Positions 1 to 64,000 of a stretch of DNA of 64,000 nucleotides are shown piece after piece. The DNA is from Escherichia coli (GTDB lineage Bacteria; Pseudomonadota; Gammaproteobacteria; Enterobacterales; Enterobacteriaceae), in NCBI RefSeq assembly GCF_022846255.1, contig NZ_AP025682.1. The stretch is one strand, 5' to 3'. The notes beneath the pieces are model-generated. The model worked only from the letters and a program-made list of their open reading frames with translations. It did no database searches and was not told where the DNA came from. The position numbers and the translations under genes were made by a program. Positions within the stretch are counted from its first letter, which is position 1, and the number at the start of each line of letters is the position of its first letter.

Positions 1-1650
1 CTGACGGTCACCGTAACGGACTGTGGTGGAAATCCGGTTGCCAATGCCCCCTTTAGCATCAGACGTGGCGATGCTATAAATCGTCAAGGAACGGTGAATT
101 CAGCCAATCCGGTTTCACTGGATTCAACGGTTTTAACCAATACCTCGACGGAATATAAAGGAACAACTGGAGAAGACGGCACGGTGAATATTGCTGTAAC
201 CCAGAAGTCTGGTGAAGGGGTGAAAACTCCATTGTATATCAGTACGACCGGGATGGTTCAGCCGATCCAGCAGGATGTTATTTTCACCGTTGTAACCAGT
301 CCGGACAGTACGCTCGCCAATATGTGGGGCCATATGCCAGAAACCCTGACTGCGGCCAATGGGACTGTATTTGCTCGCCCCAAACTTTCTGCTGAAGCTA
401 ATGGCGGTGGTGGTACACAATCTGAGACTAACGAAGTATGGGCGATATTTAACCATAAGAAAGCAATTGCATCAGGAGCGAATGCGGTTGGTTGCGGTGG
501 GATGGAATACGTTCCCAGCGAGGAAAATTTGCACTCACTCTATAGTGCATTTTCTTCGGGAAACATCAAAATCACCCAGGGATGGCCGGTTTCTGTAATC
601 TATAAGTCCTCGACACCCGACAAATATGTAACAACAGCTCGTAATTACAATGCGGTTAACCTGAGCACCAACAGTGTGAAAGGTCAGCAAACATCCAATT
701 CAGTACACTATTTAGTGTGTCAAAAAGAGGCTGCTCCTGTCATAAAATCAATAGCCATCAGCACTCAAGATTCTCAGTATGTGTCGGTAGTAGGGTTCAA
801 TGACGCCAGAGATAATGGGGGTAGAGTGAAAACTTTTGATGCCCTGAAATTAAAAACATGGGGTAAGGGCAGTGGTTCGATGACGGTTAAAGTGACGGGG
901 AGCGATAATAAGCCATTAAAAAATGGTCCGTTTATGCTGCTACACGCTCCTGGGTTTGATCGCCAGGGCGGTATACACGCAAATCATACCGACACGGTTC
1001 AGTTTAAAGATAGTCATAGCAGTAGTACGAATAGGAATATGGGGGCTATGGACGTTTATTATGGGACAACAAATGATAGCGGTGAGCTGACGTTTTCATT
1101 AAGCCAGCCGCAGGATGGAACTGGACTAGCCGTGATCATGAGTGCCCGAGATGACGATTATGTTCATAATATACTCAGTAATGATTTCCCTGTTATTTTT
1201 GCGACAGAGACGAGCCCGGATACGAAAGAAGCGAAGTATTGGGGGTATATGTCTGAAACACAAGTACTTGGTGGCAGAGTATTTAATCGTCCTAAATTGG
1301 TGAGTGAGTTACCGGTGTCTGGGGATAGTATTAGTCCTGGAGGCGCTGATGCTGAGGTTTGGGCAGGGATTTCCGGGGATGATTCTCTTGCGGGTATTAA
1401 CGGTGGCTGTGCAGCAGATAAACGACCAACAGTAGCGGAGTTAAATGATTTGCGGTCTGTATATAATACGAGTCACCAATACGGCTACTTTATGAAAGGG
1501 GGATGGCCTGCAATCGGTAAAGATACTGGGCAGAATGAATACTGGACAGATGTTGCCGAGGCGCGTTTTGGATACATGGAGATGTATTCAGGAGATGTAC
1601 ATTACATTGCGGGTGGCCTAAACACGGCAATGCAGATCTGTGCGCAGTAA
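1..1650 (+). CDS. 3' end of a giant Ig-like repeat protein (Rat-family-like); the reading frame is open from window position 1, so the gene starts upstream of the window
   Basis: Frame 1 is open from nt 1 to the stop at 1648-1650 (ORF track lists only from the first Met at 94). The translation has two Big_1-like segments and two copies of the FTV.TSPD..WG(H/Y)M..RPKL motif that recurs nine times in the 2693-aa protein downstream. Confidence 0.75.
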   Translation: MTVTVTDCGGNPVANAPFSIRRGDAINRQGTVNSANPVSLDSTVLTNTSTEYKGTTGEDGTVNIAVTQKSGEGVKTPLYISTTGMVQPIQQDVIFTVVTSPDSTLANMWGHMPETLTAANGTVFARPKLSAEANGGGGTQSETNEVWAIFNHKKAIASGANAVGCGGMEYVPSEENLHSLYSAFSSGNIKITQGWPVSVIYKSSTPDKYVTTARNYNAVNLSTNSVKGQQTSNSVHYLVCQKEAAPVIKSIAISTQDSQYVSVVGFNDARDNGGRVKTFDALKLKTWGKGSGSMTVKVTGSDNKPLKNGPFMLLHAPGFDRQGGIHANHTDTVQFKDSHSSSTNRNMGAMDVYYGTTNDSGELTFSLSQPQDGTGLAVIMSARDDDYVHNILSNDFPVIFATETSPDTKEAKYWGYMSETQVLGGRVFNRPKLVSELPVSGDSISPGGADAEVWAGISGDDSLAGINGGCAADKRPTVAELNDLRSVYNTSHQYGYFMKGGWPAIGKDTGQNEYWTDVAEARFGYMEMYSGDVHYIAGGLNTAMQICAQ

Positions 1651-1686
1651 ATTTCAATATTAGCATTATTCTTTAAATGAATGTTT

Positions 1687-1717
1687 GCCCCCATGTTTTT
1701 ACATGGGGGCAATTTTT
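1687..1717 (+). terminator. Rho-independent terminator after the upstream giant gene
   Basis: Perfect 9-bp inverted repeat GCCCCCATG / CATGGGGGC with a 6-nt loop, followed by AATTTTT, 37 nt after the stop codon. Confidence 0.7.
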
Positions 1718-1776
1718 AATACCGATAAACCTGTGCTAAAGTTTTGCCTTATTAACCGAAATCGCAGGAGACTTCG

Positions 1777-2001
1777 ATGGAAGTGCAGTGTCCGGTTTGT
1801 CATCAATCTATTGAATTACATGGCGGTAGTGCGCATTGTGAATATTGCCAACAGGATATCGCGTTTCAGGCGCTTTGCCCGGATTGTCATCAACCCTTAC
1901 AGGTGCTAAAAGCGTGCGGTGCGGTGGACTATTTTTGCCAGAACGGTCACGGATTAATTTCTAAAAAGCGTATTGAATTTTTGCCGTTTAATATCATTTG
2001 A
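1777..2001 (+). CDS. yfgJ: Small zinc-ribbon protein, YfgJ-like (74 aa)
   Basis: AGGAG 7 nt upstream of the ATG. Four CxxC pairs (CPVC, CEYC, CPDC, plus C47/C54), typical of a double zinc ribbon. Sits where yfgJ lies next to xseA in K-12; identification from memory. Confidence 0.55.
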   Translation: MEVQCPVCHQSIELHGGSAHCEYCQQDIAFQALCPDCHQPLQVLKACGAVDYFCQNGHGLISKKRIEFLPFNII

Positions 2002-2059
2002 ATATATTGTTTTATCATTTATATATTCCATGTGAATGGTAAAACAATTTCTTACTGAC

Positions 2060-2110
2060 CGCACTATTAATATAATTGAGTATGAACAATCATGTATAAT
2101 GTTTAAGAAT
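2060..2110 (+). promoter_or_regulatory. Candidate sigma70 promoter region for sinH in an AT-rich intergenic stretch
   Basis: TATAAT hexamers at 2071-2076 and 2095-2100, the second preceded by TG; no well-spaced -35 found. AT-rich spacer 2002-2200 upstream of the sinH start. Confidence 0.25.
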
Positions 2111-2200
2111 ATATTTAGCCTTTTCTGTCGTGCTATCCCGGATGTTCTGGAATAGAATGGCAGAATTCATTTTTGACTTTATTGTCAATAGGGAAAAGGT

Positions 2201-4375
2201 ATGCTGCGATGGACACGCTGTATTATGCTAACATTTATCTCTGGGGCTGCTTTTGCGGCTCCAGAGATAAATGTTGAGCATAAAGAATCATTACCTGATT
2301 TAGGTAGTCAGGCCGCACAACAAGAAGAACAAACCAACAAGGGGAAATCGCTAAAAGAGCGTGGTGCCGATTACGTCATTAACTCCGCCACGCAAGGGTT
2401 TGAAAACTTGGCCCCTGAGGCGCTGGAATCTCAGGCCAGAAGCTATCTGCAAAGTCAAATCACCTCAACCGCACAATCTTATATTGAAGACACACTCTCT
2501 CCCTACGGTAAGGTCCGTTCGAACCTCTCCATTGGTCAGGGCGGCGATCTGGATGGCAGTTCCATCGATTATTTTGTTCCCTGGTACGATAATCAAACCA
2601 CTGTTTATTTCAGCCAATTTTCTGCACAACGAAAAGAAGATCGTACGATCGGGAATATTGGGCTTGGTGTAAGACATAATTTTGATAAATGGTTGTTGGG
2701 TGGAAATATATTTTATGATTATGATTTTACCCGTGGGCATCGCCGTTTAGGTTTAGGTGCCGAAGCGTGGACTGATTATTTAAAATTCTCTGGCAACTAT
2801 TATCACCCGCTTTCTGACTGGAAAGACTCCGAAGATTTCGATTTTTATGAGGAGCGTCCTGCGCGCGGCTGGGATATTCGCGCCGAAGCCTGGCTTCCCG
2901 CTTATCCGCAGCTTGGTGGTAAAATTGTTTTCGAACAGTATTACGGTAATGAAGTCGCGCTTTTTGGCACTGATAATCTGGAGAAAGATCCCTACGCGGT
3001 AACGCTTGGACTGAATTATCAACCAGTGCCGTTACTGACAGTTGGGACGGACTATAAAGCGGGGACCGGAGATAACAGTGATGTCAGCATTAATGCCACT
3101 CTTAATTATCAGTTTGGCGTTCCGCTAAAAGATCAATTGGATAGCGATAAAGTGAAAGCGGCGCACTCGCTGATGGGCAGCCGTCTTGATTTCGTTGAGC
3201 GTAATAACTTTATTGTTCTGGAATACAAAGAAAAAGATCCGCTTGATGTCACCCTGTGGTTGAAAGCGGATGCCACCAACGAGCACCCTGAGTGCGTCAT
3301 TAAGGACACTCCCGAAGAAGCCGTCGGTCTGGAAAAATGTAAGTGGACCATTAACGCACTCATTAATCATCACTACAAAATCGTTGCGGCCTCCTGGCAG
3401 GCGAAAAACAATGCTGCCCGCACGCTGGTGATGCCGGTTATCAAAGAGAATACTCTGACAGAGGGTAACAATAACCACCGGAACCTGGTGCTGCCTGCCT
3501 GGCAGTACAGTTCCGATCAAGCCGAACAAGAAAAACTCAATACCTGGCGGGTTCGTCTGGCGCTGGAAGATGAAAAAGGCAATCGGCAGAGCTCCGGTGT
3601 GGTGGAAATCACCGTTCAACAGGACCGTAAAATTGAGCTCATCGTTAACAACATCGCCAATGTACCGGATAAGAGCAATCACAGCCACGAAGCCAGCGCA
3701 CAGGCCGATGGTGTAGATGGTGTAGTGATGGATCTCGATATTACTGATAGCTTTGGCGACAACACTGACCGCAACGGTAATGTCTTGCCGCAGGATAATC
3801 TCAACCCGCAGTTGTTTGATGCCAACGATAAAAAAGTGACGCTGACGAATAACCCCTGCACTACCGAGACTCCCTGTGTCTTTATCGCCAAACAAGATAA
3901 AGAAAAGGGGACCGTTACGCTCTCCAGTACGTTGCCTGGCACCTTCCGTTGGAAGGCGAAAGCTGCTCCCTATGATGACAGTAACTATGTTGACGTAACG
4001 TTCCTGGGTTCTGACATCGGCGGGCTGAATGCCTTTATCTATCGTGTTGGTGCGGCTAAGCCCGTGAATCTTATCGGCAATAAAGAACCGTTGCCTCTCA
4101 ATAGCAGCTATCGCTTTGTGTTGTGGCGTGACGCTAACAAAGACGGCGTGTTCCAGCTATCAGAGAAACTCACTGAAGAGGAGATGAAACAGTATGACTA
4201 TCAGTGGGAATTCACGGGACATAGCGTGAATGGCAATACCGGTGCGCAAGCCAATACCACTAACGTCGATATAGAGATCCCGGCAACGAACAAGGAAGCG
4301 GCAGCGAAGTTTAGTGCCCAGGTAACCGATGGCGTGCAGGGATACGGTTTGCAGGTCAATTACAGCAAGAAATAG
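2201..4375 (+). CDS. sinH: Inverse autotransporter adhesin of the intimin/invasin family (SinH-like), 724 aa
   Basis: N-terminal signal peptide (…FISGAAFA/APE). Residues ~110-330 show intimin/invasin beta-barrel-type sequence (DYFVPWYD, LGLGAEAWTDYLKFSGNYYHPLSDW, GWDIRAEAWLP, LGLNYQP), followed by an Ig-like passenger. RBS GGAAAAGG upstream. Confidence 0.85.
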   Translation: MLRWTRCIMLTFISGAAFAAPEINVEHKESLPDLGSQAAQQEEQTNKGKSLKERGADYVINSATQGFENLAPEALESQARSYLQSQITSTAQSYIEDTLSPYGKVRSNLSIGQGGDLDGSSIDYFVPWYDNQTTVYFSQFSAQRKEDRTIGNIGLGVRHNFDKWLLGGNIFYDYDFTRGHRRLGLGAEAWTDYLKFSGNYYHPLSDWKDSEDFDFYEERPARGWDIRAEAWLPAYPQLGGKIVFEQYYGNEVALFGTDNLEKDPYAVTLGLNYQPVPLLTVGTDYKAGTGDNSDVSINATLNYQFGVPLKDQLDSDKVKAAHSLMGSRLDFVERNNFIVLEYKEKDPLDVTLWLKADATNEHPECVIKDTPEEAVGLEKCKWTINALINHHYKIVAASWQAKNNAARTLVMPVIKENTLTEGNNNHRNLVLPAWQYSSDQAEQEKLNTWRVRLALEDEKGNRQSSGVVEITVQQDRKIELIVNNIANVPDKSNHSHEASAQADGVDGVVMDLDITDSFGDNTDRNGNVLPQDNLNPQLFDANDKKVTLTNNPCTTETPCVFIAKQDKEKGTVTLSSTLPGTFRWKAKAAPYDDSNYVDVTFLGSDIGGLNAFIYRVGAAKPVNLIGNKEPLPLNSSYRFVLWRDANKDGVFQLSEKLTEEEMKQYDYQWEFTGHSVNGNTGAQANTTNVDIEIPATNKEAAAKFSAQVTDGVQGYGLQVNYSKK

Positions 4376-4430
4376 GATCAGCGCCATGGCTGATCGGGCC
4401 ACCGCTGAATGTTAACCAAGGAGAGTGTTT

Positions 4431-5423
4431 ATGAAACCTCATATGAAACGTGGCCTGACAAAAGTCGCGCTGGCGCTGATGCTGGCTGGATACTGTGCCG
4501 TGCCAGCCGCTATGGCGGAAGATGCCGCCTGGGTAGACAGTGGGACGACCGCTGAATTCGAAGGGACCATACCCTGGCTTTATCGCGAGGGGGGGAATGC
4601 CACGATTAACTCGGATGATGCGGATCACATCAAAGTAACGTCTGATGGTAAAGGTACTCGTCCTTCAGGTAGCGAGACGGATAAACGCCTTTACTCAGGA
4701 GATACCATCACGTTGGGGTGGGATATCGGCGATACCGAAGGGGATATCGACGATGGTCCAGATGGTATTGATGCGAAAACGACGGCGACTATCAAATGGT
4801 ACAGCTACAGCGATAATGCGGGTGGCGGTAAAACGGAGCTGACCGCAGCGGCGGGTAAGACGAGTTATAAACTCACTGATAACGAACGTGGGCGCTATAT
4901 CGGTGTTGAAATCCAGCCTATCACTCAGACCGGTAATCCCTTCCAGGGAACGTCGCTGACTCTGCTGGATATCTCAACGGCCAGCGGTGGCGGCAGCGAT
5001 ACGGACAATGTTGATCCTGGCCCGGTTGTGAACCAGAACCTGAAAGTCGCCATCTTCGAGAAAGGCACCAGTACCAACCTTATCGGTGGTAATACAGCCA
5101 TTGCGCTTAACAAAACGTATGTGGCCAAACTGTACTCGGATGAAAACCAGAACGATAAGTACGATGCGGGTACGGATGTGGACGTTACCGCTAACTATGA
5201 CTTTGCATGGGTCTTTAACGGTAACAGTAAACAACTTGCTGCGGCGGGTGGTATTGCCAACGCCAGCTTCGATAACAATGACATTGTTATTCCGCAAACT
5301 AACGAACAAGCAAGAGCCAGCCTTAACGGTAGTGACCGTAATGGTAAGACCGGTCTTGCAATCCCGGCAAACGGCGACGGCGTCCAGGGCTATACGCTGT
5401 CTATCATTTACAAACACCACTAA
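4431..5423 (+). CDS. sinI: Secreted protein of unknown function (SinI-like by position), ~330 aa
   Basis: AAGGAG 7 nt upstream of the ATG at 4431 (ORF track starts at the GTG at 4425). Signal peptide (…AVPAAMA/EDAAW). C-terminal DGVQGY motif shared with SinH; N-terminal W…G.T.EF.GT.P motif shared with the giant protein. Symbol assigned from synteny only. Confidence 0.7.
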   Translation: MKPHMKRGLTKVALALMLAGYCAVPAAMAEDAAWVDSGTTAEFEGTIPWLYREGGNATINSDDADHIKVTSDGKGTRPSGSETDKRLYSGDTITLGWDIGDTEGDIDDGPDGIDAKTTATIKWYSYSDNAGGGKTELTAAAGKTSYKLTDNERGRYIGVEIQPITQTGNPFQGTSLTLLDISTASGGGSDTDNVDPGPVVNQNLKVAIFEKGTSTNLIGGNTAIALNKTYVAKLYSDENQNDKYDAGTDVDVTANYDFAWVFNGNSKQLAAAGGIANASFDNNDIVIPQTNEQARASLNGSDRNGKTGLAIPANGDGVQGYTLSIIYKHH

Positions 5424-5431
5424 TGCGCACC

Positions 5432-5462
5432 AACAGCATTCCCGTATGGGAATGCTGTTTTC
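5432..5462 (+). terminator. Intrinsic terminator or attenuator between the sinI-like gene and the giant gene
   Basis: Inverted repeat ACAGCATTCCC / GGGAATGCTGT with loop GTAT, followed by TTTTCC, 9 nt after the stop codon. Confidence 0.45.
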
Positions 5463-5533
5463 CGCCTGTTTTGCTTAGCGACGCGTTAAGCAAAACGGGT
5501 TGACGTTTTGTTTATCATGCTGGAGTTTTCTAC

Positions 5534-8500
5534 ATGTCGGTATGTCTGAAACCAGGAAAAATCATTGTGCTTCTGGGCATGTTGGCAGCCTTTATGCTGT
5601 CTGACTTTGCACGGGCAGGAGTGGAATGGCAGACATATCCTGGTTCTACAGGCGAGTTTAACGGTACAGTTCCTATTGCCGATAGCGCCAGCGTACCCGT
5701 CTATCAGGGAAGCGTTCAGCTTGATCCTGCTGCATCTCATGATGTGGCGTTTTCTGCTAAACCGAATGAATTTAGCGTTGACGATGACGCTGCTAACCTG
5801 ATAGTCGCTAATCCTCAGGACAGTGAAGGCGACCAGTTTTCCACACCACCTGCGCTGCGCTGGGAAAAACAAACGCCGCCGACCGTTAGCCTGGTGTGGG
5901 CCGATGCCGCCACGCCGGATACGCCGCTTAATCCACAGCCTACCGCCAACCGTAGCTTTTGCGCTCAGGGCCTGGCCGGGCGTTCGCTGGTGGCCTGGCC
6001 GCAGATTGATGCGCAGCAGACCATTCCACTGCTTTATCTGCTGACTTCGACCGGTTATCCCTATGAGGGGACGGTGGCGCTGGCTGACCAGAAAGTGACG
6101 CTGAACATCGCGCCCGCGCAGGGCGATTTAATCTCGGTGAGCGCCAGTGGTTATAACGAAACGATCGCGGCGGCGAAAACCACCGTTGGTGACACCATCA
6201 CGCTAACTGTTACCACCAAAGACTGTCAGGGCAACGTTGCGGGCAATATTCCTTTTATTATCAAACGACAGGATGCGAAAAACCGCCAGGATGCGGTGAA
6301 TAACACCGCACCGGTGGTGCTGGATAGCACCGAGTTAACGACGACCGCGACCGAGTATCACGGCACATCGGATGCCAACGGTACGGCAACCATCACGGTG
6401 ACCCAACCTAATGGGCCCGGCGTCAAAACGCCGCTGGTGGTCAGCATCTCCGGCATTGCGCAAACCAGTGAGACGGCGGTTATTTTTACCGTACTCACCA
6501 GCCCGGACGTGGCGCAGGCCACGATGTGGGGCCATATGGCGGAAACGGTTGAGGCTCATGGCTACACGTTCAGCAGGCCAAAACTGGCGGCAGAAGTCAG
6601 CAATGAAAATGCCACGGTCGTCGATCACAACGAAACCTGGTCAACTTTCACCTGGAGCGGGGCAGACAGCCATTGCACCGTGCTGCCGGGCATGCGCCAT
6701 TTCGGCGCACTGGCGACCGTTATTCCCACCACGGTACAGACTGTCCTCGGCTGGCCGATGCAGGATGATTATTACTGGACATCGCTGGCGGGCACTACCG
6801 GGCAGCACCATGCGGCGGATGTCTCTAACCGTGCTGAAGCGCAAAAGCCGGATAGCACCACGTTTCTTGTAAGCTGCGTGGACAAACCCGCGCCTGACGT
6901 CGAACCGAAAATCGTCCTTACGCCAGAAAACTATGATGATACGGCACAGGCGATGAAAGCGAAGGTGGGTGAGGACGCCACGATGCGTCTGACGATCACC
7001 GACAATAAAAACAACGATCAACCGCTGGCGTATTACTACTTCTCGCTGCATCTGGATGACGGCGTTAACCGCAAAAATCAAACCGATCCTGCCTGGGAAG
7101 CTCATCCGGTACAGATTGCTGGCGGCAGTAATTTTCGCCAGGTCGACGCACATACCTATGAGGGCATGACTGATGTCAACGGTCAGGCTTCGCTAACCCT
7201 GAGCCAGCCTGGTGGCGCGGGCGTTAAAACTCACATTACGGCGAAAATGCGCAGCGATTTTAACGCCACGGATGCCAAAGATGTGATTTTTACCGTAATC
7301 ACCAGCCCGGACAGCGACAAAGCGCGGATGTGGGGCCATATGCGCGGCATTATTGAGTCCGGCAGTCTGTATAAACGCCCGTTGCTGGCGGATGAAACCG
7401 AGCATGAACTGGGAACAGTGCGGGAAAACAACGAAGACTGGGCGTTGTACGATCAAAACACCAGTATGCAGGCGGAATGCGGGGTGGGTCATATACCGCG
7501 CCAGAGCTCACTGGAAAGCCTGTTTTCAGCCCATCCCGGTAACGCGATTGGCACTGAGTATGGCTGGCCCACCGCACAACAGAGCTACCTAAGCGCGGTG
7601 GAGCAAGAAACGCATTCATCGGTGAATCTGGGGAACGGGAGCGTCGACAGCTATTCCGGCTTTAAGCAGAATTACCTCTCCTGTTCGGGTAATGAGATGG
7701 TAGCGAATGTTGAAGTCAGCACCGATCATGATGTGTCTGTTGGCACCCAAGCGCAAGCCAAAGTGGGTGACACCATCGTAATGACCGTGCGTACGATTAA
7801 CTCGCTAAATAATTCCCCGGTACCCTTTAGCGCATTCACCATTACCAAAGGTATGGGATATAACCGAGCGGGACAGGTGAGCGGGTTTGATGACCCGAGT
7901 AGCGGCGCAATCACGATGGATAACTCGCAATATGGTACATCACAGCCATCGATGGTTTATGCGGGAACAACCGATGTCCGGGGCGTGGCGACGGTCGAGA
8001 TTAAACAACCGCAGGGCGTCGGGCTAAGAACGGCGCTGAGCGTAACGCCGGTAAATTCCTACCTGCCGAATACCGTTAACTACAGCGTTATTTTTACCAC
8101 CCCAACCAGCCCGGATGTTTCCGGCGCGCAGATGTGGGGCCATATGGATGAAACGATTACCGTTGATTCATCAACCTTTAGCCGGCCTAAGCTGGCGGCG
8201 GAAATCGCCAGCCCGGACGGAACCCTGACCGAAAATAACGAAATCTGGGCGCGCGTGAGCCAGGCCAATACGTCCAGTACCAGCAAAGGCGGCTGCGGCA
8301 CCAATATGCTGCCGCGTCGCTCCCAGCTAAGCGCGTTGTATAGCGCCAACAGTGGTAACGCGGTGCAAACGACGCACGGCTGGCCAACGCAACGTCAGCC
8401 CTACTGGAGCAGCTCACCGGCGGATGTGACACCGCACTTTTTCACGATAGCGCTGAACGATGGCGCGCAGGCCATCGGCGGCAATACGCCGGTTTACGTC

Positions 8501-11500
8501 AGTTGCCTGACGACGGCGAACAAGCCTGCCAGCAGCATTACGCTGGAGGTGGTTGATAAAGCGCAATGGAATGCGGGGAATAACGCGGCAAAGCTGAAAA
8601 AAGGTGAGACACTACAGGTTAAAGTGACAGTAAAAGACTCGCAGGGTAACGCGTTAGCGGATATGCCATTTACCCTCAGTCGCGGTGATGGCTATACCCG
8701 TAGCGGCGAAAAACATATTGCCGGTAGCGGCGATGCGCTGGTAGCGCCCGTGGTGGTCAATGGCGGGTTGGCAGATGAAACAACGTTGAATGACACTGCA
8801 ACGGTGTATACCGCCATGACCGGCAGCGACGGCAGCAAAATCCTTAATATTACCCGCCCGGATACCCACGGCACCAAAACGGCGCTGACGGCAACGCTTT
8901 ACTCCGATGCGACGAAAAAAGACAGCCTGGACACGATCTTTACGGTGGTTACCAGCCCGGATAGCAGCCAGGCGAAAATGTGGGGGCATATGCCGGAAAC
9001 GGTGACGGCTGAGGACGGTACGGTCTTTAAACGCCCGCGGTTACTGAAGGAACTGAGCAGTCAGACTGGGCGAACATCAACGCTTGAAGACAACGAAAAC
9101 TGGGCGTTGTTTAACATTAATTATGCGAGCTCTTCCACGACGTATAGTGGCTGTGGAACCAACTATATTCCAACTCAGGCTGGTCTGACGTCACTGTTTG
9201 CTAATAATGCGGGCAACACCATGAAAACCGTGCAGGGCTGGCCGGTGGCAACGCGCTATTTGTCCAACACGTCCGACAATGGCAGCATGGAGCAGCGTAA
9301 CTACAAGGCGGTCGATCTCAGCAATGGCACGAGTGCGGCAGTGTCATCAACGGCGCTGCAACTGCTGACCTGTCAGACTACACCGGTAACCACGGTGAGC
9401 CAAATCCTGCTGGAAGCGGCAGATCCGGCGACGCTGGATACCACCTATAACGTGGTAAAAGCGAAAAAAGGCGAAGAATCCGTGGTGCGCGTCACCACCA
9501 AAGATGCACAAGGCAACCTGGTGGGCAATACGGCATTTATCCTGACGCGTGCCAACAGCGTGAGTCGGGCTAATGCATCAGCGACGATGAGCGTGGGCTC
9601 GTTGACGGTGACGGATGCCTGGGGCAATACGCGAAATAATTTCCAGTCGACAAGTGAAACCATTTACGGCGTGACCGGTGCTGATGGGGCAACGACATTG
9701 ACCCTGAAACAGGATAACAGTACCGGGTTAAGAACCGATCTCACGGCAAAACTGGATACGTCCAGCAGCGTCAAGGCAACGCTACCGGTGGTCTTTACCG
9801 TCGTGACCAGCCCGGATTCGCCAAAAGCGAATTTTTGGGGACATATGGCCGAAACGGTGGCGGCCTCCGATGGCTCGGTTTATAAGCGACCATTGCTGTT
9901 TGGCGAACTGACCAACAACTATGCGCGATATAGCACGCTTGAGAACGGAGAAAGCTGGGCAAGATTCACCTCGACTCAGTCGATTGACACCAGCATGAAT
10001 GGGTGTGGTACAGATTATATGCCGACGCTGGATGGTCTGAAGTCTTTGTATGACGCCAATAGCGGTAATGCGATGAATACGGTGCAGGGATGGCCGGTAA
10101 ATACGAGTTATCTCACCAACACCCCGAGTGATACACAAGCAGGGAGCCGTTACTACAATGTGGTGCAACTGAATTCTGGCGCGGTTTCGCAAATCGTATC
10201 CACAGTGCTGGCGTTACAAACCTGCCGCACGACGCCGTTGACGACTGCCAGCCAGATTACGCTGGAAGCCGCGGATCCTGCGCAGTTTGTCAGCATTGAT
10301 AGTACGCTTAGCGCTGTCAAAGCGAAGAAGGGCGATGAGGTGTCGATCCGCATTTCGACTAAAGATGCGCAGGGGAATTTAGTCGGCAATACGCCGTTTG
10401 CCCTGAAACACGCGAACTCGATCAATCGTCAAAATGTGACGTCATCGCAGAAAGTGTCGGTCACGACTGCAGCGGGTACGACGGTGGATACCAGTGCAGC
10501 GACCATCCTGTATGGCGTAACCGGGCCAGACGGAACGACGACGATGGCGCTCCGACAGGATGCGTCCACCGGACTACGAACCGACTTTTATGCCTTGTTG
10601 AACGATACCGGCGTGTCGTCGGGCACCTTGCCGGTGATCTTTACCGTTATCACCAGCCCGGACACGCCGCTGGCGGCCAACTGGGGCCATATGGCGGAAA
10701 CCTTTACCAGCAGCGAAGGCGTTACCTTCAAGCGGCCTTTCCTCAAAGCTGAACTTTCCGGCGGTACGGCGAAAACGGTCAATAATGAAGTCTGGTCGCT
10801 CCTGACATCGACTGAGAAAGCGGACGCCAGCAAGGCCGGGTGTGATGAGGCGTATCAACCGCAGACGACAGACATGCAGGGGCTGTATGCCGATTATCCT
10901 AACGGCCAACTGGCAACGGTGCTCGGCTTGCCGACTGCCGCCGGGAACTGGTGGGATTATGACATGATGGCGGCAGTGAGCAATAGCTGGAGTTACCAGG
11001 TGTTTTCGCCGGGTAATGGCCAAACGATTCAGGCATCGTCCGGCTATACGGCGGTAGTGATGTGTCTGGTAAAACCACATACGGAAGCGGCCACAATAGA
11101 GATTACCTCGACGGCGCAGGACGCAGCAAAATCGGCCAGTAATGGTGGACGACCGAGCGCCGTAGCGAAGAAAGGTGAGACGATTCCGTTGACGGTGACC
11201 GTGCGTGATAGCGCCGGGAACCCGATGCCATATGCCGACTTTACCCTCTCGCGTGAAACGACGCTGGATCGCTCGAAAACAGCTGTTAACAGTGCGGTGG
11301 ACGATCTTACCGTAACGGCATTGGTACCGGCGAACAGGGATAGCGTGTTGACAGCGAGCGGAGCAAAAACTCTCGCAACGACGGGCAGCGATGGCACTGC
11401 CACCTTTGAGGTGGGGCAGTACTCTACGACCGGGCTGGCGACGCCGTTAACCGTGACGCTGGCGCGTGATACGACGAAAGCTGCCACGCTGGATGTTATC

Positions 11501-13615
11501 TACACGGTGATCACCAGCCCGGATTCGCCGAGTGCGAAATTCTGGGGGCATATGCCAGACACCTTTACCAGCTCGGCGGGCGTCACCTTCAAACGGCCGT
11601 TGCTGAAAGCCGAAGCGACGTCAGGCTCATCAATTAGCACTAACGGTAACGGTGAAGTGTGGGCGTATATGAGCAACTTGCAAAATTTAACATCGACAGA
11701 TTGCCCGCTGGAGTATCAGCCGCGCAGCAACGAGCTGTTGGATTTATATAGCGATCACCCGAACGGCGCGATAATGACTGACCTGGGGCTACCGATATAT
11801 GCAGGCAAGTGGTGGGCTTATGATATGGTCATGCCGGATTTATATACGTGGCAGTATCAGACTGTCAGCCTGAGCACCGGAGATATCGCGAAGAGCTCGT
11901 CAACCAACGCGCTGATGCTTTGCCTGACGAAGCCGCATCCGGCAGGCGTCAGCGTAATGTTGACGTCATCCGCAATGGATAACGCCAGAAGCCTCAGTAA
12001 TGGCGGGCGACCTAGCGCGTCAGTGAAAAAAGGCAACCCACTGCCAATTGTAGTGACGGTCAAAGATCGTGATGACAACCCGCTGGCGGGAGAGGCCGTG
12101 ACGCTCAGGCGTGGTTCAGCGATGAGCCGTTCAGGAGCAGTAGTGGGCACGCCGGCAAATGCAATGACGTTGACAGAGTTGACACCCGTGTCGGCGGAGT
12201 TTTCTCTGGCCGCACACGATACGCAATGGCAAGGTTTCACCGGCAGTGATGGTACGGTCACTTTCAATGTTGAACAGCCTGAGACCATCGGCCTGGCCAT
12301 CCCGTTCACCGCTATACTGGCGCGAGATGTGGCAACCACAACTGTCCTTGATGCGATCTTTACCGTCGTCACCAGCCCGGATTCCACAATGGCGACCTAC
12401 TGGGGTCATATGCCGGATACGGTCACGGCGGAAAACGGCGTGGTCTTTGAACGGCCTAAATTGTTGAAAGAGTTGCCGTCGAGCACCGGAATTAGTCAGG
12501 TGACGGATAACAATGAAGTCTGGCCGCTGTTTAAGGCAACGCAAAGGGAAGATAGCAGCCTCAGTCCTTGTGAAGCGGCGCGTCGGCCATTGAGCGATGA
12601 TTTAGAATCGCTCTACGCGCGCTATCCGGGGAACACGCTGACGACACAAATCGGTTGGTCTACGCGGTATACATGGTGGGCGCTGGATAACTGGCAGGGG
12701 AATGCCCAGGTTGTTAGTCTGAGTGATGGCTTAAAGTGGTCGACGGTGAATACCGCGTATCAAGGGTGTCTGGTTAACCCGCGCGCGACGGTCTCCAGCG
12801 TCACGCTGACATCAACGGCGCTGGATGACGCCACACAGGCGGCGACGGTGAAAAAAGGCGACGCCGCGCCCATTGTCGTTACCGTAAAAGACAGCGCCGG
12901 GAAGCCGGTGCCAAATATCGCTTTTACCCTAAAACGCGGTGAGGCCGTGCCACGTAACAGCGGGGCGACGCTGTATGGCGATGTGGATGCGATGGACGAT
13001 TTGGCCGTGCAACCTTCATCCGGTGCGGCAGTCACGTTGGCTGACAGCGGAAATACCATCGACGGAGTCACGGGAGCGGACGGTACGGCAAGCTTTACCG
13101 TTCGTCAGGATAATACGCCAGGATATAAAACGCCGTTGACGGTGACGCTAACGGATAACGCCACCATAACGGCGACGCTGGACACGATTTTCACCGTGCC
13201 GACCAGCCCGAATGTCGCCACGGCGTATTTCTGGGGTCATATGGCGGATACCGCCACGGTAAGTGGCAAGACGCTGCATCGCCCGCTATTAAAATCGGAG
13301 TTGCCGTCAGGCGCTACCGCAGCAGCAACGCCTGATGTAAATAATGAAACCTGGGCGCTGGCGCATGTTATGGATTCCTCTAAATGGGATGTCGCGCAGC
13401 AGTGCGGCAGTATGAATAACGTGCCGAGCAGTGCCGAATTACAAACATTACACTCCGGCTTTAGCACATTGGGATGGCCGTCCTCGATAAGCTTCCCGTA
13501 TTTATCTACTGATAAGGCTGGGTCGTTCTATTGTGGTGTTGATGAAGGCTCTGGCAGTCTCAACTGTGGCATTCAGCCTGCGAAAACGCCGGGGTTTGCA
13601 ACCTGTTTCCAATAA
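5534..13615 (+). CDS. ratA: Giant secreted Ig-like repeat protein (RatA-like), 2693 aa
   Basis: GGAG 6 nt upstream of the ATG. N-terminal signal peptide (…[11 protein letters not shown]), no lipobox Cys. Nine tandem ~280-aa modules, each with a Big_1-like segment, an (I/V)FTV.TSPD…WGHM…RP.L motif and a Cys-pair segment. No beta-barrel-like region recognised. Confidence 0.85.
6170..13500 (+). repeat. In-frame tandem array of nine coding modules inside the giant gene (period ~800-860 nt)
   Basis: The TSPD/WGHM motif recurs at about nt 6500, 7300, 8110, 8950, 9810, 10650, 11515, 12370 and 13205. DNA copies are diverged, with pairs 4/5 and 6/7 most alike. Confidence 0.75.
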
Positions 13616-13645
13616 CCTTATCCACCTTGTCAATATGAGGTTCTG

Positions 13646-15197
<1,552 letters not shown>

Positions 15198-16664
15198 ATG
15201 CTACGTATCGCTAAAGAAGCTCTGACGTTTGACGACGTTCTCCTCGTTCCTGCTCATTCTACCGTTCTGCCGAATACTGCTGACCTCAGCACCCAGCTGA
15301 CGAAAACTATTCGTCTGAATATCCCTATGCTTTCCGCAGCAATGGATACCGTAACGGAAGCGCGCCTGGCTATTGCTCTGGCTCAGGAAGGCGGTATCGG
15401 CTTTATCCACAAAAACATGTCCATTGAACGCCAGGCAGAAGAAGTTCGCCGTGTGAAAAAACACGAATCTGGCGTGGTAACCGATCCGCAGACCGTACTG
15501 CCAACCACGACGCTGCGTGAAGTGAAAGAACTGACCGAGCGTAACGGCTTTGCTGGCTACCCGGTTGTTACCGAAGAAAACGAACTGGTCGGCATTATCA
15601 CCGGTCGTGACGTGCGTTTTGTGACCGACTTGAGCCAGCCGGTTAGCGTTTACATGACGCCGAAAGAGCGTCTGGTAACCGTGCGTGAAGGCGAAGCCCG
15701 TGAAGTGGTGCTGGCAAAAATGCACGAAAAACGCGTTGAAAAAGCGCTGGTGGTTGATGATGAATTCCACCTGATCGGCATGATCACTGTGAAGGATTTC
15801 CAGAAAGCGGAACGTAAACCGAACGCGTGTAAAGACGAACAAGGCCGTCTGCGTGTAGGTGCAGCGGTTGGCGCGGGCGCTGGTAACGAAGAGCGTGTTG
15901 ATGCGCTGGTTGCCGCAGGCGTTGACGTTCTGCTGATCGACTCCTCTCACGGTCACTCTGAAGGTGTTCTGCAGCGTATCCGTGAAACTCGCGCTAAATA
16001 TCCTGACCTGCAAATCATCGGCGGCAACGTGGCAACTGCTGCAGGTGCCCGCGCGCTGGCAGAAGCCGGTTGCAGTGCCGTTAAAGTGGGTATCGGCCCT
16101 GGTTCTATCTGTACGACGCGTATCGTGACTGGTGTCGGTGTTCCGCAGATCACCGCCGTTGCTGATGCAGTAGAAGCCCTGGAAGGTACCGGCATTCCGG
16201 TTATCGCTGACGGCGGTATCCGTTTCTCAGGCGATATCGCTAAAGCTATCGCCGCTGGCGCAAGCGCGGTGATGGTAGGTTCCATGCTGGCAGGTACTGA
16301 AGAATCTCCGGGTGAAATCGAACTCTACCAGGGCCGTTCTTACAAATCTTACCGTGGTATGGGTTCCCTGGGCGCGATGTCCAAAGGTTCTTCTGACCGT
16401 TACTTCCAGAGCGACAACGCTGCCGACAAACTGGTGCCAGAAGGTATCGAAGGCCGCGTAGCCTATAAAGGTCGCCTGAAAGAGATCATTCACCAGCAGA
16501 TGGGCGGCCTGCGCTCCTGTATGGGCCTGACCGGCTGTGGTACTATCGACGAACTGCGTACTAAAGCGGAGTTTGTACGTATCAGCGGTGCGGGCATTCA
16601 GGAAAGCCACGTTCACGACGTGACCATTACTAAAGAGTCCCCGAACTACCGTCTGGGCTCCTGA
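15198..16664 (+). CDS. guaB: IMP dehydrogenase
   Basis: Translation from the ATG at 15198 ([16 protein letters not shown]…) gives the 488-aa GuaB; the ORF-track start at 15129 is an upstream in-frame Met. Confidence 0.95.
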
Positions 16665-16732
16665 TTCTCTTCGCCCGACTTCATGTCGGGCGATTTATAT
16701 TATCTGTTTCACTTGCCTCGGAATAAGCGTCA

Positions 16733-18310
16733 ATGACGGAAAACATTCATAAGCATCGCATCCTCATTCTGGACTTCGGTTCCCAGTATACTCAACTGGT
16801 TGCGCGCCGCGTGCGTGAACTGGGGGTTTACTGCGAACTGTGGGCGTGGGATGTGACAGAAGCACAAATTCGTGACTTCAATCCAAGCGGCATTATTCTT
16901 TCCGGCGGCCCGGAAAGTACTACTGAAGAAAACAGCCCGCGTGCGCCGCAGTATGTCTTTGAAGCAGGCGTACCGGTATTCGGCGTTTGCTATGGTATGC
17001 AGACCATGGCGATGCAGTTGGGCGGTCACGTTGAGGCTTCTAATGAACGTGAATTTGGCTACGCGCAGGTTGAAGTCGTAAACGACAGCGCACTGGTTCG
17101 CGGTATCGAAGATGCGCTGACCGCAGATGGTAAACCGCTGCTGGACGTCTGGATGAGCCACGGCGATAAAGTTACCGCTATCCCGTCCGACTTCGTCACT
17201 GTAGCCAGCACCGAAAGCTGCCCGTTTGCCATCATGGCCAACGAAGAAAAACGCTTCTATGGCGTACAGTTCCACCCGGAAGTGACTCACACCCGCCAGG
17301 GTATGCGCATGCTGGAGCGTTTTGTGCGTGATATCTGCCAGTGTGAAGCCCTGTGGACGCCAGCGAAAATTATCGACGACGCTGTAGCTCGCATCCGCGA
17401 GCAGGTAGGCGACGATAAAGTCATCCTCGGCCTCTCTGGTGGCGTGGATTCCTCCGTAACCGCAATGCTGTTGCACCGCGCTATCGGTAAAAACCTGACT
17501 TGCGTATTCGTCGACAACGGCCTGCTGCGTCTCAACGAAGCAGAGCAGGTTCTGGATATGTTTGGCGATCACTTTGGTCTGAATATTGTTCACGTACCGG
17601 CAGAAGATCGCTTCTTGTCAGCGCTGGCTGGCGAAAATGATCCGGAAGCAAAACGTAAAATCATCGGTCGCGTTTTCGTTGAAGTATTCGATGAAGAAGC
17701 GCTGAAACTGGAAGACGTGAAGTGGCTGGCGCAGGGCACCATCTACCCTGACGTTATCGAATCTGCGGCGTCTGCAACCGGTAAAGCGCACGTCATCAAA
17801 TCTCACCACAACGTGGGCGGCCTGCCGAAAGAGATGAAGATGGGGCTGGTTGAACCGCTGAAAGAGCTGTTCAAAGACGAAGTGCGTAAGATTGGTCTGG
17901 AGCTGGGCCTGCCGTACGACATGCTCTACCGTCACCCGTTCCCGGGACCAGGCCTCGGCGTTCGTGTTCTGGGTGAAGTGAAGAAAGAGTACTGTGACCT
18001 GCTGCGCCGTGCTGACGCCATCTTCATTGAAGAACTGCGTAAAGCGGACCTGTACGACAAAGTCAGCCAGGCGTTCACCGTCTTCCTGCCAGTACGTTCC
18101 GTTGGCGTAATGGGCGATGGTCGTAAGTATGACTGGGTTGTCTCTCTGCGTGCTGTCGAAACCATCGACTTTATGACCGCACACTGGGCACATTTGCCGT
18201 ACGATTTCCTCGGTCGCGTTTCCAACCGCATTATCAATGAAGTGAATGGTATTTCCCGCGTGGTGTATGACATCAGCGGCAAGCCACCAGCGACTATTGA
18301 GTGGGAATGA
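16733..18310 (+). CDS. guaA: GMP synthase (glutamine-hydrolysing)
   Basis: 525-aa ORF with an N-terminal glutamine amidotransferase part (…GVCYGMQ…) and an ATP-pyrophosphatase part (SGGVDSSV); 68 nt after guaB. Confidence 0.95.
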
Positions 18311-18334
18311 TTTGACTCTGCACTATGAATGAAC

Positions 18335-18365
18335 AAAACCCTCTGTTACTACAGAGGGTTTTTTA
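18335..18365 (+). terminator. guaBA rho-independent terminator
   Basis: AACCCTCTGT / ACAGAGGGTT stem with loop TACT, followed by TTTTAT. Confidence 0.7.
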
Positions 18366-18402
18366 TACTCACGAATCATAGGATTGAAGTTACTAACATC
18401 GA

Positions 18403-18942
18403 TTAATTAAACCAGCTATCTGATTTATTCTCTTCTGCTTTACCCACGCTTTTCATCAGATCGCGACCGCCTTCAGTCATATTTCTGTTTGCGTCAGCTT
18501 CAGATTGCACCACATCGGTTTGCGCAGCTTTGTGCTTCAGTTCCTGATCGATAAATTCGTTTTCGCGCTTAACGCGGGCTTCTTCTTTCGCCAGCGCCAG
18601 TTTTTGTTTCTGAATCTCTAAGCTGCGTAGCTCATCTTCATAACTTTGATCGCGTTTTTTGTCCGCAGTGGCTTCGGCGTCCAGTTTATCCTGACGAGCT
18701 TTCTTATTCGCTGCTGCCGTTGCCGCTCTTTTATTAGCCGCGGCCTGGGCGTTTGCGCGACGTTGCTTCTCTTGCTGGATTTCCCTGTTGCGCTCCGCGA
18801 CCCATTCGTCATGCTGCCTTTGCTCTTCATTTTTACCTTGCTGTTCCGCTTCTGCGACAGCCGAGAGTTGATCCTGCAATGATGAGGCGATAGCCGGATA
18901 GCTTAAGGAGGCTAAGATGGTGCAAAGAAAAACTTTCTTCAT
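18403..18942 (-). CDS. yfgI: Periplasmic coiled-coil protein YfgI
   Basis: 179 aa with a signal peptide and a highly charged, Ala/Lys/Glu/Gln-rich body; K-12 synteny. Confidence 0.8.
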   Translation of the reverse strand: MKKVFLCTILASLSYPAIASSLQDQLSAVAEAEQQGKNEEQRQHDEWVAERNREIQQEKQRRANAQAAANKRAATAAANKKARQDKLDAEATADKKRDQSYEDELRSLEIQKQKLALAKEEARVKRENEFIDQELKHKAAQTDVVQSEADANRNMTEGGRDLMKSVGKAEENKSDSWFN

Positions 18943-18957
18943 GACTCCTCCTGATCA

Positions 18958-19473
18958 TTAGCTCTTTTCAGGACATTTCGTATTTGGCTGAATACGCGTT
19001 TCGTTATACGTCGTGGTAATAACAACGGCTAAACCTGTCGTAAACTGGCACTCTTTACCCACCTGGGTGGAGGTATACACTTTGGTGCCTTCCTTATATG
19101 TTAAAGAAACACCTTCCACTAAGGTTTTATCATTCACCATAGAACCCGCTGCCGCGCCTACAGCTCCGCCGCCAACTGCACCTGCCGTCGTTCCGGAATT
19201 GCTGCCAGACCCGACGTTGTGGCCGATAACACCGCCAGCGACAGCGCCAATAAGCGCGCCGAAGGCTTGTGCGTTCCGTTTATTTTGGGCGTTGTCTACG
19301 GCAACTTTTGCGGGAAGAATGGAAATAATATTAACGGTTTTAGTTTCTTGTTTGGTATTCAGTTGATCGGTTTGATAAACATCGGCGGTATGATCATCAG
19401 CATTTGACTGGCATCCTGCCAGAGTGAATGACGCTAACATTGCCACAGGCAGAAGACATTTTTTAAATTTCAT
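18958..19473 (-). CDS. yfgH: Outer-membrane lipoprotein with glycine-zipper region, YfgH
   Basis: Lipobox LAGC after the signal peptide and a Gly-rich zipper (GALIGAVAGGVIGHNVG…); start taken at the second Met. Confidence 0.8.
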   Translation of the reverse strand: MKFKKCLLPVAMLASFTLAGCQSNADDHTADVYQTDQLNTKQETKTVNIISILPAKVAVDNAQNKRNAQAFGALIGAVAGGVIGHNVGSGSNSGTTAGAVGGGAVGAAAGSMVNDKTLVEGVSLTYKEGTKVYTSTQVGKECQFTTGLAVVITTTYNETRIQPNTKCPEKS

Positions 19474-19591
19474 CACTATTCCTTGTTATACACATTACGA
19501 AAAATAAGACATTTAAGATCATCAAAAGAGGAAAGTAAATGTATTGCGTATAAAGGAATAGATTAAATTTATTAAAATTCATGCGGGAAAT

Positions 19592-19639
19592 AATTTATAA
19601 AAATACATCATCACAACATATGTATTAATGATGTATTTA
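19592..19639 (-). terminator. Candidate terminator downstream of yfgG
   Basis: 11-bp inverted repeat AAATACATCAT / ATGATGTATTT with a 16-nt loop, followed on the minus strand by a U-rich tract. Confidence 0.3.
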
Positions 19640-19786
19640 TTTCGCAGCCGAACAGGATGAACTTCAGTCAGAACAAAGACGTAAAATTTAAGATGAAAGA
19701 ATATCTGCCGCTTTGATAATCTCAAAGAGCAAAAGCATCCGACAGCGAGGTGCCGTTATGTTCTGTGAGAGTGGAGAAGGTAACCG

Positions 19787-19978
19787 CTAACGTTGTACCG
19801 GTGATTCGACGGAGAGTGTGGATTGCTGAGCTTCTTTTTTGCTCTGATGGTGCTGCCAGGCACCGACGGACGAGTAGATAAAACGGCCAAAGAAGAAGAT
19901 AAAGCTGATGAGCAGTACGATACGGGTCATGCGACTGTTAAATCGGTGTCGTTTTCGCATACTGGTTGCCTGACTCAC
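19787..19978 (-). CDS. yfgG: Small membrane protein YfgG
   Basis: 63-aa ORF with one hydrophobic helix (IVLLISFIFFFGRFIY), in K-12 synteny between yfgH and pdeF. Confidence 0.65.
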   Translation of the reverse strand: MSQATSMRKRHRFNSRMTRIVLLISFIFFFGRFIYSSVGAWQHHQSKKEAQQSTLSVESPVQR

Positions 19979-20329
19979 AAAAGGTTCCTTGAAGTATGTC
20001 CCACGCCGTGGACGGTACTTACATTAAGGCACAACAGGACAAAATGGTCAATTCTTCGTTATGTAAAAAAGCGTCAGTGGATACATATTTTAATGTTATG
20101 GAAGTTAATTTAATTATTTACAATGATGATGTAATAATGATGAGTTAACATGATAAACGTAATAATTCATTAATCAGGGTTATTTTGTTTGATATATATC
20201 AATTGGAACTTTCATATGACACTTAGAATCATTGCTCTCTATAGTGATGAATAATCATCATTCGAAGTCAGGTGGGATGCCTGTCTGAATACACCTCCTT
20301 CAGGATGTGGGGGATTCTGCTGAGCATCT

Positions 20330-22573
20330 ATGAAACTGAATGCAACTTATATAAAAATACGTGATAAATGGTGGGGGCTTCCGCTGTTCCTGCCTTCTTT
20401 AATCTTGCCCATTTTCGCCCACATTAATACTTTCGCGCATATTTCTTCCGGTGAAGTTTTTCTCTTTTATCTGCCACTGGCATTGATGATCAGCATGATG
20501 ATGTTTTTCAGCTGGGCGGCATTGCCAGGGATCGCCTTAGGGATTTTTGTCCGCAAATATGCAGAGCTGGGTTTTTACGAAACGCTCTCATTAACGGCTA
20601 ATTTTATTATCATTATCATTCTCTGTTGGGGCGGTTACAGGGTTTTTACCCCCCGGCGTAACAACGTTTCACATGGTGATAGCCGTTTAATTTCCCAGCG
20701 ACTATTCTGGCAGATTGTGTTTCCTGCAACGCTGTTTCTGATACTTTTCCAGTTTGCTGCGTTTGTTGGATTACTGGCGAGCAGAGAAAATCTGGTCGGC
20801 GTCATGCCCTTTAACCTCGGGACCTTAATCAATTATCAGGCCTTGCTGGTGGGTAATCTGATTGGTGTCCCGCTGTGCTACTTCATCATTCGGGTGGTGC
20901 GAAATCCGTTTTATTTACGTAGCTATTATTCGCAATTAAAACAGCAGGTTGATGCCAAAGTTACCAAAAAAGAGTTCGCAATCTGGCTACTGGCATTAGG
21001 TGCTTTATTGTTGCTGTTATGCATGCCGTTAAATGAAAAAAGCACGATTTTTAGCACCAATTACACCTTGTCATTATTGCTGCCCCTGATGATGTGGGGA
21101 GCGATGCGCTATGGTTATAAGCTGATTTCATTGCTCTGGGCGGTCGTGTTGATGATCAGCATCCACAGCTATCAAAATTACATTCCCATTTATCCTGGCT
21201 ATACCACGCAGCTGACCATAACCTCCTCCAGTTATCTGGTATTCTCTTTTATTGTCAATTATATGGCTGTACTGGCAACCCGTCAGCGAGCGGTAGTCAG
21301 ACGCATTCAGCGGCTTGCGTATGTGGACCCGGTGGTTCATCTGCCAAATGTTCGCGCCCTGAATCGCGCGTTACGTGATGCCCCCTGGTCTGCGCTTTGT
21401 TATTTACGCATCCCTGGCATGGAAATGCTGGTTAAGAATTATGGCATCATGCTGCGGATTCAATACAAGCAAAAACTTTCTCACTGGCTGTCACCATTGT
21501 TGGAACCGGGTGAAGATGTTTATCAGCTTTCGGGTAACGATCTCGCGCTGCGGCTGAATACAGAATCGCACCAGGAGCGCATTACCGCACTGGATAGCCA
21601 TCTCAAGCAATTTCGTTTCTTTTGGGATGGAATGCCGATGCAACCGCAGATTGGCGTCAGTTACTGCTATGTGCGCTCGCCAGTGAATCATATCTACCTG
21701 CTGCTGGGAGAGCTAAATACAGTGGCCGAACTTTCCATCGTGACCAACGCCCCGGAAAATATGCAGCGTCGCGGAGCAATGTATTTGCAACGCGAATTGA
21801 AAGATAAAGTCGCGATGATGAATCGGCTACAGCGGGCGCTGGAACACAACCATTTTTTCCTGATGGCCCAGCCGATTACCGGTATGCGTGGTGATGTCTA
21901 CCATGAAATTCTTCTGCGCATGAAAGGTGAGAATGATGAACTGATCAGCCCCGATAGCTTCTTACCGGTCGCGCACGAATTTGGTTTATCGTCGAGTATC
22001 GACATGTGGGTCATTGAGCATACGCTGCAATTTATGGCTGAAAACAGAGCGAAGATGCCCGCTCACCGTTTTGCTATTAATCTGTCTCCAACCTCGGTAT
22101 GTCAGGCTCGTTTTCCTGTTGAAGTCAGTCAGCTGCTGGCTAAATATCAGATTGAAGCGTGGCAACTTATTTTTGAAGTCACCGAAAGTAATGCTCTGAC
22201 CAATGTTAAGCAGGCGCAAATCACCTTGCAGCATCTTCAGGAATTAGGCTGCCAGATTGCGATTGATGATTTCGGCACCGGCTACGCCAGCTATGCGCGG
22301 CTTAAAAATGTGAATGCCGATCTGCTTAAAATTGACGGCAGTTTTATCCGCAATATTGTGTCAAATAGTCTGGATTATCAGATAGTGGCGTCGATTTGCC
22401 ACCTGGCGCGAATGAAGAAAATGCGGGTAGTGGCAGAGTACGTTGAAAACGAAGAGATCCGCGAGGCGGTGCTCTCTTTGGGGATCGATTATATGCAGGG
22501 TTATCTTATTGGTAAGCCGCAACCGTTAATTGATACGCTGAATGAAATCGAACCCATTCGCGAAAGTGCCTGA
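20330..22573 (+). CDS. pdeF: c-di-GMP phosphodiesterase with MASE1 membrane domain, degenerate GGDEF and EAL domains
   Basis: 747 aa: polytopic N-terminus, EAL-type motifs (EVTES, DDFGTGYAS) in the C-terminus; matches YfgF/PdeF by position and length. Confidence 0.9.
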   Translation: MKLNATYIKIRDKWWGLPLFLPSLILPIFAHINTFAHISSGEVFLFYLPLALMISMMMFFSWAALPGIALGIFVRKYAELGFYETLSLTANFIIIIILCWGGYRVFTPRRNNVSHGDSRLISQRLFWQIVFPATLFLILFQFAAFVGLLASRENLVGVMPFNLGTLINYQALLVGNLIGVPLCYFIIRVVRNPFYLRSYYSQLKQQVDAKVTKKEFAIWLLALGALLLLLCMPLNEKSTIFSTNYTLSLLLPLMMWGAMRYGYKLISLLWAVVLMISIHSYQNYIPIYPGYTTQLTITSSSYLVFSFIVNYMAVLATRQRAVVRRIQRLAYVDPVVHLPNVRALNRALRDAPWSALCYLRIPGMEMLVKNYGIMLRIQYKQKLSHWLSPLLEPGEDVYQLSGNDLALRLNTESHQERITALDSHLKQFRFFWDGMPMQPQIGVSYCYVRSPVNHIYLLLGELNTVAELSIVTNAPENMQRRGAMYLQRELKDKVAMMNRLQRALEHNHFFLMAQPITGMRGDVYHEILLRMKGENDELISPDSFLPVAHEFGLSSSIDMWVIEHTLQFMAENRAKMPAHRFAINLSPTSVCQARFPVEVSQLLAKYQIEAWQLIFEVTESNALTNVKQAQITLQHLQELGCQIAIDDFGTGYASYARLKNVNADLLKIDGSFIRNIVSNSLDYQIVASICHLARMKKMRVVAEYVENEEIREAVLSLGIDYMQGYLIGKPQPLIDTLNEIEPIRESA

Positions 22574-22611
22574 ATAATGCGGGCCGACATTTCTCGTCGG
22601 CCCGCAAAGCA

Positions 22612-26224
<3,613 letters not shown>

Positions 26225-26354
26225 TACCACTTTTACTCCGTTTTATTCACGGGACACTGCCTGGATATTATGGCGAGCAATATTGGCAGATGTCCAACTA
26301 TGCCAGAAAAGGGGGAAAAAAACTGCTGGAGCTTGCGATTTACAGGTGAATTGA

Positions 26355-26381
26355 AAAACGCCAGCGGCAGAGCTGGCGCTT
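26355..26381 (-). terminator. purMN terminator
   Basis: Minus-strand hairpin CGCCAGC / GCTGGCG followed by TTTTT, just after the purN stop. Confidence 0.5.
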
Positions 26382-26394
26382 TAACTACGGGGCA

Positions 26395-27032
26395 TTACTC
26401 GTCGGCAGCGTAGCCCTGCGGCGGCAGACGTTGACCATCCAGCCACGCGGCGTTTTCGTGCATTTTCAGACGACCATCGGCAAACCAGCTAATCACCAGT
26501 GGATAAATAGCGTGTTCCTGGGTTTGCACGCGGGCGGTGATGTCATCTTCCGTATCACCAGCAAATACCGGGACTTTCGCCTGTAAAATAACCGGGCCAC
26601 CGTCCAGTTCATCGGTGACGAAATGCACCGATGTACCGTGCTCCTCATCGCCATTTTCCAGCGCCTGACGATGGGTGTGTAATCCGGGATATTTCGGCAG
26701 CAGAGAAGGGTGAATGTTCAGCAAACGCCCGGCATAGTGGGAGACAAACGCCGGGCTGAGAATGCGCATAAAACCAGCCAGCACGACCACATCGGGTGCG
26801 TACATGTCGATTTCATGAATCAACTCCCGGTCATAGGCTTCACGACTGTCAAACGCGCTGGTGATGAGCGTATGCGTTGCGATACCCGCCTGGCGGGCGC
26901 GTTCAAGGCCGAACGCGTCGGCCTTATTGCTGAAAACTGCCCGTACGGTGCCTTTAATTTTGTTGGTTTTGCAGGCGTCAATAATTGCCTGCAAATTACT
27001 TCCGTTGCCGGAAATAAGCACCACAATATTCA

Positions 27033-27033
<1 letters not shown>
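26395..27033 (-). CDS. purN: Phosphoribosylglycinamide formyltransferase
   Basis: 212-aa ORF; its ATG overlaps the purM stop (TAATG). Confidence 0.95.
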
Positions 27034-28088
<1,055 letters not shown>

Positions 28089-28133
28089 TTACTTGCGGTA
28101 GAAAAATAAAATTCGGCGCAATTCTAACAGGGA

Positions 28134-28149
28134 AAGCAAACGTTTGCGA
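28134..28149 (-). promoter_or_regulatory. PurR operator (pur box) upstream of purMN
   Basis: AAGCAAACGTTTGCGA, a near-palindromic match to the PurR box ACGCAAACGTTTGCGT, 64 nt upstream of the purM start. Confidence 0.5.
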
Positions 28150-28394
28150 GACTGCTTTACACAACCTTTTTGCACGTCTTTTCCCCAGGCGCGCGGCGAA
28201 AGAATACTTGTACCAGGGCAAAGGATCGTTTTCGGATGGAATAATCTTCTTCCATAACCATTTGAATATAAAATAACTTTATCTCAAACCGTTATCATTT
28301 TGACTAAAGTCAACGAAAATAATATTGCCGCCTTGAAGAAAGGAGGTATAATCCGTCGATTTTTTTTGTGGCTGCCCCTCAAAGGAGAAAGAGT

Positions 28395-29021
28395 ATGAAG
28401 ATCGTGGAAGTCAAACACCCACTCGTCAAACACAAGCTGGGACTGATGCGTGAGCAAGATATCAGCACCAAGCGCTTTCGCGAACTCGCTTCCGAAGTGG
28501 GTAGCCTGCTGACTTACGAAGCGACCGCCGACCTCGAAACGGAAAAAGTCACTATCGAAGGCTGGAACGGCCCGGTAGAAATCGACCAGATCAAAGGTAA
28601 GAAAATTACCGTTGTGCCAATTCTGCGTGCGGGTCTTGGGATGATGGACGGTGTGCTGGAAAACGTTCCGAGTGCGCGCATCAGTGTCGTCGGTATGTAC
28701 CGTAATGAAGAAACGCTGGAGCCGGTACCGTACTTCCAGAAACTGGTTTCTAACATCGATGAGCGTATGGCGCTGATCGTTGACCCAATGCTGGCAACCG
28801 GTGGTTCCGTTATCGCGACCATCGACCTGCTGAAAAAAGCGGGCTGCAGCAGCATCAAAGTTCTGGTGCTGGTAGCTGCACCAGAAGGTATCGCTGCGCT
28901 GGAAAAAGCGCACCCGGACGTCGAACTGTATACTGCATCGATTGACCAGGGACTGAACGAGCACGGATACATTATTCCGGGCCTCGGCGATGCCGGTGAC
29001 AAAATCTTTGGTACGAAATAA
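28395..29021 (+). CDS. upp: Uracil phosphoribosyltransferase
   Basis: AAAGGAGAAAGAGT-ATG; translation [20 protein letters not shown]… (208 aa). The ORF-track start at 28368 is upstream of the RBS. Confidence 0.95.
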
Positions 29022-29036
29022 AGAATAAAAATAATT

Positions 29037-29068
29037 AAAGCCGACTTTAAGAGTCGGCTTTTTTTTGA
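29037..29068 (+). terminator. Terminator/attenuator between upp and uraA
   Basis: AAAGCCGACT / AGTCGGCTTT hairpin followed by a T-run. Confidence 0.6.
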
Positions 29069-29106
29069 GTAAAGCGCCTATAACACATAATACAGAGGAT
29101 AATACT

Positions 29107-30396
29107 ATGACGCGCCGTGCTATCGGGGTGAGTGAAAGACCGCCACTTTTACAGACAATCCCGCTTAGTTTGCAACATTTGTTCGCCATGTTTGGTGCAA
29201 CCGTCCTGGTGCCCGTCTTATTTCATATTAACCCGGCGACTGTACTGTTATTTAACGGTATAGGAACACTGCTGTATCTCTTCATCTGTAAAGGGAAAAT
29301 TCCGGCTTATCTTGGTTCCAGCTTTGCCTTTATTTCACCGGTATTGTTACTGTTGCCGTTAGGGTATGAAGTCGCGCTGGGCGGCTTTATTATGTGCGGC
29401 GTGCTGTTCTGCCTGGTTTCTTTTATCGTGAAGAAAGCGGGGACCGGCTGGCTGGACGTGCTGTTTCCACCTGCGGCAATGGGCGCAATCGTTGCCGTCA
29501 TCGGTCTGGAGCTGGCGGGCGTAGCTGCCGGTATGGCGGGTTTACTCCCGGCTGAAGGGCAAACGCCAGACTCCAAAACCATCATCATCTCTATTACCAC
29601 CCTGGCGGTCACGGTTTTAGGTTCCGTGCTGTTTCGTGGTTTCCTGGCAATTATCCCGATTTTAATTGGCGTGCTGGTGGGGTACGCGCTCTCTTTCGCA
29701 ATGGGAATTGTCGATACCACGCCGATTATTAATGCTCACTGGTTTGCGCTGCCGACCCTCTATACGCCGCGCTTCGAGTGGTTTGCCATTCTGACTATTC
29801 TGCCAGCGGCGTTAGTGGTTATTGCCGAACACGTAGGGCACCTGGTCGTAACGGCTAATATCGTCAAAAAAGATCTGCTGCGCGATCCAGGTCTGCACCG
29901 TTCGATGTTTGCTAACGGCTTGTCGACCGTGATCTCCGGCTTCTTTGGCTCCACGCCAAACACCACTTACGGAGAAAACATTGGCGTGATGGCGATCACC
30001 CGTGTTTACAGTACCTGGGTTATCGGCGGTGCGGCGATTTTCGCTATCCTGCTTTCCTGCGTCGGTAAACTGGCTGCTGCTATCCAGATGATCCCATTGC
30101 CGGTGATGGGCGGCGTTTCGCTGCTGCTTTACGGTGTCATCGGTGCTTCCGGTATTCGTGTGTTGATCGAATCGAAAGTGGATTACAACAAAGCACAGAA
30201 CCTGATCCTGACTTCCGTTATTTTGATCATCGGCGTCAGTGGCGCGAAGGTAAACATTGGCGCGGCGGAGCTGAAAGGTATGGCGCTGGCGACCATCGTC
30301 GGTATCGGCTTAAGTTTGATCTTCAAACTGATTAGTATGCTGCGCCCTGAAGAAGTGGTGCTGGACGCAGAAGACGCGGATATAACAGACAAATAA
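29107..30396 (+). CDS. uraA: Uracil:H+ symporter
   Basis: GAGGA upstream of the ATG at 29107; translation [20 protein letters not shown]… (429 aa), polytopic. Confidence 0.95.
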
Positions 30397-30490
30397 TGTA
30401 CCGACCGGGCAGTGTTGCTGCCCGGTTCAAACATCATGGGATTCTGTGGTAAACTTCTCGCGATTTTGTGAAATCCTGGTTGAGGTATCT

Positions 30491-31192
30491 CTGAACACAC
30501 CGGCACAGCTCTCTTTGCCACTTTATCTTCCTGACGACGAAACCTTTGCAAGTTTCTGGCCGGGGGATAACTCCTCTTTACTGGCCGCGCTGCAAAACGT
30601 GCTGCGTCAGGAACATAGCGGTTACATCTATCTCTGGGCACGCGAAGGCGCGGGGCGCAGCCATCTGCTGCACGCGGCTTGCGCGGAATTGTCGCAGCGT
30701 GGCGATGCGGTGGGCTATGTCCCGCTGGATAAACGCACCTGGTTTGTTCCGGAAGTGCTCGACGGTATGGAGCATTTGTCGCTGGTCTGTATTGACAACA
30801 TTGAGTGTATTGCCGGCGATGAGTTGTGGGAGATGGCGATTTTCGATCTCTACAATCGAATTCTGGAATCGGGCAAAACACGGTTGTTGATCACCGGCGA
30901 TCGTCCACCGCGGCAGTTGAATCTGGGATTACCGGATCTCGCGTCGCGTCTCGACTGGGGGCAGATCTACAAATTGCAGCCACTTTCTGATGAAGATAAG
31001 TTGCAGGCGCTACAGTTACGCGCGCGTTTGCGTGGTTTTGAACTGCCGGAAGATGTGGGGCGTTTCTTGCTGAAGCGGCTCGACAGAGAAATGCGCACGT
31101 TGTTTATGACGCTGGATCAGCTGGATCGTGCGTCGATTACCGCGCAACGCAAGCTGACCATTCCGTTTGTGAAAGAAATTCTGAAGTTGTAG
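30491..31192 (+). CDS. hda: DnaA-inactivating (RIDA) protein Hda
   Basis: AAA+ protein. Start placed at the CTG at 30491 (233 aa, GAGGT RBS) following the reported CUG start of hda; the ORF track begins at the upstream ATG 30446. Confidence 0.8.
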
Positions 31193-31206
31193 ATAAGGTG
31201 TTTATT

Positions 31207-31300
31207 GTCGGATGCGGCGCGAACGCCTTATCCGACCTACGCGAAGTTAATCCATAGTATTCGTAGGCCGGATAAGACGCGGCAAGCGTCGCATCCGGCA
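31207..31300. repeat. Pair of REP elements (BIME-like) between hda and yfgD
   Basis: GTCGGATGCGGCGCGAACGCCTTATCCGACCTAC and the inverted copy GTAGGCCGGATAAGACGCGGCAAGCGTCGCATCCGGCA. Confidence 0.6.
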
Positions 31301-31329
31301 ATGTGCTTCAACTAGCGATGGAGCACATC

Positions 31330-31689
31330 TTAACCCACGATTTCCAGTACCTGCTCCGGTGGACGACCAATCCGCGCTTTGCCATTCGCGACCACAATCG
31401 GGCGTTCCATTAGCTTCGGATTCTCTACCATCGCCTGAATCAGCACCTCTTCGCTAAGCGAACTGTCAGCCAGGTTCAGTTCTTTATAAAGATCCTCTTT
31501 TTGGCGCATCAATTCACGAGCGCTATTCATCCCCAGCATTTTCAGCAAATCACGCAGCGTTGCCGCATCGGCGGGTGTCTCAAGGTAGAGCACCACTTCT
31601 GGCTCCACGCCGTTTTCTTTCAGCAGGTTCATCGTTTCCCGGCTCTTTGAACAGCGTGGGTTATGGTAGATTTTTACCTGTTTGGTCAT
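31330..31689 (-). CDS. yfgD: ArsC/Spx-family reductase-like protein YfgD
   Basis: 119 aa, N-terminal Cys in …YHNPRCSKSR…; K-12 synteny. Confidence 0.85.
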   Translation of the reverse strand: MTKQVKIYHNPRCSKSRETMNLLKENGVEPEVVLYLETPADAATLRDLLKMLGMNSARELMRQKEDLYKELNLADSSLSEEVLIQAMVENPKLMERPIVVANGKARIGRPPEQVLEIVG

Positions 31690-31709
31690 TGTTCTTCCTT
31701 TAATGCGAA

Positions 31710-33173
31710 TTACATCTTGGTATAAGGCTTAAAGCGTTCCTGCAGCTGGCGCAACTGGTCGATGCGCGCATCGTAACGCGCTTGTTGCAGGCTGCCTAAT
31801 TTCACCTGCGAACTGGCGCTACTCAACAAGGAAATAGCCTGATCGAGTCGCCCGGCGAGCGCATAACCTTCTGCTCGCGCAGCCAGTTCCTGATCGCGGT
31901 TATTTAGTGCGGCTTCCGCCTGTGCCAGTAAATCCCAGCCGTTGCTGTCATCTTTATTGTTAAAAGTGTAGCGATTCAGAATATTGGCCGCTTCCTGTGG
32001 TTGTCCCCCTTGCAGATAAGCGTTCGCCAGGTTGAGCTGCAACACCGGATTGGTGCGCAAATCGCGGGCATTTTTCAGGCGATTGATAGCGTCATTGGCT
32101 TTGTTTTGCCCAAGATCGATATCGGTAGCCAGATCGAGATACCATGCGTTGCCAGGTTCTGCCGCCAGTAACGGTTGCAGCGTTTTACGCGCCTCGTCGT
32201 ATTTATTGGCTTCCATCGCCTGTAAAGCACGACCATATTGCGCCGCTCGTTGCTGACGAACGTTTCCTTTCGCCCATTCATCCAGCAAATCACTGGTGAG
32301 TTGGTTACGCCCTGAATTGTACATCCCCAGTGTGCGCACTTTTGCCAGATAGAAATCTTCTGACGATTGCACCACTATCGGGCGCATCTGATTGGCACGG
32401 TTACGGGCATCAGCCAGACGGCTTTCCGGTAGTGGGTGAGTGAGCAGAATTTCTGGCGGGCGCGAAGAGTAACGCGCCTGATCGAGTAATTTTTCGAGGA
32501 AGGTCGGCATCGCCTGCGGATCGAATCCCGAGCGTTGCAGCACCTGAATACCAATGCGGTCCGCTTCCTGTTCATTTTGCTGGGTGAAACTGATCATCCC
32601 CTGGCGCGTTCCCGCCAGTGTACCGGTCAGCGCCGCCATCCCCGCCTGCGGACTGGCCATCGCCAGTAAAATAGAACCTAACGCGCCGACCCAGGTCAGC
32701 GGCGCGCTGCGCTGCTGATCTTCCATCGCTCGCGCCAGGTGACGTTGGGTGACGTGGGAGATTTCGTGCGCCATAACTGAAGCCAGTTGACTTTCGTTAT
32801 CGGAATAACGGAACAGGGCAGAGTGCAGCACCACGTTGCCGCCAAAGAAAGCAAAGGCGTTAATTTCGTCGTTGTTGATCAGAAAGAAATGAAACGGTGT
32901 CTTAACCGAATTGGCATGCGAAACCAGACGCATTCCTAGCGAATTAATGTATTGCGTTAACAGCGGATCATTAATTAACGGCGCGCTGCCGCGTAACTGG
33001 CGGACATAATAGTCGCCCATCTGCATTTCCTGACCAATGGAAAGTGTGCTTCCTGCGGAGGTTCCCATATCCGGCAAGGTGTCTGCGCTGTCGGCAAACG
33101 CCGGGGCTACCTGACCAATGGTCATAGCAGCAATGAGGGTTGCAACCAGGTTTTTTTTCAACTGCCTGAACAT
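31710..33173 (-). CDS. bepA: Periplasmic M48 metalloprotease/chaperone for outer-membrane protein quality control
   Basis: 487 aa with signal peptide, HEISH zinc motif ([12 protein letters not shown]) and a TPR-like C-terminal half. Confidence 0.9.
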
Positions 33174-33385
33174 AACCTCTATCCTGTATTTCTGGAGATA
33201 GTCATTTGACCGATACTGTGAAATATCGTTCCCACCGCGCCGCCTTTGAGTGTAACGGCGAAGATTAGCCCACTCAAATGACTTTTCAGTTTCCTGAATC
33301 CGTCATAAAAAGCGAAGTCTTTTTTGTGACATTTCGATACAATTGCGGATCGCAATCCCGCTCTTGAGGTTCAGGGAAGGTCTGT

Positions 33386-34447
33386 ATGCTCGAAATGTTG
33401 ATGCAATGGTATCGCCGCCGTTTTAGCGACCCGGAAGCGATTGCCTTGCTGGTTATTTTGGTTGCTGGTTTTGGCATTATCTTTTTCTTTAGCGGCCTAC
33501 TCGCGCCGTTGCTGGTGGCTATTGTGCTGGCCTATTTACTGGAATGGCCGACTGTCCGCCTGCAGTCTATTGGCTGTTCCCGCCCTTGGGCGACATCTAT
33601 CGTGCTGATCCTGTTTGTGGGCATCCTGCTACTGATGGCGTTCGTGGTACTGCCTATCGCCTGGCAGCAGGGCATCTACTTAATCCGCGATATGCCAGGG
33701 ATGCTTAATAAACTTTCTGATTTTGCTGCCACGTTACCGCGCCGGTATCCGGCATTAATGGATGCGGGGATTATTGATGCAATGGCTGAAAATATGCGTA
33801 GCCGGATGCTGACCATGGGCGATTCGGTGGTGAAAATTTCCCTCGCCTCGTTGGTCGGTTTGCTGACCATTGCCGTCTATCTGGTGCTGGTGCCATTGAT
33901 GGTCTTCTTCCTGCTGAAAGACAAAGAGCAGATGCTGAACGCCGTTCGCCGGGTGCTGCCGCGCAACCGTGGACTGGCAGGACAGGTGTGGAAGGAGATG
34001 AATCAACAAATCACCAACTATATCCGCGGCAAAGTGCTGGAGATGATCGTGGTAGGGATCGCCACCTGGCTGGGGTTCTTGCTCTTTGGGCTGAACTATT
34101 CGCTGCTGCTGGCGGTGCTGGTCGGCTTCTCGGTACTTATTCCGTACATTGGCGCATTTGTGGTGACCATTCCGGTGGTTGGCGTGGCGCTATTCCAGTT
34201 TGGTGCTGGCACGGAATTCTGGAGCTGCTTCGCGGTGTATCTGATTATTCAGGCGCTGGACGGCAACCTGTTAGTACCGGTGTTGTTTTCCGAAGCGGTT
34301 AACCTGCATCCTCTGGTGATTATTTTATCGGTGGTGATCTTCGGTGGTTTGTGGGGATTCTGGGGCGTATTCTTCGCTATTCCATTGGCGACGCTGATCA
34401 AAGCCGTGATTCACGCCTGGCCTGATGGGCAAATCGCGCAAGACTGA
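33386..34447 (+). CDS. perM: AI-2E family inner-membrane transporter (PerM/YfgO)
   Basis: 353-aa polytopic membrane protein; K-12 synteny. Confidence 0.85.
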   Translation: MLEMLMQWYRRRFSDPEAIALLVILVAGFGIIFFFSGLLAPLLVAIVLAYLLEWPTVRLQSIGCSRPWATSIVLILFVGILLLMAFVVLPIAWQQGIYLIRDMPGMLNKLSDFAATLPRRYPALMDAGIIDAMAENMRSRMLTMGDSVVKISLASLVGLLTIAVYLVLVPLMVFFLLKDKEQMLNAVRRVLPRNRGLAGQVWKEMNQQITNYIRGKVLEMIVVGIATWLGFLLFGLNYSLLLAVLVGFSVLIPYIGAFVVTIPVVGVALFQFGAGTEFWSCFAVYLIIQALDGNLLVPVLFSEAVNLHPLVIILSVVIFGGLWGFWGVFFAIPLATLIKAVIHAWPDGQIAQD

Positions 34448-34545
34448 CCTTCAGCGAAAAAATTTGAAACGAGTGTTGCAGGGCAGTGAGACGATTTGAG
34501 ATGTGCTGGCCGCAAGCGCAGCCAGCACGGAATGGAGCAAAGTAA

Positions 34546-35016
34546 TCAGGCGTGTTCTTTCAGCCAGTTCAGCACAACGTCGTGGTGATTGCTGGTTTTG
34601 AAATCGTCAAAAACATGTTCGATTTTGCCATCAGCGTCAATCAGGAAGCTGATGCGATGAATACCATTGTAGGTTTTGCCCATGAAGGACTTTTCACCCC
34701 AGACGCCGAATTGTTCGCACACCTGGTGGTCCTCATCAGACAGGAGCGTAAAGTTAAGCAGCTCTTTTTCCGCAAAACGGGAGAGTTTTTCGGGTTTATC
34801 GGTGCTGATACCCAGCACATCAACGCCCGCTTTTTTCAACTCATCCATGTTATCGCGTAAGCCGCAGGCCTGTACGGTACAGCCGGGGGTCATGGCTTTC
34901 GGGTAGAAATAAACCAGAACACGCTGTCCCTGGAAGTCGGTCAAATTAACTTGTTCTCCGTCTTGATCCGGCAAGCTAAATTTCGGTGCGATATCACCGG
35001 CTTTCAGTGGATTCAT
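34546..35016 (-). CDS. bcp: Thiol peroxidase / peroxiredoxin Bcp
   Basis: 156 aa with the peroxiredoxin active-site region (…YPKAMTPGCTVQAC…). Confidence 0.95.
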   Translation of the reverse strand: MNPLKAGDIAPKFSLPDQDGEQVNLTDFQGQRVLVYFYPKAMTPGCTVQACGLRDNMDELKKAGVDVLGISTDKPEKLSRFAEKELLNFTLLSDEDHQVCEQFGVWGEKSFMGKTYNGIHRISFLIDADGKIEHVFDDFKTSNHHDVVLNWLKEHA

Positions 35017-35588
35017 TACTTAACTCCATCCTGTTCATCATGTTGGGAATAATTGACGACGTTAATACTGCCTTGTGCATTGAGTTCTGTACATAGGGCT
35101 TTGAACGCTTGCTCAATATTTGCTGCGTCCGCAGATGCGGGGCTGTGGGCAGTAATTTGAATATGCAACTGCGCAGCCCGTTCATTTTCAGCAGGTTGCG
35201 TGCGTGACACCAGCTCCGCAATGTTCATATGATGCGCGTCGAAAAGTGCTGTGAAGCGTTCAATTAAATGCGGGGAGTCTGCCACATCGACCTGAACCCA
35301 GACAGATGCTGGCATTGGCGGACGCGGACGCGCCGTAGTGCGCTTCATCACGATTAAAAGATCCAGCTCGGCACCTTTCAACGGTAACGTTGATTCAATC
35401 AGAGTAATGGCATTCCATGAACCGGAAAGCAGCATGATAAACGTGAACTCTTCTCCCAGCATCGCCAGGCGACTGTCTTCAATATTACAGCCGCAACTAC
35501 TGACATGACGGGTGATGGTGTTCACAATTCCAGGGCGATCGGCACCCAACGCAGTGATCACCAGATAATGTTGCGATGACAGTGTCAA
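35016..35588 (-). CDS. gcvR: Glycine cleavage system regulator GcvR
   Basis: Start placed at the TTG giving MTLSSQHYLVITALGADRPGIV… (190 aa) with an AAGGA RBS; the stop overlaps the bcp start. Confidence 0.8.
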   Translation of the reverse strand: MTLSSQHYLVITALGADRPGIVNTITRHVSSCGCNIEDSRLAMLGEEFTFIMLLSGSWNAITLIESTLPLKGAELDLLIVMKRTTARPRPPMPASVWVQVDVADSPHLIERFTALFDAHHMNIAELVSRTQPAENERAAQLHIQITAHSPASADAANIEQAFKALCTELNAQGSINVVNYSQHDEQDGVK

Positions 35589-35733
35589 ACTGGTTATTCC
35601 TTCAAGGGGTGAGTTGTTCTTAAGGAAAGCATAAAAAAAACATGCATACAACAATCAGAACGGTTCTGTCTGCTTGCTTTTAATACCATACCAAACGTAC
35701 CATTGAGACACTTGTTTGCACAGAGGATGGCCC

Positions 35734-36612
35734 ATGTTCACGGGAAGTATTGTCGCGATTGTTACTCCGATGGATGAAAAAGGTAATGTCTGTCGGGCTA
35801 GCTTGAAAAAACTGATTGATTATCATGTCGCCAGCGGTACTTCGGCGATCGTTTCTGTTGGCACCACTGGCGAGTCCGCTACCTTAAATCATGACGAACA
35901 TGCTGATGTGGTGATGATGACGCTGGAGCTGGCTGACGGGCGCATTCCGGTGATTGCCGGGACCGGCGCTAACGCTACTGCGGAAGCCATTAGCCTGACG
36001 CAGCGCTTCAATGACAGTGGTATCGTCGGCTGCCTGACGGTAACCCCTTACTACAATCGTCCGTCGCAAGAAGGTTTGTATCAGCATTTCAAAGCCATCG
36101 CTGAACATACTGACCTGCCGCAAATTCTGTATAATGTGCCGTCCCGTACTGGCTGCGATCTGCTCCCGGAAACGGTGGGCCGTCTGGCGAAAGTAAAAAA
36201 TATTATCGGAATCAAAGAGGCAACAGGGAACTTAACGCGTGTAAACCAGATCAAAGAGCTGGTTTCAGATGATTTTGTTCTGCTGAGCGGCGATGATGCG
36301 AGCGCGCTGGACTTCATGCAATTAGGCGGTCATGGGGTTATTTCCGTTACGGCTAACGTCGCAGCGCGTGATATGGCCCAGATGTGCAAACTGGCAGCAG
36401 AAGGGCATTTTGCCGAGGCACGCGTTATTAATCAGCGTCTGATGCCATTACACAACAAACTATTTGTCGAACCCAATCCAATCCCGGTGAAATGGGCATG
36501 TAAGGAACTGGGTCTTGTGGCGACCGATACGCTGCGCCTGCCAATGACACCAATCACCGACAGTGGTCGTGAGACGGTCAGAGCGGCGCTTAAGCATGCC
36601 GGTTTGCTGTAA
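35734..36612 (+). CDS. dapA: 4-hydroxy-tetrahydrodipicolinate synthase
   Basis: GAGGA upstream of the ATG at 35734; translation [13 protein letters not shown]… (292 aa). Confidence 0.95.
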
Positions 36613-36628
36613 AGTTTAGGGAGATTTG

Positions 36629-37663
36629 ATGGCTTACTCTGTTCAAAAGTCGCGCCTGGCAAAGGTTGCGGGTGTTTCGCTTGTTTTATTACTCGCTGCC
36701 TGTAGTTCTGACTCACGCTATAAGCGTCAGGTCAGTGGTGATGAAGCCTACCTGGAAGCGGCACCGCTTGCGGAGCTTCATGCCCCGGCTGGAATGATTT
36801 TGCCGGTGACCTCCGGTGATTATGCAATCCCGGTGACCAACGGTAGTGGTGCTGTCGGTAAGGCGCTGGACATTCGTCCACCAGCCCAGCCGTTGGCACT
36901 GGTTTCTGGCGCGCGTACCCAGTTCACGGGCGATACCGCTTCATTGCTGGTGGAAAATGGTCGTGGCAATACTCTGTGGCCGCAGGTGGTTAGCGTGCTG
37001 CAGGCGAAAAACTACACCATCACCCAACGTGATGATGCTGGTCAGACACTGACCACCGATTGGGTACAATGGAACCGTCTGGACGAAGACGAGCAGTATC
37101 GTGGTCGTTATCAAATCTCTGTTAAGCCGCAGGGTTATCAGCAGGCGGTTACGGTTAAACTGCTGAACCTGGAACAGGCGGGCAAACCGGTCGCAGACGC
37201 GGCTTCCATGCAGCGTTACAGCACGGAGATGATGAACGTTATTTCCGCCGGTCTGGATAAATCTGCCACTGACGCCGCGAACGCTGCGCAAAATCGTGCC
37301 TCCACCACTATGGACGTACAAAGTGCAGCTGATGACACCGGTTTACCAATGCTGGTCGTACGCGGGCCGTTCAATGTGGTTTGGCAACGTCTGCCAGCTG
37401 CGCTGGAAAAAGTGGGCATGAAAGTGACTGACAGCACCCGTTCGCAGGGCAACATGGCCGTAACTTATAAGCCGCTGTCTGACAGCGAATGGCACGAACT
37501 GGGCGCGAGCGATCCAGGTCTGGCATCCGGTGACTATAAACTGCAGGTTGGCGATTTAGATAACCGCAGCAGCCTACAGTTCATCGATCCGAAAGGTCAT
37601 ACTCTGACTCAGAGTCAGAACGACGCGCTGGTAGCTGTCTTCCAGGCTGCGTTTAGCAAGTAA
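36629..37663 (+). CDS. bamC: BAM complex lipoprotein BamC (NlpB)
   Basis: Lipobox LLAAC after the signal peptide; 344 aa from the second Met; directly downstream of dapA. Confidence 0.9.
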
Positions 37664-37668
37664 AAATA

Positions 37669-37696
37669 CAGGGCTGGAGTCATCCGGCCCTTTTTT
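37669..37696 (+). terminator. dapA-bamC terminator
   Basis: GGGCTGGA / TCCGGCCC hairpin (one G-U pair) followed by TTTTTT. Confidence 0.55.
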
Positions 37697-37706
37697 CTGA
37701 TATGAT

Positions 37707-37722
37707 ACGCAAACGTGTGCGT
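37707..37722 (+). promoter_or_regulatory. PurR operator (pur box) upstream of purC
   Basis: ACGCAAACGTGTGCGT, 15 of 16 matches to the PurR consensus. Confidence 0.55.
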
Positions 37723-37767
37723 CGACAGAAAAACGCGATTTTAGCGGTAATTCGCACGAAATTTGTC

Positions 37768-37822
37768 TGTCGGACGTAGGTCGGATAAGGCGTTTACGCC
37801 GCATCCGACAAAACATCCGGCA
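37768..37822. repeat. REP element in the bamC-purC spacer
   Basis: GTAGGTCGGATAAGGCGTTTACGCCGCATCCGACA, an imperfect GC-rich palindrome of the REP family. Confidence 0.5.
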
Positions 37823-37875
37823 CACCAGACAGCAAAAGATTTTAAAACGTTAATTCACACCCAGGAGTGATAAAG

Positions 37876-38589
37876 ATGCAAAAGCAAGCTGAGTTGTATC
37901 GTGGTAAAGCGAAAACCGTATACAGCACGGAAAACCCGGACCTGTTGGTGCTCGAATTCCGCAATGATACGTCAGCAGGGGATGGCGCGCGCATTGAGCA
38001 GTTTGATCGCAAAGGTATGGTGAACAACAAGTTCAACTACTTCATTATGAGCAAACTGGCTGAAGCGGGTATCCCGACTCAAATGGAGCGTCTGCTCTCC
38101 GATACCGAATGTCTGGTGAAAAAGCTGGATATGGTGCCGGTTGAGTGTGTCGTGCGTAACCGTGCTGCTGGCTCTCTGGTGAAACGTCTTGGAATCGAAG
38201 AAGGTATTGAGCTGAACCCGCCACTGTTCGATCTGTTCCTGAAAAACGACGCCATGCACGATCCGATGGTCAACGAATCTTACTGCGAAACCTTTGGCTG
38301 GGTGAGCAAAGAGAATCTGGCGCGTATGAAAGAGCTGACCTACAAAGCGAACGACGTGCTGAAAAAACTGTTCGATGATGCAGGTCTGATTCTGGTCGAC
38401 TTCAAGCTGGAGTTTGGTCTGTACAAAGGCGAAGTGGTTCTGGGCGATGAGTTCTCCCCGGACGGCAGCCGCCTGTGGGACAAAGAAACGCTGGAGAAAA
38501 TGGATAAAGACCGTTTCCGCCAGAGCCTCGGTGGCCTGATCGAAGCCTATGAAGCCGTTGCCCGCCGCCTGGGTGTACAGCTGGACTGA
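37876..38589 (+). CDS. purC: SAICAR synthetase
   Basis: AGGAG upstream of the ATG at 37876; translation [17 protein letters not shown]… (237 aa). Confidence 0.95.
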
Positions 38590-38756
38590 TTTTTCTATTC
38601 ATCATCTTGCCGTGCTACTGGCACGGCAAGACAACCGCTCTCATAAGATGTGCATTGAACGCTCATTCCTCCGCCATTTCATCCCGCTTTCCTGTGGTAA
38701 TCTTCCTCTGAACCACCTACGATCATTTCTATAATGAATATAATGTTGAGGTATCT

Positions 38757-39620
38757 ATGCGTTGGCAAGGGCGACGTGAAAGTGACAATGTTGAAGACAG
38801 GCGCAACAGCTCTGGTGGTCCGTCTATGGGCGGTCCCGGTTTTCGCCTGCCAAGCGGTAAAGGCGGGCTGATTTTACTGATAGTCGTGCTGGTTGCAGGC
38901 TACTATGGCGTTGATTTAACCGGGTTGATGACCGGACAGCCGGTTTCCCAACAGCAATCAACGCGGTCAATTAGCCCTAATGAAGACGAAGCCGCAAAAT
39001 TCACCTCGGTGATTCTGGCAACCACGGAAGACACCTGGGGACAGCAATTCGAGAAGATGGGTAAAACCTATCAGCAACCGAAGCTGGTCATGTACCGTGG
39101 AATGACGCGTACCGGCTGCGGGGCGGGCCAGTCCATAATGGGGCCATTCTATTGCCCGGCGGATGGCACAGTTTATATCGATCTCTCCTTCTATGATGAC
39201 ATGAAAGACAAACTTGGCGCGGATGGCGATTTTGCCCAGGGGTACGTTATCGCTCATGAAGTCGGTCATCATGTGCAGAAACTGTTAGGCATCGAGCCGA
39301 AAGTTCGTCAACTGCAACAAAACGCGACGCAGGCGGAAGTAAACCGCTTATCTGTGCGTATGGAACTCCAGGCCGACTGTTTTGCCGGTGTATGGGGGCA
39401 TAGTATGCAGCAGCAAGGTGTTCTGGAAACTGGCGATCTGGAAGAGGCGCTGAACGCGGCGCAGGCCATCGGCGATGACCGTTTACAACAGCAAAGTCAG
39501 GGGCGAGTAGTACCAGACAGTTTCACTCATGGCACTTCTCAGCAACGCTACAGCTGGTTTAAACGTGGTTTCGACAGCGGCGATCCGGCACAATGCAATA
39601 CTTTTGGTAAAAGCATTTAA
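38757..39620 (+). CDS. ypfJ: Predicted zinc-metalloprotease-like membrane-anchored protein YpfJ
   Basis: 287 aa, one N-terminal transmembrane helix, HEVGHH motif. Confidence 0.85.
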
Positions 39621-39634
39621 CTTCCGGGGCAGGG

Positions 39635-41650
39635 ATGGCTGAACTGACTGCGCTTCACACATTAACAGCGCAAATGAAACGTGAAGGGATCCGCCGCTTG
39701 CTGGTGTTGAGCGGGGAAGAGCGTTGGTGTTTTGATCATGCGCTTAAGTTGCGTGATGCCTTACCTGGCGACTGGCTGTGGATTTCGCCGCAGCCAGATG
39801 CTGAAAACCACTGTTCTCCCTCGGCACTACAAACTTTACTTGGGCGCGAGTTCCGGCATGCGGTATTCGACGCCCGCCACGGCTTTGATGCCGCTGCCTT
39901 TGCGGCACTTAGCGGAACGTTGAAAGCGGGAAGCTGGCTGGTGTTGTTACTCCCTGTATGGGATGAGTGGGAAAACCAACCTGATGCCGACTCGCTGCGC
40001 TGGAGTGATTGCCCTGACCCTATTGCGACGCCGCATTTTGTCCTGCACCTCAAACGTGTACTTACGGCGAATAACGACGCCATCCTCTGGCGGCAAAACC
40101 AGCCGTTCTCGTTGGCGCATTTTACTCCCCGTACTGACTGGCACTCCGCTACCGGCGCACCACAACCAGAACAACAGCAACTCTTACAGCAGCTACTGAC
40201 CATGCCGCCGGGCGTGGCAGCGGTAACTGCTGCGCGTGGGCGCGGTAAGTCGGCGTTGGCAGGGCAACTCATTTCTCGTATTGCGGGCAGTGCGATTGTC
40301 ACCGCGCCCGCAAAAGCGGCAACGGATGTACTGGCACAATTTGCGGGCGAGAAGTTTCGCTTTATTGCACCGGATGCCTTGTTAGCCAGCGATGAGCAAG
40401 CCGATTGGCTGGTGGTCGATGAAGCCGCAGCTATACCTGCGCCGTTGTTGCATCAACTGGTATCGCGTTTTCCTCGAACGTTGTTAACCACTACGGTGCA
40501 GGGCTACGAAGGCACCGGACGTGGTTTTTTGCTGAAATTTTGCGCTCGCTTTCCGCATTTACACCGTTTTGAACTACAACAGCCGATCCGTTGGGCGCAG
40601 GGATGCCCGCTGGAAAAAATGGTTAGTGAGGCACTGGTGTTTGACGATGAAAACTTCACCCATACACCACAAGGCAATATCGTTATTTCCGCATTTGAAC
40701 AGACGTTATGGCGAAGCGAGCCAGAAACGCCGTTAAAGGTTTATCAATTATTGTCTGGTGCGCACTACCGGACTTCGCCGCTGGATTTACGCCGCATGAT
40801 GGATGCACCAGGTCAACATTTTTTACAGGCGGCTGGCGAAAACGAGATTGCCGGAGCGCTGTGGCTGGTGGATGAGGGTGGATTATCTCAAGAACTCAGT
40901 CAGGCGGTATGGGCGGGTTATCGTCGTCCACGGGGCAATCTGGTGGCTCAATCGCTGGCGGCGCACGGCAGCAATCCACTGGCGGCGACATTGCGCGGAC
41001 GGCGGGTCAGCCGGATAGCAGTTCATCCGGCGCGTCAGCGGGAAGGCACAGGGCGGCAACTTATTGCTGGTGCTTTGCAATATACGCAGGACCTCGACTA
41101 TCTTTCGGTGAGTTTTGGTTACACCGGGGAATTATGGCGTTTCTGGCAACGCTGCGGTTTTGTGCTGGTGCGAATGGGTAATCATCGTGAAGCCAGCAGC
41201 GGTTGCTATACGGCGATGGCGCTGTTACCGATGAGTGATGCGGGTAAACAACTGGCTGAACGTGAGCATTACCGTTTACGTCGCGATGCGCAAGCTCTCG
41301 CGCAGTGGAATGGCGAAATGCTTCCTGTTGATCCACTAAACGATGCCGTCCTTTCTGACGACGACTGGCTTGAACTGGCCGGTTTTGCTTTCACTCATCG
41401 TCCGCTATTAACATCGTTAGGTTGCTTATTGCGTTTGCTACAAACCAGCGAACTGGCATTACCGGCGCTGCGTGGGCGTTTACAGAAAAACGCCAGTGAC
41501 GCGCAGTTATGTACCACACTTAAACTTTCAGGCCGTAAGCTGTTACTGGTTCGCCAGCGGGAAGAGGCCGCGCAGGCGCTATTCGCACTTGATGATGTTC
41601 GCACTGAGCGTCTGCGCGATCGCATAACGCAATGGCAATTTTTTCACTGA
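39635..41650 (+). CDS. tmcA: tRNA(Met) cytidine acetyltransferase
   Basis: 671 aa with a helicase-like ATPase region (TAARGRGKSA) and a C-terminal GNAT-like region. Confidence 0.9.
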   Translation: MAELTALHTLTAQMKREGIRRLLVLSGEERWCFDHALKLRDALPGDWLWISPQPDAENHCSPSALQTLLGREFRHAVFDARHGFDAAAFAALSGTLKAGSWLVLLLPVWDEWENQPDADSLRWSDCPDPIATPHFVLHLKRVLTANNDAILWRQNQPFSLAHFTPRTDWHSATGAPQPEQQQLLQQLLTMPPGVAAVTAARGRGKSALAGQLISRIAGSAIVTAPAKAATDVLAQFAGEKFRFIAPDALLASDEQADWLVVDEAAAIPAPLLHQLVSRFPRTLLTTTVQGYEGTGRGFLLKFCARFPHLHRFELQQPIRWAQGCPLEKMVSEALVFDDENFTHTPQGNIVISAFEQTLWRSEPETPLKVYQLLSGAHYRTSPLDLRRMMDAPGQHFLQAAGENEIAGALWLVDEGGLSQELSQAVWAGYRRPRGNLVAQSLAAHGSNPLAATLRGRRVSRIAVHPARQREGTGRQLIAGALQYTQDLDYLSVSFGYTGELWRFWQRCGFVLVRMGNHREASSGCYTAMALLPMSDAGKQLAEREHYRLRRDAQALAQWNGEMLPVDPLNDAVLSDDDWLELAGFAFTHRPLLTSLGCLLRLLQTSELALPALRGRLQKNASDAQLCTTLKLSGRKLLLVRQREEAAQALFALDDVRTERLRDRITQWQFFH

Positions 41651-41723
41651 CTCCTTCAATTTTCTCCCATGGTCATTGTGAGTCAGCGGCGTAAAATTAA
41701 TGACATCAGTTAAGGAGTTCGCC

Positions 41724-42422
41724 ATGAAACATGACCATTTTGTTGTTCAAAGCCCGGATAAACCAGCACAACAGTTGTTACTGCTTTTCCACGGTGTCGG
41801 GGATAACCCGGTGGCAATGGGGGAAATAGGTAGCTGGTTTGCGCCGCTGTTTCCTGATGCGCTGGTGGTGAGTGTCGGTGGCGCGGAGCCGAGCGGTAAT
41901 CCGGCGGGGCGTCAGTGGTTTTCGGTGCAGGGTATTACGGAAGATAATCGCCAGGCGCGTGTGAATGCCATCATGCCGACGTTTATTGAGACGGTGCGCT
42001 ACTGGCAGAAACAAAGCGGAGTAGGGGCTAATGCCACGGCGCTAATCGGTTTCTCACAAGGCGCGATTATGGCGCTGGAGAGCATTAAAGCCGAACCGGG
42101 CCTTGCTTCGCGCGTCATTGCCTTCAACGGACGCTACGCGAGCCTGCCGGAAACCGCGTCTACAGCCACAACAATTCACTTGATTCATGGCGGTGAAGAT
42201 CCGGTTATCGATCTGGCGCATGCGGTTGCGGCGCAGGAAGCGTTAATCAGTGCCGGTGGCGATGTGACGCTGGATATCGTGGAGGATTTAGGCCATGCGA
42301 TCGACAATCGCAGTATGCAATTAGCCCTGGATCACTTGCGTTATACCATTCCGAAACATTATTTCGACGAAGCGCTAAGCGGCGGTAAGCCTGGCGATGA
42401 TGATGTGATTGAAATGATGTAA
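41724..42422 (+). CDS. ypfH: Esterase/phospholipase-carboxylesterase family protein YpfH
   Basis: AAGGAG upstream of the ATG at 41724; translation MKHDHFVVQSPDKP… (232 aa); alpha/beta-hydrolase GFSQG motif. Confidence 0.85.
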   Translation: MKHDHFVVQSPDKPAQQLLLLFHGVGDNPVAMGEIGSWFAPLFPDALVVSVGGAEPSGNPAGRQWFSVQGITEDNRQARVNAIMPTFIETVRYWQKQSGVGANATALIGFSQGAIMALESIKAEPGLASRVIAFNGRYASLPETASTATTIHLIHGGEDPVIDLAHAVAAQEALISAGGDVTLDIVEDLGHAIDNRSMQLALDHLRYTIPKHYFDEALSGGKPGDDDVIEMM

Positions 42423-42430
42423 TAATAGCC

Positions 42431-42495
42431 GGGTAGGTCTGATAAGACTGTATCAGGCATCATGGCCGGATGCGGCGTTAACGCCTTATCCGGCC
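42431..42495. repeat. REP elements between ypfH and ypfN
   Basis: GCCGGATGCGGCGTTAACGCCTTATCCGGCC palindrome plus an adjacent degenerate copy. Confidence 0.5.
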
Positions 42496-42502
42496 ACTTA
42501 GC

Positions 42503-42703
42503 TTACTTCTTCGGTTGATCCTTTTTCGGCCAGTCGTCGTCATCGTCCCACTTATCGTTGAAATCACGATGCGGGGGAAGCTCCGGCTTGTTGGCGAGAA
42601 ATTTCTTATGGTCGACGCGCTTGAGATCTTTAATCACGTTCAGCAGGACGCCTACCAAAAAGACAATCACCAGAATCCACCAATATTTAGCCAGCCAGTC
42701 CAT
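42503..42703 (-). CDS. ypfN: Small membrane protein YpfN
   Basis: Start placed at [16 protein letters not shown]… (66 aa): one transmembrane helix and an acidic tail. Confidence 0.7.
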
Positions 42704-42730
42704 GCTTATTTCCTCTTGCAGAACCACTCA

Positions 42731-43858
42731 TCAGGCGACGAGCTGTTCCATGATACGTTGATACATACGGGCAAGTAGCTGCAGGTCGGCAGCGTTCACA
42801 CATTCATTAATTTTATGAATTGTGGCATTGACCGGCCCGAGTTCCACCACCTGCGCCCCCATGCGGGCAATAAAGCGCCCGTCGGACGTTCCGCCTGTGG
42901 TCAGTAGCTGCGGTTTAATTTCATTATAGTGCTCAACCGCGTTAACGACCGCATCCACCAGTTTACCGCGCGCGGTCAAAAATGGCTGCCCGGAAAGCCA
43001 CCAATCCACCGTATAGCGCAGTTGATGTTTTTCAAGCAGGGCAAGCACCTGCGCTTTGATCATCTCATCCGTCAGTTCGGTGCTAAAGCGGAAGTTAAAC
43101 TGCACAAACAGTTCACCTGGAATAACGTTGTTACTGCCCGTTCCCGCCTGAATATTGGCAATCTGCATACTGGTCGCCGGGAAGAATTCATTACCCTGAT
43201 CCCACTCAATAGCCACTAATTCATTAATGAAAGGTGCTGCGCGATGTACCGGATTGTCAGCCAGATGTGGGTAGGCAACATGCCCCTGAACGCCATGAAT
43301 GGTAAGGTTGCAGGTTAACGATCCGCGACGACCATTTTTCACCACATCACCTACCACTTCGATACTCGACGGTTCGCCAACCAGACAGTAATCGAGACGC
43401 TCATTACGCGCCATTAACGCTTCGACGACTTTTACCGTACCATTGTGGGCACTAGCTTCTTCATCAGAGGTGATCAGAAATGCCAGTCGCCCCGTATGGT
43501 TGGGATGTTGTGCGACAAAGCGTTCTGCCGCTACTACCATCGCCGCCAGCGAGCCTTTCATATCTGCCGCACCGCGCCCGAATAACATGCCGTCACGAAT
43601 GGTTGGTTCAAACGGCGGATTGATCCAACGATCGGCGTCGCCAGGCGGCACCACGTCGGTATGCCCGGCAAAGGCCAATGTTTCACCTTGCCCACGCCAT
43701 GCCCAAAAATTCTGCGTATCGGCAAAGTCCATGCGTTCAACGGTAAAACCGATCGCCTGCAAACGTTCAATCAACAAAGCCTGGCATCCTGCGTCATCAG
43801 GACTCAGGGAAGGGCGGCGAATAAGCTGTTGTGTCAGCTCAATAACCGGGCACGACAT
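42731..43858 (-). CDS. dapE: Succinyl-diaminopimelate desuccinylase
   Basis: 375-aa M20-family peptidase (…[10 protein letters not shown]…). Confidence 0.95.
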
Positions 43859-43861
43859 AGA

Positions 43862-44236
<375 letters not shown>

Positions 44237-44598
44237 TTATGAGAATAAATACTCATTTAAAGGTGAAAACATTTTGCCTGCAAATGATTATCAGGAAATA
44301 TAACATTATCGAAGTATTCAAATTAACAACCATTAAATAACATTAAACATTTTTAACGTAAACATTAAGAATATTCATCTTGTTATCTGTCTGTATTTTA
44401 ACCAGAATTAAATCAGTATTAGATGCCGTATGAATATCTCGAAATGTTGCGGTGCATCACATACAAATCATCACCGCAGGACCATAGTATTTACATAAGG
44501 TTTGTCCCCCGGAGGTAGTCATCACAGCAATCGAGTAAATTAGCTTCACCACGGTATATTGTTTCCGTAGAATACCCATAATTATAAGAGAGGTTGTT

Positions 44599-44658
44599 AT
44601 GATTGAACGTGAACTGGGGAACTGGAAAGACTTTATCGAAGTTATGCTTCGTAAGTAA
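44599..44658 (+). CDS. ypfM: 19-aa small protein YpfM (MIERELGNWKDFIEVMLRK)
   Basis: Not in the ORF track (too short). GAGAGG RBS upstream of the ATG; sequence matches the small protein I recall as YpfM; a stem-loop follows. Confidence 0.6.
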   Translation: MIERELGNWKDFIEVMLRK

Positions 44659-44719
44659 TTCCTGAGACAAAGTACAAACAGCAAGAACCCGCTGAGCAGG
44701 TTCTTAATCGGAAAGTTGA

Positions 44720-44757
44720 AAAGGGCGACACATTGGCATGTCGCCTTTTTTATTGCT
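44720..44757 (+). terminator. Terminator between ypfM and the convergent acrD 3' end
   Basis: GGCGACA / TGTCGCC hairpin followed by TTTTTT on the + strand; it abuts the acrD stop codon. Confidence 0.6.
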
Positions 44758-47700
44758 TATTCCGGGCGCGGCTTCAGCGGGAAGCGGCGGCGCACCAGCA
44801 CAAAGAACAGCGGCACGAAGTAAATAGCCAGAATAGTGGCCGAAATCATCCCGCCCATTACGCCAGTACCCACCGCATGCTGACCACCGGAACCGGCACC
44901 TGTGCTGGTTGCCATTGGCAATACGCCGAAGATAAATGCCAGCGAGGTCATCAGAATCGGGCGTAAACGCTGACGGCAGGCGTGGAGCGTCGCTTCAAAC
45001 AGGTCGTGGCCTTTTTGGTTCATCTCGTTAGCAAACTCGACGATCAGGATAGCGTTTTTCGCCGATAAACCAATGACCGTTAACAGACCCACCTGGAAGT
45101 AAACATCGTTTTCCAGCCCGCGCATCCAGGTTGCCAGCAGCGCGCCGATAACCCCCAGCGGCACGACCAGCATTACCGAGAACGGCACCGACCAGCTTTC
45201 ATACAATGCCGCCAGACACAGGAATACCACCAGCAAGGAAATGGCGTACAGCGCCGGAGCCTGCGCGCCGGAAAGCCGCTCCTGATACGACATCGCCGTC
45301 CACTCCAGACCAAAGCCGTTTGGCAACTGCTTCACTAACGATTCCATAATATCCATCGCCGTACCGGTACTGACCCCCGGTGCGGCTTCCCCAACAATCT
45401 CAACCGCAGAATAACCATTATAGCGTTCCAGACGCGGCGAGCCTGTCTCCCAGCGTGAGGTCGCGAAAGCAGAGAAGGGCACCATGCCGCCATCTTTATT
45501 TCGGACATACCAGAGATTGATGTCATCTGGCAGCATGCGATACGGCGCAGCTGCCTGCACATAGACTTTCTTCACGCGACCGCGATCCATAAAGTCATTC
45601 ACATAGCTAGAACCCCAGGCGGTTTGCAGTGTGTCGTTAATATCGTCGATAGCAACGCCCAGCGCCTGAGCTTTACGCTGGTCGATATCAATCTGCAACT
45701 GCGGACTGTCGTCGAGGCCGTTATGGCGCACACGGGTTAGCTCCGGGTTTTCCGCTGCCAGCGCCAGCAACTGGTTTCGTGCTGCCATCAGCGCATCGTG
45801 ACCCGCTCCAGCGTGGTCCTGCAACTCCATATCAAAACCCGCAGAACTACCAAGACCGCTAATTGCTGGCGGGCTGCTGGCGATAACGCGAGCTTCTTTA
45901 ATCTTGTTAAACGCCTTCGTTGCACGCTCGATAATGGCAAACGAGGTGCCGGTCTTACTGTCGCGTTCGCTCCAGTCTTTCAGGCGGATAAACATTCGCG
46001 CCACGTTTTGCCCGTTACCCCCAGGGCCAGAACCCACGGTGGCAAACACCGACATGATGTTGTCTTTTTCATGGGTGAAGTAATATTTCTCGATTTGCTC
46101 AACGACTTTCAGGGTCTGTTGCTGGGTTGAACCGCTGGGCAACTGTACCGAGGTAGTAAACATGCCACGGTCTTCCAGCGGTAAGAACGACGTCGGCAAA
46201 CGCAGGAACAGGAACACCATGCCGCCAAGCAGCAGGACATAAATCACAATCCAGCGCAGGCTACGGTGGAGAATTTTCGCCACCCCTTTTTCGTAGCGTT
46301 CGGCGTTGCGGTTAAACATCTGGTTAAACCAGGCAAAAAAGCCTTTTTGCCCGTGATGCTCACCTTTTTTCAGTGGCTTAAGTAGCGTGGCACACAGAGC
46401 AGGAGTGAGGATCATCGCTACCAGTACTGACAGCACCATCGCCGCAACAATGGTAATAGAGAACTGGCGATAGATGGCACCGGTGGTGCCGCCGAAGAAG
46501 GCCATTGGCACAAATACCGCCGAAAGCACCATCGCAATCCCGACCAGTGCCCCCTGGATCTGCCCCATCGATTTACGTGTGGCTTCGCGAGGAGTGAGTC
46601 CTTCCTCACTCATAATACGTTCGACGTTTTCCACCACCACGATGGCATCATCCACCAGCAGACCGATCGCCAGCACCATCGCGAACATGGTTAAGGTGTT
46701 GACACTGTAACCGAAGGCGTAAAGCACGGAGAAGGTTCCCATCAACACCACTGGCACGGCGATAGTGGGTATCAGCGTGGCGCGGAAGTTTTGCAGGAAC
46801 AGATACATAACGAGGAAAACCAGGGCGATAGCTTCCAGAAGCGTTTTCACCACGTCTTCAATGGAGGCTTTAACAAACGAGGTGGTTTCATACGCCACCT
46901 TGTATTCCAGTCCGTGTGGAAAATACTGCGCCAGCTCGTCGAGACGATTGAGCACCAGCTCCGCTGTCGCCATTTCGTTCGCGCCGGAGGCCAGTTTAAC
47001 CCCCAGCCCGGAGGCTGGCTTACCATTGAAGCGGCTAAGATAATCGTATTTCTCCGCCCCCATTTCGACGGTGGCGACATCGCCCAGCCTTACCTCTGAG
47101 CCGTCCTGATTCACCCGCAAGGTGATATCGCGGAACTGTTCTGGTGTTTGCAGCAGTGACTGGGCGTTAATGGTGGCGTTGAGCGCCTGCTTATCGACGG
47201 AAGGCGTACCACCAAGTTGCCCAACCGCAATCTGCGCGTTCTGTGATTCAATGGCATCGGTGACATCTTTAGCCGTCATCTGGAAACTGTTGAGTTTCGC
47301 CGGGTCCAGCCAGATACGCATGGAATATTGCGAACCATAGGCATCGATATCCCCGACGCCATTCACGCGGCTTAACGGGTCCTGAATATTACTGGCAACA
47401 TAATCGGCAATATCCTGCTTATCCATCGAACCATCGGTAGAGACGAAGGCAATGGTCAGAATGTTGGTATCGCCGGTTTTACGCACCGTCACGCCCTGAT
47501 TTTGCACCGCCTGCGGTAACTTTCGCATGGCTGATTGCAGCTGGTTTTGTACTTGCTGCACGGCTTCGTCCGGATCGGTGCCTGCTTTAAAACTTAACGT
47601 GACAGATGCCTGACCGGTGCCGCTGCTCTGAGATGACATATACATCAGATTATCGAGGCCCGTCATATTTTGCTCGATAACCTGGGTCACGGTGTTTTCC

Positions 47701-47870
47701 AGCGTCTGGGCCGATGCGCCGGGATAGTTAGCGGTCACTCGCACATTCGGTGGCGCGAGATCGGGGTATTGTTCAACGGGCAATGAAAAAATCGCCAGGG
47801 TACCTGTCAGACACAACAGGATTGCCAGCACCCAGGCAAAAATGGGGCGATCAATAAAGAAATTCGCCAT
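44757..47870 (-). CDS. acrD: RND-family aminoglycoside/multidrug efflux pump
   Basis: 1037-aa twelve-helix RND transporter ([21 protein letters not shown]…); no adjacent adaptor gene, as for acrD. Confidence 0.95.
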
Positions 47871-48033
47871 TAAAAGAGGACCTCGTGTTTCTGCGTATCG
47901 TTGTAGGCTTGGCTTGCTTCACTGTAGCGGCAAGGTACGAGCCAATCGTGGAGAAAAAAAGGAGTTAATGTAAATTATCATGCCCTTTTATACTGAACCT
48001 TAAGTGCCACTATTCTTTGGTCAATAAGAGGCA

Positions 48034-49734
48034 TTACATCAGCTGACTTTCCTCACCCTCCGCAGAGCGAAAGCTAATACTCACTAACGTGCCGCCGCCG
48101 GAAGGTTGTGAAAAAGTCAGCGTCCCACCCAATCTTTCCGCGCGTTCGCGCATGATATTCAGACCATAATGACCTTCGGGTTCTTTCGGTTCACCGATGC
48201 CAATCCCGTTATCACGGATATAAACCGTGTGATTGCCGTCCGGCGCAGTGACGCAGCTAACGGCGATTTCGCTGGCGTTGGCGTGCTTCATCGCATTCAG
48301 CACCGCTTCGCGAATAATTTGCAACAAATGCACCTGCATTTGCGCATCCAGCGCCAGGGTTGGCAGACGGCAGTCGAGGGTCAGTTTGGCGCTGGTTTGA
48401 TTTTGTAACGTATCCAGCATTTCACGTAGCGCAGAGGGGAGATCCGCCTGCTGTAGCGTCAGGCGGAAAGTAGTTAACAGCTCGCGTAACTGCCGATAAG
48501 CATCATTCAGCGCCTGGGAGAAATCGGCCATGATACTTTGTGCGGTGGCGTTATCTTCCGGTATCGAACGCTTCAGTAACGTCAACTGGATACGTAAGTA
48601 AGAAAGTACCTGAGCCAGCGAGTCGTGCAATTCGCGGGCGATGGTCGCACGTTCTTCCATCAACAATAACTGCTGAAAATGCTTCTGCGCCTGATTAAAG
48701 TACAAACCGCGTCCCAGCATCGACGAAACGCTGTTAAGCAGCGGTTCTGATGATGAAACGTGACTATTTTGCCAGTGCAGTTCGCCGTAAACCGTCTCTT
48801 GCATTGTCACCGGTAAAATCTGCATCGGCAATTCCGGGTTTGGCTGCCCTTCGCTAATCCGCCAGTTGTCACCGACATTTAACTCCAGATATTCAGCCGC
48901 TTCATTGTCGCGAACAATCTGCAAAATATGGCGGAAACAATGCACATCAATCTGGCTGGTGTTCAGCGCCTGCGAACACTGATACAACACCTCCAGACGA
49001 CGCTTGGCCTCGTGGAGATCGCGGGTCTTTTCTTCTACTGACGCCTCCAGCGAACGGTACAATTTATGCAGCTCGCTCGACATCTGGTTAAAGGTTTTTG
49101 CAAGCAGGCCAAGCTCATTCGGCAGGCTGGTATCCAGCGGCGGCGAGTCGAACTGTCCGTGTTCAATACGCTGACTGGCGGTAACCAGCTGATTCAGCGG
49201 GGCAACCACCTGATGGCGTATGCGGCGCAAAGTAAAAAAGACCAGCGTGAAAATACCGATGCCGCCAGCCAGGGAAATCGCCACCACCAGCAGCATTTTG
49301 CGTTCAGCGTAGTGCTGTAAAGCCAGTACGAACAGGTCTATCTGATTAACATAATTATTAATATTGGCCTGATACCACGGCAAGTCGCCCTTGCTGAGCC
49401 GATTATTCATCTCCAGCCAGTTGGCATTCAGATGCGCATAGCGGGTTTTTACTGCCTCTGGCACATACCAGACGTTGAGATTGGTTAATACCGGTGAATG
49501 CAGTGCCTGCTGAAATAACTGGCGATGTGCATTGAGTTGTGGACTGCCACTTTGCAAGTCGTAGCCCAGGCGGTAACTCTGCATACGCAGCGATCCGGCA
49601 ATATTGATAGCCTCAGCGTCGCGTAAACTGCTCGCCAGCGTTAGCAGAGCGATACCCGTGGAAAGAATCGACAGCAGCACAATGTAAAAAAAGGCCCGGG
49701 CCAGACTGGCCGAGACGGGTCGTTTAACAATCAC
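48034..49734 (-). CDS. narQ: Nitrate/nitrite sensor histidine kinase
   Basis: Two transmembrane helices, HAMP region, HisKA_3 (ELHDSLAQ) and ATPase domains; start placed at the GTG giving MIVKRPVSASLARAFF… (566 aa). Confidence 0.9.
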   Translation of the reverse strand: MIVKRPVSASLARAFFYIVLLSILSTGIALLTLASSLRDAEAINIAGSLRMQSYRLGYDLQSGSPQLNAHRQLFQQALHSPVLTNLNVWYVPEAVKTRYAHLNANWLEMNNRLSKGDLPWYQANINNYVNQIDLFVLALQHYAERKMLLVVAISLAGGIGIFTLVFFTLRRIRHQVVAPLNQLVTASQRIEHGQFDSPPLDTSLPNELGLLAKTFNQMSSELHKLYRSLEASVEEKTRDLHEAKRRLEVLYQCSQALNTSQIDVHCFRHILQIVRDNEAAEYLELNVGDNWRISEGQPNPELPMQILPVTMQETVYGELHWQNSHVSSSEPLLNSVSSMLGRGLYFNQAQKHFQQLLLMEERATIARELHDSLAQVLSYLRIQLTLLKRSIPEDNATAQSIMADFSQALNDAYRQLRELLTTFRLTLQQADLPSALREMLDTLQNQTSAKLTLDCRLPTLALDAQMQVHLLQIIREAVLNAMKHANASEIAVSCVTAPDGNHTVYIRDNGIGIGEPKEPEGHYGLNIMRERAERLGGTLTFSQPSGGGTLVSISFRSAEGEESQLM

Positions 49735-49939
49735 ACGCGTCTTCTCCACAAAAAATCATTAATGTTCCAGTTCGCTGAAACGAAATTTAGTCAGTGATGG
49801 GATTATTTGATCTGCCACAGTTTATAGCGAAATAGTTACTTATTCTGGGCACATGAACATTGCCGATTCCCCTGTAAGTCGGGTAATAACAACACTCATA
49901 TAAAGAATAAGGTTTTTACAACCAAAAAAGAAGGTCGTT

Positions 49940-51919
49940 ATGAATCGTTTTATTATGGCCAACAGTCAGCAATGTCTGGGTTGTCATGCTTGTGAAATCG
50001 CCTGTGTCATGGCTCACAATGACGAGCAACATGTCCTGAGCCAACACCATTTTCATCCCCGAATTACGGTTATCAAACATCAGCAGCAACGTAGTGCAGT
50101 GACCTGTCACCATTGTGAAGATGCGCCCTGCGCCCGTAGCTGCCCTAATGGCGCAATCAGCCACGTTGATGACAGCATTCAGGTCAATCAGCAAAAGTGT
50201 ATTGGCTGTAAATCCTGCGTGGTGGCCTGTCCATTTGGTACGATGCAAATCGTTCTGACACCCGTTGCGGTAGGAAAAGTAAAAGCCACGGCGCATAAAT
50301 GCGACCTTTGTGCAGGGCGCGAAAACGGTCCTGCCTGTGTCGAAAATTGCCCGGCGGACGCGCTGCAACTGGTCACTGACGCCGCACTCTCCGGCATGGC
50401 GAAATCCCGCCGCTTGCGCACCGCACGTCAGGAACAACAACCGTGGCATGCCAGTACCGCGGCGCAAGAAATGCCGGTAATGAGTAAAGTCGAGCAAATG
50501 CAGGCAACGCCCGCGCGTGGCGAGCCAGATAAACTGGCGATTGAAGCGCGCAAAACCGGTTTTGATGAAATTTATCTGCCATTCCGTGCCGATCAGGCAC
50601 AACGGGAAGCCTCGCGCTGCCTTAAGTGCGGCGAGCACAGCGTTTGTGAATGGACCTGCCCGCTGCATAACCATATACCGCAGTGGATTGAACTGGTGAA
50701 AGCCGGAAACATCGACGCCGCCGTCGAGCTTTCTCACCAGACCAACACCCTGCCGGAAATTACCGGACGCGTTTGCCCGCAAGACCGTTTGTGTGAAGGT
50801 GCCTGTACTATTCGCGATGAGCACGGCGCAGTAACTATCGGTAACATTGAACGCTACATTTCAGATCAGGCGTTGGCGAAAGGTTGGCGTCCTGACTTAA
50901 GCCATGTCACCAAAGTGGACAAGCGGGTGGCGATTATCGGTGCGGGTCCGGCAGGGCTGGCCTGTGCAGATGTTCTGACCCGCAATGGCGTGGCGGTGAC
51001 GGTGTACGATCGCCATCCAGAAATCGGTGGCTTGCTCACTTTCGGCATTCCTTCTTTCAAACTGGATAAATCCCTGCTGGCACGCCGTCGGGAAATCTTC
51101 AGCGCGATGGGGATTCACTTCGAACTCAATTGTGAAGTGGGTAAAGATGTTTCTTTGAATTCGCTTTTGGAACAATACGACGCGGTCTTCGTTGGCGTAG
51201 GCACTTACCGTTCCATGAAAGCGGGTTTACCCAATGAAGATGCGCCGGGCGTTTATGACGCGCTGCCGTTCCTCATCGCCAACACTAAACAGGTGATGGG
51301 ACTCGAAGAGCTACCGGAAGAGCCGTTTATCAATACCGCCGGACTTAACGTCGTGGTACTGGGCGGCGGCGACACCGCGATGGACTGTGTGCGTACCGCG
51401 CTGCGCCACGGCGCGAGTAATGTCACCTGCGCTTATCGTCGTGATGAAGCTAACATGCCAGGCTCGAAGAAAGAGGTGAAGAACGCCCGTGAAGAGGGGG
51501 CTAACTTCGAATTTAACGTCCAGCCGGTGGCGCTTGAGCTGAATGAACAAGGTCACGTCTGCGGGATTCGTTTCCTGCGCACGCGTCTTGGCGAGCCGGA
51601 TGCCCAGGGGCGTCGGCGTCCAGTGCCGGTGGAAGGCAGTGAATTTGTCATGCCAGCCGATGCGGTGATTATGGCGTTTGGCTTCAATCCGCACGGGATG
51701 CCGTGGCTGGAGTCGCACGGTGTAACGGTAGACAAATGGGGCCGCATCATCGCGGATGTGGAAAGCCAGTACCGTTACCAGACCACGAATCCGAAAATCT
51801 TCGCCGGTGGTGACGCCGTGCGTGGTGCGGATCTGGTGGTTACCGCAATGGCAGAAGGACGTCATGCGGCACAGGGGATCATTGACTGGCTGGGCGTAAA
51901 ATCAGTCAAATCTCACTGA
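49940..51919 (+). CDS. aegA: Fe-S cluster-containing pyridine-nucleotide oxidoreductase AegA
   Basis: 659 aa with N-terminal ferredoxin-type Cys clusters and a C-terminal FAD/NAD-binding region (IIGAGPAGLACA…). Confidence 0.9.
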   Translation: MNRFIMANSQQCLGCHACEIACVMAHNDEQHVLSQHHFHPRITVIKHQQQRSAVTCHHCEDAPCARSCPNGAISHVDDSIQVNQQKCIGCKSCVVACPFGTMQIVLTPVAVGKVKATAHKCDLCAGRENGPACVENCPADALQLVTDAALSGMAKSRRLRTARQEQQPWHASTAAQEMPVMSKVEQMQATPARGEPDKLAIEARKTGFDEIYLPFRADQAQREASRCLKCGEHSVCEWTCPLHNHIPQWIELVKAGNIDAAVELSHQTNTLPEITGRVCPQDRLCEGACTIRDEHGAVTIGNIERYISDQALAKGWRPDLSHVTKVDKRVAIIGAGPAGLACADVLTRNGVAVTVYDRHPEIGGLLTFGIPSFKLDKSLLARRREIFSAMGIHFELNCEVGKDVSLNSLLEQYDAVFVGVGTYRSMKAGLPNEDAPGVYDALPFLIANTKQVMGLEELPEEPFINTAGLNVVVLGGGDTAMDCVRTALRHGASNVTCAYRRDEANMPGSKKEVKNAREEGANFEFNVQPVALELNEQGHVCGIRFLRTRLGEPDAQGRRRPVPVEGSEFVMPADAVIMAFGFNPHGMPWLESHGVTVDKWGRIIADVESQYRYQTTNPKIFAGGDAVRGADLVVTAMAEGRHAAQGIIDWLGVKSVKSH

Positions 51920-51986
51920 TAGCCTGCGCAGACAAACCCGACTTCACAGCGTAAGATAATTGTTCATTTCGCGCTGTGGAGTCGGT

Positions 51987-52562
51987 ATGACGCAACAAAT
52001 CACCCTCGTTAAAGACAAAATTCTCTCCGATAACTATTTCACCCTGCACAACATTACTTACGATCTCACGCGCAAAGATGGCGAAGTTATCCGCCATAAA
52101 CGTGAAGTTTACGATCGCGGTAATGGTGCGACGATCCTCCTGTACAACGCGAAGAAAAAGACCGTGGTTCTGATTCGCCAGTTCCGCGTCGCTACCTGGG
52201 TTAATGGCAATGAAAGCGGGCAACTGATTGAAACCTGCGCCGGGCTGCTGGATAACGACGAACCGGAAGTGTGCATTCGCAAGGAAGCGATTGAAGAGAC
52301 GGGCTATGAAGTTGGCGAAGTCCGCAAATTATTTGAACTGTATATGTCGCCAGGCGGTGTGACTGAGCTAATCCACTTTTTTATCGCCGAATACAGTGAC
52401 AGCCAGCGCGCTAACGCCGGTGGTGGTGTCGAAGATGAAGATATTGAAGTGCTTGAGCTGCCGTTCAGCCAGGCGCTGGAGATGATTAAAACCGGCGAGA
52501 TACGTGACGGTAAGACGGTGTTATTGCTTAACTATTTGCAAATGTCACATTTAATGGACTGA
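51987..52562 (+). CDS. nudK: GDP-mannose pyrophosphatase (Nudix hydrolase)
   Basis: GGAG upstream of the ATG at 51987; translation [15 protein letters not shown]… (191 aa) with a Nudix box (…[13 protein letters not shown]…). Confidence 0.9.
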
Positions 52563-52687
52563 AAAATAACAATAATATTTCGTTGTTTATTATTGGCTCA
52601 ATCCGACAAATCCGATTGAGCCGCGCTACCTGCGCAACGAAGATACGACTTGTGCTGTTTGTTTGAACTTCTGGGGTCGTACCGTCC

Positions 52688-53731
52688 ATGCGATATCGCA
52701 TTTTCCTTCTCTTTTTTTTCGTTTTGTTGCCGATGTCTTTGGTGTGGGCGGCACCAGCGCAACGGGCGTTTTCCGACTGGCAGGTCACCTGTAATAATCA
52801 AAATTTCTGTGTAGCGCGCAATACGGGCGATCATAATGGACTGGTGATGACCCTGAGCCGCAGCGCCGGGGCGCATACCGATGCCGTTTTACGTATTGAG
52901 CGCGGCGGGTTGAAGTCGCCGGATGCGTCAGAAGGGGAGATAGCGCCACGGCTGCTGTTAGATGGTGAGCCGTTGGCGTTAAGTGGTGACAAGTGGCGGA
53001 TTTCACCATGGTTATTAGTAACCGATGATACGGCAACCATCACCGCGTTTTTGCAGATGATTCAGGAAGGGAGGGCGATCACCTTACGCGACGGCAATCA
53101 GACTATTTCTCTGAGTGGCTTAAAAGCGGCGTTGTTGTTTATTGATGCCCAGCAAAAGCGCGTTGGCAGTGAGACCGCGTGGATAAAGAAAGGGGACGAA
53201 CCGCCGCTCAGCGTACCGCCAGCGCCTGCGCTGAAAGAGGTCGCGGTGGTTAACCCAACGCCGACGCCACTCTCACGCGAAGAACGTAACGATTTGCTGG
53301 ATTATGGAAACTGGCGGATGAATGGTCTGCGCTGTTCGCTTGATCCGTTACGTCGTGAGGTGAATGTCACTGCGCTGACCGATGATAAAGCGCTGATGAT
53401 GATTAGCTGTGAGGCAGGGGCCTATAACACCATTGATTTGGCATGGATTGTGTCGCGTAAAAAGCCGCTGGCCTCGCGCCCGGTACGGTTGCGTTTGCCG
53501 TTCAACAACGGTCAGGAGACCAATGAACTGGAACTGATGAACGCAACATTCGATGAAAAATCGCGTGAACTGGTGACCTTAGCAAAAGGGCGCGGATTAA
53601 GCGATTGTGGCATTCAGGCGCGCTGGCGCTTTGACGGTCAGCGTTTTCGCCTGGTGCGTTACGCCGCAGAACCCACCTGCGATAACTGGCATGGGCCAGA
53701 CGCCTGGCCCACGTTGTGGATCACCCGTTAA
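52688..53731 (+). CDS. ypfG: Periplasmic protein of unknown function YpfG
   Basis: 347 aa with a signal peptide; K-12 synteny. Confidence 0.85.
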   Translation: MRYRIFLLFFFVLLPMSLVWAAPAQRAFSDWQVTCNNQNFCVARNTGDHNGLVMTLSRSAGAHTDAVLRIERGGLKSPDASEGEIAPRLLLDGEPLALSGDKWRISPWLLVTDDTATITAFLQMIQEGRAITLRDGNQTISLSGLKAALLFIDAQQKRVGSETAWIKKGDEPPLSVPPAPALKEVAVVNPTPTPLSREERNDLLDYGNWRMNGLRCSLDPLRREVNVTALTDDKALMMISCEAGAYNTIDLAWIVSRKKPLASRPVRLRLPFNNGQETNELELMNATFDEKSRELVTLAKGRGLSDCGIQARWRFDGQRFRLVRYAAEPTCDNWHGPDAWPTLWITR

Positions 53732-53748
53732 ACAAAATGGCGGGGACA

Positions 53749-53803
53749 TGTAGACCGGATAAGACGCACCAGCGTCACATCCGACAATCAGCATCCGGCG
53801 ATC
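53749..53803. repeat. REP-like element between ypfG and tktB
   Basis: TGTAGACCGGATAAGACGCACCAGCGTCACATCCGACA…CATCCGGCG. Confidence 0.45.
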
Positions 53804-53807
53804 ACCA

Positions 53808-55811
53808 TCAGGCACCTTTCACTCCCAGTACCTTATGCGCTTTTGCCACAATATTCTCGGCGGTAAAGCCAAAGAACGGGAACAGCTTATCCGCCGGAGC
53901 AGATTCCCCATAACCTGTCATCCCGACAATTGTCCCTTTCAGACCAACATATTTGTACCAGTAATCGGCAATACCCGCTTCTACTGCCACGCGGGCAGAA
54001 ACATTTGAAGGCAGTACCGACTCGCGATATTCCTCATCCTGGGCATCGAAAATATCGGTCGAGGGCAGGGAAACCACGCGAACATTGCGACCTTCTCCCG
54101 CTAATTTCTCTGCCGCTTGCAGGGTGATTTCCATCTCTGAACCGGTGGCAATCAGAATAATATCTGGCTTACCGCCGCTGTCTTTCAGCACATAACCGCC
54201 ACGAGCAATCTCTTTAACCTGATCCGGTGTTCGTTCTACCTGTGCCAGATTCTGCCTTGAGAGGATCAGTGCTGTCGGTCCGTTGTGGCGCTCAACCGCC
54301 AGCTTCCAGCCAACCGCCGCTTCCACCTGATCGCACGGTCGCCAGGTGCTGAAATTTGGCGTTAAGCGCAGACTAGCCAGTTGCTCAACAGCCTGGTGCG
54401 TCGGACCATCTTCGCCCAGACCAATTGAGTCGTGGGTATAAACCATAATCTGCCGCGCTTTCATCAGTGCCGCCATCCGCGCGGCGTTACGGGCGTATTC
54501 AACAAACATCAGGAACGTCGCGGTATACGGCACAAAGCCGCCGTGGTGCGCGATGCCGTTGGCGATAGCGGTCATACCAAATTCACGCACCCCGTAGTGA
54601 ATGTAGTTGCCCGCCGGATCTTCCTTCAGCGAAACAGAACCTTTCCAGATGGTCAGGTTGCTGGGAGCCAGATCCGCCGAACCGCCGAGCAACTCAGGCA
54701 GCATCGGCCCGTAAGCGTTAAGCGTATTTTGCGAAGCCTTACGGGTAGCGATTTTCGCCGGATTCGCCTGCAACTCATTGATATATTTCTGAGTCGTTTT
54801 CTCCCAGTCCTTCGGCAAACCGCCGCTCATTCGACGGGTAAACTCTTCTGCCAGTTGCGGATGAGCCTTTTTATAGGCGGCAAACTTCTCATTCCAGCTC
54901 TGCTGCGCTTTTTCGCCTTTTTCACGGGCATCCCAGGCGTGATAAATCTCTTTAGGGATCTCAAATGGCGGATGGTGCCAGCCCAGTTTTTGCCGTGCCA
55001 GAGCTACTTCTTCTTCCCCCAGCGGTGCGCCGTGCGCCTCTTCCTTACCTGCTTTATTCGGCGAACCAAAGCCAATCACCGTACGGCAGATAATCAGCGA
55101 CGGCTTATCTTTCACGCTTTGCGCTTCAAGGATCGCTTCCTTCACCGCCTGCGGATCGTGGCCGTCGATCTCGTGGACCACATGCCAGTGATAGGCTTCA
55201 AAACGTTTTGCCGTATCGTCGGTAAACCAGCCTTCGGTTTCACCGTCGATGGAAATACCGTTGTGATCGTAAAAACCAATCAGCTTGCCCAGCCCCAGCG
55301 TGCCCGCCAGCGAACAGACTTCGTGAGAGATACCTTCCATCAGGCAGCCGTCGCCCATAAACACATAGGTGAAGTGATCGACAATTTCATGATCCGGCTG
55401 ATTAAACTGCGCCGCCAGCGTACGCTCTGCTATCGCCAGCCCGACGGCGTTCGCCAAACCTTGTCCAAGAGGACCGGTGGTGGTTTCAACACCTGGCGTA
55501 TAGCCGATTTCCGGGTGACCAGGGGTTTTCGAATGCAACTGACGGAAGTTCTTCAGTTCTTCCAGTGGCAGGTCGTAACCGGTCAGATGCAGCAAACTGT
55601 AGAGCAGCATCGACGCGTGACCGTTGGAAAGAATAAAGCGGTCACGGTCATACCAGGTTGGGTCGGTGGGGTTATGTTTAAGAAAATCGTTCCACAGCAC
55701 TTCGGCAATATCAGCCATGCCCATCGGCGCGCCGGGATGACCAGAATTGGCTTTTTGTACCGCATCCATACTGAGTGCGCGAATCGCATTGGCAAGGTCT
55801 TTTCGGGACAT
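53808..55811 (-). CDS. tktB: Transketolase 2
   Basis: Start placed at [19 protein letters not shown]… (667 aa) with a GGAG RBS; the ORF track adds 21 upstream codons. Confidence 0.95.
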
Positions 55812-55830
55812 ATAACACTCCGTGGCTGGT

Positions 55831-56781
55831 TTATAGTTTGGCGGCAAGAAGATCTTCCAGTTTGCGTTGATCAACGGCGAACAGACGAATGCCTTCAGAC
55901 AGTTTTTCTACCGCCATCGCATCCTGATTGTGCTCCCAACGGAATTCCGCTTCGCTCATGGGAGCTGGGCGTGGGAACGTCTGAGAAGGTGGGATTAATT
56001 TACGTACCACTGGCGAAACTTTTTCCTGTAGCTCCTTCAGCAAATTCGGTGCGATAGTCAGTCGGTCGCAGCCGGTTAAGGCGAGGATTTGTTCGGTGCG
56101 ACGGAAGCTCGCGCCCATCACAATGGTTTCATAGTGGTGTTGCTTATAGTAGTCGTAGATATTGCGTACTGATTTAACGCCTGGATCTTCTTCCACCACA
56201 TACGGGTCCATCGGCTTGCGTGCCTGATACCAGTCATAAATACGCCCGACAAACGGCGAAATCAGAAAAACGCCTGCTTCTGCACAGGCCCGCGCCTGTG
56301 CAAAAGAAAACAGCAGCGTCAGGTTGCAGTTGATACCTTCTTTTTCCAGCTCTTCTGCCGCGCGAATTCCTTCCCAGGTCGAAGCCAGCTTGATCAGAAT
56401 GCGCGATTTCTCAACGCCTTGTTGCTGATACAAGTCCACCAGATGGCGCGCCTTCTCAATACTCTTTTCTTTATCAAAAGAGAGGCGTGCATCAACTTCT
56501 GTTGACACGCGACCGGGTACGATTTTGAGAATTTCAGCACCGAAATTGACCGCCAGTTTGTCACACGCTGCGACCACCTGTTGTTCCTGGGTCTTGCCAT
56601 TTTTTTTACCCCAGGCGATAGCATCGTCTATTAAATGCTCATATTGTGATAATCCGGCAGCCTTGAGTAACAGCGAAGGATTGGTGGTGGCATCCTGGGG
56701 ATGATAATGGCGAATGGACTCAATATCGCCGCTGTCTGCCACGACAGTGGTGAACTGTTTGATGCCGTCTAACTCGTTCAT
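55831..56781 (-). CDS. talA: Transaldolase A
   Basis: 316-aa transaldolase (…[13 protein letters not shown]…), immediately upstream of tktB. Confidence 0.95.
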
Positions 56782-57069
56782 AGGAAATACTCCTTGAAAA
56801 GTAAAGTGTTAGATGAGTGCGTTAATTCACACTTCTGAGGAATTTCGCTAAACGCATCAAAAAAGCATAGCAGACAGGCATGGTATTGCTGGATTAAGCA
56901 GGTAACATCAGTGTTATAGGATTATTACCAAAACATTATATTAATGGTGAGAGTTTGGACTTGCTCAAAGTCTGTAGACTCCGGCAGGGTAATAATGTGC
57001 GCCACGTTGTGGACAGGGGCTGTTGCCCACACACTTTATTTGTGAACGTTACGTGAAAGGAACAACCAA

Positions 57070-59349
57070 ATGGATGACCAGTTAAAACAAAGTGCACTTG
57101 ATTTCCATGAATTTCCAGTTCCAGGGAAAATCCAGGTTTCTCCAACCAAGCCTCTGGCAACGCAGCGCGATCTGGCGCTGGCCTACTCACCAGGCGTTGC
57201 CGCACCTTGTCTTGAAATCGAAAAAGACCCGTTAAAAGCCTACAAATATACCGCGCGCGGTAACCTGGTAGCGGTGATCTCTAACGGTACGGCGGTGCTG
57301 GGGTTAGGCAACATTGGCGCGCTGGCAGGCAAACCGGTGATGGAAGGCAAGGGCGTTCTGTTTAAGAAATTCGCCGGGATTGATGTATTTGACATTGAAG
57401 TTGATGAACTCGACCCGGACAAATTTATTGAAGTCGTCGCTGCGCTCGAACCGACCTTCGGCGGCATCAACCTCGAAGACATTAAAGCGCCAGAATGTTT
57501 CTATATTGAACAGAAACTGCGCGAGCGGATGAATATTCCGGTATTCCACGACGATCAGCACGGCACGGCAATTATCAGCACTGCCGCCATCCTCAACGGC
57601 TTGCGCGTGGTGGAGAAAAACATCTCCGACGTGCGGATGGTGGTTTCTGGCGCGGGTGCCGCAGCAATTGCCTGTATGAACCTGCTGGTAGCGCTGGGTC
57701 TGCAAAAACATAACATCGTGGTTTGCGATTCAAAAGGCGTTATCTATCAGGGCCGTGAGCCAAACATGGCGGAAACCAAAGCCGCATACGCGGTGGTGGA
57801 TGACGGTAAACGTACCCTCGATGATGTGATTGAAGGCGCGGATATTTTCCTCGGCTGTTCCGGCCCGAAAGTGCTGACCCAGGAAATGGTGAAGAAAATG
57901 GCCCGTGCGCCAATGATCCTGGCGCTGGCGAATCCGGAACCGGAAATTCTGCCGCCGCTGGCGAAAGAAGTGCGTCCGGATGCCATCATCTGTACCGGCC
58001 GTTCCGACTACCCGAACCAGGTGAACAACGTTCTTTGCTTCCCGTTCATCTTCCGTGGCGCGCTGGACGTTGGCGCAACCGCCATCAACGAAGAGATGAA
58101 ACTGGCGGCGGTACGCGCAATTGCAGAACTGGCCCATGCGGAACAGAGTGAAGTGGTGGCTTCAGCGTATGGCGATCAGGATCTGAGCTTTGGTCCGGAA
58201 TACATCATTCCAAAACCGTTTGATCCGCGCTTGATCGTTAAGATCGCTCCTGCGGTCGCTAAAGCCGCGATGGAGTCGGGCGTGGCGACGCGTCCGATTG
58301 CTGATTTCGACGTCTACATCGACAAGCTGACGGAGTTCGTTTACAAAACCAACCTGTTTATGAAGCCGATTTTCTCCCAGGCTCGCAAAGCGCCGAAGCG
58401 CGTCGTTCTGCCGGAAGGGGAAGAGGCGCGCGTTCTGCATGCCACTCAGGAACTGGTAACGCTGGGGCTGGCGAAACCGATCCTTATCGGTCGTCCGAAT
58501 GTGATCGAAATGCGCATTCAGAAACTGGGCTTGCAGATCAAAGCGGGCGTTGATTTTGAGATCGTCAATAACGAATCCGATCCGCGCTTTAAAGAGTACT
58601 GGACCGAATACTTCCAGATCATGAAGCGTCGCGGTGTCACTCAGGAACAGGCGCAGCGTGCATTGATCAGTAACCCGACAGTGATTGGCGCGATCATGGT
58701 TCAGCGTGGCGAAGCCGATGCAATGATTTGCGGTACGGTGGGTGATTATCATGAACATTTTAGCGTGGTGAAAAATGTCTTTGGTTATCGCGATGGCGTT
58801 CACACCGCAGGTGCAATGAACGCGCTGCTGTTGCCGAGTGGTAACACCTTTATTGCCGATACCTACGTCAATGATGAGCCTGATGCAGAAGAGCTGGCGG
58901 AGATCACCTTGATGGCGGCAGAAACTGTTCGTCGTTTTGGTATTGAGCCGCGTGTGGCTCTGTTGTCGCACTCCAACTTTGGTTCTTCTGACTGCCCGTC
59001 GTCGAGCAAAATGCGTCAGGCGCTGGAACTGGTCAGGGAACGTGCACCAGAACTGATGATTGATGGTGAAATGCACGGCGATGCAGCGCTGGTGGAAGCG
59101 ATTCGCAACGACCGTATGCCGGACAGCCCTTTGAAAGGTTCCGCTAATATTCTGGTGATGCCGAACATGGAAGCTGCCCGCATTAGTTACAACTTACTGC
59201 GCGTTTCCAGCTCGGAAGGTGTGACTGTCGGTCCGGTGCTGATGGGCGTGGCGAAACCGGTTCACGTGTTAACGCCGATCGCATCTGTACGTCGTATCGT
59301 CAACATGGTGGCGCTGGCCGTGGTTGAAGCGCAAACCCAACCGCTGTAA
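57070..59349 (+). CDS. maeB: NADP-dependent malic enzyme
   Basis: 759 aa with an N-terminal malic-enzyme domain and a C-terminal phosphotransacetylase-like domain. Confidence 0.95.
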
Positions 59350-59399
59350 TTCTTTTTTAACTCTCACGCTTACCCTGAATATTCAGGGTAAGCGGTTTA

Positions 59400-59641
59400 G
59401 CTGCAATATATTAGTAAAGTTTATTACTGAGTTTGCGAATAATAAAAAAATCAGTATATAAAATATCTCGATATTATTTTATTTATATTCATGCGTTGCA
59501 TATGAAAGTTTATGCACCACATCAAATATCTCTCCATTCTTAGTGATCTACCTCACCTTTTAAACGCGCTTGCCGAATTTTGTTATTTACTCTGACGAAA
59601 AATTGTCACGATACACGAAAGTTTTTCACAGGCGGCGACTC
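59400..59641 (+). promoter_or_regulatory. eut operon upstream control region (AT-rich)
   Basis: About 240 bp of AT-rich non-coding sequence before eutS; no individual site assigned. Confidence 0.3.
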
Positions 59642-59977
59642 ATGGATAAAGAACGCATCATTCAGGAATTTGTGCCCGGTAAACAGGTCACACTGGCGCA
59701 TCTCATCGCGCATCCCGGCGAGGAACTGGCGAAGAAAATCGGCGTTCCGGATGCGGGCGCAATCGGCATTATGACGCTAACTCCCGGAGAAACGGCGATG
59801 ATCGCCGGTGATTTAGCGTTGAAAGCCGCCGATGTGCATATCGGTTTTCTCGACCGTTTTAGCGGCGCGCTGGTGATTTATGGCTCGGTGGGCGCAGTAG
59901 AAGAAGCGTTATCACAAACCGTCAGTGGTTTAGGACGCTTATTAAATTATACGCTTTGTGAAATGACCAAAAGTTAA
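59642..59977 (+). CDS. eutS: Ethanolamine-utilisation microcompartment shell protein EutS
   Basis: Start placed at [14 protein letters not shown]… (111 aa), a circularly permuted BMC-domain protein. Confidence 0.85.
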
Positions 59978-59989
59978 TACGAGGCATTC

Positions 59990-60469
59990 ATGAAACGAAT
60001 TGCGTTTGTGGGTACCGTCGGGGCAGGAAAAACAACGTTATTTAATGCGTTGCAGGGGAATTATACCCTCGCAAGAAAAACACAGGCCGTGGAATTTAAT
60101 GATAATGGCGATATCGATACGCCGGGTGAATATTTTAGCCATCCCCGCTGGTATCACGCCTTAATTACCACGCTACAGGATGTGGACATGCTGATCTATG
60201 TCCACGGCGCGAATGACCCGGAAAGTCGGTTGCCTGCCGGGTTGCTGGATATTGGCGTCAGCAAACGGCAAATCGCCGTCATCAGTAAAACGGACATGCC
60301 AGATGCTGACGTCGCCGCAACGCGAAAGTTATTGCTTGAGACGGGCTTCGAAGAGCCGATTTTCGAGCTAAACAGCCACGACCCGCAAAGCGTGCAGCAA
60401 CTGGTGGATTATCTGGCATCTCTCACCAAACAGGAGGAAGCAGGTGAAAAAACTCATCACAGCGAATGA
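59990..60469 (+). CDS. eutP: Ethanolamine-utilisation P-loop GTPase/acetate kinase-like protein EutP
   Basis: 159 aa with a Walker A motif (GTVGAGKTTL). Confidence 0.9.
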   Translation: MKRIAFVGTVGAGKTTLFNALQGNYTLARKTQAVEFNDNGDIDTPGEYFSHPRWYHALITTLQDVDMLIYVHGANDPESRLPAGLLDIGVSKRQIAVISKTDMPDADVAATRKLLLETGFEEPIFELNSHDPQSVQQLVDYLASLTKQEEAGEKTHHSE

Positions 60470-61145
60470 TATTCGTGAAGCACACGCGCGCGGCGAACTG
60501 GCAATGTCCGTGGTTCTGCGCGCCAGCATTATTACCCCGGAAGCTCGTGAAGTGGCTGATCTGTTGGGTTTTACCATCACCGAATGTGATGAATCGATCC
60601 CGGTAACGGCGTCTGTTCCCGCCAGCGCATCAGCCGATAAAACCGAAAGCCAGCGCATCCGTGAAACCATTATCGCCCAACTGCCGGAAGGTCAGTTTAC
60701 CGAAAGCCTGGTCGCGCAGCTGATGGAAAAAGTGATGAAGGAAAAACAGTCGCTGGAACAGGGTGCACTGCAGCCGAGCTTTAAATCGGTGACCGGCAAA
60801 GGCGGCATCAAAGTTATTGATGGCAGCAGCGTCAAGTTTGGTCGTTTCGACGGCGCACAGCCGCACTGTGTAGGCTTGACTGATCTCGTGACCGGAGACG
60901 ACGGCAGCAGTATGGCCGCTGGTTTCATGCAGTGGGAGAACGCATTCTTCCCGTGGACTCTGAACTACGACGAAATCGACATGGTGCTGGAAGGGGAGCT
61001 GCATGTTCGCCACGAAGGCGAAACTATGATCGCCAAAGCGGGCGATGTGATGTTTATCCCGAAAGGCTCCAGCATCGAATTTGGTACGACATCCAGCGTG
61101 AAATTTCTGTATGTCGCCTGGCCGGCTAACTGGCAATCCCTATGA
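60444..61145 (+). CDS. eutQ: Ethanolamine-utilisation protein EutQ (cupin)
   Basis: 233 aa; overlaps the eutP 3' end by 26 nt. Confidence 0.9.
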   Translation: MKKLITANDIREAHARGELAMSVVLRASIITPEAREVADLLGFTITECDESIPVTASVPASASADKTESQRIRETIIAQLPEGQFTESLVAQLMEKVMKEKQSLEQGALQPSFKSVTGKGGIKVIDGSSVKFGRFDGAQPHCVGLTDLVTGDDGSSMAAGFMQWENAFFPWTLNYDEIDMVLEGELHVRHEGETMIAKAGDVMFIPKGSSIEFGTTSSVKFLYVAWPANWQSL

Positions 61146-61945
61146 AAGATTTCATCACCGAAGCATGGCTAAGAGCGAACCATACGCTCAGCGAAGGCGC
61201 AGAGATCCATCTCCCTGCGGACAGTCGCCTGACGCCCTCTGCCCGGGAGTTACTGGAAAGCCGCCATCTGCGCATCAAGTTTATTGACGAGCAGGGCCGC
61301 CTGTTTGTTGACGATGAACAGCAGCAGCCGCAGCCCGTTCACGGGCTGACCAGTAGCGATGAACATCCGCAGGCGTGCTGCGAACTGTGCCGCCAGCCGG
61401 TGGCAAAAAAGCCGGATACGCTGACTCACCTGTCGGCGGAAAAAATAGTTGCCAAAAGCGATCCGCGCCTGGCTTTTCGCGCTGTTCTCGACAGCACCAT
61501 TGCGCTGGCAGTGTGGCTGCAAATTGAACTGGCGGAACCGTGGCAGCCGTGGCTGGCGGATATCCGTTCGCGTCTTGGCAACATTATGCGCGCTGATGCG
61601 CTGGGGGAACCGCTGGCCTGCCAGGCGATTGTCGGGCTTTCTGACGAAGATCTGCATCGGCTTTCTCATCAACCGCTGCGCTATCTTGGTCACGATCATC
61701 TGGTGCCGGAAGCCAGCCACGGACGCGATGCGGCGTTGCTCAATCTGCTACGCACCAAAGTGCGGGAAACCGAAACCGTAGCAGCGCAGGTATTTATCAC
61801 CCGCAGCTTTGAAGTATTACGCCCGGACATCTTGCAGGCGCTGAACCGCCTTTCCAGCACGGTTTACGTGATGATGATCCTGAGCGTAGCGAAACAACCG
61901 CTAACGGTGAAGCAGATCCAACAACGACTGGGGGAAACGCAATGA
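61142..61945 (+). CDS. eutT: Ethanolamine-utilisation corrinoid adenosyltransferase EutT
   Basis: 267 aa; ATGA overlap with eutQ. Confidence 0.9.
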
Positions 61946-62958
61946 TTATTGAACGTTGTCGTGAACTGGCGTTGCGAGCGCCCGCCAGAGTAGTTTTTCC
62001 GGATGCGTTAGATCAACGTGTGCTGAAAGCTGCGCAATATTTACATCAACAAGGTCTGGCAACGCCCATTCTGGTCGCCAATCCGTTTGAACTTCGTCAG
62101 TTTGCGCTCAGTCACGGCGTGGCGATGGACGGGCTACAGGTGATAGATCCGCATGGCAACCTCGCAATGCGGGAAGAATTTGCTCATCGCTGGCTGGCCC
62201 GCGCGGGCGAAAAAACGCCGCCGGATGCGCTGGAAAAACTTACCGATCCGCTGATGTTCGCCGCCGCAATGGTCAGCGCCGGTAAAGCGGATGTCTGTAT
62301 CGCGGGCAACCTCTCTTCCACGGCGAATGTGCTGCGTGCCGGATTACGCATTATCGGCTTGCAGCCAGGCTGTAAAACGCTCTCATCCATTTTCCTGATG
62401 CTGCCACAGTACAGCGGTCCGGCGTTGGGTTTTGCCGATTGCAGCGTGGTGCCACAGCCGACGGCGGCACAACTGGCGGATATCGCGCTTGCCAGCGCCG
62501 AAACCTGGCGCGCCATCACCGGAGAAGAACCGCGCGTGGCGATGCTGTCGTTTTCCAGCAACGGTAGTGCCCGTCACCCCTGCGTTGCCAACGTCCAGCA
62601 GGCGACAGAAATCGTCCGTGAGCGCGCACCAAAGCTGGTTGTCGATGGCGAGTTGCAGTTTGACGCCGCCTTCGTGCCGGAAGTGGCGGCGCAAAAAGCG
62701 CCTGCCAGCCCGTTACAGGGCAAAGCCAATGTGATGGTTTTTCCGTCGCTGGAGGCAGGAAATATTGGCTACAAAATCGCACAACGACTTGGCGGATATC
62801 GTGCCGTCGGGCCATTGATACAAGGACTTGCCGCGCCGATGCACGATCTCTCTCGTGGTTGTAGCGTGCAGGAAATTATCGAACTGGCGCTGGTGGCAGC
62901 TGTGCCGCGTCAGACAGAAGTGAACCGCGAAAGCAGTTTACAAACACTGGTTGAATGA
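61942..62958 (+). CDS. eutD: Ethanolamine-utilisation phosphotransacetylase EutD
   Basis: 338-aa Pta-like protein; ATGA overlap with eutT. Confidence 0.9.
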
Positions 62959-62996
62959 ACGGTCCCGTTCTGGACCCTGATAAAGAGGAAAGCACA

Positions 62997-63290
62997 ATGG
63001 AAGCATTAGGAATGATCGAAACCCGGGGCCTGGTTGCACTGATTGAGGCTTCTGACGCGATGGTTAAAGCTGCGCGCGTCAAGCTGGTTGGTGTTAAGCA
63101 GATTGGCGGCGGCCTGTGTACTGCCATGGTTCGTGGTGATGTTGCAGCCTGTAAAGCCGCGACCGATGCCGGTGCCGCAGCGGCACAGCGTATCGGCGAG
63201 CTGGTATCTGTACACGTTATCCCGCGTCCGCACGGCGACCTGGAAGAAGTCTTCCCGATCGGCCTGAAAGGCGATAGCAGCAACCTGTAA
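62997..63290 (+). CDS. eutM: BMC shell protein EutM
   Basis: AGAGGA upstream of the ATG at 62997; translation [28 protein letters not shown]… (97 aa). Confidence 0.9.
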
Positions 63291-63396
63291 TCACCCTGTG
63301 TGACGTCGATTCGGGCGTCACGCTCTCTCCTTTTTCATTTTACCTTCTGCGGAGGGTAGGGGGAGCTTTTACCTGAAATACGCCACGGAGGCGGGT

Positions 63397-63684
63397 ATGA
63401 AACTGGCAGTCGTCACTGGACAAATTGTTTGTACCGTACGCCATCACGGACTGGCGCATGACAAATTGCTGATGGTGGAAATGATTGATCCACAAGGTAA
63501 TCCTGACGGGCAATGCGCCGTCGCCATCGACAATATTGGCGCGGGAACCGGGGAGTGGGTGTTACTGGTGAGTGGCAGTTCCGCCCGCCAGGCGCATAAA
63601 AGCGAAACGTCACCGGTCGATCTGTGCGTGATTGGCATTGTCGATGAGGTGGTGTCTGGCGGTCAGGTCATTTTCCACAAATAA
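63397..63684 (+). CDS. eutN: BMC vertex protein EutN
   Basis: 95-aa EutN/CcmL-family protein (MKLAVVTGQIVCTVRHHG…). Confidence 0.9.
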   Translation: MKLAVVTGQIVCTVRHHGLAHDKLLMVEMIDPQGNPDGQCAVAIDNIGAGTGEWVLLVSGSSARQAHKSETSPVDLCVIGIVDEVVSGGQVIFHK

Positions 63685-63695
63685 GGCAGAACATC

Positions 63696-64000
63696 ATGAA
63701 TCAACAGGATATTGAACAGGTGGTGAAAGCGGTACTGCTGAAAATGCAAAGCAGTGACACGCCGCCCGCCGCCGTTCATGAGATGGGCGTTTTCGCGTCC
63801 CTGGATGACGCCGTTGCGGCAGCCAAAGTCGCCCAGCAAGGGTTAAAAAGCGTGGCAATGCGCCAGTTAGCCATTGCTGCCATTCGTGAGGCAGGCGAAA
63901 AACACGCCAGAGATTTAGCGGAACTTGCCGTCAGTGAAACCGGCATGGGGCGCGTTGAAGATAAATTTGCCAAAAACGTCGCTCAGGCGCGCGGCACACC
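63696..64000 (+). CDS. eutE: Acetaldehyde dehydrogenase EutE, 5' part only (runs off the window end)
   Basis: ATG at 63696; translation MNQQDIEQVVKAVLLKMQSS…ETGMGRVEDKFAKN…; absent from the ORF track because there is no stop within the window. Confidence 0.8.
   Translation, partial: MNQQDIEQVVKAVLLKMQSSDTPPAAVHEMGVFASLDDAVAAAKVAQQGLKSVAMRQLAIAAIREAGEKHARDLAELAVSETGMGRVEDKFAKNVAQARGT

Follow-up and report, generated by a model that had tools for sequence, protein, structure and literature searches.

Do the terminator-like hairpins that lie between the genes of an adhesin island divide it into separately controlled transcription units and, in particular, how is the giant gene at its end transcribed? 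This question is raised by a stretch of 64,000 nucleotides of Escherichia coli DNA (the window, to which all coordinates refer; the features of the island given below lie on the + strand), for which the original prediction proposed several such units on the basis of four hairpins. The locus is of medical interest, as SinH is being considered for vaccines and the ila genes play a part in infections of the urinary tract; the relative expression of the three ila genes is poorly defined, and the present analysis offers a transcript map that can be tested.

The genes form a variant of the ila/CS54 adhesin island as found in E. coli, comprising the 3' end of a Rat-like giant adhesin gene (1-1650, with BIg21/InvE_AD repeats recognised by Pfam and NCBIfam matches), a yfgJ-like double zinc-ribbon gene (1777-2001; Pfam Zn_ribbon_6, 99 bits), sinH, which encodes an intimin-like inverse autotransporter (2201-4375; NCBIfam equivalog inverse_SinH, 1474 bits for a cut-off of 999), sinI, for a SinI family autotransporter-associated protein (4431-5423; NCBIfam partner_SinI, 371 bits for a cut-off of 165), and a ratA-like giant adhesin gene of 2,693 aa (5534-13615; Pfam/NCBIfam matches), whose Shine-Dalgarno GGAG and ATG are read at 5522-5536. 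Profile matches, together with a gene order shared with loci of E. coli and Salmonella, thus place sinH, sinI and the ratA-like gene in this order, adjoining xseA. The Rat-like tail at 1-1650 gave zero megablast matches among 5,426 complete E. coli genomes.

All four hairpins exist where they had been placed, and they are of very unequal quality. The terminator prediction with free-energy scoring that had been called for was run as a uniform score d on both strands of the whole 64-kb window—its formula follows d'Aubenton-Carafa 1990 approximately, and the values are approximate accordingly—while the z of the folding energies refers to shuffled sequences (200 for H1 and for H3). H1, after the upstream giant gene, comes out on top of the four with a d of 44.6 (rank 2 in the window), followed by H4a, after sinI (4.7, rank 10), H2, after the yfgJ-like gene (-10.7), and H3, between sinH and sinI, which is the lowest (-38.9); H4b scores -7.5.

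H1 (1685-1717; stem 1685-1712, TTTTT 1713-1717) is a canonical intrinsic terminator, and the strong terminator expected at 1687-1717 is borne out. Its stem of 12 bp, including 7 G-C pairs, begins 35 nt past the stop codon of the Rat-like gene and folds with a dG of -22.7 kcal/mol (z -5.7), a stability equalled by 0/200 shuffles; five U's come directly after this GC-rich stem-loop on the same strand. The ratA-like gene is ended by a comparable structure, a stem plus TTTTTT at 13646-13680 that overlaps the stop codon of the convergent xseA. Both display the full anatomy of enterobacterial Rho-independent terminators: GC-rich stem, short loop and five to six U's after the stop. This suggests that strong stops bracket the cluster, the internal hairpins being weaker.

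With its d of 4.7, H4a falls in the zone where matches inside coding sequence also turn up. It is outscored by the hairpins between guaB and guaA (16671-16693, d 36) and between upp and uraA (29037-29061, d 24), which belong to well-known operons. Like the sinI/ratA spacer, both have a hairpin with a T-run in a short spacer between co-oriented, functionally linked genes, with no evident downstream promoter; unlike H4a, they are followed by no second conserved hairpin. Since such higher-scoring hairpins occur inside guaBA and upp-uraA, hairpins by themselves do not define separately controlled units, and the window illustrates that terminator-like hairpins read from the sequence alone do not mark operon boundaries.

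H2 (2006-2056; stem 2006-2048) had been described as a looser hairpin with a T-rich tail at about 2008-2056. As a hairpin it is real: 19 bp, dG -17.7, z -6.6, with a pronounced strand bias (-17.7 on the + strand vs -7.4 on the - strand). As a terminator it does poorly: compared with canonical ones, only 2 of its 19 pairs are G-C and its weakly U-rich tail, UUUCUUAC, has a broken U-run; neither a GC-rich stem base nor an unbroken U-run was found, and besides its d of -10.7 it did not pass the consensus scan. Of the related loci, only some half have a comparable hairpin that is significant. H2 may be a weak terminator or the 3'-end hairpin of the yfgJ transcript, for which a weak extended -10-like TGcTAAAGT (1734-1742), read in the sequence of the window, could speculatively serve as promoter.

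Downstream of H2, the yfgJ-sinH spacer (29% GC) contains conserved promoter-like elements. In an alignment of 27 loci, a TAnAAT hexamer is present in all genera about 40-60 nt ahead of the sinH ATG (TAGAAT at 2153-2158 in the window, a predicted -10), and a further motif, TTTAAGAATATATTTAG (consensus TTTAGGAATaTATTTAGG), is conserved upstream at 2102-2118. Besides, a promoter-lacZ fusion of iatB, i.e. sinH, responds to LeuO, and the iatB mRNA rises about 15-fold on LeuO overexpression (PMC6714894). A promoter between yfgJ and sinH is thus indicated both by the conserved motifs and by the LeuO-responsive fusion, and we predict that sinH begins a transcription unit of its own.

No terminator separates sinH from sinI. 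As anticipated, only a T-less stem-loop lies between them: H3 (4378-4408), nested in the 55-nt spacer, has a dG of -16 and a z of -0.66, with 49/200 shuffles equally stable, which is no better than chance. Its covariation across related loci does not exceed that of shuffled alignments, it is lacking in S. bongori, and with neither U-run nor significant stability it is not an intrinsic terminator. What is steady across the related loci is the spacer itself, about 55 nt long, free of T-runs and carrying a strong, conserved Shine-Dalgarno sequence (AAGGAG, 4418-4423). sinH and sinI therefore look like one unit, and their co-transcription is stated in a review citing Shea 2022 (PMC12525524). The zirTSU system of Salmonella, an inverse autotransporter with co-encoded secreted partners, has been proposed as an analogue of SinH and its downstream partners (PMC6714894, PMC4943183), which also argues for co-expression. 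The proposal of several separately controlled units is thus partly supported: the insulation by H1, the promoter-like region of sinH and the lack of a terminator between sinH and sinI agree with it, but the hairpins alone are insufficient to establish it.

In the sinI-ratA spacer, the hairpin with a short T-run predicted at 5432-5462 is there: H4a, hereafter hairpin A (5432-5463; stem 5432-5459), is a stable GC-rich stem-loop that starts 8 nt past the sinI stop, with a stem of 12 bp (10-12 bp as a conserved element), a tetraloop, a dG of -19.8 and a z of -5.9, followed by UUUUCC. It shares stem, tetraloop and position with canonical terminators but has four U's only, before CCGC: its tail, UUUUCCGC, contains 4 U's out of 8, where the consensus scan requires 5 out of 8, and its terminator score is borderline. 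Among 25 aligned loci, the UUUU is kept in 24, 99.6% of the cells of the hairpin are paired, and 7 of its 10 pairs are changed on both sides. In a few lineages, however, inserted sequence comes between A and its U-run (L009, L031 and L020) or the U-run is lacking (L013), hairpin B described below staying intact, which indicates that termination at A is not universally maintained. Hairpin A is probably a leaky intrinsic terminator; the literature searched yielded no mapped transcript ends at this locus.

For the giant gene, the original prediction left the choice between attenuated read-through and a promoter in 5463-5533. The second option is not supported. Most of this segment is filled by another hairpin; the spacer contains no conserved -10/-35, its best sigma-70 match being 7/12 and lineage-specific; and two Salmonella dRNA-seq lists of transcription start sites (TSS) give no primary TSS for ratA, only an internal one—a weak argument, as expression of these genes under laboratory conditions is low. 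Neither promoter nor primary TSS was thus found in the spacer from the end of sinI to the ratA start codon, and attenuated read-through is the better supported of the two options.

The hairpin that fills the segment, hairpin B (5461-5503), had been overlooked. It directly follows H4a and forms an imperfect stem of about 19-20 bp, with the core UUUGCUUAGC / GUUAAGCAAA and the base UC.GC / G.GUUGA; its dG is -25.5 kcal/mol for 5459-5505, and the core 5466-5505 alone reaches -19.6 (z -5.4). In the window this duplex is 19 bp long; the related loci whose stem was read completely have 17-20 bp, interrupted by one or two 1x1 mismatches. In the 25 loci aligned, 91.5% of B is paired and 8 of its 17 pairs are changed on both sides. 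G-U pairs are frequent in B, and in all 25 loci the + strand RNA folds more stably than the - strand; it follows that B must be part of a sense transcript that starts further upstream.

Hairpins A and B together were found in each of about 30 loci, which belong to Escherichia, Salmonella, Citrobacter, Pseudocitrobacter, Superficieibacter and Leminorella. In the 25-locus alignment, made by MAFFT and not fitted to the structure, 94.4% of their cells are paired, compared with 84.9% after shuffling and 38-48% in slid controls, and 16 pairs are changed on both sides where 9.2 are expected. On four of five measures none of 500 shuffles reached the observed value; on the fifth, the number of further pair types, 9/500 did. 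The compensatory changes therefore exceed both shuffled and slid controls, as for a conserved structured RNA. None of the Rfam 15 families matched positions 1-20000 at E<=1, and permissive scans of the spacers gave just 12-26 bits for gathering thresholds of 40-195. The unannotated hairpin B is the sole novelty of this cluster, the rest being ordinary operon punctuation.

Taken together, these data lead us to propose, with a probability of roughly 55%, a graded punctuation rather than four equivalent stops. H1 would fully stop the transcript of the upstream Rat-like adhesin, and the yfgJ-like gene would form a small separate transcript ending at or near the weak H2. sinH would be expressed from its own AT-rich conserved promoter region, probably H-NS-silenced and LeuO-responsive, with sinI co-transcribed over the 55-nt spacer. 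Hairpin A, with its four U's only, would act as an attenuator: most transcripts would stop after sinI and a fraction would continue into the 8-kb ratA-like gene, this read-through RNA bearing hairpin B as a structured leader. The termination efficiencies, the read-through and a processing role of B are what we infer here; for B our best guess is a processing or stability element, either a duplex of RNase III size or a stem that would protect the new 5' end once the U-rich linker has been cut. More tentatively, A and B might constitute a so far undescribed cis-regulatory RNA motif of the SinH/SinI/RatA island, kept across Enterobacterales, whose sequence-conserved duplex would be recognised by a protein or an RNase and would set the output of RatA relative to SinH/SinI. 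In any event hairpin B is a conserved RNA element whose mutation could alter the expression of RatA.

Other arrangements of the same elements deserve to be weighed. Hairpin A could terminate efficiently and leave the ratA-like gene as an independent unit, with a promoter overlapping the 3' end of sinI or A itself and B as the 5' leader of the primary ratA transcript. The conservation and covariation of A and the UUUU next to it speak in this direction, and a start just upstream of B would equally place B in the sense RNA. We nevertheless hold this rather doubtful: A and B are only about 2 nt apart, the promoter and TSS searches in and near the spacer turned out as described above, and four U's are a short tract for efficient intrinsic termination. 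A and B could also be chiefly elements of processing and stability, the sinH-sinI-ratA RNA being cut in the U-rich linker or in B by RNase E or RNase III, so that A would shield the 3' end of sinHI and B the 5' end of ratA, with unequal stabilities. The duplex of B, about two helical turns, is of the length expected of an RNase III substrate (some 20 bp or more), and B stays even where A is parted from its U-run. RNase III has little sequence specificity, however, so that the strong sequence conservation of the upper stem of B is unexpected, and the conserved UUUU right after A fits termination; as an account of both hairpins, processing is in our opinion unlikely.

That B acts as DNA, a palindromic operator with half-sites TTTGCTTA / TAAGCAAA through which a dimeric transcription factor would control ratA, the conserved GTTGA serving as -35, appears quite improbable. 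The arm sequences are indeed conserved around a variable centre, and a conserved TTGA comes directly after; but owing to the G-U pairs the structure belongs to the + strand in every aligned locus, changes in one arm are compensated in the other (G-C to A-T), and the distance between the arms is not constant (8, 9, and 25 nt in E. albertii). Besides, no -10 lies at a proper distance from TTGA in any lineage, the TTGACG of the window being just 28 nt before the ATG. Hardly credible, at last, is the view that all hairpins except H1 arise incidentally from AT-rich or palindromic sequence and do nothing at transcript boundaries. H3 would agree with it, as would the fact that some half of the related loci have no H2-type hairpin or an insignificant one, and the terminator-like matches inside coding sequence; the z and strand specificity of H2 do not, and for A and B it is ruled out by a covariation extending over six genera beyond what shuffles produce.

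The closest analogy for the sinI-ratA spacer, and one that speaks for the processing reading, is the rpsO-pnp spacer of E. coli, which contains the leaky terminator t1 and then a leader hairpin cleaved by RNase III, pnp having also its own promoter. The layout is alike: a stop codon, a terminator hairpin and a duplex of about two helical turns before the next cistron. No sequence similarity is known between the two, and RNase III cleavage and autoregulation are features of rpsO-pnp. As for the island itself, the gene order sinH-sinI-ratA and the neighbour xseA are common to the window, the CS54 island of Salmonella and the ila cluster of ExPEC. CS54 additionally carries ratB and shdA, whereas in the window a further giant gene of the Rat-like kind precedes yfgJ, and the allele of yfgJ and of the yfgJ-sinH spacer shows just 66-70% identity to the nearest one among complete genomes of E. 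coli. The hairpin A/B module, on the other hand, occurs in every related ila/CS54 locus examined.

The punctuation found between the genes of this adhesin cluster is ordinary operon punctuation in a known island; the modestly new item is a conserved and unannotated module of two hairpins, A and B, and above all its hairpin B. The window carries, all on the plus strand, the 3' end of a Rat-like giant adhesin gene (BIg21/InvE_AD, to 1650), a gene for a YfgJ-like double zinc-ribbon protein (1777-2001), sinH (2201-4375), sinI (4431-5423) and a RatA-like adhesin gene of 2,693 aa (5534-13615), 3' of which lie the convergent xseA and then guaBA. The cluster has been named ila in ExPEC and CS54 island in Salmonella (PMC12928451). 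Other E. coli genomes show the order der-yfgJ-sinH-sinI-adhesin-xseA, which is kept in Salmonella with the addition of ratB.

The window belongs to E. coli, its ppx-ppk being 99.8% identical to those of complete E. coli genomes; the island itself is a rare mosaic allele. The giant-gene tail with its terminator (1-1830) has no megablast match among 5,426 complete E. coli genomes, and the position of this upstream giant gene is occupied by der in other E. coli. Against the nearest E. coli allele (L001), yfgJ and the yfgJ-sinH spacer (1777-2200) reach only 66-70% identity, sinH 93% and the 4200-5800 stretch 97-100%. The E. coli contig with the closest SinI protein (98% identical; L026) has no giant gene upstream, der being found there instead; on this contig (7690-9945) sinH is broken into ORFs of 654 and 64 aa and is probably a pseudogene.

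Four hairpins, H1 to H4a, had been proposed to separate the cluster into units, and sequence reading and folding confirm all of them at their positions. One hairpin-plus-tail terminator score (d) was applied to all hairpins on both strands of the whole 64-kb window; its formula approximates that of d'Aubenton-Carafa 1990, hence it is used for ranking only. H1, which follows the upstream giant gene (stem 1685-1712, -22.7 kcal/mol, z of -5.7 against shuffled sequence, tail TTTTT), scores 44.6 and ranks 2nd. H4a, or hairpin A, between sinI and the ratA-like gene (stem 5432-5459, -19.8 kcal/mol, z -5.9, tail UUUUCCGC), ranks 10th with a d of 4.7, and hairpin B (H4b) 36th with -7.5. Outside the best 45 hairpins listed are H2, after yfgJ (stem 2006-2048, -17.7 kcal/mol, z -6.6, tail UUUCUUAC; d -10.7), which has 19 bp with only two G-C pairs, and H3, between sinH and sinI (stem 4378-4408, -16 kcal/mol, z -0.66; d -38.9), which has no tail and folds equally well in 49 of 200 shuffles.

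Values of d close to that of H4a are also met within coding sequence, e.g. at 5728-5749. The latter hairpin, terminator-like with d 11 and the tail TTTTCT, sits in the opening 200 nt of the ratA-like CDS and could be due to chance or be an early attenuation point. Two further hairpins score above H4a: one in the guaB/guaA spacer (16671-16693, d 36), the other in the upp/uraA spacer (29037-29061, d 24); the identities of the four genes were confirmed, and both pairs are well-known operons. Because such higher-scoring hairpins sit inside operons, a hairpin with a T-run does not by itself define an independent unit. At its end (13646-13680) the ratA-like gene has a canonical terminator made up of a stem and six T's, with a z of -5.1, which overlaps the stop codon of xseA. 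The cluster is bracketed by strong stops, H1 and the 13646-13680 hairpin, and its internal hairpins are weaker.

H1 lies 64 nt from the yfgJ-like start codon, and the sole promoter-like feature of this interval is a weak extended -10, TGcTAAAGT (1734-1742), which could serve as a weak yfgJ promoter in the absence of a directly preceding der. In Salmonella SL1344, dRNA-seq gives a TSS for der (engA), and der-yfgJ is annotated as one operon (PMC3293720 supplement), an arrangement broken in the window by the giant gene and H1. As for yfgJ elsewhere, a Citrobacter locus (L032, 1338-1559) carries a Zn_ribbon_6 (yfgJ-like) gene 5' of sinH; since its upstream neighbour is an MFS transporter and not der, the yfgJ-like gene and the island may move together. 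No such gene is present in Leminorella richardii (L029).

H2 is much stabler on the sense strand than as its reverse complement (-17.7 versus -7.4 kcal/mol). In 20 related loci a hairpin directly 3' of the yfgJ stop was found with z of -3 or below in 8, weaker in 7 and absent in 5, and the sequences of these hairpins are unrelated between loci, save within the E. coli lineage. We therefore read H2 as a 3' hairpin that varies between lineages and would terminate weakly at best.

The spacer in which H2 lies, about 200 nt between yfgJ and sinH, is very AT-rich, with a GC content of 29% in the window and 21-31% across all relatives. In E. coli E69 (L021, 5147-6137) it measures 991 nt and the sinH alignment begins only at residue 219, which suggests an insertion. 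Two blocks upstream of sinH are conserved in the 27-locus alignment: TTTAGGAATaTATTTAGG (2102-2118), a near-direct repeat of TTTAGG, and TAnAAT (TAGAAT in the window, 2153-2158), about 34 nt 3' of the former and about 43 nt 5' of the sinH ATG. The candidate promoter has a good -10 and a poor -35 (GTGCTA), and the two blocks probably form an activator-dependent sinH promoter. This reading agrees with published data on iatB (the other name of sinH), whose chromosomal promoter-lacZ fusion was silent under laboratory conditions, and of which the mRNA rose about 15-fold on LeuO overexpression (PMC6714894). The conserved blocks and these data together support a control region proper to sinH. The upstream motif matches an RcsAB-box or a PmrA-box only partially (about 10-11 of 14), and neither is claimed.

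In nearly all genera some 55 nt separate sinH from sinI, with a strong Shine-Dalgarno, AAGGAG, among them. The sequence of H3 is conserved, but we rejected it as a conserved RNA structure: its pairing equals that of shuffled controls (79.1% versus 79.3%), a single pair is changed on both sides, S. bongori lacks the inner stem, and no U-run follows. According to a review that cites Shea et al. 2022 (PMC12525524), sinH and sinI are co-transcribed. We treat sinH-sinI as one unit.

The main result concerns the sinI-ratA spacer. Here, 5' of whichever giant adhesin gene comes first after sinI, the same two-hairpin module is found in every related locus examined (about 30, with SinI identity down to 39%), in Escherichia species, Salmonella enterica, S. 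bongori, Citrobacter, Pseudocitrobacter, Superficieibacter and Leminorella. Hairpin B (5461-5503), which was not among the hairpins first proposed, begins at the end of the U-run that follows hairpin A, with about 19 bp and -25.5 kcal/mol over 5459-5505. In a MAFFT alignment of 25 distinct sinI-ratA spacers, 99.6% of cells are paired in A and 91.5% in B, with both-side changes in 7 of 10 and 8 of 17 pairs respectively. The observed values were reached by none of 500 column shuffles on four of five measures, and by 9 of 500 on the fifth (further pair types); when partners were slid by 1-3 columns, pairing fell to 38-48%. The upper stem of B is conserved in sequence too (UUUGCUUAGC / GUUAAGCAAA), and its base is built from the conserved flanks UUCCGC and GnGUUGA.

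The 64-kb window has a single copy of the exact module core, as has each of the 16 loci carrying it. The sinI-ratA spacer is matched in 1,691 of 5,426 E. coli genomes, at one place per genome (two in a single genome), and among the matches listed none has an annotated feature beneath. Its 99% identity within E. coli is not special, since 4200-5800 as a whole is 97-100% identical to the nearest allele; that the spacer would be better conserved than coding DNA within E. coli was thus rejected. Rfam searches, at E<=1 over 1-20000 of the window and at E<=10 for the spacers, gave no family for the module; what came up was noise of the generic-hairpin or miRNA-like kind. A metagenome scan with the B core TTTGCTTA-N5-11-TAAGCAAA returned at least 120 matches; among those listed, one is a real module (L058, E. 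coli-like), none offers a new context, and the others are chance palindromes, never followed by GTTGA. By eye the spacer bears a partial likeness to attC, RfaH ops, boxA and, at the sinI stop, dif (GGTGCGCATTA, minus strand); as these likenesses are not conserved across loci, all four readings were dropped. In one 3.1-kb contig labelled "MAG: Collinsella sp." (L006) the sinI-ratA junction is of the E. coli type and does not differ from that of L002; the label is probably a binning error.

How does transcription reach hairpin B? Many of its pairs are G-U, and in all 25 loci the plus-strand RNA is stabler than the complement (means of -20.4 and -14.7 kcal/mol, Wilcoxon p ~1e-5), so that B is selected as a sense-strand RNA structure and transcription must come from upstream. 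As the gap between A and B is only about 2 nt, it would enter B either by read-through of A or from initiation within the end of sinI. A start downstream, in 5463-5533, finds little in the sequence: the best sigma-70 match is 7/12 (TATCAT at 5513) and is not conserved, and the GC content of this spacer is 47%, unlike the sinH control region. TTGACG (5500-5505), with the conserved TTGA that follows B, was rejected as a -35: in no lineage is there a -10 at a distance of 16-18 nt, and the start codon is too close. In two Salmonella dRNA-seq lists, xseA, shdA and der have TSSs and ratA has one inside the gene; no TSS is given upstream of sinH, sinI or ratA, which is weak evidence, as these genes are barely expressed in culture. 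Nor do the supplementary data of PMC4643027 and PMC6333337 list a TSS for any of them. The original prediction of several separate units is thus partly supported, namely for the upstream gene, yfgJ and sinH-sinI; of its two options for the giant gene, a drive from 5463-5533 is improbable, and attenuated read-through is the better supported.

We thus propose that yfgJ would form a small unit ending near H2, and that sinH-sinI would be driven by the sinH promoter. Hairpin A, whose GC-rich stem begins 8 nt 3' of the sinI stop and is followed by four U's only, would end most transcripts, the remaining ones reading on into ratA and bearing hairpin B. In all loci the distance between the sinI stop and A is 6-17 nt, hence a ribosome terminating at this stop could hinder the formation of A and increase read-through.

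Natural variants of the module (L009 4553-4827, L031 4967-5256, L020 9384-9568, L018 7320-7459) bear on what B might do. In some Escherichia (L009 and L031) a REP-containing insert of about 165 nt parts A from its U-run, and in L020 60 nt are inserted between A and B; B is kept in all three. In E. albertii the loop of B is 25 nt, with a compensatory G-C to A-T change. The length of the duplex (19 bp in the window, 17-20 bp in fully read loci) and its retention where inserts part A from the U-run suggest for B a separate function, which by analogy with the rpsO-pnp spacer might for instance be RNase III processing or 5' protection. The strong conservation of the upper stem in sequence hints instead at a sequence-specific binder. 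That B would be a DNA operator is unlikely: the strands are asymmetric, the spacing of the arms varies (8, 9 or 25 nt), and changes in the arms are compensatory.

Follow-up and report, generated by a model that had tools for sequence, protein, structure and literature searches.

The open reading frame at 2201-4375 on the plus strand of this 64,000-nucleotide stretch of Escherichia coli DNA (the window) raises the question of what surface protein it encodes and how that gene relates to the adhesin genes around it. It had been read in a first-pass annotation as an inverse autotransporter of the intimin/invasin family standing at the head of an adhesin cluster. We find that 2201-4375 is an intact sinH (iatB) gene encoding an intimin-like type Ve inverse autotransporter that is already known and ordinary, and that the sole unusual feature is a second, divergent three-gene adhesin cassette just upstream. 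The explanation we favor, with a probability of roughly 85%, is that SinH is a type Ve surface adhesin whose gene opens a sinH-sinI-ratA-like operon, the operon being in turn the second of two tandem cassettes.

The frame runs uninterrupted for 724 codons and a TAG stop, and its ATG is the first start codon past the preceding stop and follows the purine-rich sequence GGGAAAAGG. We assigned families by score against curated NCBIfam cut-offs and domains by Pfam scan. The SinH equivalog model NF033423 matches the 724-residue protein with 1474.2 bits against a cut-off of 999, over 1-724 of the 730 model positions. The translation is identical to an E. coli GenBank protein annotated as SinH (WP_244331708.1 / BDH32458.1) and 94-96% identical to many SinH proteins of E. 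coli and E. fergusonii. Together with the barrel matches described below, the family score bears out the reading as a SinH-type member of the intimin/invasin family.

The features needed for type Ve secretion can be followed along the protein. Its N-terminus, MLRWTRCIMLTFISGAAFA followed by AP, appears by eye to be a Sec signal peptide, as the first-pass annotation had also read it, in which a basic n-region leads into a hydrophobic stretch of ~13 residues and A-x-A occupies positions -3/-1, so that residues 1-19 (2201-2257) would be removed by cleavage after AFA. Orthologues of SinH keep this layout, and the alignment to the SinH HMM already starts at residue 1. The Pfam domain IAT_beta (PF11924) spans residues 62-336 (E 1.1e-107), and when full-length SinH was searched by sequence against the PDB only barrels were matched, that of invasin (4E1T) aligning with residues 101-343 (E 3.3e-73) and that of intimin (4E1S) scoring E 6.6e-63. 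These full-length alignments to solved structures place a 12-stranded beta-barrel translocation domain and its linker at residues 101-343 (2501-3229), N-terminal to the passenger. The earlier proposal of an intimin/invasin barrel is correct in kind; its size had been put at ~220 residues, slightly too few because the Pfam and 4E1T alignments span about 243-275 residues.

No domain was found by Pfam in passenger residues 344-724, and a homologue search with the passenger alone returned mostly fragments. We used an AlphaFold2 model of the passenger (residues ~343-724) built on an alignment that included relatives of 31-41% identity (mean pLDDT 77.2), having discarded a first model based on 18 close sequences (pLDDT 60.5). 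It predicts three mostly-beta domains, each a beta-sandwich, at residues 343-484 (3227-3652), 494-604 (3680-4012) and 608-724 (4022-4372), the third with pLDDT of about 80-89. Foldseek returned 133 PDB matches at E<=1e-3 for the passenger model, with arrays of Ig-like domains on top, among them PrgB, intimin D00-D0 (6TQD, E 7e-8) and invasin (1CWV, E 8.6e-6); Ig-like fold matches were obtained for domain 1 and Foldseek matches for domain 2. A published AlphaFold2 analysis divides the SinH passenger into three Ig-like domains in the same way (PMC9937491). The model is thus consistent with the C-terminal passenger of Ig-superfamily-fold domains that had been proposed, less firmly for domain 3, where the term Ig-like is weakest because the published TM-scores of this domain against invasin and intimin domains are just 0.41-0.45 (PMC9937491). 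Domain 3 has a homologue in the C-terminal domain of SinI, the product of the following gene, as indicated by the NCBIfam SinI model (SinH residues 618-721, E 2.5e-23), blastp and alignments. It also bears the terminal DGVQGY motif pointed out in the first-pass annotation, at residues 710-715 (4328-4345). Nearly all of the aligned SinH and SinI sequences keep this motif intact; G, Q and G never change among them, and at D, V and Y substitutions are confined to between one and three sequences for each position.

Downstream, the locus has the composition expected of the SinH family. Following sinH are sinI (4431-5423, plus strand), which encodes a 330-residue secreted protein without a barrel (NCBIfam NF040711, 370.7 bits against a cut-off of 165), and a gene for a RatA-like giant adhesin of 2693 residues (5534-13615, plus strand; NF011844, 5431 bits against 3870) with nine BIg21 and nine InvE_AD stretches recognized by Pfam. 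By synteny, xseA (13669-15036, minus strand) forms the right-hand boundary of the island, and its 3' end is still divergent, with 88-92% identity to a B2 reference. Upstream of sinH lie an AT-rich presumed promoter or regulatory region (2002-2200, 42% GC), in which sigma-70-like matches were not above chance in a promoter scan, and a yfgJ-like gene for a 74-residue zinc-ribbon protein (1777-2001, plus strand; Pfam Zn_ribbon_6). The gene thus occupies the yfgJ-xseA island position together with a Rat-like adhesin, and the order yfgJ-sinH-sinI-adhesin-xseA is shared with E. coli AR_0013 and ABU 83972. We therefore agree with the first-pass annotation that this is an adhesion island rather than a novel system, namely the known sinH-sinI-ratA-like locus adjoining xseA.

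The claim that sinH heads the adhesin cluster fails at the left end of the window. Positions 1-1650 (plus strand) hold the 3' part (518 codons) of a gene for a 772-residue short Rat-like adhesin with Pfam BIg21 and InvE_AD domains, closed at 1685-1712 by a strong intrinsic terminator-like hairpin of 12 bp followed by TTTTT. The locus can be followed further upstream on a contig (L024) that agrees with the window letter for letter along 14,375 nt, where the order is der - orf57 - 731-residue inverse autotransporter - 311-residue SinI-like protein - 772-residue Rat-like protein - yfgJ. Because this complete SinH-like/SinI-like/Rat-like cassette lies upstream of yfgJ, sinH heads the second cassette only. 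In this strain two paralogous cassettes stand in tandem on either side of yfgJ, that of sinH coming second, with all three genes full-length in each, and the upstream SinH is 71% identical to the one in the window. This tandem double-cassette layout was found in 0 of 5,426 complete E. coli genomes.

Comparison with known loci shows where each cassette belongs. The window protein falls in the same equivalog family as SinH (SivH) of the Salmonella CS54 island and IatB/SinH of extraintestinal E. coli (the 'ila' locus; SMS-3-5, CFT073, ST131), with which it shares the signal peptide, barrel, three Ig-like domains, sinI, Rat-like adhesin and xseA-adjacent site; its 724 residues compare with 724-725 in the E. 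coli SinH loci read. Its amino-acid sequence is 96% identical to the AR_0013 allele, and at the DNA level the window allele reaches at most 93.4% identity to any of the 5,426 complete genomes, a divergence unlike that of the flanking 46 kb, which are 99.4% identical to B2 E. coli. An origin in another Escherichia species, which the best E. coli match of 93% to the island had at first suggested, was rejected on account of this flanking identity and because proteins exactly matching those of the window are deposited as E. coli. What sets it apart from known SinH/IatB loci is the tandem arrangement with a 71%-identical SinH cassette. The upstream cassette has the gene order and position, on the der side of yfgJ, found in EPEC E2348/69 (sinH, 734 residues - sinI, 318 residues - 760-residue adhesin - yfgJ - xseA), with 94% identity between the inverse autotransporters of the two. 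E2348/69, however, has the upstream-type cassette only, whereas the window strain has the ordinary one as well. The best complete-genome relative of the upstream cassette, an E2348/69-type strain, gives 86.6% DNA identity at 67% query cover, and for the 3' part of the short Rat gene only 16% of the length is matched in E2348/69, at 69.8%. The 5' half of the intervening yfgJ-like gene is akin to the E2348/69-type allele, and similarity to ordinary sinH loci reaches back from the right to position 1867.

The junction between sinH and sinI contains the stem-loop that had been noticed earlier, with arms GATCAGC (4376-4382) and GCTGATC (4389-4395), a 6-nt loop and no T-run afterwards on the plus strand. 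Its stability alone is unremarkable relative to shuffled sequence (z = -0.91), and 1600-5700 contains no match to any Rfam family. Across 15 orthologous loci from four genera, the 6-bp core of the stem is paired in 94% of alignment cells and has compensatory changes at three base pairs. An alternative outer stem, pairing 4378-4383 with an invariant CGCTG(A) at 4405-4410, is 95% paired but, its 3' arm being invariant, shows no pair altered on both sides; it is a possible alternative to the 4376-4395 hairpin, not a replacement for it. Because it has no T-tract, the hairpin permits read-through, and there is no plus-strand intrinsic terminator between the two genes. The suggestion that sinH is co-transcribed with the next gene agrees with this and with PMC12525524 and PMC11420993, both of which cite Shea 2022 for co-transcription of sinH and sinI in E. 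coli CFT073 and for a fitness defect of a sinH mutant. A ribosome-binding site for sinI, AAGGAG at 4418-4423, is conserved in both cassettes, and the hairpin may determine how stable the sinH and sinI segments of the mRNA are in relation to each other.

By homology and modeling, the Sec signal peptide would be followed by a short periplasmic stretch without a LysM domain and then by the intimin/invasin-type barrel, which would insert into the outer membrane; going by the family, the passenger would thread through its own barrel as a hairpin, assisted by BAM/TAM. At the surface SinH would act as an adhesin and biofilm factor that aids extraintestinal colonization, with domain 3 as the likely binding module. 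Published work on IatB of SMS-3-5 located the passenger on the cell surface by immunofluorescence and found that the protein promotes biofilm in the absence of SinI, that adhesion to extracellular-matrix proteins was not seen, that native IatB was undetectable under laboratory conditions, and that iatB transcription depends on LeuO (PMC6714894). A vaccine based on the SinH passenger protected mice (PMC9937491).

The other readings of the locus differ in what they take SinH to do. A true intimin or invasin, binding Tir or an integrin, would be the simplest, and it is highly improbable. Both proteins of EPEC/EHEC and Yersinia, respectively, have a homologous barrel and an Ig-like passenger in the inverse (type Ve) order, but beyond barrel homology nothing favors such an identity: the NCBIfam intimin model gives 243 bits, far below its cut-off of 1400; SinH has no LysM domain, sequence-recognizable Big_1 repeats or C-type lectin tip by Pfam; its terminal domain, common to SinI, differs from theirs; and sinH lies in the yfgJ-xseA island, with no LEE context. 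The idea that sinH is intact yet redundant or silent here, as one of two paralogues subject to H-NS-type silencing and heading to decay, is unlikely too. The first-pass annotation had named an interrupted frame in related strains as an argument against its reading, and such frames do occur: in other strains with the upstream cassette the resident sinH is frameshifted by a one-base deletion in a G-run (GGGG to GGG), splitting it into 156 and 560 residues, strain E69 carries IS1 within sinH, and premature stops were counted in 26 of 334 E. coli sinH sequences of a published set (PMC9937491). The native protein was also undetected in SMS-3-5 (PMC6714894), and the 5' region of sinH is AT-rich (42% GC). 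However, the window copy is intact and both cassettes here keep three full-length genes each, and up-regulation of sinH in human urinary tract infection has been reported, as has a requirement for the gene for fitness in mice (PMC9937491). What interrupts the frame in relatives is the commonplace decay of adhesin genes, and it leaves the window copy untouched.

A reading with more in its favor, though we still consider it doubtful, is that SinH works mainly like ZirT, exporting or anchoring SinI and the RatA-like adhesin instead of, or besides, being an adhesin itself. In the Salmonella ZirT-ZirS-ZirU system an inverse autotransporter is likewise followed by barrel-less secreted proteins that share the Ig-like domain of its passenger, and this two-partner hypothesis has already been published (PMC4943183, PMC6714894); ZirT has no sequence-level match to SinH in family scans. 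None of the 15 orthologous loci, which come from four genera, lacks the sinH-sinI-rat triad, and both cassettes of this strain keep it as well. SinI and Rat each begin with a signal peptide and contain no barrel or anchor domain, and SinI shares homology in its C-terminal domain with domain 3 of SinH, so the likeness includes co-encoded barrel-less proteins sharing an Ig-like domain with the passenger. Directly after the signal peptide, SinI and Rat share the motif W-x(5-6)-[ST]-T-x-x-[IFL]-x-G-T-x-P, whose T, G and P are invariant in 32 of 32 sequences and whose variants match by locus, 'EF' occurring in both proteins at some loci and 'I' in both elsewhere. This shared N-terminal motif would fit the published idea that SinH exports or anchors both proteins. 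Yet the locus-matched variation amounts to one or two independent lineage splits, so that a permutation p of 0.0004 overstates it, and an hhalign probability of 89.8% for the SinI and Rat N-termini is partly due to the signal peptides. IatB reaches the surface and forms biofilm without SinI (PMC6714894), and, as argued in PMC4943183, solved inverse autotransporters have the pore of their barrel blocked by their own linker. A literature search found no evidence on SinI or Rat secretion. Somewhat more speculative still is the proposal that the triad is a secretion-and-display cassette in which the motif is a putative tag for the cognate SinH, the adjacent cassettes of this strain, with 'EF' and 'I/L' tags, would be a possibly orthogonal pair of type Ve two-partner systems, and the mutually exclusive pairings of the hairpin tune the translocator:cargo stoichiometry.

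We therefore retain the type Ve surface adhesin as our reading of SinH. Because SinH is an established colonization factor of ExPEC and Salmonella and a current vaccine antigen, recognizing sinH here adds nothing new in itself. The divergence of ~4% at the protein level from the nearest annotated alleles and the presence of a 71%-identical second SinH bear on the breadth of vaccines directed at SinH domain 3. The covarying hairpin, and the motif that SinI and Rat have in common at their N-termini, provide cheap handles on the long-standing proposal of a two-partner inverse autotransporter. Finally, the occupation of both alternative insertion slots beside yfgJ shows how recombination can pile up adhesin islands.

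The gene at 2201-4375 on the plus strand is genuine, an unbroken frame of 724 codons from ATG to TAG. The first-pass annotation had placed it as a SinH-type inverse autotransporter (IAT) in an adhesion island, and this reading holds: the product aligns over its whole length with the NCBIfam SinH equivalog at 1474 bits (cut-off 999) and reaches just 243 bits on the intimin model (cut-off 1400), and the downstream sinI (4431-5423, plus strand; 370.7 bits, cut-off 165) and RatA-like adhesin gene (5534-13615, plus strand, 2693 aa; 5431 bits, cut-off 3870) both exceed their own thresholds. Minus-strand xseA, then guaB and guaA, lie 3' of the RatA-like gene, an order matching the annotated sinH island of E. 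coli AR_0013 and ABU 83972. The identical database protein is E. coli SinH (WP_244331708.1 / BDH32458.1), with neighbour proteins BDH32454-32460 on a 4.94-Mb contig, and its identity to numerous annotated SinH proteins of E. coli and E. fergusonii is 94-96%. The sinH finding is right, and it was previously known.

Read directly from the sequence, the SinH N-terminus (MLRWTRCIMLTFISGAAFA then AP) has the typical layout of a Sec signal peptide, and 15 orthologues share it, in agreement with the signal peptide predicted earlier. The Pfam IAT barrel model PF11924 spans residues 62-336 (E 1.1e-107), and residues 101-343 match the full length of two solved barrels, that of Yersinia invasin (4E1T, E 3.3e-73) and that of EHEC intimin (4E1S, E 6.6e-63); the hallmark barrel is therefore present, at about 243-275 residues rather than the ~220 first proposed. 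A Pfam scan of residues 344-724 found no domain. HMMER, run exhaustively over 1.84 billion representatives, found only 53 relatives, and the passenger type is therefore narrowly distributed. AlphaFold2 on a shallow alignment gave a poor model (pLDDT 60.5); with relatives at 31-41% identity and SinI C-terminal domains added to the alignment, mean pLDDT rose to 77.2. The modelled passenger consists of three mostly-beta domains (residues 343-484, 494-604 and 608-724) joined by short low-confidence linkers. Foldseek comparison with the PDB yielded 133 matches at E <= 1e-3, headed by Ig-like arrays, namely PrgB, intimin D00-D0 (6TQD, E 7e-8), Sap S-layer, antigen I/II, NCAM and invasin (1CWV, E 8.6e-6), so the model favours the C-terminal Ig-like passenger that had been suggested. 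A published AlphaFold2 analysis of SinH delineates the same three domains, with domain 3 at residues 602-724 and weaker fold scores for it (TM 0.41-0.45) (PMC9937491).

The passenger does end in DGVQGY (residues 710-715, nt 4328-4345), and in every SinH and SinI looked at DGVQGY-x-L-x-h-x-Y makes up the last strand, its G, Q and G being invariant while D, V and Y each differ in one to three of the aligned sequences. The SinI HMM matches SinH residues 618-721 (E 2.5e-23), and in blastp SinH shares 37% identity over 122 residues with the upstream SinI and 30% with the SinI of its own cassette; judged by these alignments, SinH domain 3 and the SinI C-terminal domain are homologous. The likeness was earlier noted by Kingsley 2003, according to PMC4943183. 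In three database proteins (P0047, P0051, P0048) the barrel and first passenger domain of SinH are fused to other modules: two (1616 and 902 aa) continue into Rat-type BIg21/InvE_AD repeats, and the third (701 aa) into what appears by eye to be a classical autotransporter beta-domain. Such proteins could have arisen by deletion or could be chimeras of assembly.

The gene had been thought to head the adhesin cluster, but it does not: 1-1650 is the 3' part of a further gene for a BIg21/InvE_AD adhesin. A public contig (L024), identical to the window over 14,375 nt, shows the layout der - orf57 - IAT (731 aa) - SinI-like (311 aa) - Rat-like (772 aa) - yfgJ, followed by SinH (724 aa) - SinI (330 aa) - RatA-like (2693 aa) - xseA. 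The upstream cassette between der and yfgJ is complete when window 1-1650 is combined with L024 1-7800. Between the two cassettes of the strain, identity is 71% for the IATs, 35% for the SinI proteins and about 35% for the Rat proteins. EPEC E2348/69 differs in having only the upstream-type cassette, which lies to the der side of yfgJ and encodes an IAT 94% identical to the upstream one. Relatives of this cassette at 80-90% DNA identity occur in only 19 complete genomes, and both cassettes together in 0 of 5,426 complete E. coli genomes. A strong intrinsic terminator (1685-1712, 12-bp stem then TTTTT), directly 3' of the upstream Rat-like gene, is predicted to separate the cassettes transcriptionally. 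Within the zinc-ribbon gene yfgJ (1777-2001) the 5' half is of E2348/69 type (MEVQCP...) and ordinary sinH-locus similarity begins at 1867, which suggests a recombination junction inside yfgJ joining the two cassettes. We regard the tandem second cassette as a modest, testable addition.

The window belongs to E. coli, its 18.3-64 kb part being 99.4% identical to B2-phylogroup genomes, whereas the sinH island finds no match above 93.4% identity among the 5,426 complete genomes. Because the divergence continues into the 3' end of xseA, the island was acquired or replaced via recombination. Across 1867-18700 the match to B2 E. coli is a mosaic; against ABU 83972 identity is 88-92% in the xseA 3' end, 99.8% in guaB and 96-98% in guaA. 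This mosaic marks a recombination import reaching past the island. Both sinH copies are intact in the window strain. Interrupted frames in relatives, set beforehand as a test, are present in some: several further strains with both cassettes have a 1-bp deletion in a G-run of their resident B2-type sinH, read as loss of one G from GGGG in three contigs (L026, 16162-18338; L029; L030), two more (L031, L033) have identical split gene calls of 156 + 560 aa, and in E. coli E69 sinH is broken by IS1 (L017, 10666-11435).

Between sinH and sinI, the stem-loop described earlier (GATCAGC, 4376-4382; GCTGATC, 4389-4395) is present and lacks a plus-strand T-run, and the AAGGAG ribosome-binding site of sinI lies at 4418-4423 (plus strand), 5' of the start at 4431. 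The 75-nt junction alone folds no better than shuffled sequence (z = -0.91). We aligned the spacer from 15 orthologous sinH-sinI loci of Escherichia, Pseudocitrobacter, Citrobacter and Superficieibacter; the 6-bp core is paired in 94% of cells, three of its pairs show two-sided compensatory changes (A-U to G-C twice, C-G to U-A), and it scores higher for covariation than any of 500 shuffles or any slid control. An alternative helix, mutually exclusive with this one, joins the shared 5' arm to an invariant CGCTG(A) at 4405-4410 and pairs equally well, but with zero two-sided changes. A hairpin also lies at the corresponding position in the upstream cassette but is unrelated, and an Rfam scan of 1600-5700 matched no family. 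A plus-strand terminator scan of the spacer found none, compatible with the co-transcription that had been proposed and that is stated in a review citing Shea 2022 (PMC12525524). We infer an intercistronic stability or processing element rather than a terminator, and the covarying hairpin is a modest, testable addition.

SinI and Rat of every locus share a motif directly after the signal peptide, W-x(5-6)-[ST]-T-x-x-[IFL]-x-G-T-x-P, with T, G and P invariant in 32/32 sequences; it lies at about 4524-4577 in SinI (residues 32-49) and about 5618-5674 in the RatA-like protein (residues 29-47). Profile-profile comparison of SinI with Rat gives 89.8% probability, partly owed to the signal peptides. 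Variants are matched by locus (SinI 'AEF-GT' with Rat 'EFNG', SinI 'TIQGT' with Rat 'AINGT'), the window cassette being of 'EF' type and the upstream cassette and other genera of 'I/L' type. Same-locus exceeds cross-locus motif identity at a permutation p = 0.0004, which overstates the evidence because just one or two lineage splits are involved. SinI and Rat-like proteins have been hypothesized to be SinH substrates, as in ZirT-ZirS-ZirU (PMC4943183; PMC6714894), and the absence of a barrel or anchor from both would fit this; a literature search for experimental tests of it found none. The motif, in a Rat N-terminus termed 'highly divergent' in that literature (PMC4943183 / PMC6714894), may act as an address tag in export that depends on SinH, a modest but testable addition.

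Immunofluorescence located the SMS-3-5 allele product on the surface, and this allele promotes biofilm without SinI, and LeuO raises transcription of the gene (PMC6714894). CFT073 sinH mutants are less fit in urinary tract infection of mice (PMC11420993), and passenger-based vaccines are protective in mice (PMC9937491; PMC12525524). Homology, the model and the published allele localisation suggest that SinH would be exported by Sec, then insert its N-terminal barrel in the outer membrane and then show its three-domain passenger on the surface. As in the family, the passenger would probably thread its own barrel as a hairpin with help from BAM/TAM, and SinH would act as an adhesin with domain 3 as its binding module.

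Follow-up and report, generated by a model that had tools for sequence, protein, structure and literature searches.

The closest described counterparts of the system analysed here come from Salmonella and from other strains of Escherichia coli. In Salmonella, secretion of ZirS requires the inverse autotransporter (IAT) ZirT (PMC2270342), and ZirT/ZirS/ZirU has been proposed to form a 'two-partner inverse autotransporter', in which the genes downstream of the IAT encode small Ig-like proteins that are exported by Sec, lack a barrel and are similar to the passenger domains of the IAT. According to Gal-Mor et al., ZirS contains no TPS domain (PMC2270342), and no recognition signal is therefore defined for ZirT/ZirS. 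Rat-like proteins have in turn been proposed by Heinz et al. to be substrates of SinH (PMC4943183), the IAT of the sinH-sinI-ratA-ratB genes in the Salmonella CS54 island and of the sinH (iatB) or 'ila' locus in E. coli.

The classical type Vb systems (FhaC/FHA) offer a further likeness: they also place the gene of a large adhesin beside that of an outer-membrane partner, which recognises its substrate by a conserved element at the start of the mature chain. There, the outer-membrane protein is of the Omp85/POTRA kind and the element is a beta-helical TPS domain of ~250 residues, whereas the locus described below has an IAT_beta barrel of 12 strands and a shared element of ~20 residues. Pfam detects no TPS domain in SinI or in residues 1-700 of Rat, which sets the locus apart from classical type Vb. 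In chaperone-usher pili, the secreted Ig-fold subunits carry a short conserved N-terminal extension that takes part in donor-strand exchange.

The locus and its three genes

We analysed a window of 64,000 nucleotides of E. coli DNA (contig NZ_AP025682.1), to which all positions refer. It contains three neighbouring genes that family models identify as the sinH-sinI-ratA adhesin locus, already known from E. coli and Salmonella:

2201..4375, + strand: sinH, an intimin-like inverse autotransporter (type Ve) of 724 residues (IAT_beta and inverse_SinH models)
4431..5423, + strand: sinI, a SinI-family autotransporter-associated protein of 330 residues (NCBIfam partner_SinI)
5534..13615, + strand: a ratA-like giant repeat adhesin of 2693 residues (NCBIfam PRK15316, RatA-like)

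Each gene passes its NCBIfam equivalog or subfamily model. SinH scores 1474 bits against inverse_SinH (NF033423; cut-off 999), its residues 62-336 match Pfam IAT_beta (E=1.8e-107), and its barrel resembles those of invasin and intimin (4e1t and 4e1s); an N-terminal IAT barrel followed by a C-terminal Ig-like passenger places it in type Ve. SinI scores 370.7 bits against partner_SinI (NF040711; cut-off 165), with residues 6-327 aligned to positions 1-299 of the 299 in the model, and is 98% identical to an annotated E. coli SinI. Its reading frame runs from an ATG at 4431 (with an alternative GTG at 4425) to 5423, in agreement with the 330-residue gene of the initial annotation. The RatA-like protein reaches 5430.9 bits against PRK15316 (cut-off 3870) and its BIg21/InvE_AD repeat units begin at residue 219, as expected of a DUF823/DUF824 repeat adhesin; Pfam identifies no domain in its residues 1-218.

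The window has the gene order and the gene families of the CS54 island and of the E. coli 'ila' locus. Its DNA is 95% identical to annotated E. coli sinH-sinI-adhesin loci, and its site between der/yfgJ and xseA agrees with annotated E. coli genomes. The start of sinI lies 56 nt past the stop codon of sinH, and the order is the same in those of the retrieved loci in which the two genes were readable. Unlike the known CS54 and 'ila' loci, the window has an additional Rat-like gene upstream of yfgJ. P0148, at first suspected to be the N-terminus of a short upstream Rat gene, turned out to be a normal Rat gene that lies downstream of sinI on another contig. The sinI of the window is the less common of two allelic types (type A, see below), and its product is ~41-45% identical to SinI of Salmonella and to the common SinI of E. 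coli.

Pfam found no barrel domain in SinI, which is co-encoded with SinH and shares Ig-domain sequence with its passenger, as the two-partner inverse autotransporter model supposes. The likeness to ZirT/ZirS/ZirU has two limits: IAT-dependent export of the partner was shown for ZirT/ZirS only; and the partners in the window, unlike those of ZirT, include an adhesin of 2693 residues.

Two modules shared in a mosaic

SinI resembles one neighbour at its C-terminus and the other at its N-terminus. The C-terminal relationship is between the first and the last of the following parts of SinH and SinI:

4004..4372, + strand: SinH passenger tip domain D3, residues 602-724, ending in ...DGVQGYGLQVNYSKK (BLASTP and hhalign against SinI)
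4431..4517, + strand: predicted SinI signal peptide, residues 1-29, cleaved between AMA and ED, with an LAGYC segment (A-x-A rule)
4683..4958, + strand: SinI A9-type Ig repeat domain, approximately residues 85-176 (hhalign)
5040..5420, + strand: SinI C-terminal Ig-like domain, approximately residues 204-330, ending in ...DGVQGYTLSIIYKHH (BLASTP, NCBIfam cross-matches and hhalign)

SinI 204-327 aligns with SinH 609-721 at 30% identity over 128 columns (BLASTP E=7e-10); SinH 618-721 matches the partner_SinI model (83 bits, E=2.5e-23), SinI 211-329 matches the inverse_SinH model (E=1.5e-10), and the profiles of the two domains align with each other at E=1.2e-24 (hhalign). The initial annotation had noted an echo between the C-termini of SinI and the 724-residue adhesin. 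These values confirm it and, taken together, show that the likeness extends beyond the ~30 residues quoted there to the whole domain, so that by sequence the C-terminal Ig-like domain of SinI (~125 residues) is a paralogue of SinH D3. D3 is the Ig-like domain 3, or 'SinH-3', used as a vaccine antigen (PMC9937491), and a sequence likeness between SinH and SinI was reported by Kingsley in 2003, as cited in Heinz et al. 2016 (PMC4943183). The locus and the C-terminal half of the observation are thus already known, and the gain is incremental unless coupling is demonstrated.

The rest of SinI has a different kinship. Residues 85-176 match the tandem repeats of giant proteins (hhalign E=1.4e-15) and belong to the A9 (AIR9-like) type, a repeat of ~80-100 residues with the signature ..GxxLTxxYxYxDxDGD..W..Y.L...D.GkxI...VTP....G that occurs in tandem in large proteins, in up to 27 copies in a representative search; the match of Pfam IG_AIR9 to SinI is weak (E=0.065). 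The AlphaFold2 (AF2) model of SinI (pLDDT 86.4, pTM 0.76) predicts two beta-sandwich domains, of which the C-terminal one has six strands and one helix by DSSP, and gives pLDDT values below 50 for residues 1-30. No relative of SinI was found in the PDB up to E=10, with either the single sequence or a profile of 101 sequences. Within the C-terminal domain, D316, G317, V318, Q319 and G320 are invariant among 25 diverse SinI sequences. In the signal peptide, A19, G20 and C22 are invariant among 101 SinI sequences; we considered LAGYC as a lipobox and rejected it, since Tyr at -1 is non-canonical and the Cys is replaced in remote homologues.

The N-terminal relationship links SinI to the giant protein, and is confined to a short segment just after the signal peptides:

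4530..4577, + strand: SinI N-terminal tag, W34-W49, WVDSGTTAEFEGTIPW (column conservation, hhalign and AF2)
5534..5617, + strand: predicted RatA-like signal peptide, residues 1-28, cleaved between ARA and GV (A-x-A rule)
5627..5674, + strand: RatA-like N-terminal tag, W32-P47 (family conservation, pattern and hhalign)

The initial annotation had drawn attention to an echo between these two mature N-termini. In the window pair it is marginal (BLASTP E=0.21, in an alignment that includes the signal peptides), and the best other stretch of the window scores 41 vs 44 for the tags, even if the core of the SinI tag (GTTAEFEGTIP) is identical to the RatA-like one at 7 of 11 positions, lies equally far from the start of each mature chain, and gives p=3e-4 in a shuffle test on 40x40 residues. 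The likeness is real at the level of the families. W34, T40, G45, P48 and W49 are invariant among the 25 diverse SinI sequences, as are W4, T11, N15, G16 and P19 among 27 Rat N-termini, and the N-terminal profiles of SinI and Rat align at E=1.1e-4 over exactly the 20 columns of the tag (hhalign). The families therefore share a tag of ~20 residues at the extreme N-terminus of the mature chain, with the consensus W-x4-5-T-x2-[IF]-[QEN]-G-T-[VI]-P. A pattern composed after the first examples had been seen, W-x(3,10)-[ST]-x2-[ILVFM]-[NQEH]-G-[TS]-x-P, matches only SinI and Rat reading frames in a six-frame search of the window and 20 loci (~480 kb), and all its matches lie within about a dozen residues past a signal peptide. 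Both modules are real and conserved in orthologues, so the refuting condition named in the initial annotation (stretches alike by chance, with no conservation in orthologues) does not hold.

None of the 11 third codon positions in the core of the tag is identical (0/11), and the seven identical residues are encoded by different codons, which shows that selection acts on the protein instead of on copied DNA; a recent gene conversion between the 5' ends of sinI and rat was rejected on this ground. The N-G-T of the Rat tag could be read as a glycosylation sequon, but the corresponding residue of SinI is Q or E, and we did not retain this reading. Heinz et al. called the N-terminal region of Rat 'highly divergent' (PMC4943183), and we found no description of the SinI/Rat tag, or of the cassette structure described below, in the papers searched.

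Beyond the tag the two N-termini have little in common at this locus. A relaxed hhalign comparison of the N-domains of SinI and Rat finds three colinear islands, namely the tag, D[TS]EGD and TxTGxP; the best 50 Foldseek matches to the model of the Rat N-terminus are all members of the Rat family and do not include SinI; and the A9-type Ig profile that fits SinI 85-176 has no match in the N-domain of Rat. For this last reason we set aside a shared N-terminal domain in the window and claim the tag only. Of the shared terminal domain envisaged by the initial annotation, the C-terminal part thus holds as an Ig-like domain of SinI and SinH, while the N-terminal part shrinks here to ~20 residues. 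Neither is the tag strand A of an A9 repeat, a possibility rejected because the A9 match stands on its own, with the tag ~35 residues upstream.

The predicted structures differ between the two proteins. AF2 gives the tag of SinI as ordered (pLDDT 80-86), and in a model of the 305 N-terminal residues of mature Rat it gives pLDDT below 50 for residues 1-14 and above 86 for the next domain, a contrast that may stem in part from the depth of the alignments (101 vs 27 sequences) and from the position of the tag at the chain end of the Rat construct. In SinI, the C-terminal half of the tag runs straight into the first beta-strand (E49-52 in the AF2 model), which may give a structural reason for some of its conservation.

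Remote loci that comprise an IAT, a SinI-like and a third gene show this mosaic again: the C-terminal end is common to the IAT and the SinI-like protein, and the N-terminal tag to the SinI-like protein and the product of the third gene. At 17-25% identity, the SinI-like proteins still begin their mature chain with T-x2-I-x-G-x2-P and have [DA]G-x-QG[YF]-x-L-x-V near the C-terminus. At one of these loci (L022) the common N-terminal module reaches 143 residues (BLASTP E=6e-19), and the tag is also retained at a further remote locus (L025), an IAT and SinI-like pair with no Rat gene. This recurrence, with both modules kept in orthologues, makes duplication or shuffling well supported, as had been suggested for the three genes of the window.

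An allelic cassette that includes the tag of Rat

The tag varies between alleles, together with the DNA beside it:

4500..5680, + strand: divergent allelic cassette comprising mature SinI, the intergenic region, and the signal peptide and tag of Rat (sliding DNA identity)

In three pairs of loci of types A and B, DNA identity falls at the mature N-terminus of SinI and recovers just past the tag of Rat; in one such pair the flanks are 93-100% identical. Type A has the tag T[AG]EF[EQN]GT in both SinI and Rat, and type B has NLKxGxWQ...T[GD][TA]I[QN]GT in both. The tree of the Rat body interleaves the two types, from which it follows that the tag variant goes with the sinI allele and not with the rest of Rat. 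Among 5426 complete E. coli genomes, 753 have a type-A sinI and 751 a type-A rat 5' end (marginal totals, in a partly clonal population), and such discrete allelic types bear on estimates of vaccine coverage.

SinH takes part in this pattern partly. Its D3 is the only region whose divergence tracks the sinI type (identity of 0.86 for A-A vs 0.76 for A-B comparisons), which the barrel and D1-D2 do not; no SinH column separates the types perfectly, and at one locus (L016) an A-like D3 goes with a SinI that is not of type A. The three pairs with cassette boundaries may share one ancestral event, and sinI may be inherited together with the first ~140 nt of rat through plain physical linkage in a hypervariable, possibly immune-selected, stretch.

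SinI as a possible adaptor

Our best reading, which we propose tentatively, is that SinI serves as an adaptor and that the three proteins are coupled through the shared modules. Beside a type Ve inverse autotransporter, the locus encodes two proteins that are exported by Sec and lack a barrel. One of them, SinI, is a two-domain Ig-like protein, in which two modules would serve for coupling: the D3-like C-terminal Ig domain, which would provide the link to SinH, and the N-terminal tag, which would act as a recognition or docking peptide. The specificity partner of the tag would lie within the sinH-D3/sinI cassette, and would most probably be an Ig domain of SinI itself. The tag of SinI would stay docked in cis, and that of Rat, a free N-terminal extension, would dock in trans. 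In this way SinI might connect the giant adhesin, which has no anchor, to the SinH system, to be exported and/or retained at the cell surface. An interaction or sorting role of the modules is supported indirectly, by the co-inheritance of the cassette and by the contrast of order and disorder in the AF2 models; physical binding, its direction and a role in secretion or anchoring are what we infer. The model recalls chaperone-usher pili, as the extension would first be bound in cis, or by a partner that acts like a chaperone, and later in trans, which would join Ig domains head to tail; unlike them, the locus has neither an usher nor a PapD-like chaperone.

A bolder version seems rather improbable to us. 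The tag and the SinH-D3-type Ig domain might be a matched ligand and receptor, forming a non-covalent, head-to-tail chain (SinH D3 <- SinI <- Rat) through which an IAT exports and/or holds on the surface giant adhesins devoid of their own translocator or anchor, with the sinH-D3/sinI/rat-tag cassettes as interchangeable specificity types. If true, this mode of coupling would be new to type V secretion and would give the two-partner inverse autotransporters, as proposed, the element for recognising substrates that they have lacked.

The strongest competitor of the adaptor, though a doubtful one, sees in the tag a secretion signal that the passenger or the periplasmic region of SinH recognises: SinI and Rat would both be substrates of a two-partner inverse autotransporter, the tag would be the counterpart of the TPS domain, and the C-domain of SinI would resemble D3 by duplication only. 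The dependence of ZirS on ZirT is experimental (PMC2270342), and the model was put forward explicitly for SinH and Rat-like proteins by Heinz et al. (PMC4943183). It would account for the place of the tag at the very start of the mature chain in the two putative substrates and for its absence from SinH, for its conservation in remote loci, including the one with no Rat, and, within SinH, for a divergence that tracks the tag type in D3 only. It sits poorly with three observations. First, the variable positions of the tag go with the sinI allele; in sinH, by contrast, recombination is free over most of the gene, and no SinH column splits the types. Second, the ordering of the tag within SinI alone in the AF2 model is left unexplained. 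Third, a 12-strand barrel already plugged by its own linker would have to pass a protein of 2693 residues, an export problem that Heinz et al. (2016), writing on ZirT/ZirS, called a 'Gordian knot' (PMC4943183).

It is also unlikely, in our view, that the mosaic reflects no specific coupling and is a relic of old duplication and shuffling of Ig modules within the locus. The tag would then be conserved for capping or starting the first Ig-like domain, and the cassette would reflect linkage and diversifying (antigenic) selection on parts exposed at the surface. By Foldseek, SinI aligns over its full length with the last ~290 residues of SinH, and relaxed hhalign places the tag of SinI on an internal segment of SinH (LPAWQYSS...NTW), which would fit an origin of SinI as a copy of SinH D2-D3. 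The cassette is one continuous stretch of DNA, for which linkage alone could explain co-inheritance, and D3 of SinH is an immunogenic tip domain. A relic would scarcely predict that the tag was kept while the Rat domain after it diverged beyond recognition from the N-domain of SinI, that AF2 leaves most of the Rat tag as a disordered extension outside the fold, or that the tag is strictly terminal in remote lineages too. Moreover, the two tags underwent parallel changes (xI to EF, and loss of NLKxG) by way of different codons, and the right edge of the cassette falls just past the Rat tag in the three pairs, neither at the sinI stop nor at scattered places in the 8-kb gene. Finally, a chance likeness of two short, low-information N-terminal segments, which the marginal pairwise scores of the window pair would allow, is effectively refuted by the profile match on exactly the tag columns, their invariance in both families, the pattern, whose matches in the 21 sequences searched are always SinI or Rat and always just past a signal peptide, and the retention of the tag in remote homologues.

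A tag that is strictly N-terminal, common to SinI and Rat as putative partners and co-inherited with the sinI allele can be deleted or swapped, which makes the route of the two proteins to the cell surface directly testable. The genes concerned are of practical interest: sinH, ratB and related genes are routine virulence markers in Salmonella and E. coli, and SinH is a leading vaccine antigen against ExPEC, whose D3 domain (SinH-3) protects mice upon vaccination (PMC9937491). SinI carries a paralogue of this antigen that is ~30% identical to it.

Identity of the locus

The region consists of four co-directional genes, and SinH, SinI and the RatA-like adhesin all exceed the curated cut-offs of the NCBIfam families from which they take their names:

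1-1650, + strand: final 550 codons of a Rat-like adhesin gene, running off the window start with no stop before base 94
2201-4375, + strand: SinH, a 724-aa inverse autotransporter (Pfam IAT_beta, E=1.8e-107; NCBIfam inverse_SinH, 1474 bits, cut-off 999)
4431-5423, + strand: SinI, 330 aa (NCBIfam partner_SinI, 370.7 bits, cut-off 165)
5534-13615, + strand: the giant RatA-like adhesin, 2693 aa, hereafter Rat (NCBIfam PRK15316, 5431 bits, cut-off 3870)

Given these Pfam and NCBIfam matches, the ~95% DNA identity to annotated E. coli sinH/SinI-family/adhesin loci between der/yfgJ and xseA, and the 97.8% identity of the adjoining xseA-guaBA genes with E. coli, sequence comparison identifies this as the known sinH-sinI-ratA locus, the equivalent of genes of the Salmonella CS54 island and of the E. 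coli iatB or 'ila' locus. Every tested feature that defines the SinH, SinI and RatA-like families is present. The features of classical TPS are absent: Pfam gives no TPS domain in SinI or in Rat 1-700, and the barrel of SinH is IAT_beta, not Omp85.

The additional Rat-like gene, whose product ends in ...NTAMQICAQ, stands upstream of the zinc-ribbon gene yfgJ (1777-2001) and of sinH, where E. coli genomes have der. Its region is low in G+C (45.6%); megablast against 5426 complete E. coli genomes gives no match to it, and blastn only 27% coverage at 74% identity. Its N-terminus, where the N-terminal tag described below would sit, falls beyond the window. Both Rat-like proteins of the window and a remote 'mini-Rat' (comparison locus L022) carry a Cys near the C-terminus, two to three residues before the end of the chain, where the final lectin-like adhesion domain ends:

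window 13590-13612: Rat, ...GFATCFQ, stop
window 1627-1647: additional Rat-like protein, ...AMQICAQ, stop
L022 3220-3240: 'mini-Rat', ...ETVACVM, stop

Termini shared by SinI with SinH and Rat

The initial annotation had remarked that the C-terminus of SinI echoes that of SinH, and the likeness turns out to be larger than it saw. SinI 204-327 aligns with SinH 609-721 (BLASTP E=7e-10), the two proteins cross-match each other's NCBIfam model, and a profile-profile comparison of SinI with the C-terminal domain of SinH gives E=1.2e-24. What the two proteins share is the final Ig-like domain of the SinH passenger (602-724), known as the vaccine antigen 'SinH-3' (PMC9937491), and its best-conserved part is the extreme C-terminus, DGVQG[YF]xLx[IV]xY (25 and 101 SinI sequences). 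Like the locus itself, this similarity is already known: it was published by Kingsley et al. 2003, as cited by Heinz et al. 2016 (PMC4943183), who liken it to ZirT/ZirS/ZirU.

The other proposed echo, between the mature N-termini of SinI and the giant adhesin, is weak when the window pair is compared alone, but is solid for the two families as a whole. In the window, BLASTP gives E=0.21; the core 11-mer of SinI, GTTAEFEGTIP, has the same offset in the mature chain as its Rat counterpart (shuffle p=3e-4), and its score is barely above that of the best unrelated stretch in the window. The likeness is far plainer in most other genera, as in one Citrobacter locus (SinI NGNLKSGQWQIVTDSTGTIQGTVPW, Rat AVLKSGTWQEVNAATDAINGTVPL), and hhalign aligns the two N-terminal profiles over exactly 20 columns (E=1.1e-4), which we call the tag. 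Within it, T40, G45 and P48 of SinI are invariant, and W34, T46 and W49 invariant or nearly so, among 25 and 101 SinI sequences; W4, T11, N15, G16 and P19 of the mature chain are invariant among 27 Rat N-termini. A tag pattern, composed after the first examples had been inspected, was run against all six frames of the window and of 20 other loci. Its matches all lie in SinI or Rat ORFs, always directly after the signal peptide, and include both tandem Rat genes of Leminorella. Chance is effectively excluded as the source of the likeness. Recent DNA copying is rejected as well: at the seven positions where the two window proteins agree, the codons differ, with a third-position identity of 0/11, which argues that the likeness is kept by selection on the protein. 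Heinz et al. call Rat N-termini highly divergent (PMC4943183); we found no description of the tag or of the cassette structure in the open-access literature, and an earlier one may exist elsewhere.

How far does the shared N-terminal element extend? The tag lies ~35 residues upstream of an ordinary A9-type Ig repeat (SinI 85-176), a type also found in long tandem arrays of giant proteins. Because the Rat N-terminal region (29-218), which has no Pfam domain, does not match the A9 profile, and because past the tag the SinI and Rat profiles give only low-confidence colinear islands, the element shared in the window locus is the tag rather than a demonstrable domain. The picture is different in remote loci. 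In L022, a gene read as an inverse autotransporter, of which the contig has the C-terminal end (...DGLQGYELKVDF), is followed by a 303-aa SinI-like protein and a 362-aa 'mini-Rat', which have the whole N-terminal module, tag and A9 domain, in common (BLASTP E=6e-19 over 143 residues). The same terminal signatures are kept in L024 and L025, and SinI-like proteins at only 17-25% identity retain both, the N-terminal one as T-x2-I-x-G-x2-P in the mature chain and the C-terminal one as [DA]G-x-QG[YF]-x-L-x-V. With both motifs conserved in orthologues, remote ones included, the mosaic is a conserved feature of how loci of this type are built; Rat kept the tag while the domain behind it diverged.

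Allelic types and readings of a possible coupling

The tag comes in at least two types. Type A (the window and comparison loci L001-L005, L009 and L017) reads T[AG]EF[EQN]GT, and SinI and Rat are of the same type in every type-A locus where both genes are readable; type B reads NLKxGxWQ...T[GD][TA]I[QN]GT in both proteins. Several observations show that the three elements named by the initial annotation are largely parts of one co-inherited hypervariable cassette. First, tag types match between SinI and Rat, as just described. Second, a tree of the Rat N-terminal body, with the tag left out, mixes types A and B, e.g. the bodies of L003 (A) and L016 (B) hardly differ. Third, sliding DNA identity in three A-versus-B pairs shows one divergent block, from the SinI mature N-terminus to just past the Rat tag, with flanks 93-100% identical between L003 and L016; between types, SinI is by far the most divergent (~40% identity), SinH keeping 70-90% and the Rat N-region 50-70%. 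Fourth, within SinH the distal Ig-like passenger domain, D3, alone tracks type (0.86 A-A versus 0.76 A-B; barrel 0.88/0.88, D1-D2 0.93/0.92), with no single SinH column diagnostic of it. Fifth, the sinH region is matched in 1709 of 5426 complete E. coli genomes (query, window 2201-5690); type-A sinI is present in 753, the type-A rat 5' end in 751 and the contiguous sinH-to-rat-5' stretch in 751, and the rest of the 1709 match at 80-90% identity over sinH only, so that the locus occurs in E. coli as discrete allelic types. The exception, L016 (Escherichia albertii NBRC 107761), is a natural recombinant: its SinI is intact (6300-7319, 339 aa) and has a third tag variant.

That variant (LKSGASYTMSGSTGGINGTVPW) lacks Trp; the Rat tag of L016 is TGAINGTAP and its SinH D3 is near type A. 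The SinI signal peptide (residues 1-29, window 4431-4517), which belongs to the conserved flank outside the divergent cassette (L003 versus L016), is unusually conserved (KxxLTKVALALxLAGYC), with A19, G20 and C22 invariant in 101 sequences. SinI-like proteins at 17-25% identity keep 'LAGY' and have another residue in place of the Cys; LAGYC is not a canonical lipobox.

The model that fits these data best, which we favour tentatively, is that SinI is an adaptor and the two shared modules couple SinH, SinI and Rat. The tag, acting as a recognition peptide, would be held by SinI in cis and presented by Rat in trans. Its specificity partner would lie inside the cassette and would in the simplest case be an Ig domain of SinI, and SinI would be joined to SinH through its SinH-like C-domain. 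In the rival model, that of Heinz et al. (PMC4943183), the tag is a TPS-like secretion signal read directly by SinH, for which ZirT/ZirS is a precedent (PMC2270342); this accounts more poorly for a tag type that follows sinI rather than sinH, and we consider it somewhat unlikely. The null model, in which duplication relics and linkage under antigenic diversification suffice, is likewise somewhat unlikely.

Predicted structures and a possible origin of SinI

The AF2 model of SinI (101-sequence alignment; pLDDT 86.4, pTM 0.76) has two beta-sandwich domains, and its tag (31-50; pLDDT 80-86) runs into strand 49-52. The model of the mature Rat N-terminus (305 aa, 27 sequences; pLDDT 85.6) places its first 14 residues, most of the tag, below 50 beside a confident domain, a contrast to be read with the shallower Rat alignment and the position of the tag at the chain end of the construct. 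SinI may derive from a duplicate of SinH D2-D3, since a relaxed profile alignment puts its tag, with moderate per-column confidence, on SinH 431-449 (window 3491-3547, LPAWQYSSDQAEQEKLNTW) and Foldseek matches SinI over its full length with the final ~290 residues of SinH.

Foldseek with the SinI model also retrieved SinI-like proteins in Hafnia, Yersinia, Gilliamella and others. Four AFDB matches, from Hafnia, Yersinia, Fukatsuia and Zophobihabitans (A0A4Q9ECA7, A0AA90YBE5, A0A2U8I7C8, A0A6G9I9Y7), carry the UniProt/AFDB label 'ornithine carbamoyltransferase', which is very likely a misannotation.

Follow-up and report, generated by a model that had tools for sequence, protein, structure and literature searches.

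Identity and genomic context

What is the 2693-aa protein encoded next to xseA in this Escherichia coli chromosome, and how might so large a product reach and serve the cell surface? We examined a 64,000-nucleotide stretch of contig NZ_AP025682.1 (hereafter the window), in which the reading frame (5534..13615, + strand) starts with ATG and translates without a stop. The product matched the NCBIfam equivalog NF011844 ("RatA-like protein") end-to-end, with residues 3–2693 aligned to model positions 1–2683 of 2683 and a score of 5430.9 bits against a cut-off of 3870. An initial annotation of this DNA had likened the locus to ratA of the CS54-type island of Salmonella. Membership of the Rat family is borne out by this match and by the genes for SinH and SinI immediately upstream, but the likeness stops short of equivalence: the product scored 2008.7 bits against the Salmonella RatA equivalog (NF011843, cut-off 3700) and 2233.6 bits against the RatB equivalog (NF011842, cut-off 4079). 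It is the RatA-like protein that Escherichia encodes in the chromosomal sinH-sinI-ratA island, i.e., a paralogue related to but distinct from Salmonella RatA and RatB.

Neither the gene nor its repeat architecture is new, both being already catalogued (NF011844/PRK15316). The best named homologue is an E. albertii RatA-like protein (96% identity), the exact sequence is deposited under E. coli as WP_137501078.1, and the product falls into one of two allele classes, between which identity is ~66%. The Escherichia RatA-like protein of the ila cluster, found in ExPEC and E. albertii, has the same nine-module architecture and the same yfgJ-xseA site; we see no difference of substance and regard the two as the same protein. 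The sinH-sinI-ratA island is the one called "ila" in E. coli (ExPEC), related to Salmonella CS54. In related records, the gene order is der-yfgJ-sinH-sinI-ratA-xseA-guaBA, with ratA between yfgJ and xseA. The features of the locus are as follows.

2201..4375 (+): sinH, the island's first gene; intimin-like inverse autotransporter with an N-terminal beta-barrel and a short passenger
4431..5423 (+): sinI; barrel-less, signal-peptide-bearing "autotransporter-associated" protein (NF040711 partner_SinI, 370.7 bits against a cut-off of 165)
5432..5503 (+): two RNA hairpins in the sinI-ratA spacer, with 12-bp and ~17-bp stems
5534..13615 (+): ratA-like gene; signal peptide, N-terminal domain and nine BIg21+InvE_AD modules
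5534..5617 (+): predicted Sec signal peptide, aa 1–28, cleavage after ARA (read from sequence)
5618..5674 (+): mature N-terminal motif common with the SinI family, aa 29–47, 19 residues
5618..6178 (+): Rat-family N-terminal domain, aa 29–215; beta-rich, without a solved structural relative
6170..6973 (+): module 1, aa 213–480; BIg21 219–321, InvE_AD 324–449
6974..7777 (+): module 2, aa 481–748; BIg21 483–589, InvE_AD 592–718
7778..8623 (+): module 3, aa 749–1030; BIg21 745–856, InvE_AD 860–992
8624..9478 (+): module 4, aa 1031–1315; BIg21 1024–1139, InvE_AD from 1142
9479..10324 (+): module 5, aa 1316–1597; used for the structure model
10325..11185 (+): module 6, aa 1598–1884; BIg21 1600–1706, InvE_AD 1709–1845
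11186..12043 (+): module 7, aa 1885–2170; BIg21 1881–1993, InvE_AD 1996–2130
12044..12874 (+): module 8, aa 2171–2447; BIg21 2167–2279, InvE_AD 2282–2412
12875..13612 (+): module 9 (terminal), aa 2448–2693; two extra Cys and a family-conserved C-terminus ...GFATCFQ
13648..13680 (+): hairpin AGCCTGATA-N10-TATCAGGCT followed by TTTTTT; candidate ratA terminator, read from sequence
13669..15036 (-): xseA, exodeoxyribonuclease VII large subunit; core gene bounding the island

The sinH call rests on a full-length match to NF033423 (inverse_SinH, 1474.2 bits against a cut-off of 999), on its annotation in syntenic E. coli records, and on an IAT_beta Pfam match to the same gene at another locus; xseA was likewise identified through syntenic records and a Pfam Exonuc_VII_L match to the same gene at another locus. 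The window's xseA is only ~91–92% identical to typical E. coli xseA. A table in PMC10048834 places sinI, sinH and xseA around the Salmonella rat locus as in the window, although Salmonella carries two or three rat genes plus shdA, compared with one rat gene and no shdA here.

The RNA of the sinI-ratA spacer is predicted to fold with a minimum free energy of -49.5 kcal/mol (z = -6.1 relative to shuffled sequences), and in a divergent E. coli allele the stems are kept while the loops are altered. These hairpins are possibly an attenuator or an mRNA-stability element; a consensus scan called no terminator in this spacer. Downstream of ratA, the hairpin and T run at 13648..13680 likely form its terminator, which the consensus scan missed because the loop exceeds 8 nt; this candidate overlaps the stop codon of the convergent xseA. 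Across positions 1500–15300, promoter and terminator consensus matches were not enriched over shuffled sequences and no clear ratA promoter emerged, and Rfam and tRNA scans of the whole 64-kb window returned zero matches.

Nine two-domain modules

The description of the product as a giant secreted protein fits its length and its N-terminus, which resembles a Sec signal peptide cleaved at an A-x-A site (...MLSDFARA|G). No lipobox (L-[AS]-[GA]-C) is present, the only early Cys being residue 4. The nine tandem modules proposed in the initial annotation were recovered in full: the pattern [IV][FY]T[VT].TSP[DN] with WGHM after it has exactly nine occurrences (aa 317, 585, 853, 1135, 1420, 1702, 1989, 2275 and 2552; spacing 268–287 aa), and Pfam places nine BIg21 (PF05688) and nine InvE_AD (PF05689) domains in strict alternation after the family-specific N-terminal domain. 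Full-length matches had E-values of 1e-18 to 4e-35, i.e., far beyond chance. The protein was scanned in two pieces (residues 1–1199 and 1501–2693), so that two additional InvE_AD matches (1e-17 and 5e-08) are halves of one domain split by the ends of the pieces, and in module 5 the BIg21 and the larger part of the InvE_AD, lying between the pieces, were placed by module alignment and the domain string.

Two elements of the earlier description had to be revised. A three-part module gives way to two Pfam domains with the conserved motif at their junction, and the Ig segment, first described as Big_1-like, is BIg21 (1e-18 to 1e-27, against E = 0.04–0.5 for Big_1). The RatA unit, repeated nine times, is rigid and consists of a BIg21 Ig-like domain joined to an apparently C-type-lectin-like adhesion domain. 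The near-invariant motif spans the last Ig strand and the opening strands of the adhesion domain, and a model of module 5 alone (pLDDT 90.9, pTM 0.83), the module that contains the example segment quoted previously, shows a lectin-like alpha/beta domain after an Ig beta-sandwich. Modules are ~270–290 aa long and only 26–45% identical in pairwise comparisons. Invariant positions in a 30-module alignment were T126, T129, S130, P131, W139, G140, H141 and M142, and further R156, P157, L159, E177, W179, L209, G223 and C268. The conserved residues listed previously are thereby real, except that the "CG" holds only in part: the first Cys is found in all nine modules, with Gly next to it in only five.

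The same two-domain unit forms the receptor-binding tip of Yersinia pseudotuberculosis InvE (5N40; the InvE reading comes from a fold search), and a RatA module matched 5n40 by phmmer at E = 4e-21, with TSPD..WG.M..RP.L..E..NE.W retained. It also resembles intimin D2-D3 (1F02) and invasin D4-D5 (1CWV), for which an Ig plus lectin-like "superdomain" has been described (PMC7718877). In InvE, intimin and invasin, however, an N-terminal barrel is followed by a single tip adhesion domain on an Ig stalk, whereas RatA repeats the unit nine times and has no barrel: neither IAT_beta (PF11924) nor another barrel domain was found in residues 1–1199 or 1501–2693. [quoted passage not shown] Salmonella RatA and RatB likewise combine an N-terminal domain with BIg21+InvE_AD modules (RatB model positions 23–1493 align with residues 21–1494), although their models of 1860 and 2435 aa imply fewer modules than in the window's protein.

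An N-terminal motif common to RatA and SinI

Directly after the signal peptide, Rat and SinI families carry K-[SG]-G-x-W-Q-x5-T-G-x-I-[NQ]-G-T-x-P, the SinI copy in the window being AAWVDSGTTAEFEGTIP. BLASTP of RatA 37–47 against SinI 40–50 gave E = 0.029, while hhalign of the anchored N-terminal segments of both families gave a probability of 94% (E = 1e-7, 23 columns). An unanchored comparison of the RatA N-terminal domain with full-length SinI (E = 4.9e-5, probability 68%, 76 columns) takes in a second common motif, D-[ST]-E-G-D. The Rat N-terminal domain occurs only in Rat-type proteins, a database search with the N-terminal motif gave only 42 candidates, all short fragments that say little about a third family, and BLASTP of the RatA N-terminus against SinH gave no match. 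In the RatA model, the motif is predicted to be disordered or flexible (pLDDT 41–65). No earlier description of it was found in the accessible literature.

A motif common to RatA and SinI fits the published idea that both are partners or substrates of SinH. It may be an undescribed targeting or docking signal by which SinH recognizes its barrel-less partners, a suggestion drawn from the sequences that we consider less likely than not; it could also have another role, e.g., chaperone recognition or a common fold.

Proposed export and function

We propose that RatA would be exported by Sec, after which each adhesion domain would fold and its two conserved Cys would form a disulfide. The co-encoded inverse autotransporter SinH would deliver RatA to, or hold it at, the cell surface, in a type-Ve "two-partner" arrangement like that of ZirT with ZirS and ZirU, with the flexible mature motif common to RatA and SinI as docking or targeting signal. 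At the surface, RatA would be a long multivalent adhesin presenting nine lectin-like sites with one common core motif. To this reading as a whole we give slightly better than an even chance.

The gene order itself places a barrel-less, signal-peptide-bearing partner downstream of an inverse-autotransporter gene, and an IAT_beta gene and a SinI-like gene also lie directly upstream of the three further Rat genes examined, all distinct from the window's (those of the 2708-aa and 784-aa family representatives, and a 2683-aa Rat gene at a second locus). Rat-like proteins have been hypothesized to be inverse-autotransporter substrates (Heinz et al. 2016, PMC4943183), and the ZirTSU analogy has been drawn for IatB/SinH and its downstream gene (Goh et al. 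2019, PMC6714894). The Salmonella ZirT/ZirS/ZirU system follows the same logic, an inverse-autotransporter gene followed by signal-peptide-bearing, barrel-less Ig-like partners (by analogy, PMC4943183 and PMC6714894), but RatA is ten-fold larger than the Zir partners and carries lectin-like domains, and secretion dependence on the inverse autotransporter has been reported experimentally for Zir only. SinI, as a partner, resembles the C-terminus of the transporter's own passenger: its C-terminal ~120 aa match that of SinH (SinI 206–329 against SinH 609–721, BLASTP E = 8e-10).

Among 5426 complete E. coli genomes searched by megablast, sinH-sinI was found in 1709 and ratA in 1621, always on the chromosome. 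In ~88 genomes a sinH match came without a ratA match, and ratA is truncated in many lineages (e.g., a 1827-aa form on 183 contigs), which indicates that RatA is dispensable for SinH. Two strong conserved hairpins between sinI and ratA speak against a sinH-ratA unit, and sinH is reportedly, according to a review, co-transcribed with sinI only. The 12-stranded inverse-autotransporter barrel is normally filled by its own linker, and threading nine disulfide-bonded lectin-like domains through the SinH barrel would be hard.

RatA might instead be a barrel-less invasin-like adhesin exported without SinH, e.g., by type II secretion, and then released or re-bound, an alternative we consider unlikely. 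A Sec signal peptide followed by folded, probably disulfide-bonded domains would suit a route that moves folded periplasmic proteins, and Acinetobacter baumannii InvL offers a precedent: going by its description in PMC9245377, like RatA, it is an invasin-like adhesin that lacks a barrel and bears a signal peptide, yet its export is by type II secretion, unlike the route proposed for RatA. The conserved spacer hairpins also hint at separate control of ratA expression. To our knowledge, InvL has no linked inverse autotransporter, whereas Rat genes show tight and widespread linkage to inverse-autotransporter and SinI genes, and the RatA N-terminal motif is specifically common with SinI. Moreover, the window contains no type II secretion genes, the scanned downstream genes being those of core metabolism and transport.

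A periplasmic location, or one on the inner side of the outer membrane, where RatA would act as a scaffold or SinH/SinI accessory rather than as a surface adhesin, appears improbable. It would agree with the absence of a barrel, lipobox or other recognizable anchor from the scanned residues, but all nine modules share homology with the extracellular tip by which InvE, intimin and invasin bind their receptors. Comparison of the two allele classes, moreover, shows adhesion domains to be the most diverged (62–64% identity, against 69–71% for Ig domains and 72–74% for the N-terminal domain), and alleles are mosaic, a pattern typical of exposed antigens. Colonization phenotypes are also on record for the locus: as relayed in PMC10048834 (citing Kingsley 2003), a Salmonella ratB mutant fails at mouse caecum colonization, and as relayed in PMC12928451 (citing Shea 2022), ila gene deletion attenuates uropathogenic E. 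coli in mouse urinary tract infection. Surface delivery or retention by SinH is our preferred reading, under which allelic and module-number variation would alter the surface and length of RatA.

Module variation and integrity of the reading frame

Modules 4/5 (44.7% identity) and 6/7 (40.6%) are the closest pairs, as initially noted, with 7/8 (40.1%), 5/6 (39.3%) and 4/8 (39.0%) nearly as close. The recent internal duplication proposed from this likeness was rejected: modules are no more than 44.7% identical, and each has a positional orthologue in the 66%-identical allele, with module order kept across alleles, which also makes repeat collapse implausible. The strain-to-strain differences in module number that had been anticipated do exist. 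Intact family proteins have 7, 8, 9 or 11 modules, nine being dominant, and one complete genome encodes a 2157-aa form, providing evidence that module number and sequence vary through mosaic recombination and because different modules are lost or gained in frame.

That the frame arose in assembly, by collapse or expansion of repeats, or is a gene decaying and without function in this strain, is scarcely credible: repetitive giant genes are frequently mis-assembled and many database ratA copies are truncated, but DNA repeats in this gene are at most 126 nt long and 60–80% identical, too diverged for collapse, the exact 2693-aa product occurs on at least five independently assembled contigs (among them a 4.94-Mb record), and the frame is open throughout and keeps both native termini, which are conserved family-wide.

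Implications

About 30% of complete E. coli genomes (1709/5426) carry the sinH-sinI-ratA island, of which RatA is by far the largest product. The sinH gene is reported from all E. albertii examined (PMC11420993), and SinH is pursued as an ExPEC vaccine antigen (PMC9937491). For this family, our analysis provides a corrected domain description, evidence of module variation and a motif shared with SinI, and rules out mis-assembly and recent duplication. The motif offers a concrete, mutable handle that makes the question of whether RatA is a SinH substrate directly testable. If it does act as a docking signal, sinH-sinI-ratA would constitute a two-partner secretion system of type Ve whose substrates carry a definable signal, corresponding to the TPS domain of type Vb.

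Gene identity and genomic context

We evaluated the giant repeat protein downstream of sinH and sinI against curated protein families. The NCBIfam model NF011844 ("RatA-like protein") matched it end to end (5430.9 bits vs a cut-off of 3870), while the models for Salmonella RatA (2008.7 vs 3700) and Salmonella RatB (2233.6 vs 4079) remained under their cut-offs. The resemblance to Salmonella ratA proposed in the initial annotation is thus correct at the family level, but the protein is not an orthologue of Salmonella RatA. The two upstream ORFs were recognized by NCBIfam as SinH, an intimin-like inverse autotransporter (1474 bits vs 999), and SinI (371 bits vs 165), and syntenic E. coli records display the gene order der, yfgJ, sinH, sinI, "adhesion domain-containing protein", xseA (convergent), guaB, and guaA. 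The locus is the "ila" cluster (sinH, sinI, ratA) of ExPEC, which is related to Salmonella CS54 (PMC12928451). The gene, its family, both of its repeat domains, and the island are already known, i.e., curated in NCBIfam/Pfam and discussed in the literature. WP_137501078.1, deposited under E. coli, is identical in sequence to the RatA analyzed here, and the nearest named homologue comes from E. albertii (RatA-like protein, 96% identity). Core genes, such as the neighboring xseA (13669-14500), are only ~91-92% identical to typical E. coli, and the DNA probably derives from E. albertii or a cryptic Escherichia lineage.

Features of the ratA locus
5534-13615, + strand: RatA ORF, ATG start, 2693 aa, no internal stops
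8 nt ahead of the ratA ATG: GGAG ribosome-binding site
5432-5503: two strong RNA hairpins filling the sinI-ratA spacer (MFE -49.5 kcal/mol, z -6.1)
13648-13680: 9-bp hairpin followed by TTTTTT, 33 nt past the ratA stop

The spacer hairpins are retained in the divergent E. coli allele, with loops altered and stems kept, and could attenuate or stabilise the ratA transcript. The downstream hairpin overlaps the stop codon of the convergent xseA (13669-13671) and is probably a terminator serving ratA. Other ORFs in the window scored as typical core genes of Escherichia: ppx, ppk, bepA, acrD, narQ, aegA, and transketolase, and, with scores under the respective equivalog cut-off, malic enzyme, a tmcA-like protein, and an EAL-domain phosphodiesterase. 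No Rfam family reached its gathering score in the window, and a tRNA scan found no tRNA genes there.

A two-domain module repeated nine times

The RatA repeat is genuine and greatly exceeds chance expectation. Across the protein, [IV][FY]T[VT].TSP[DN] followed by WGHM has exactly nine occurrences, at aa 317, 585, 853, 1135, 1420, 1702, 1989, 2275, and 2552, i.e., 268-287 aa apart. In a Pfam scan of residues 1-1199 and 1501-2693, BIg21 (PF05688) and InvE_AD ("Adhesion domain", PF05689) strictly alternated, with full-length matches at E = 1e-18 to 4e-35; two weaker InvE_AD matches (1e-17 and 5e-08) correspond to domains severed where the scanned pieces end. The precomputed annotation of the identical protein displays the same alternation. 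Each module comprises two domains, BIg21 and InvE_AD, instead of the three parts initially described: the supposed near-invariant motif spans the domain junction, where I/V-F-T-V closes the BIg21 model and TSPD...WGHM opens the InvE_AD model. The residues listed in that description are conserved. When 30 modules of four alleles were aligned, T-x-x-TSP, A, WGHM, RP-L, E, E-W, P, L, G, and the second Cys were among the invariant positions. Of the reported CG pair, all nine RatA modules have the first Cys, but Gly follows it in only five.

An AlphaFold2 model of module 5, built from the 30-module alignment, was confident (mean pLDDT 90.9, pTM 0.83) and consisted of a beta-sandwich followed by an alpha/beta domain, with a single long strand (model residues 118-131, [12 protein letters not shown]) continuing from the first domain into the second. 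Every RatA module shares homology with the Ig + lectin-like "superdomain" forming the receptor-binding tip of inverse autotransporters, which is found in intimin D2-D3 and invasin D4-D5 (PMC7718877). Unlike inverse autotransporters, RatA combines nine such tips in series and lacks a beta-barrel, none having been found by Pfam in residues 1-1199 and 1501-2693.

Pairwise identity between the nine modules ranges from 26 to 45%. Modules 4/5 and 6/7, previously singled out as most alike, are indeed the top pairs (44.7% and 40.6%), but 7/8 (40.1%), 5/6 (39.3%), and 4/8 (39.0%) are little behind. DNA repeats within ratA are ≤126 nt long with 60-80% identity, and in essence represent the stretch encoding the junction motif. 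In the second E. coli allele class (~66% identical overall), the top match of each module is the window module at the same position (52-81% identity), indicating that the nine-module array is older than the allele split; a recent internal duplication is thus unsupported. An assembly with collapsed repeats is implausible given how diverged they are, and at least five independent contigs, one of them a 4.94-Mb record, carry the identical protein.

Variation in module number and alleles

Module number varies between strains, as had been anticipated. Homologues with both native ends (MSVCLKPGK... and ...GFATCFQ) included 7, 8, 9, or 11 modules, for lengths of roughly 2131-2378, 2400-2440, 2680-2697, and 3264 aa, respectively. 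Nine modules are by far dominant, with clusters of hundreds to thousands of members vs one to a few for variant clusters. The modules that are lost or replaced by hybrids differ between variants, and the complete E. coli genome NZ_CP184058.1 encodes an intact ratA CDS of 2157 aa.

RatA variants
Module 7 missing, module 8 hybrid
Hybrid of modules 2 and 3
Modules 6 and 7 missing
Modules 5 and 6 missing
11 modules, with an additional pair similar to modules 5 and 6

RatA alleles are also mosaic: the homologue P0003 is 97-99% identical to the window protein in modules 1-4 and 9, but only 76-88% in modules 5-8. Between allele classes, adhesion domains are less conserved (62-64% identity) than Ig domains (69-71%) and the N-terminal domain (72-74%). 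When window positions 2201-5423 were compared to E. coli, the first ~2 kb of sinH (barrel) was ~88% identical between classes, while its 3' end and the entire sinI were under megablast detection, so that the SinH C-terminal domain, SinI, and RatA diverge together. In NZ_AP043644.1, an apparent deletion fuses the 5' part of sinH to the adhesin gene. Many ratA copies in databases are truncated by frameshifts (the homologue P0119 and others); 183 contigs carry a truncated form of 1827 aa ending in RLFREMVS, and a comparable fragment of 1850 aa bears the label O25b:H4-ST131. These truncated forms suggest lineage-specific inactivation of ratA with sinH retained.

Some genomes harbor a second, separate cassette of inverse autotransporter, SinI-like, and Rat genes, whose Rat protein is limited to two modules (784 aa).

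Second Rat cassettes
4745-10355 of locus L008 (GCA_018430465.1)
147-5762 of locus L009 (GCA_005387665.1)

The L008 cassette sits directly upstream of the main island, flanked by der and yfgJ, a site at which the window has no second cassette; GCA_005387665.1 encodes the exact window RatA as well. Another locus (L010, 1-10232) includes two tandem Rat genes of ≥3008 aa and then 743 aa, reminiscent of Salmonella ratB-ratA.

An N-terminal motif common to RatA and SinI

The first 13-19 residues of mature RatA are predicted to be disordered, yet are among the most conserved of the family. The mature N-terminus reads ...A|ALK[SG]G.WQEL..[ST]TG.INGT.P.AD....PVYQGS in the RatA family and ...A|ANGNLK[SA]GQWQIV[ST][ED][ST]TGTIQGTVPW in the SinI family, and their alignment is gap-free, W, G, and P being invariant; a loose pattern matched 62 of 82 distinct SinI N-termini. 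In the 743-aa Rat protein of L010, the motif is degenerate, PVALNES replacing PVYQGS.

Motif K-x-G-x-W-Q-x5-T-G-x-I-N/Q-G-T-x-P, directly after the cleavage site
5618-5674: RatA aa 29-47
~4524-4580: SinI aa 32-50 (from ATG 4431)

BLASTP of the RatA N-terminal region against SinI paired [11 protein letters not shown] with GTTAEFEGTIP, at equal distance from the signal-peptide cleavage site. Profile-profile comparison of segments anchored only on G-[TS]-x-P yielded a probability of 94% (E = 1e-7, 23 columns), and an unanchored comparison of the whole RatA N-domain to full-length SinI (E = 4.9e-5, probability 68%, 76 columns) revealed a second common motif, D-[ST]-E-G-D. The two N-terminal regions are otherwise unrelated, and the rest of SinI is related to the SinH C-terminal domain (E = 8e-10), not to RatA. 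We found no description of the common motif in the literature accessible to this analysis; Heinz et al. (2016) described the Rat N-terminus as "highly divergent" (PMC4943183). The motif may serve both proteins for docking or targeting, and that it specifically marks the substrates of a type-Ve two-partner system is conceivable but rather doubtful.

Export and function of RatA

By analogy to related systems, we infer that RatA is displayed at the cell surface in a SinH-dependent manner. With a signal peptide recognised by inspection of the sequence, RatA would be exported by Sec, and its adhesion domains would then fold with one disulfide each, as expected from intimin D3 and invasin D5. SinH at the outer membrane would receive or retain RatA, the flexible N-terminal motif common to RatA and SinI being the putative recognition element, and RatA would then constitute a long multivalent lectin-like adhesin. 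This model builds on a hypothesis put forward by Heinz et al. 2016 (PMC4943183), and the analogy to ZirTSU was drawn by Goh et al. 2019 (PMC6714894). The linkage of ratA to sinH and sinI is tight: an IAT_beta gene and a SinI-like gene are directly upstream of all three Rat genes examined other than the window's, including the two-module 784-aa paralogue, and sinH-sinI and ratA were detected in 1709 and 1621 complete E. coli genomes, respectively, always on the chromosome. Phenotypic support comes from secondary citations: ratB is reported to be required for mouse caecal colonisation (cited in PMC10048834), and UPEC with deleted ila genes is reported to be attenuated in mouse urinary tract infection (cited in PMC12928451).

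However, folded lectin-like domains would be difficult to pass through an occupied 12-stranded barrel, the reported co-transcription covers sinH and sinI only, two conserved hairpins separate sinI from ratA, and natural ratA truncation is frequent. RatA may alternatively be exported without SinH, e.g., by the type II pathway that secretes Acinetobacter InvL (PMC9245377), or its role may be periplasmic, while an origin of the ORF as artefact or decay is effectively excluded for the window. Taken together, this analysis adds a corrected module anatomy, a documented module-number polymorphism, and the RatA/SinI N-terminal motif. The motif makes the question of RatA export amenable to simple mutagenesis.

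Follow-up and report, generated by a model that had tools for sequence, protein, structure and literature searches.

The stretch of Escherichia coli DNA analysed here, called the window below, is 64,000 nt long and carries the following genes at its start, in an ila/CS54-type island between der and xseA:

1-1650, plus strand: second Rat-like gene, of which the window start leaves only the 3' part; it holds two copies of the motif described below.
2201-4375, plus strand: sinH, an intimin-like inverse autotransporter (NF033423, 1474 bits, cut-off 999).
4425-5423, plus strand: sinI, a SinI-family autotransporter-associated protein (NF040711, 370.7 bits, cut-off 165).
5534-13615, plus strand: RatA-like giant repeat protein of 2,693 aa (NF011844, Pfam, nucleotide comparison).

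The open reading frame at 5534-13615 was assigned by sequence to the curated equivalog family NF011844 as a RatA-like protein, with a score of 5430.9 bits (cut-off 3870) and an alignment that runs from residue 3 to residue 2693 and spans the whole profile (positions 1-2683 of 2683). A Sec-type signal peptide, predicted by eye, is followed by an N-terminal region of about 190 aa having no Pfam match and then by nine repeated modules. The RatA-like protein of the E. coli ila locus (sinH-sinI-ratA; NF011844 / PRK15316) matches over the full length and has the same nine-module architecture; its RefSeq label is 'adhesion domain-containing protein', and the gene in the window has 92.4% nucleotide identity to E. 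coli genes of that label. Of 5,426 complete E. coli genomes, 1,621 carry the gene. The gene in the window is a divergent allele, since the complete genomes compared reach at most about 92% identity to it, whereas guaBA next door is 99.9% identical. In the ila locus, as here, sinH and sinI stand directly upstream of the RatA-like gene and xseA follows on the opposite strand, and the same gene order was found in E. coli MS 21-1 and FHI_NMBU_03. The window differs from that locus in the extra Rat-like gene upstream of sinH. SinH has been proposed as the outer-membrane translocator of the Rat-like protein (PMC4943183), and its help in secretion and surface exposure of the RatA-like adhesin is a hypothesis of the literature (PMC4943183; PMC6714894). 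Between SinI and the RatA-like protein, N-terminal similarity amounts to a single match of 11 residues (E 0.033).

The CS54 island of Salmonella is of the same type and likewise adjoins sinH and sinI. Its RatA and RatB proteins (NF011843 / NF011842, 'DUF823/DUF824 repeat adhesins') are built from the same BIg21 plus InvE_AD module, but with another number of modules and another length. The protein in the window scores 2008.7 bits against the Salmonella RatA profile NF011843 (cut-off 3700) and 2233.6 bits against the RatB profile NF011842 (cut-off 4079), in both cases below the cut-off and with partial coverage. Judged from these profiles, it is a paralogue or relative of Salmonella RatA and RatB and a different protein. 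Salmonella requires RatB to colonise the mouse cecum optimally (PMC8011750, citing Kingsley 2003).

Pfam resolved the repeats of the RatA-like protein into nine pairs of BIg21 (PF05688, formerly DUF824) and InvE_AD ("Adhesion domain", PF05689, formerly DUF823). All nine BIg21 matches are full-length (E 3e-18 to 4.2e-27), and the nine InvE_AD matches cover model positions 1-135/136 (E 5.8e-22 to 3.1e-37). In order to locate the motif, we scanned the six frames of the window with the regular expression TSP[D/N]-x6-WGHM, which gave nine matches, all of them in frame within 5534-13615. Modules (Pfam) and motif copies (regular-expression scan and Pfam) are as follows, with residue numbers of the protein in brackets:

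6188-6880, plus strand: module 1 (BIg21 219-321, InvE_AD 324-449); motif copy 1 at 6497-6538, plus strand (322-335), at the BIg21/InvE_AD junction.
6980-7687, plus strand: module 2 (BIg21 483-589, InvE_AD 592-718); motif copy 2 at 7301-7342, plus strand (590-603).
7766-8509, plus strand: module 3 (BIg21 745-856, InvE_AD 860-992), the module that was modelled; motif copy 3 at 8105-8146, plus strand (858-871; residues 113-126 of the structure model).
8603-9373, plus strand: module 4 (BIg21 1024-1139, InvE_AD 1142-1280); motif copy 4 at 8951-8992, plus strand (1140-1153).
9470-10225, plus strand: module 5 (BIg21 1313-1424, InvE_AD 1427-1564); motif copy 5 at 9806-9847, plus strand (1425-1438).
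10331-11068, plus strand: module 6 (BIg21 1600-1706, InvE_AD 1709-1845); motif copy 6 at 10652-10693, plus strand (1707-1720).
11174-11923, plus strand: module 7 (BIg21 1881-1993, InvE_AD 1996-2130); motif copy 7 at 11513-11554, plus strand (1994-2007).
12032-12769, plus strand: module 8 (BIg21 2167-2279, InvE_AD 2282-2412); motif copy 8 at 12371-12412, plus strand (2280-2293).
12857-13606, plus strand: module 9, C-terminal (BIg21 2442-2555, InvE_AD 2559-2691); motif copy 9 at 13202-13243, plus strand (2557-2570), the TSPN variant.

A preliminary description made from the sequence had reported that TSPD…WGHM is kept in all nine modules, with TSPN in the last and the first copy within 6480-6600, and the scan bears this out. 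The positions it gave for the other eight copies are each about 16-19 nt too far upstream, although the copies themselves are present. It had also credited the cut upstream gene with a single WGYM copy; this copy is there, in the terminal module of that gene (TSPD…WGYM, nt 1210-1251), together with a second one, TSPD…WGHM, at nt 295-336. The preliminary description gave no named domain for the motif, which marks the boundary of the two Pfam families. In the nine modules the BIg21 matches end about one residue before the Thr and the Pro is InvE_AD position 1, which places T-S in a two-residue gap, P-D at InvE_AD positions 1-2 and W-G-H-M at positions 9-12. The adhesion domain of the C-terminal module has four Cys, compared to two in the other modules.

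The claim that the sequence drifts around a constant motif also held. In a 20-column block around the motif the nine modules are on average 68% identical in pairwise comparison, and outside this block the figure is 30%; of all 14-column windows in the module alignment, the top one coincides exactly with TSPD…WGHM. There are 22 invariant columns, which take in F-T-V upstream of the motif and an Ala within it, and further downstream R-P-x-L-x-x-E, E-x-W, a Pro, a Leu, a Gly and the last Cys. In order to have a broader measure of conservation, we searched 1.84 billion representatives with a profile, which gave 295 matches, and counted residues in 202 copies of the domain, taken from 150 cluster representatives. 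Gly is found in all 202 copies, Ser and Met in 201 each and Pro in 200, so that each of these four is at least 99% conserved; Ala is kept in 197, Asp in 186 (Asn in 14), His in 181 and Trp in 171 (Tyr in 29), and after the motif Arg in 200, Leu in 196 and Pro in 192. Multi-copy Rat-like proteins keep the motif, and so do proteins with a single copy or two, whose domain mostly stands at the C-terminus. As far as these alignments go, TSPD…WGHM is a family-wide signature. Conservation is uneven along the adhesion domain, with 2.28 bits per position over its first 60 positions compared to 1.37 bits at positions 61-147.

An AlphaFold model of module 3 (pLDDT 91.1, pTM 0.84) was used for a fold search and matched PDB 5N40, the Yersinia pseudotuberculosis InvE from which InvE_AD takes its name (deposited as 'putative invasin'), with an Ig-like domain followed by the adhesion domain. 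The motif residues have a pLDDT of about 97 and lie in coil, with single β-bridges at T111 and G124, between a strand at 103-108 and a hairpin at 129-138. A model of the adhesion domain alone was less confident (pLDDT 73, residues 1-11 below 50), but it was built from an alignment of 11 sequences compared to 40, which confounds the low confidence at the motif and the disordered N-terminus, and this model was kept out of the fold search.

The structural relatives resemble the module to different degrees. InvE has the same Ig-like plus adhesion-domain fold, with the motif T220-S221-P222-D223, A227, W230-G231-N232-M233 (index in the deposited chain, from alignment) and thus Asn in place of His. 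Its single adhesion domain stands at the C-terminal end of the crystallised fragment, whereas the RatA-like protein carries nine such pairs and no β-barrel of its own. The tip of InvE shares the Ig plus lectin-like arrangement with comparable units in intimin (D2-D3) and invasin (D4-D5), but the lectin part of the latter two has no detectable sequence similarity, and the TSPD…WGHM connector belongs to the InvE_AD family only. The C-terminal domain of Legionella Lcl (Lcl-CTD; DUF1566, PDB 8Q4E) is a glycosaminoglycan-binding C-type-lectin-like domain that trimerises on a collagen stalk and lacks a disulfide. The adhesion domain of the RatA-like protein differs in its conserved Cys pair and in the Ig-like domain and motif that come before it. 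Pfam DUF1566 (PF07603) had no match in the RatA-like protein. DUF823, DUF1566 and Fib_succ_major have been placed in one C-type-lectin class of retroelement-diversified target proteins (PMC5758913). Our literature search found no publication describing the InvE structure (5N40), DUF823 or the TSPD…WGHM motif.

We therefore favour, with a probability of roughly 0.7, the reading that the motif is the structural junction signature of the Ig-like and lectin-like pair in the RatA-like adhesin module. The first domain of a module is an Ig-like β-sandwich (BIg21) and the second a C-type-lectin-like adhesion domain (InvE_AD). I/V-F-T-V ends the last Ig strand, T-S-P-D forms a tight exit turn, and the invariant Ala with W-G-H-M makes up an ordered, non-regular docking segment before the first β-hairpin of the lectin-like domain, with R-P-x-L-x-x-E coming after it. 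In such a segment Pro and Gly may fix the backbone, Trp, Met, Ala and Phe may pack, and Thr, Ser, Asp and His may cap or hydrogen-bond, which would hold the two domains of a module together as a single rigid unit. Ligand specificity would then be a matter of the C-terminal half of the lectin-like domain, which varies much more. A structural role is the most likely one, with predicted burial of the motif, predicted contacts between the domains and a putative rigidifying function; the Ig-lectin 'superdomain' of intimin and invasin has been described as rigid (PMC7718877). The preliminary description had expected a structural or binding role rather than linker sequence. The motif is constrained and is no floppy linker, as its pLDDT of about 97 and its family-wide conservation indicate, yet topologically it is an inter-domain connector. 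TSPD follows directly on the last Ig-like strand and comes close to the ordinary strand junction of an Ig-like fold that had been named as the case against a special site. The motif is the hallmark junction of two catalogued domains and in this sense ordinary.

The preliminary description had also raised a His/Asp metal site. Such a site, for example for Ca2+ or Zn2+, might rigidify the rod at each Ig/lectin junction, with the TSPD Asp, the WGHM His and nearby conserved acidic residues as ligands. Asp and His are indeed highly conserved, position 23 is Glu or Asp in 169 of the 202 copies and E41 and E55 are conserved in at least 98%; cadherin-type Ig arrays offer a precedent for linkers stiffened by Ca2+ (PMC7718877). 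However, a conserved His/Asp site is unlikely because the His is Asn or Tyr in other copies and the Asp is sometimes Asn. The substitutions extend to the crystallised InvE, where the His is Asn, and the 21 copies out of 202 that have replaced it carry Tyr, Asn, Arg, Asp, Ala, Val or Phe; Asn takes the place of Asp in 14 copies, module 9 here among them. Other His residues are wanting as well, the WGHM His being the sole His of adhesion domains 4, 5, 6 and 8. The canonical Ca2+-dependent C-type-lectin motifs (EPN, QPD and WND) are absent from the adhesion domains here, and the closest fold relative, Lcl-CTD, is without the expected Ca2+- and carbohydrate-binding motifs (PMC11162425). We consequently rejected a metal site as a family-wide feature and consider a site of this kind at the junctions improbable.

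It is about equally improbable that the motif DNA (ACC AGC CCG GAY … TGG GGN CAT ATG) is itself selected or homogenised besides the constraint on the protein, for example as in-frame microhomology for recombination that shuffles modules or changes their number at the domain boundary. The T-S-P codons are identical in all nine copies and the His codon is always CAT. Normalised codon entropy is 0.32 for Thr, 0.22 for Ser and 0.59 for Pro, compared to 0.68-1.0 in 26 other conserved columns, calculated from 198 distinct module instances of 64 loci and the window, which are not phylogenetically independent and include AT-rich Xenorhabdus. Relatives have from 3 to 9 modules, and in orthologues the Ig and adhesion parts of one module can differ strongly in divergence or have different best-matching modules. 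However, any invariant Ser is expected to be locked in AGY, and ACT-AGC would make the avoided tetranucleotide CTAG. Moreover, the pattern is also found in single-copy loci, where shuffling of repeats is irrelevant, and the mosaic of modules fits faster-evolving adhesion domains equally well. A Chi site in ACCAGC (reverse complement GCTGGT) was discarded, since by eye the preceding codon never gives the CC needed for GCTGGTGG. Translational accuracy was inconsistent with the codon bias, the invariant Gly being freely GGG or GGA and the His CAT rather than CAC. That the synonymous constraint on ACC-AGC(-CCG), seen in Escherichia, Citrobacter, Yersinia and Xenorhabdus, makes the boundary also a DNA- or RNA-level element we regard as slightly more doubtful still. 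If it were so, one option would be microhomology for swapping, duplicating or deleting Ig and lectin domains at their exact boundary, and such recombination would drive the variation in length and specificity of these giant adhesins. The synonymous-site conservation at the T-S codons is a small curiosity.

The extreme conservation across family copies would also fit a conserved patch on the protein surface, whose binding partner might be the SinH translocator, the adjacent module or a host ligand common to all copies, but we think this quite improbable. Within multi-copy Rat-like proteins 59 of 60 internal modules have the His compared to 7 of 13 C-terminal ones, and this might point to a contact with the module that comes next. 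This is weakened by the one- and two-copy proteins, which usually have no following module and are equally conserved, with His in 88 of 99 C-terminal copies; if they are inverse autotransporters, as their architecture suggests, they would have no separate translocator either. Ligand sites of adhesins are normally variable, and the variable part here is the C-terminal half, whereas Pro, Gly, Trp, Met and Ala are typical of backbone and core constraints. The relaxation of His in terminal modules nevertheless counts against the favoured structural reading, as a purely generic packing role does not obviously predict it. Finally, a catalytic-triad-like centre of Thr/Ser, His and Asp, which would either cross-link the chain in the manner of the intramolecular Thr-Gln ester bonds of Gram-positive adhesins or cleave it autoproteolytically at each junction, has in its favour only that these residues co-occur within 14 positions and is very improbable, given that the His is missing in the structurally characterised member (WGNM) and in many terminal modules, that no conserved Gln or Asn partner was identified, and that the fold search gave no ester-bond or isopeptide domain match above the Ig/lectin background.

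The gene, both repeat domains and a crystal structure of the family (5N40) are already catalogued, and the motif is known at the domain level. As the junction signature of the Ig-like and lectin-like pair, it is a reliable marker for delimiting modules in RatA-, RatB- and InvE-type adhesins and marks cut points for recombinant Ig plus lectin constructs, which could be useful because the neighbouring SinH is under study as a vaccine antigen against ExPEC. Ligand specificity in these adhesins would be sought outside the motif, in the C-terminal half of the lectin-like domain, where the sequence varies.

We searched the six frames of the window with the pattern TSP[DN]-x6-WGHM and obtained nine matches, all in the frame of the open reading frame at 5534-13615 (+), which encodes a 2,693-aa product. 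Successive copies are 268-287 aa apart. They are listed here, with the start of the first nine bases given for copies 2 to 9.

6497-6538, +, motif copy 1, from aa 322
7301, +, motif copy 2, from aa 590
8105, +, motif copy 3, from aa 858
8951, +, motif copy 4, from aa 1140
9806, +, motif copy 5, from aa 1425
10652, +, motif copy 6, from aa 1707
11513, +, motif copy 7, from aa 1994
12371, +, motif copy 8, from aa 2280
13202, +, motif copy 9, from aa 2557

The recurrence is real and far above chance. The preliminary description had counted nine copies with TSPN in the ninth, which the search bears out, and had correctly placed the first within 6480-6600; its positions for the others fall 16-19 nt too far upstream. 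The single WGYM copy that it allowed the truncated Rat-like gene at 1-1650 (+) is in fact two copies, one WGHM and one WGYM.

Three Pfam scans, which together span the entire protein, returned nine pairs of BIg21 (PF05688) and InvE_AD 'Adhesion domain' (PF05689). In every module the last BIg21 residue directly precedes the motif Thr and the motif Pro is position 1 of the InvE_AD model, so that T-S falls in the two-residue gap between the models, P-D corresponds to InvE_AD positions 1-2 and W-G-H-M to positions 9-12. The motif, for which no named domain was given earlier, is therefore the already known BIg21/InvE_AD junction signature, in a known RatA-like adhesin. The protein matches the NCBIfam equivalog 'RatA-like protein' (NF011844) end-to-end with 5430.9 bits (cut-off 3870). 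Its scores for the 'DUF823/DUF824 repeat adhesins' of Salmonella, RatA and RatB, are under the cut-offs.

NCBIfam identifies the two genes upstream of the ratA-like gene as sinH, which encodes an intimin-like inverse autotransporter, and a member of the SinI family. Complete E. coli genomes are annotated with this arrangement too: der – zinc-ribbon gene – sinH – sinI – 'adhesion domain-containing protein' – xseA(-) – guaB – guaA. The sinH, sinI and ratA genes have been named the ila cluster, with the Salmonella CS54 island as probable origin (PMC12928451). RatB is reported to be needed for optimal mouse cecal colonisation (PMC8011750), and the SinH barrel has been hypothesised to export Rat-like proteins, with ZirT/ZirS as an analogy (PMC4943183; PMC6714894). 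None of the 5,426 complete E. coli genomes compared exceeds 92.4% identity to the island allele. Its span of 1820-13615 (sinH-sinI-ratA) reaches ~92% at best in these genomes compared to 99.9% for the adjoining guaBA (15129-18310), a difference in identity that indicates a divergent or horizontally exchanged allele. The guaBA identity marks the window itself as E. coli. Identity bands of the ratA-like gene in the collection are 90-95% (741 genomes) and 60-80% (860 genomes). The truncated gene, 5' of sinH, is without megablast match in the 5,426 genomes; it has only ~72% partial matches in 481 genomes (e.g. E2348/69), to an 'adhesion domain-containing protein' adjoining the zinc-ribbon gene. 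SinI aa 40-50 (GTTAEFEGTIP, 4542-4574) resembles aa 37-47 of the RatA-like protein (5642-5674; BLASTP E 0.033 in a single comparison), directly after the signal peptide in both proteins, and this common motif might be a putative recognition element for the SinH translocator.

The claim that the sequence flanking the motif drifts was confirmed, mean pairwise identity among the nine modules being 68% in the 20-column motif block versus 30% elsewhere. Of all 14-column stretches in the module alignment, TSPD…WGHM itself is the best conserved; also fixed are F-T-V ahead of it, one Ala within it and, after it, R-P-x-L-x-x-E, E-x-W, P, L, G and a final Cys. We then searched 1.84 billion cluster representatives with a profile built on the window's eleven copies of the adhesion domain, which gave 295 proteins at E ≤ 1e-3. 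The best 150 of these have 224 domain hits (1 to 9 copies each), of which 202 copies span the motif and were used for residue counts: F 193, T 191, S 201, P 200, D 186 (N 14), A 197, W 171 (Y 29), G 202, H 181 (Y 13, N 3, others 5) and M 201, followed downstream by R 200, P 192 and L 196. Mean information in the adhesion domain is 2.28 bits over the first 60 positions versus 1.37 bits over 61-147, which places the motif in a conserved scaffold and makes the C-terminal half the variable part. In a scan with one genome per species, relatives were mainly from Enterobacterales (Escherichia, Citrobacter, Pseudocitrobacter, Superficieibacter, Leminorella, Yersinia, Xenorhabdus and Sodalis), with one on a 3-kb contig assigned to a Collinsella MAG. 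Because the motif itself was the search pattern, the range given here is a lower bound.

Conservation at the junction extends to codons. Thr-Ser-Pro is ACC AGC CCG in all nine copies (6497-6505 in the first) and the motif His is always CAT. Over 198 distinct module instances, taken from the window and 64 other loci of several genera, normalised codon entropy is 0.32 for Thr, 0.22 for Ser (AGY only) and 0.59 for Pro, compared to 0.68 to 1.0, that is freely varying, for 26 other conserved columns. Thr codons end in C in ~89% of instances, and Ser codons are AGC in ~86% and never TCN, a Thr-Ser bias also seen in AT-rich Xenorhabdus.

In multi-copy Rat-like proteins (P0002-P0012 among them) the WGHM His is present in 59/60 internal versus 7/13 C-terminal modules (Fisher p 6e-5, without phylogenetic correction), the others having N, R, D or A. 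In the window, the last module of the truncated gene reads WGYM (1240-1251), and module 9 retains His (13232-13243) but has TSPN. The final residues G-[FY]-A-[TA]-C-[FV]-[QE] (13577-13612) recur in the Rat-like proteins P0003, P0004, P0006, P0012 and P0016. Other Rat-like proteins also share the additional two Cys found in the terminal adhesion domain, which gives the last module the look of a separate, conserved 'cap' subtype. When modules 4-8 are compared to diverged orthologues (P0002-P0007), the Ig half is often far better kept than the adhesion half (58-76% versus 38-51% identity for module 4), and the closest-matching module sometimes differs between the halves. Judged from these alignments, faster or diversifying adhesion-domain evolution and domain exchange at the junction would fit equally.

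A solved structure exists for a single relative, PDB 5N40 ('Yersinia pseudotuberculosis adhesin InvE'; phmmer E 3e-22, profile E 1e-33), in which the equivalent site reads TSPDSAQASMWGNM. Module 3 (aa 746-995), modelled with AlphaFold2 from a 40-sequence alignment, reaches a mean pLDDT of 91.1 and pTM 0.84, with a score of 97 in the motif-bearing 10-residue blocks. DSSP assigns the motif (model residues 113-126) to coil and gives single β-bridges at T111 and G124; the last Ig strand (103-108) precedes the motif and the first adhesion-domain hairpin (129-132, 135-138) follows it. The motif is most likely an ordered connector that couples the Ig-like to the lectin-like domain, its burial and contacts being inferred. 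A patch binding a partner is disfavoured, because multi-copy Rat-like proteins show the same residue pattern as proteins of 1-2 copies, whose domain is usually C-terminal with no module following. A His/Asp metal site, raised as a check in the preliminary description, is unlikely as a feature of the family: InvE carries Asn in place of His, His is missing in 21/202 copies, Asn replaces Asp in 14/202, and the motif His is the sole His in 4/9 adhesion domains here. A catalytic-triad-like centre for cross-linking or cleavage has no support beyond residue identity. Of the structural or binding role first suggested, the structural part is plausible and the binding or metal site is unsupported.

In the connector, F-T-V would terminate the last Ig strand, T-S-P-D would form the exit turn, and Ala, Trp, Gly, His and Met would dock the chain ahead of the first hairpin. 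The kinds of residue agree with this: Pro and Gly may set the geometry of the backbone, Trp, Met, Ala and Phe may pack, and Thr, Ser and Asp/Asn may cap. Where substitutions are tolerated (D→N, H→Y/N, W→Y/F), they keep shape and hydrogen bonding, not charge or metal ligation. Intimin (D2-D3) and invasin (D4-D5) have a rigid Ig-lectin 'superdomain' (PMC7718877), which by analogy would be the functional counterpart of the Ig plus lectin-like unit of this adhesin.
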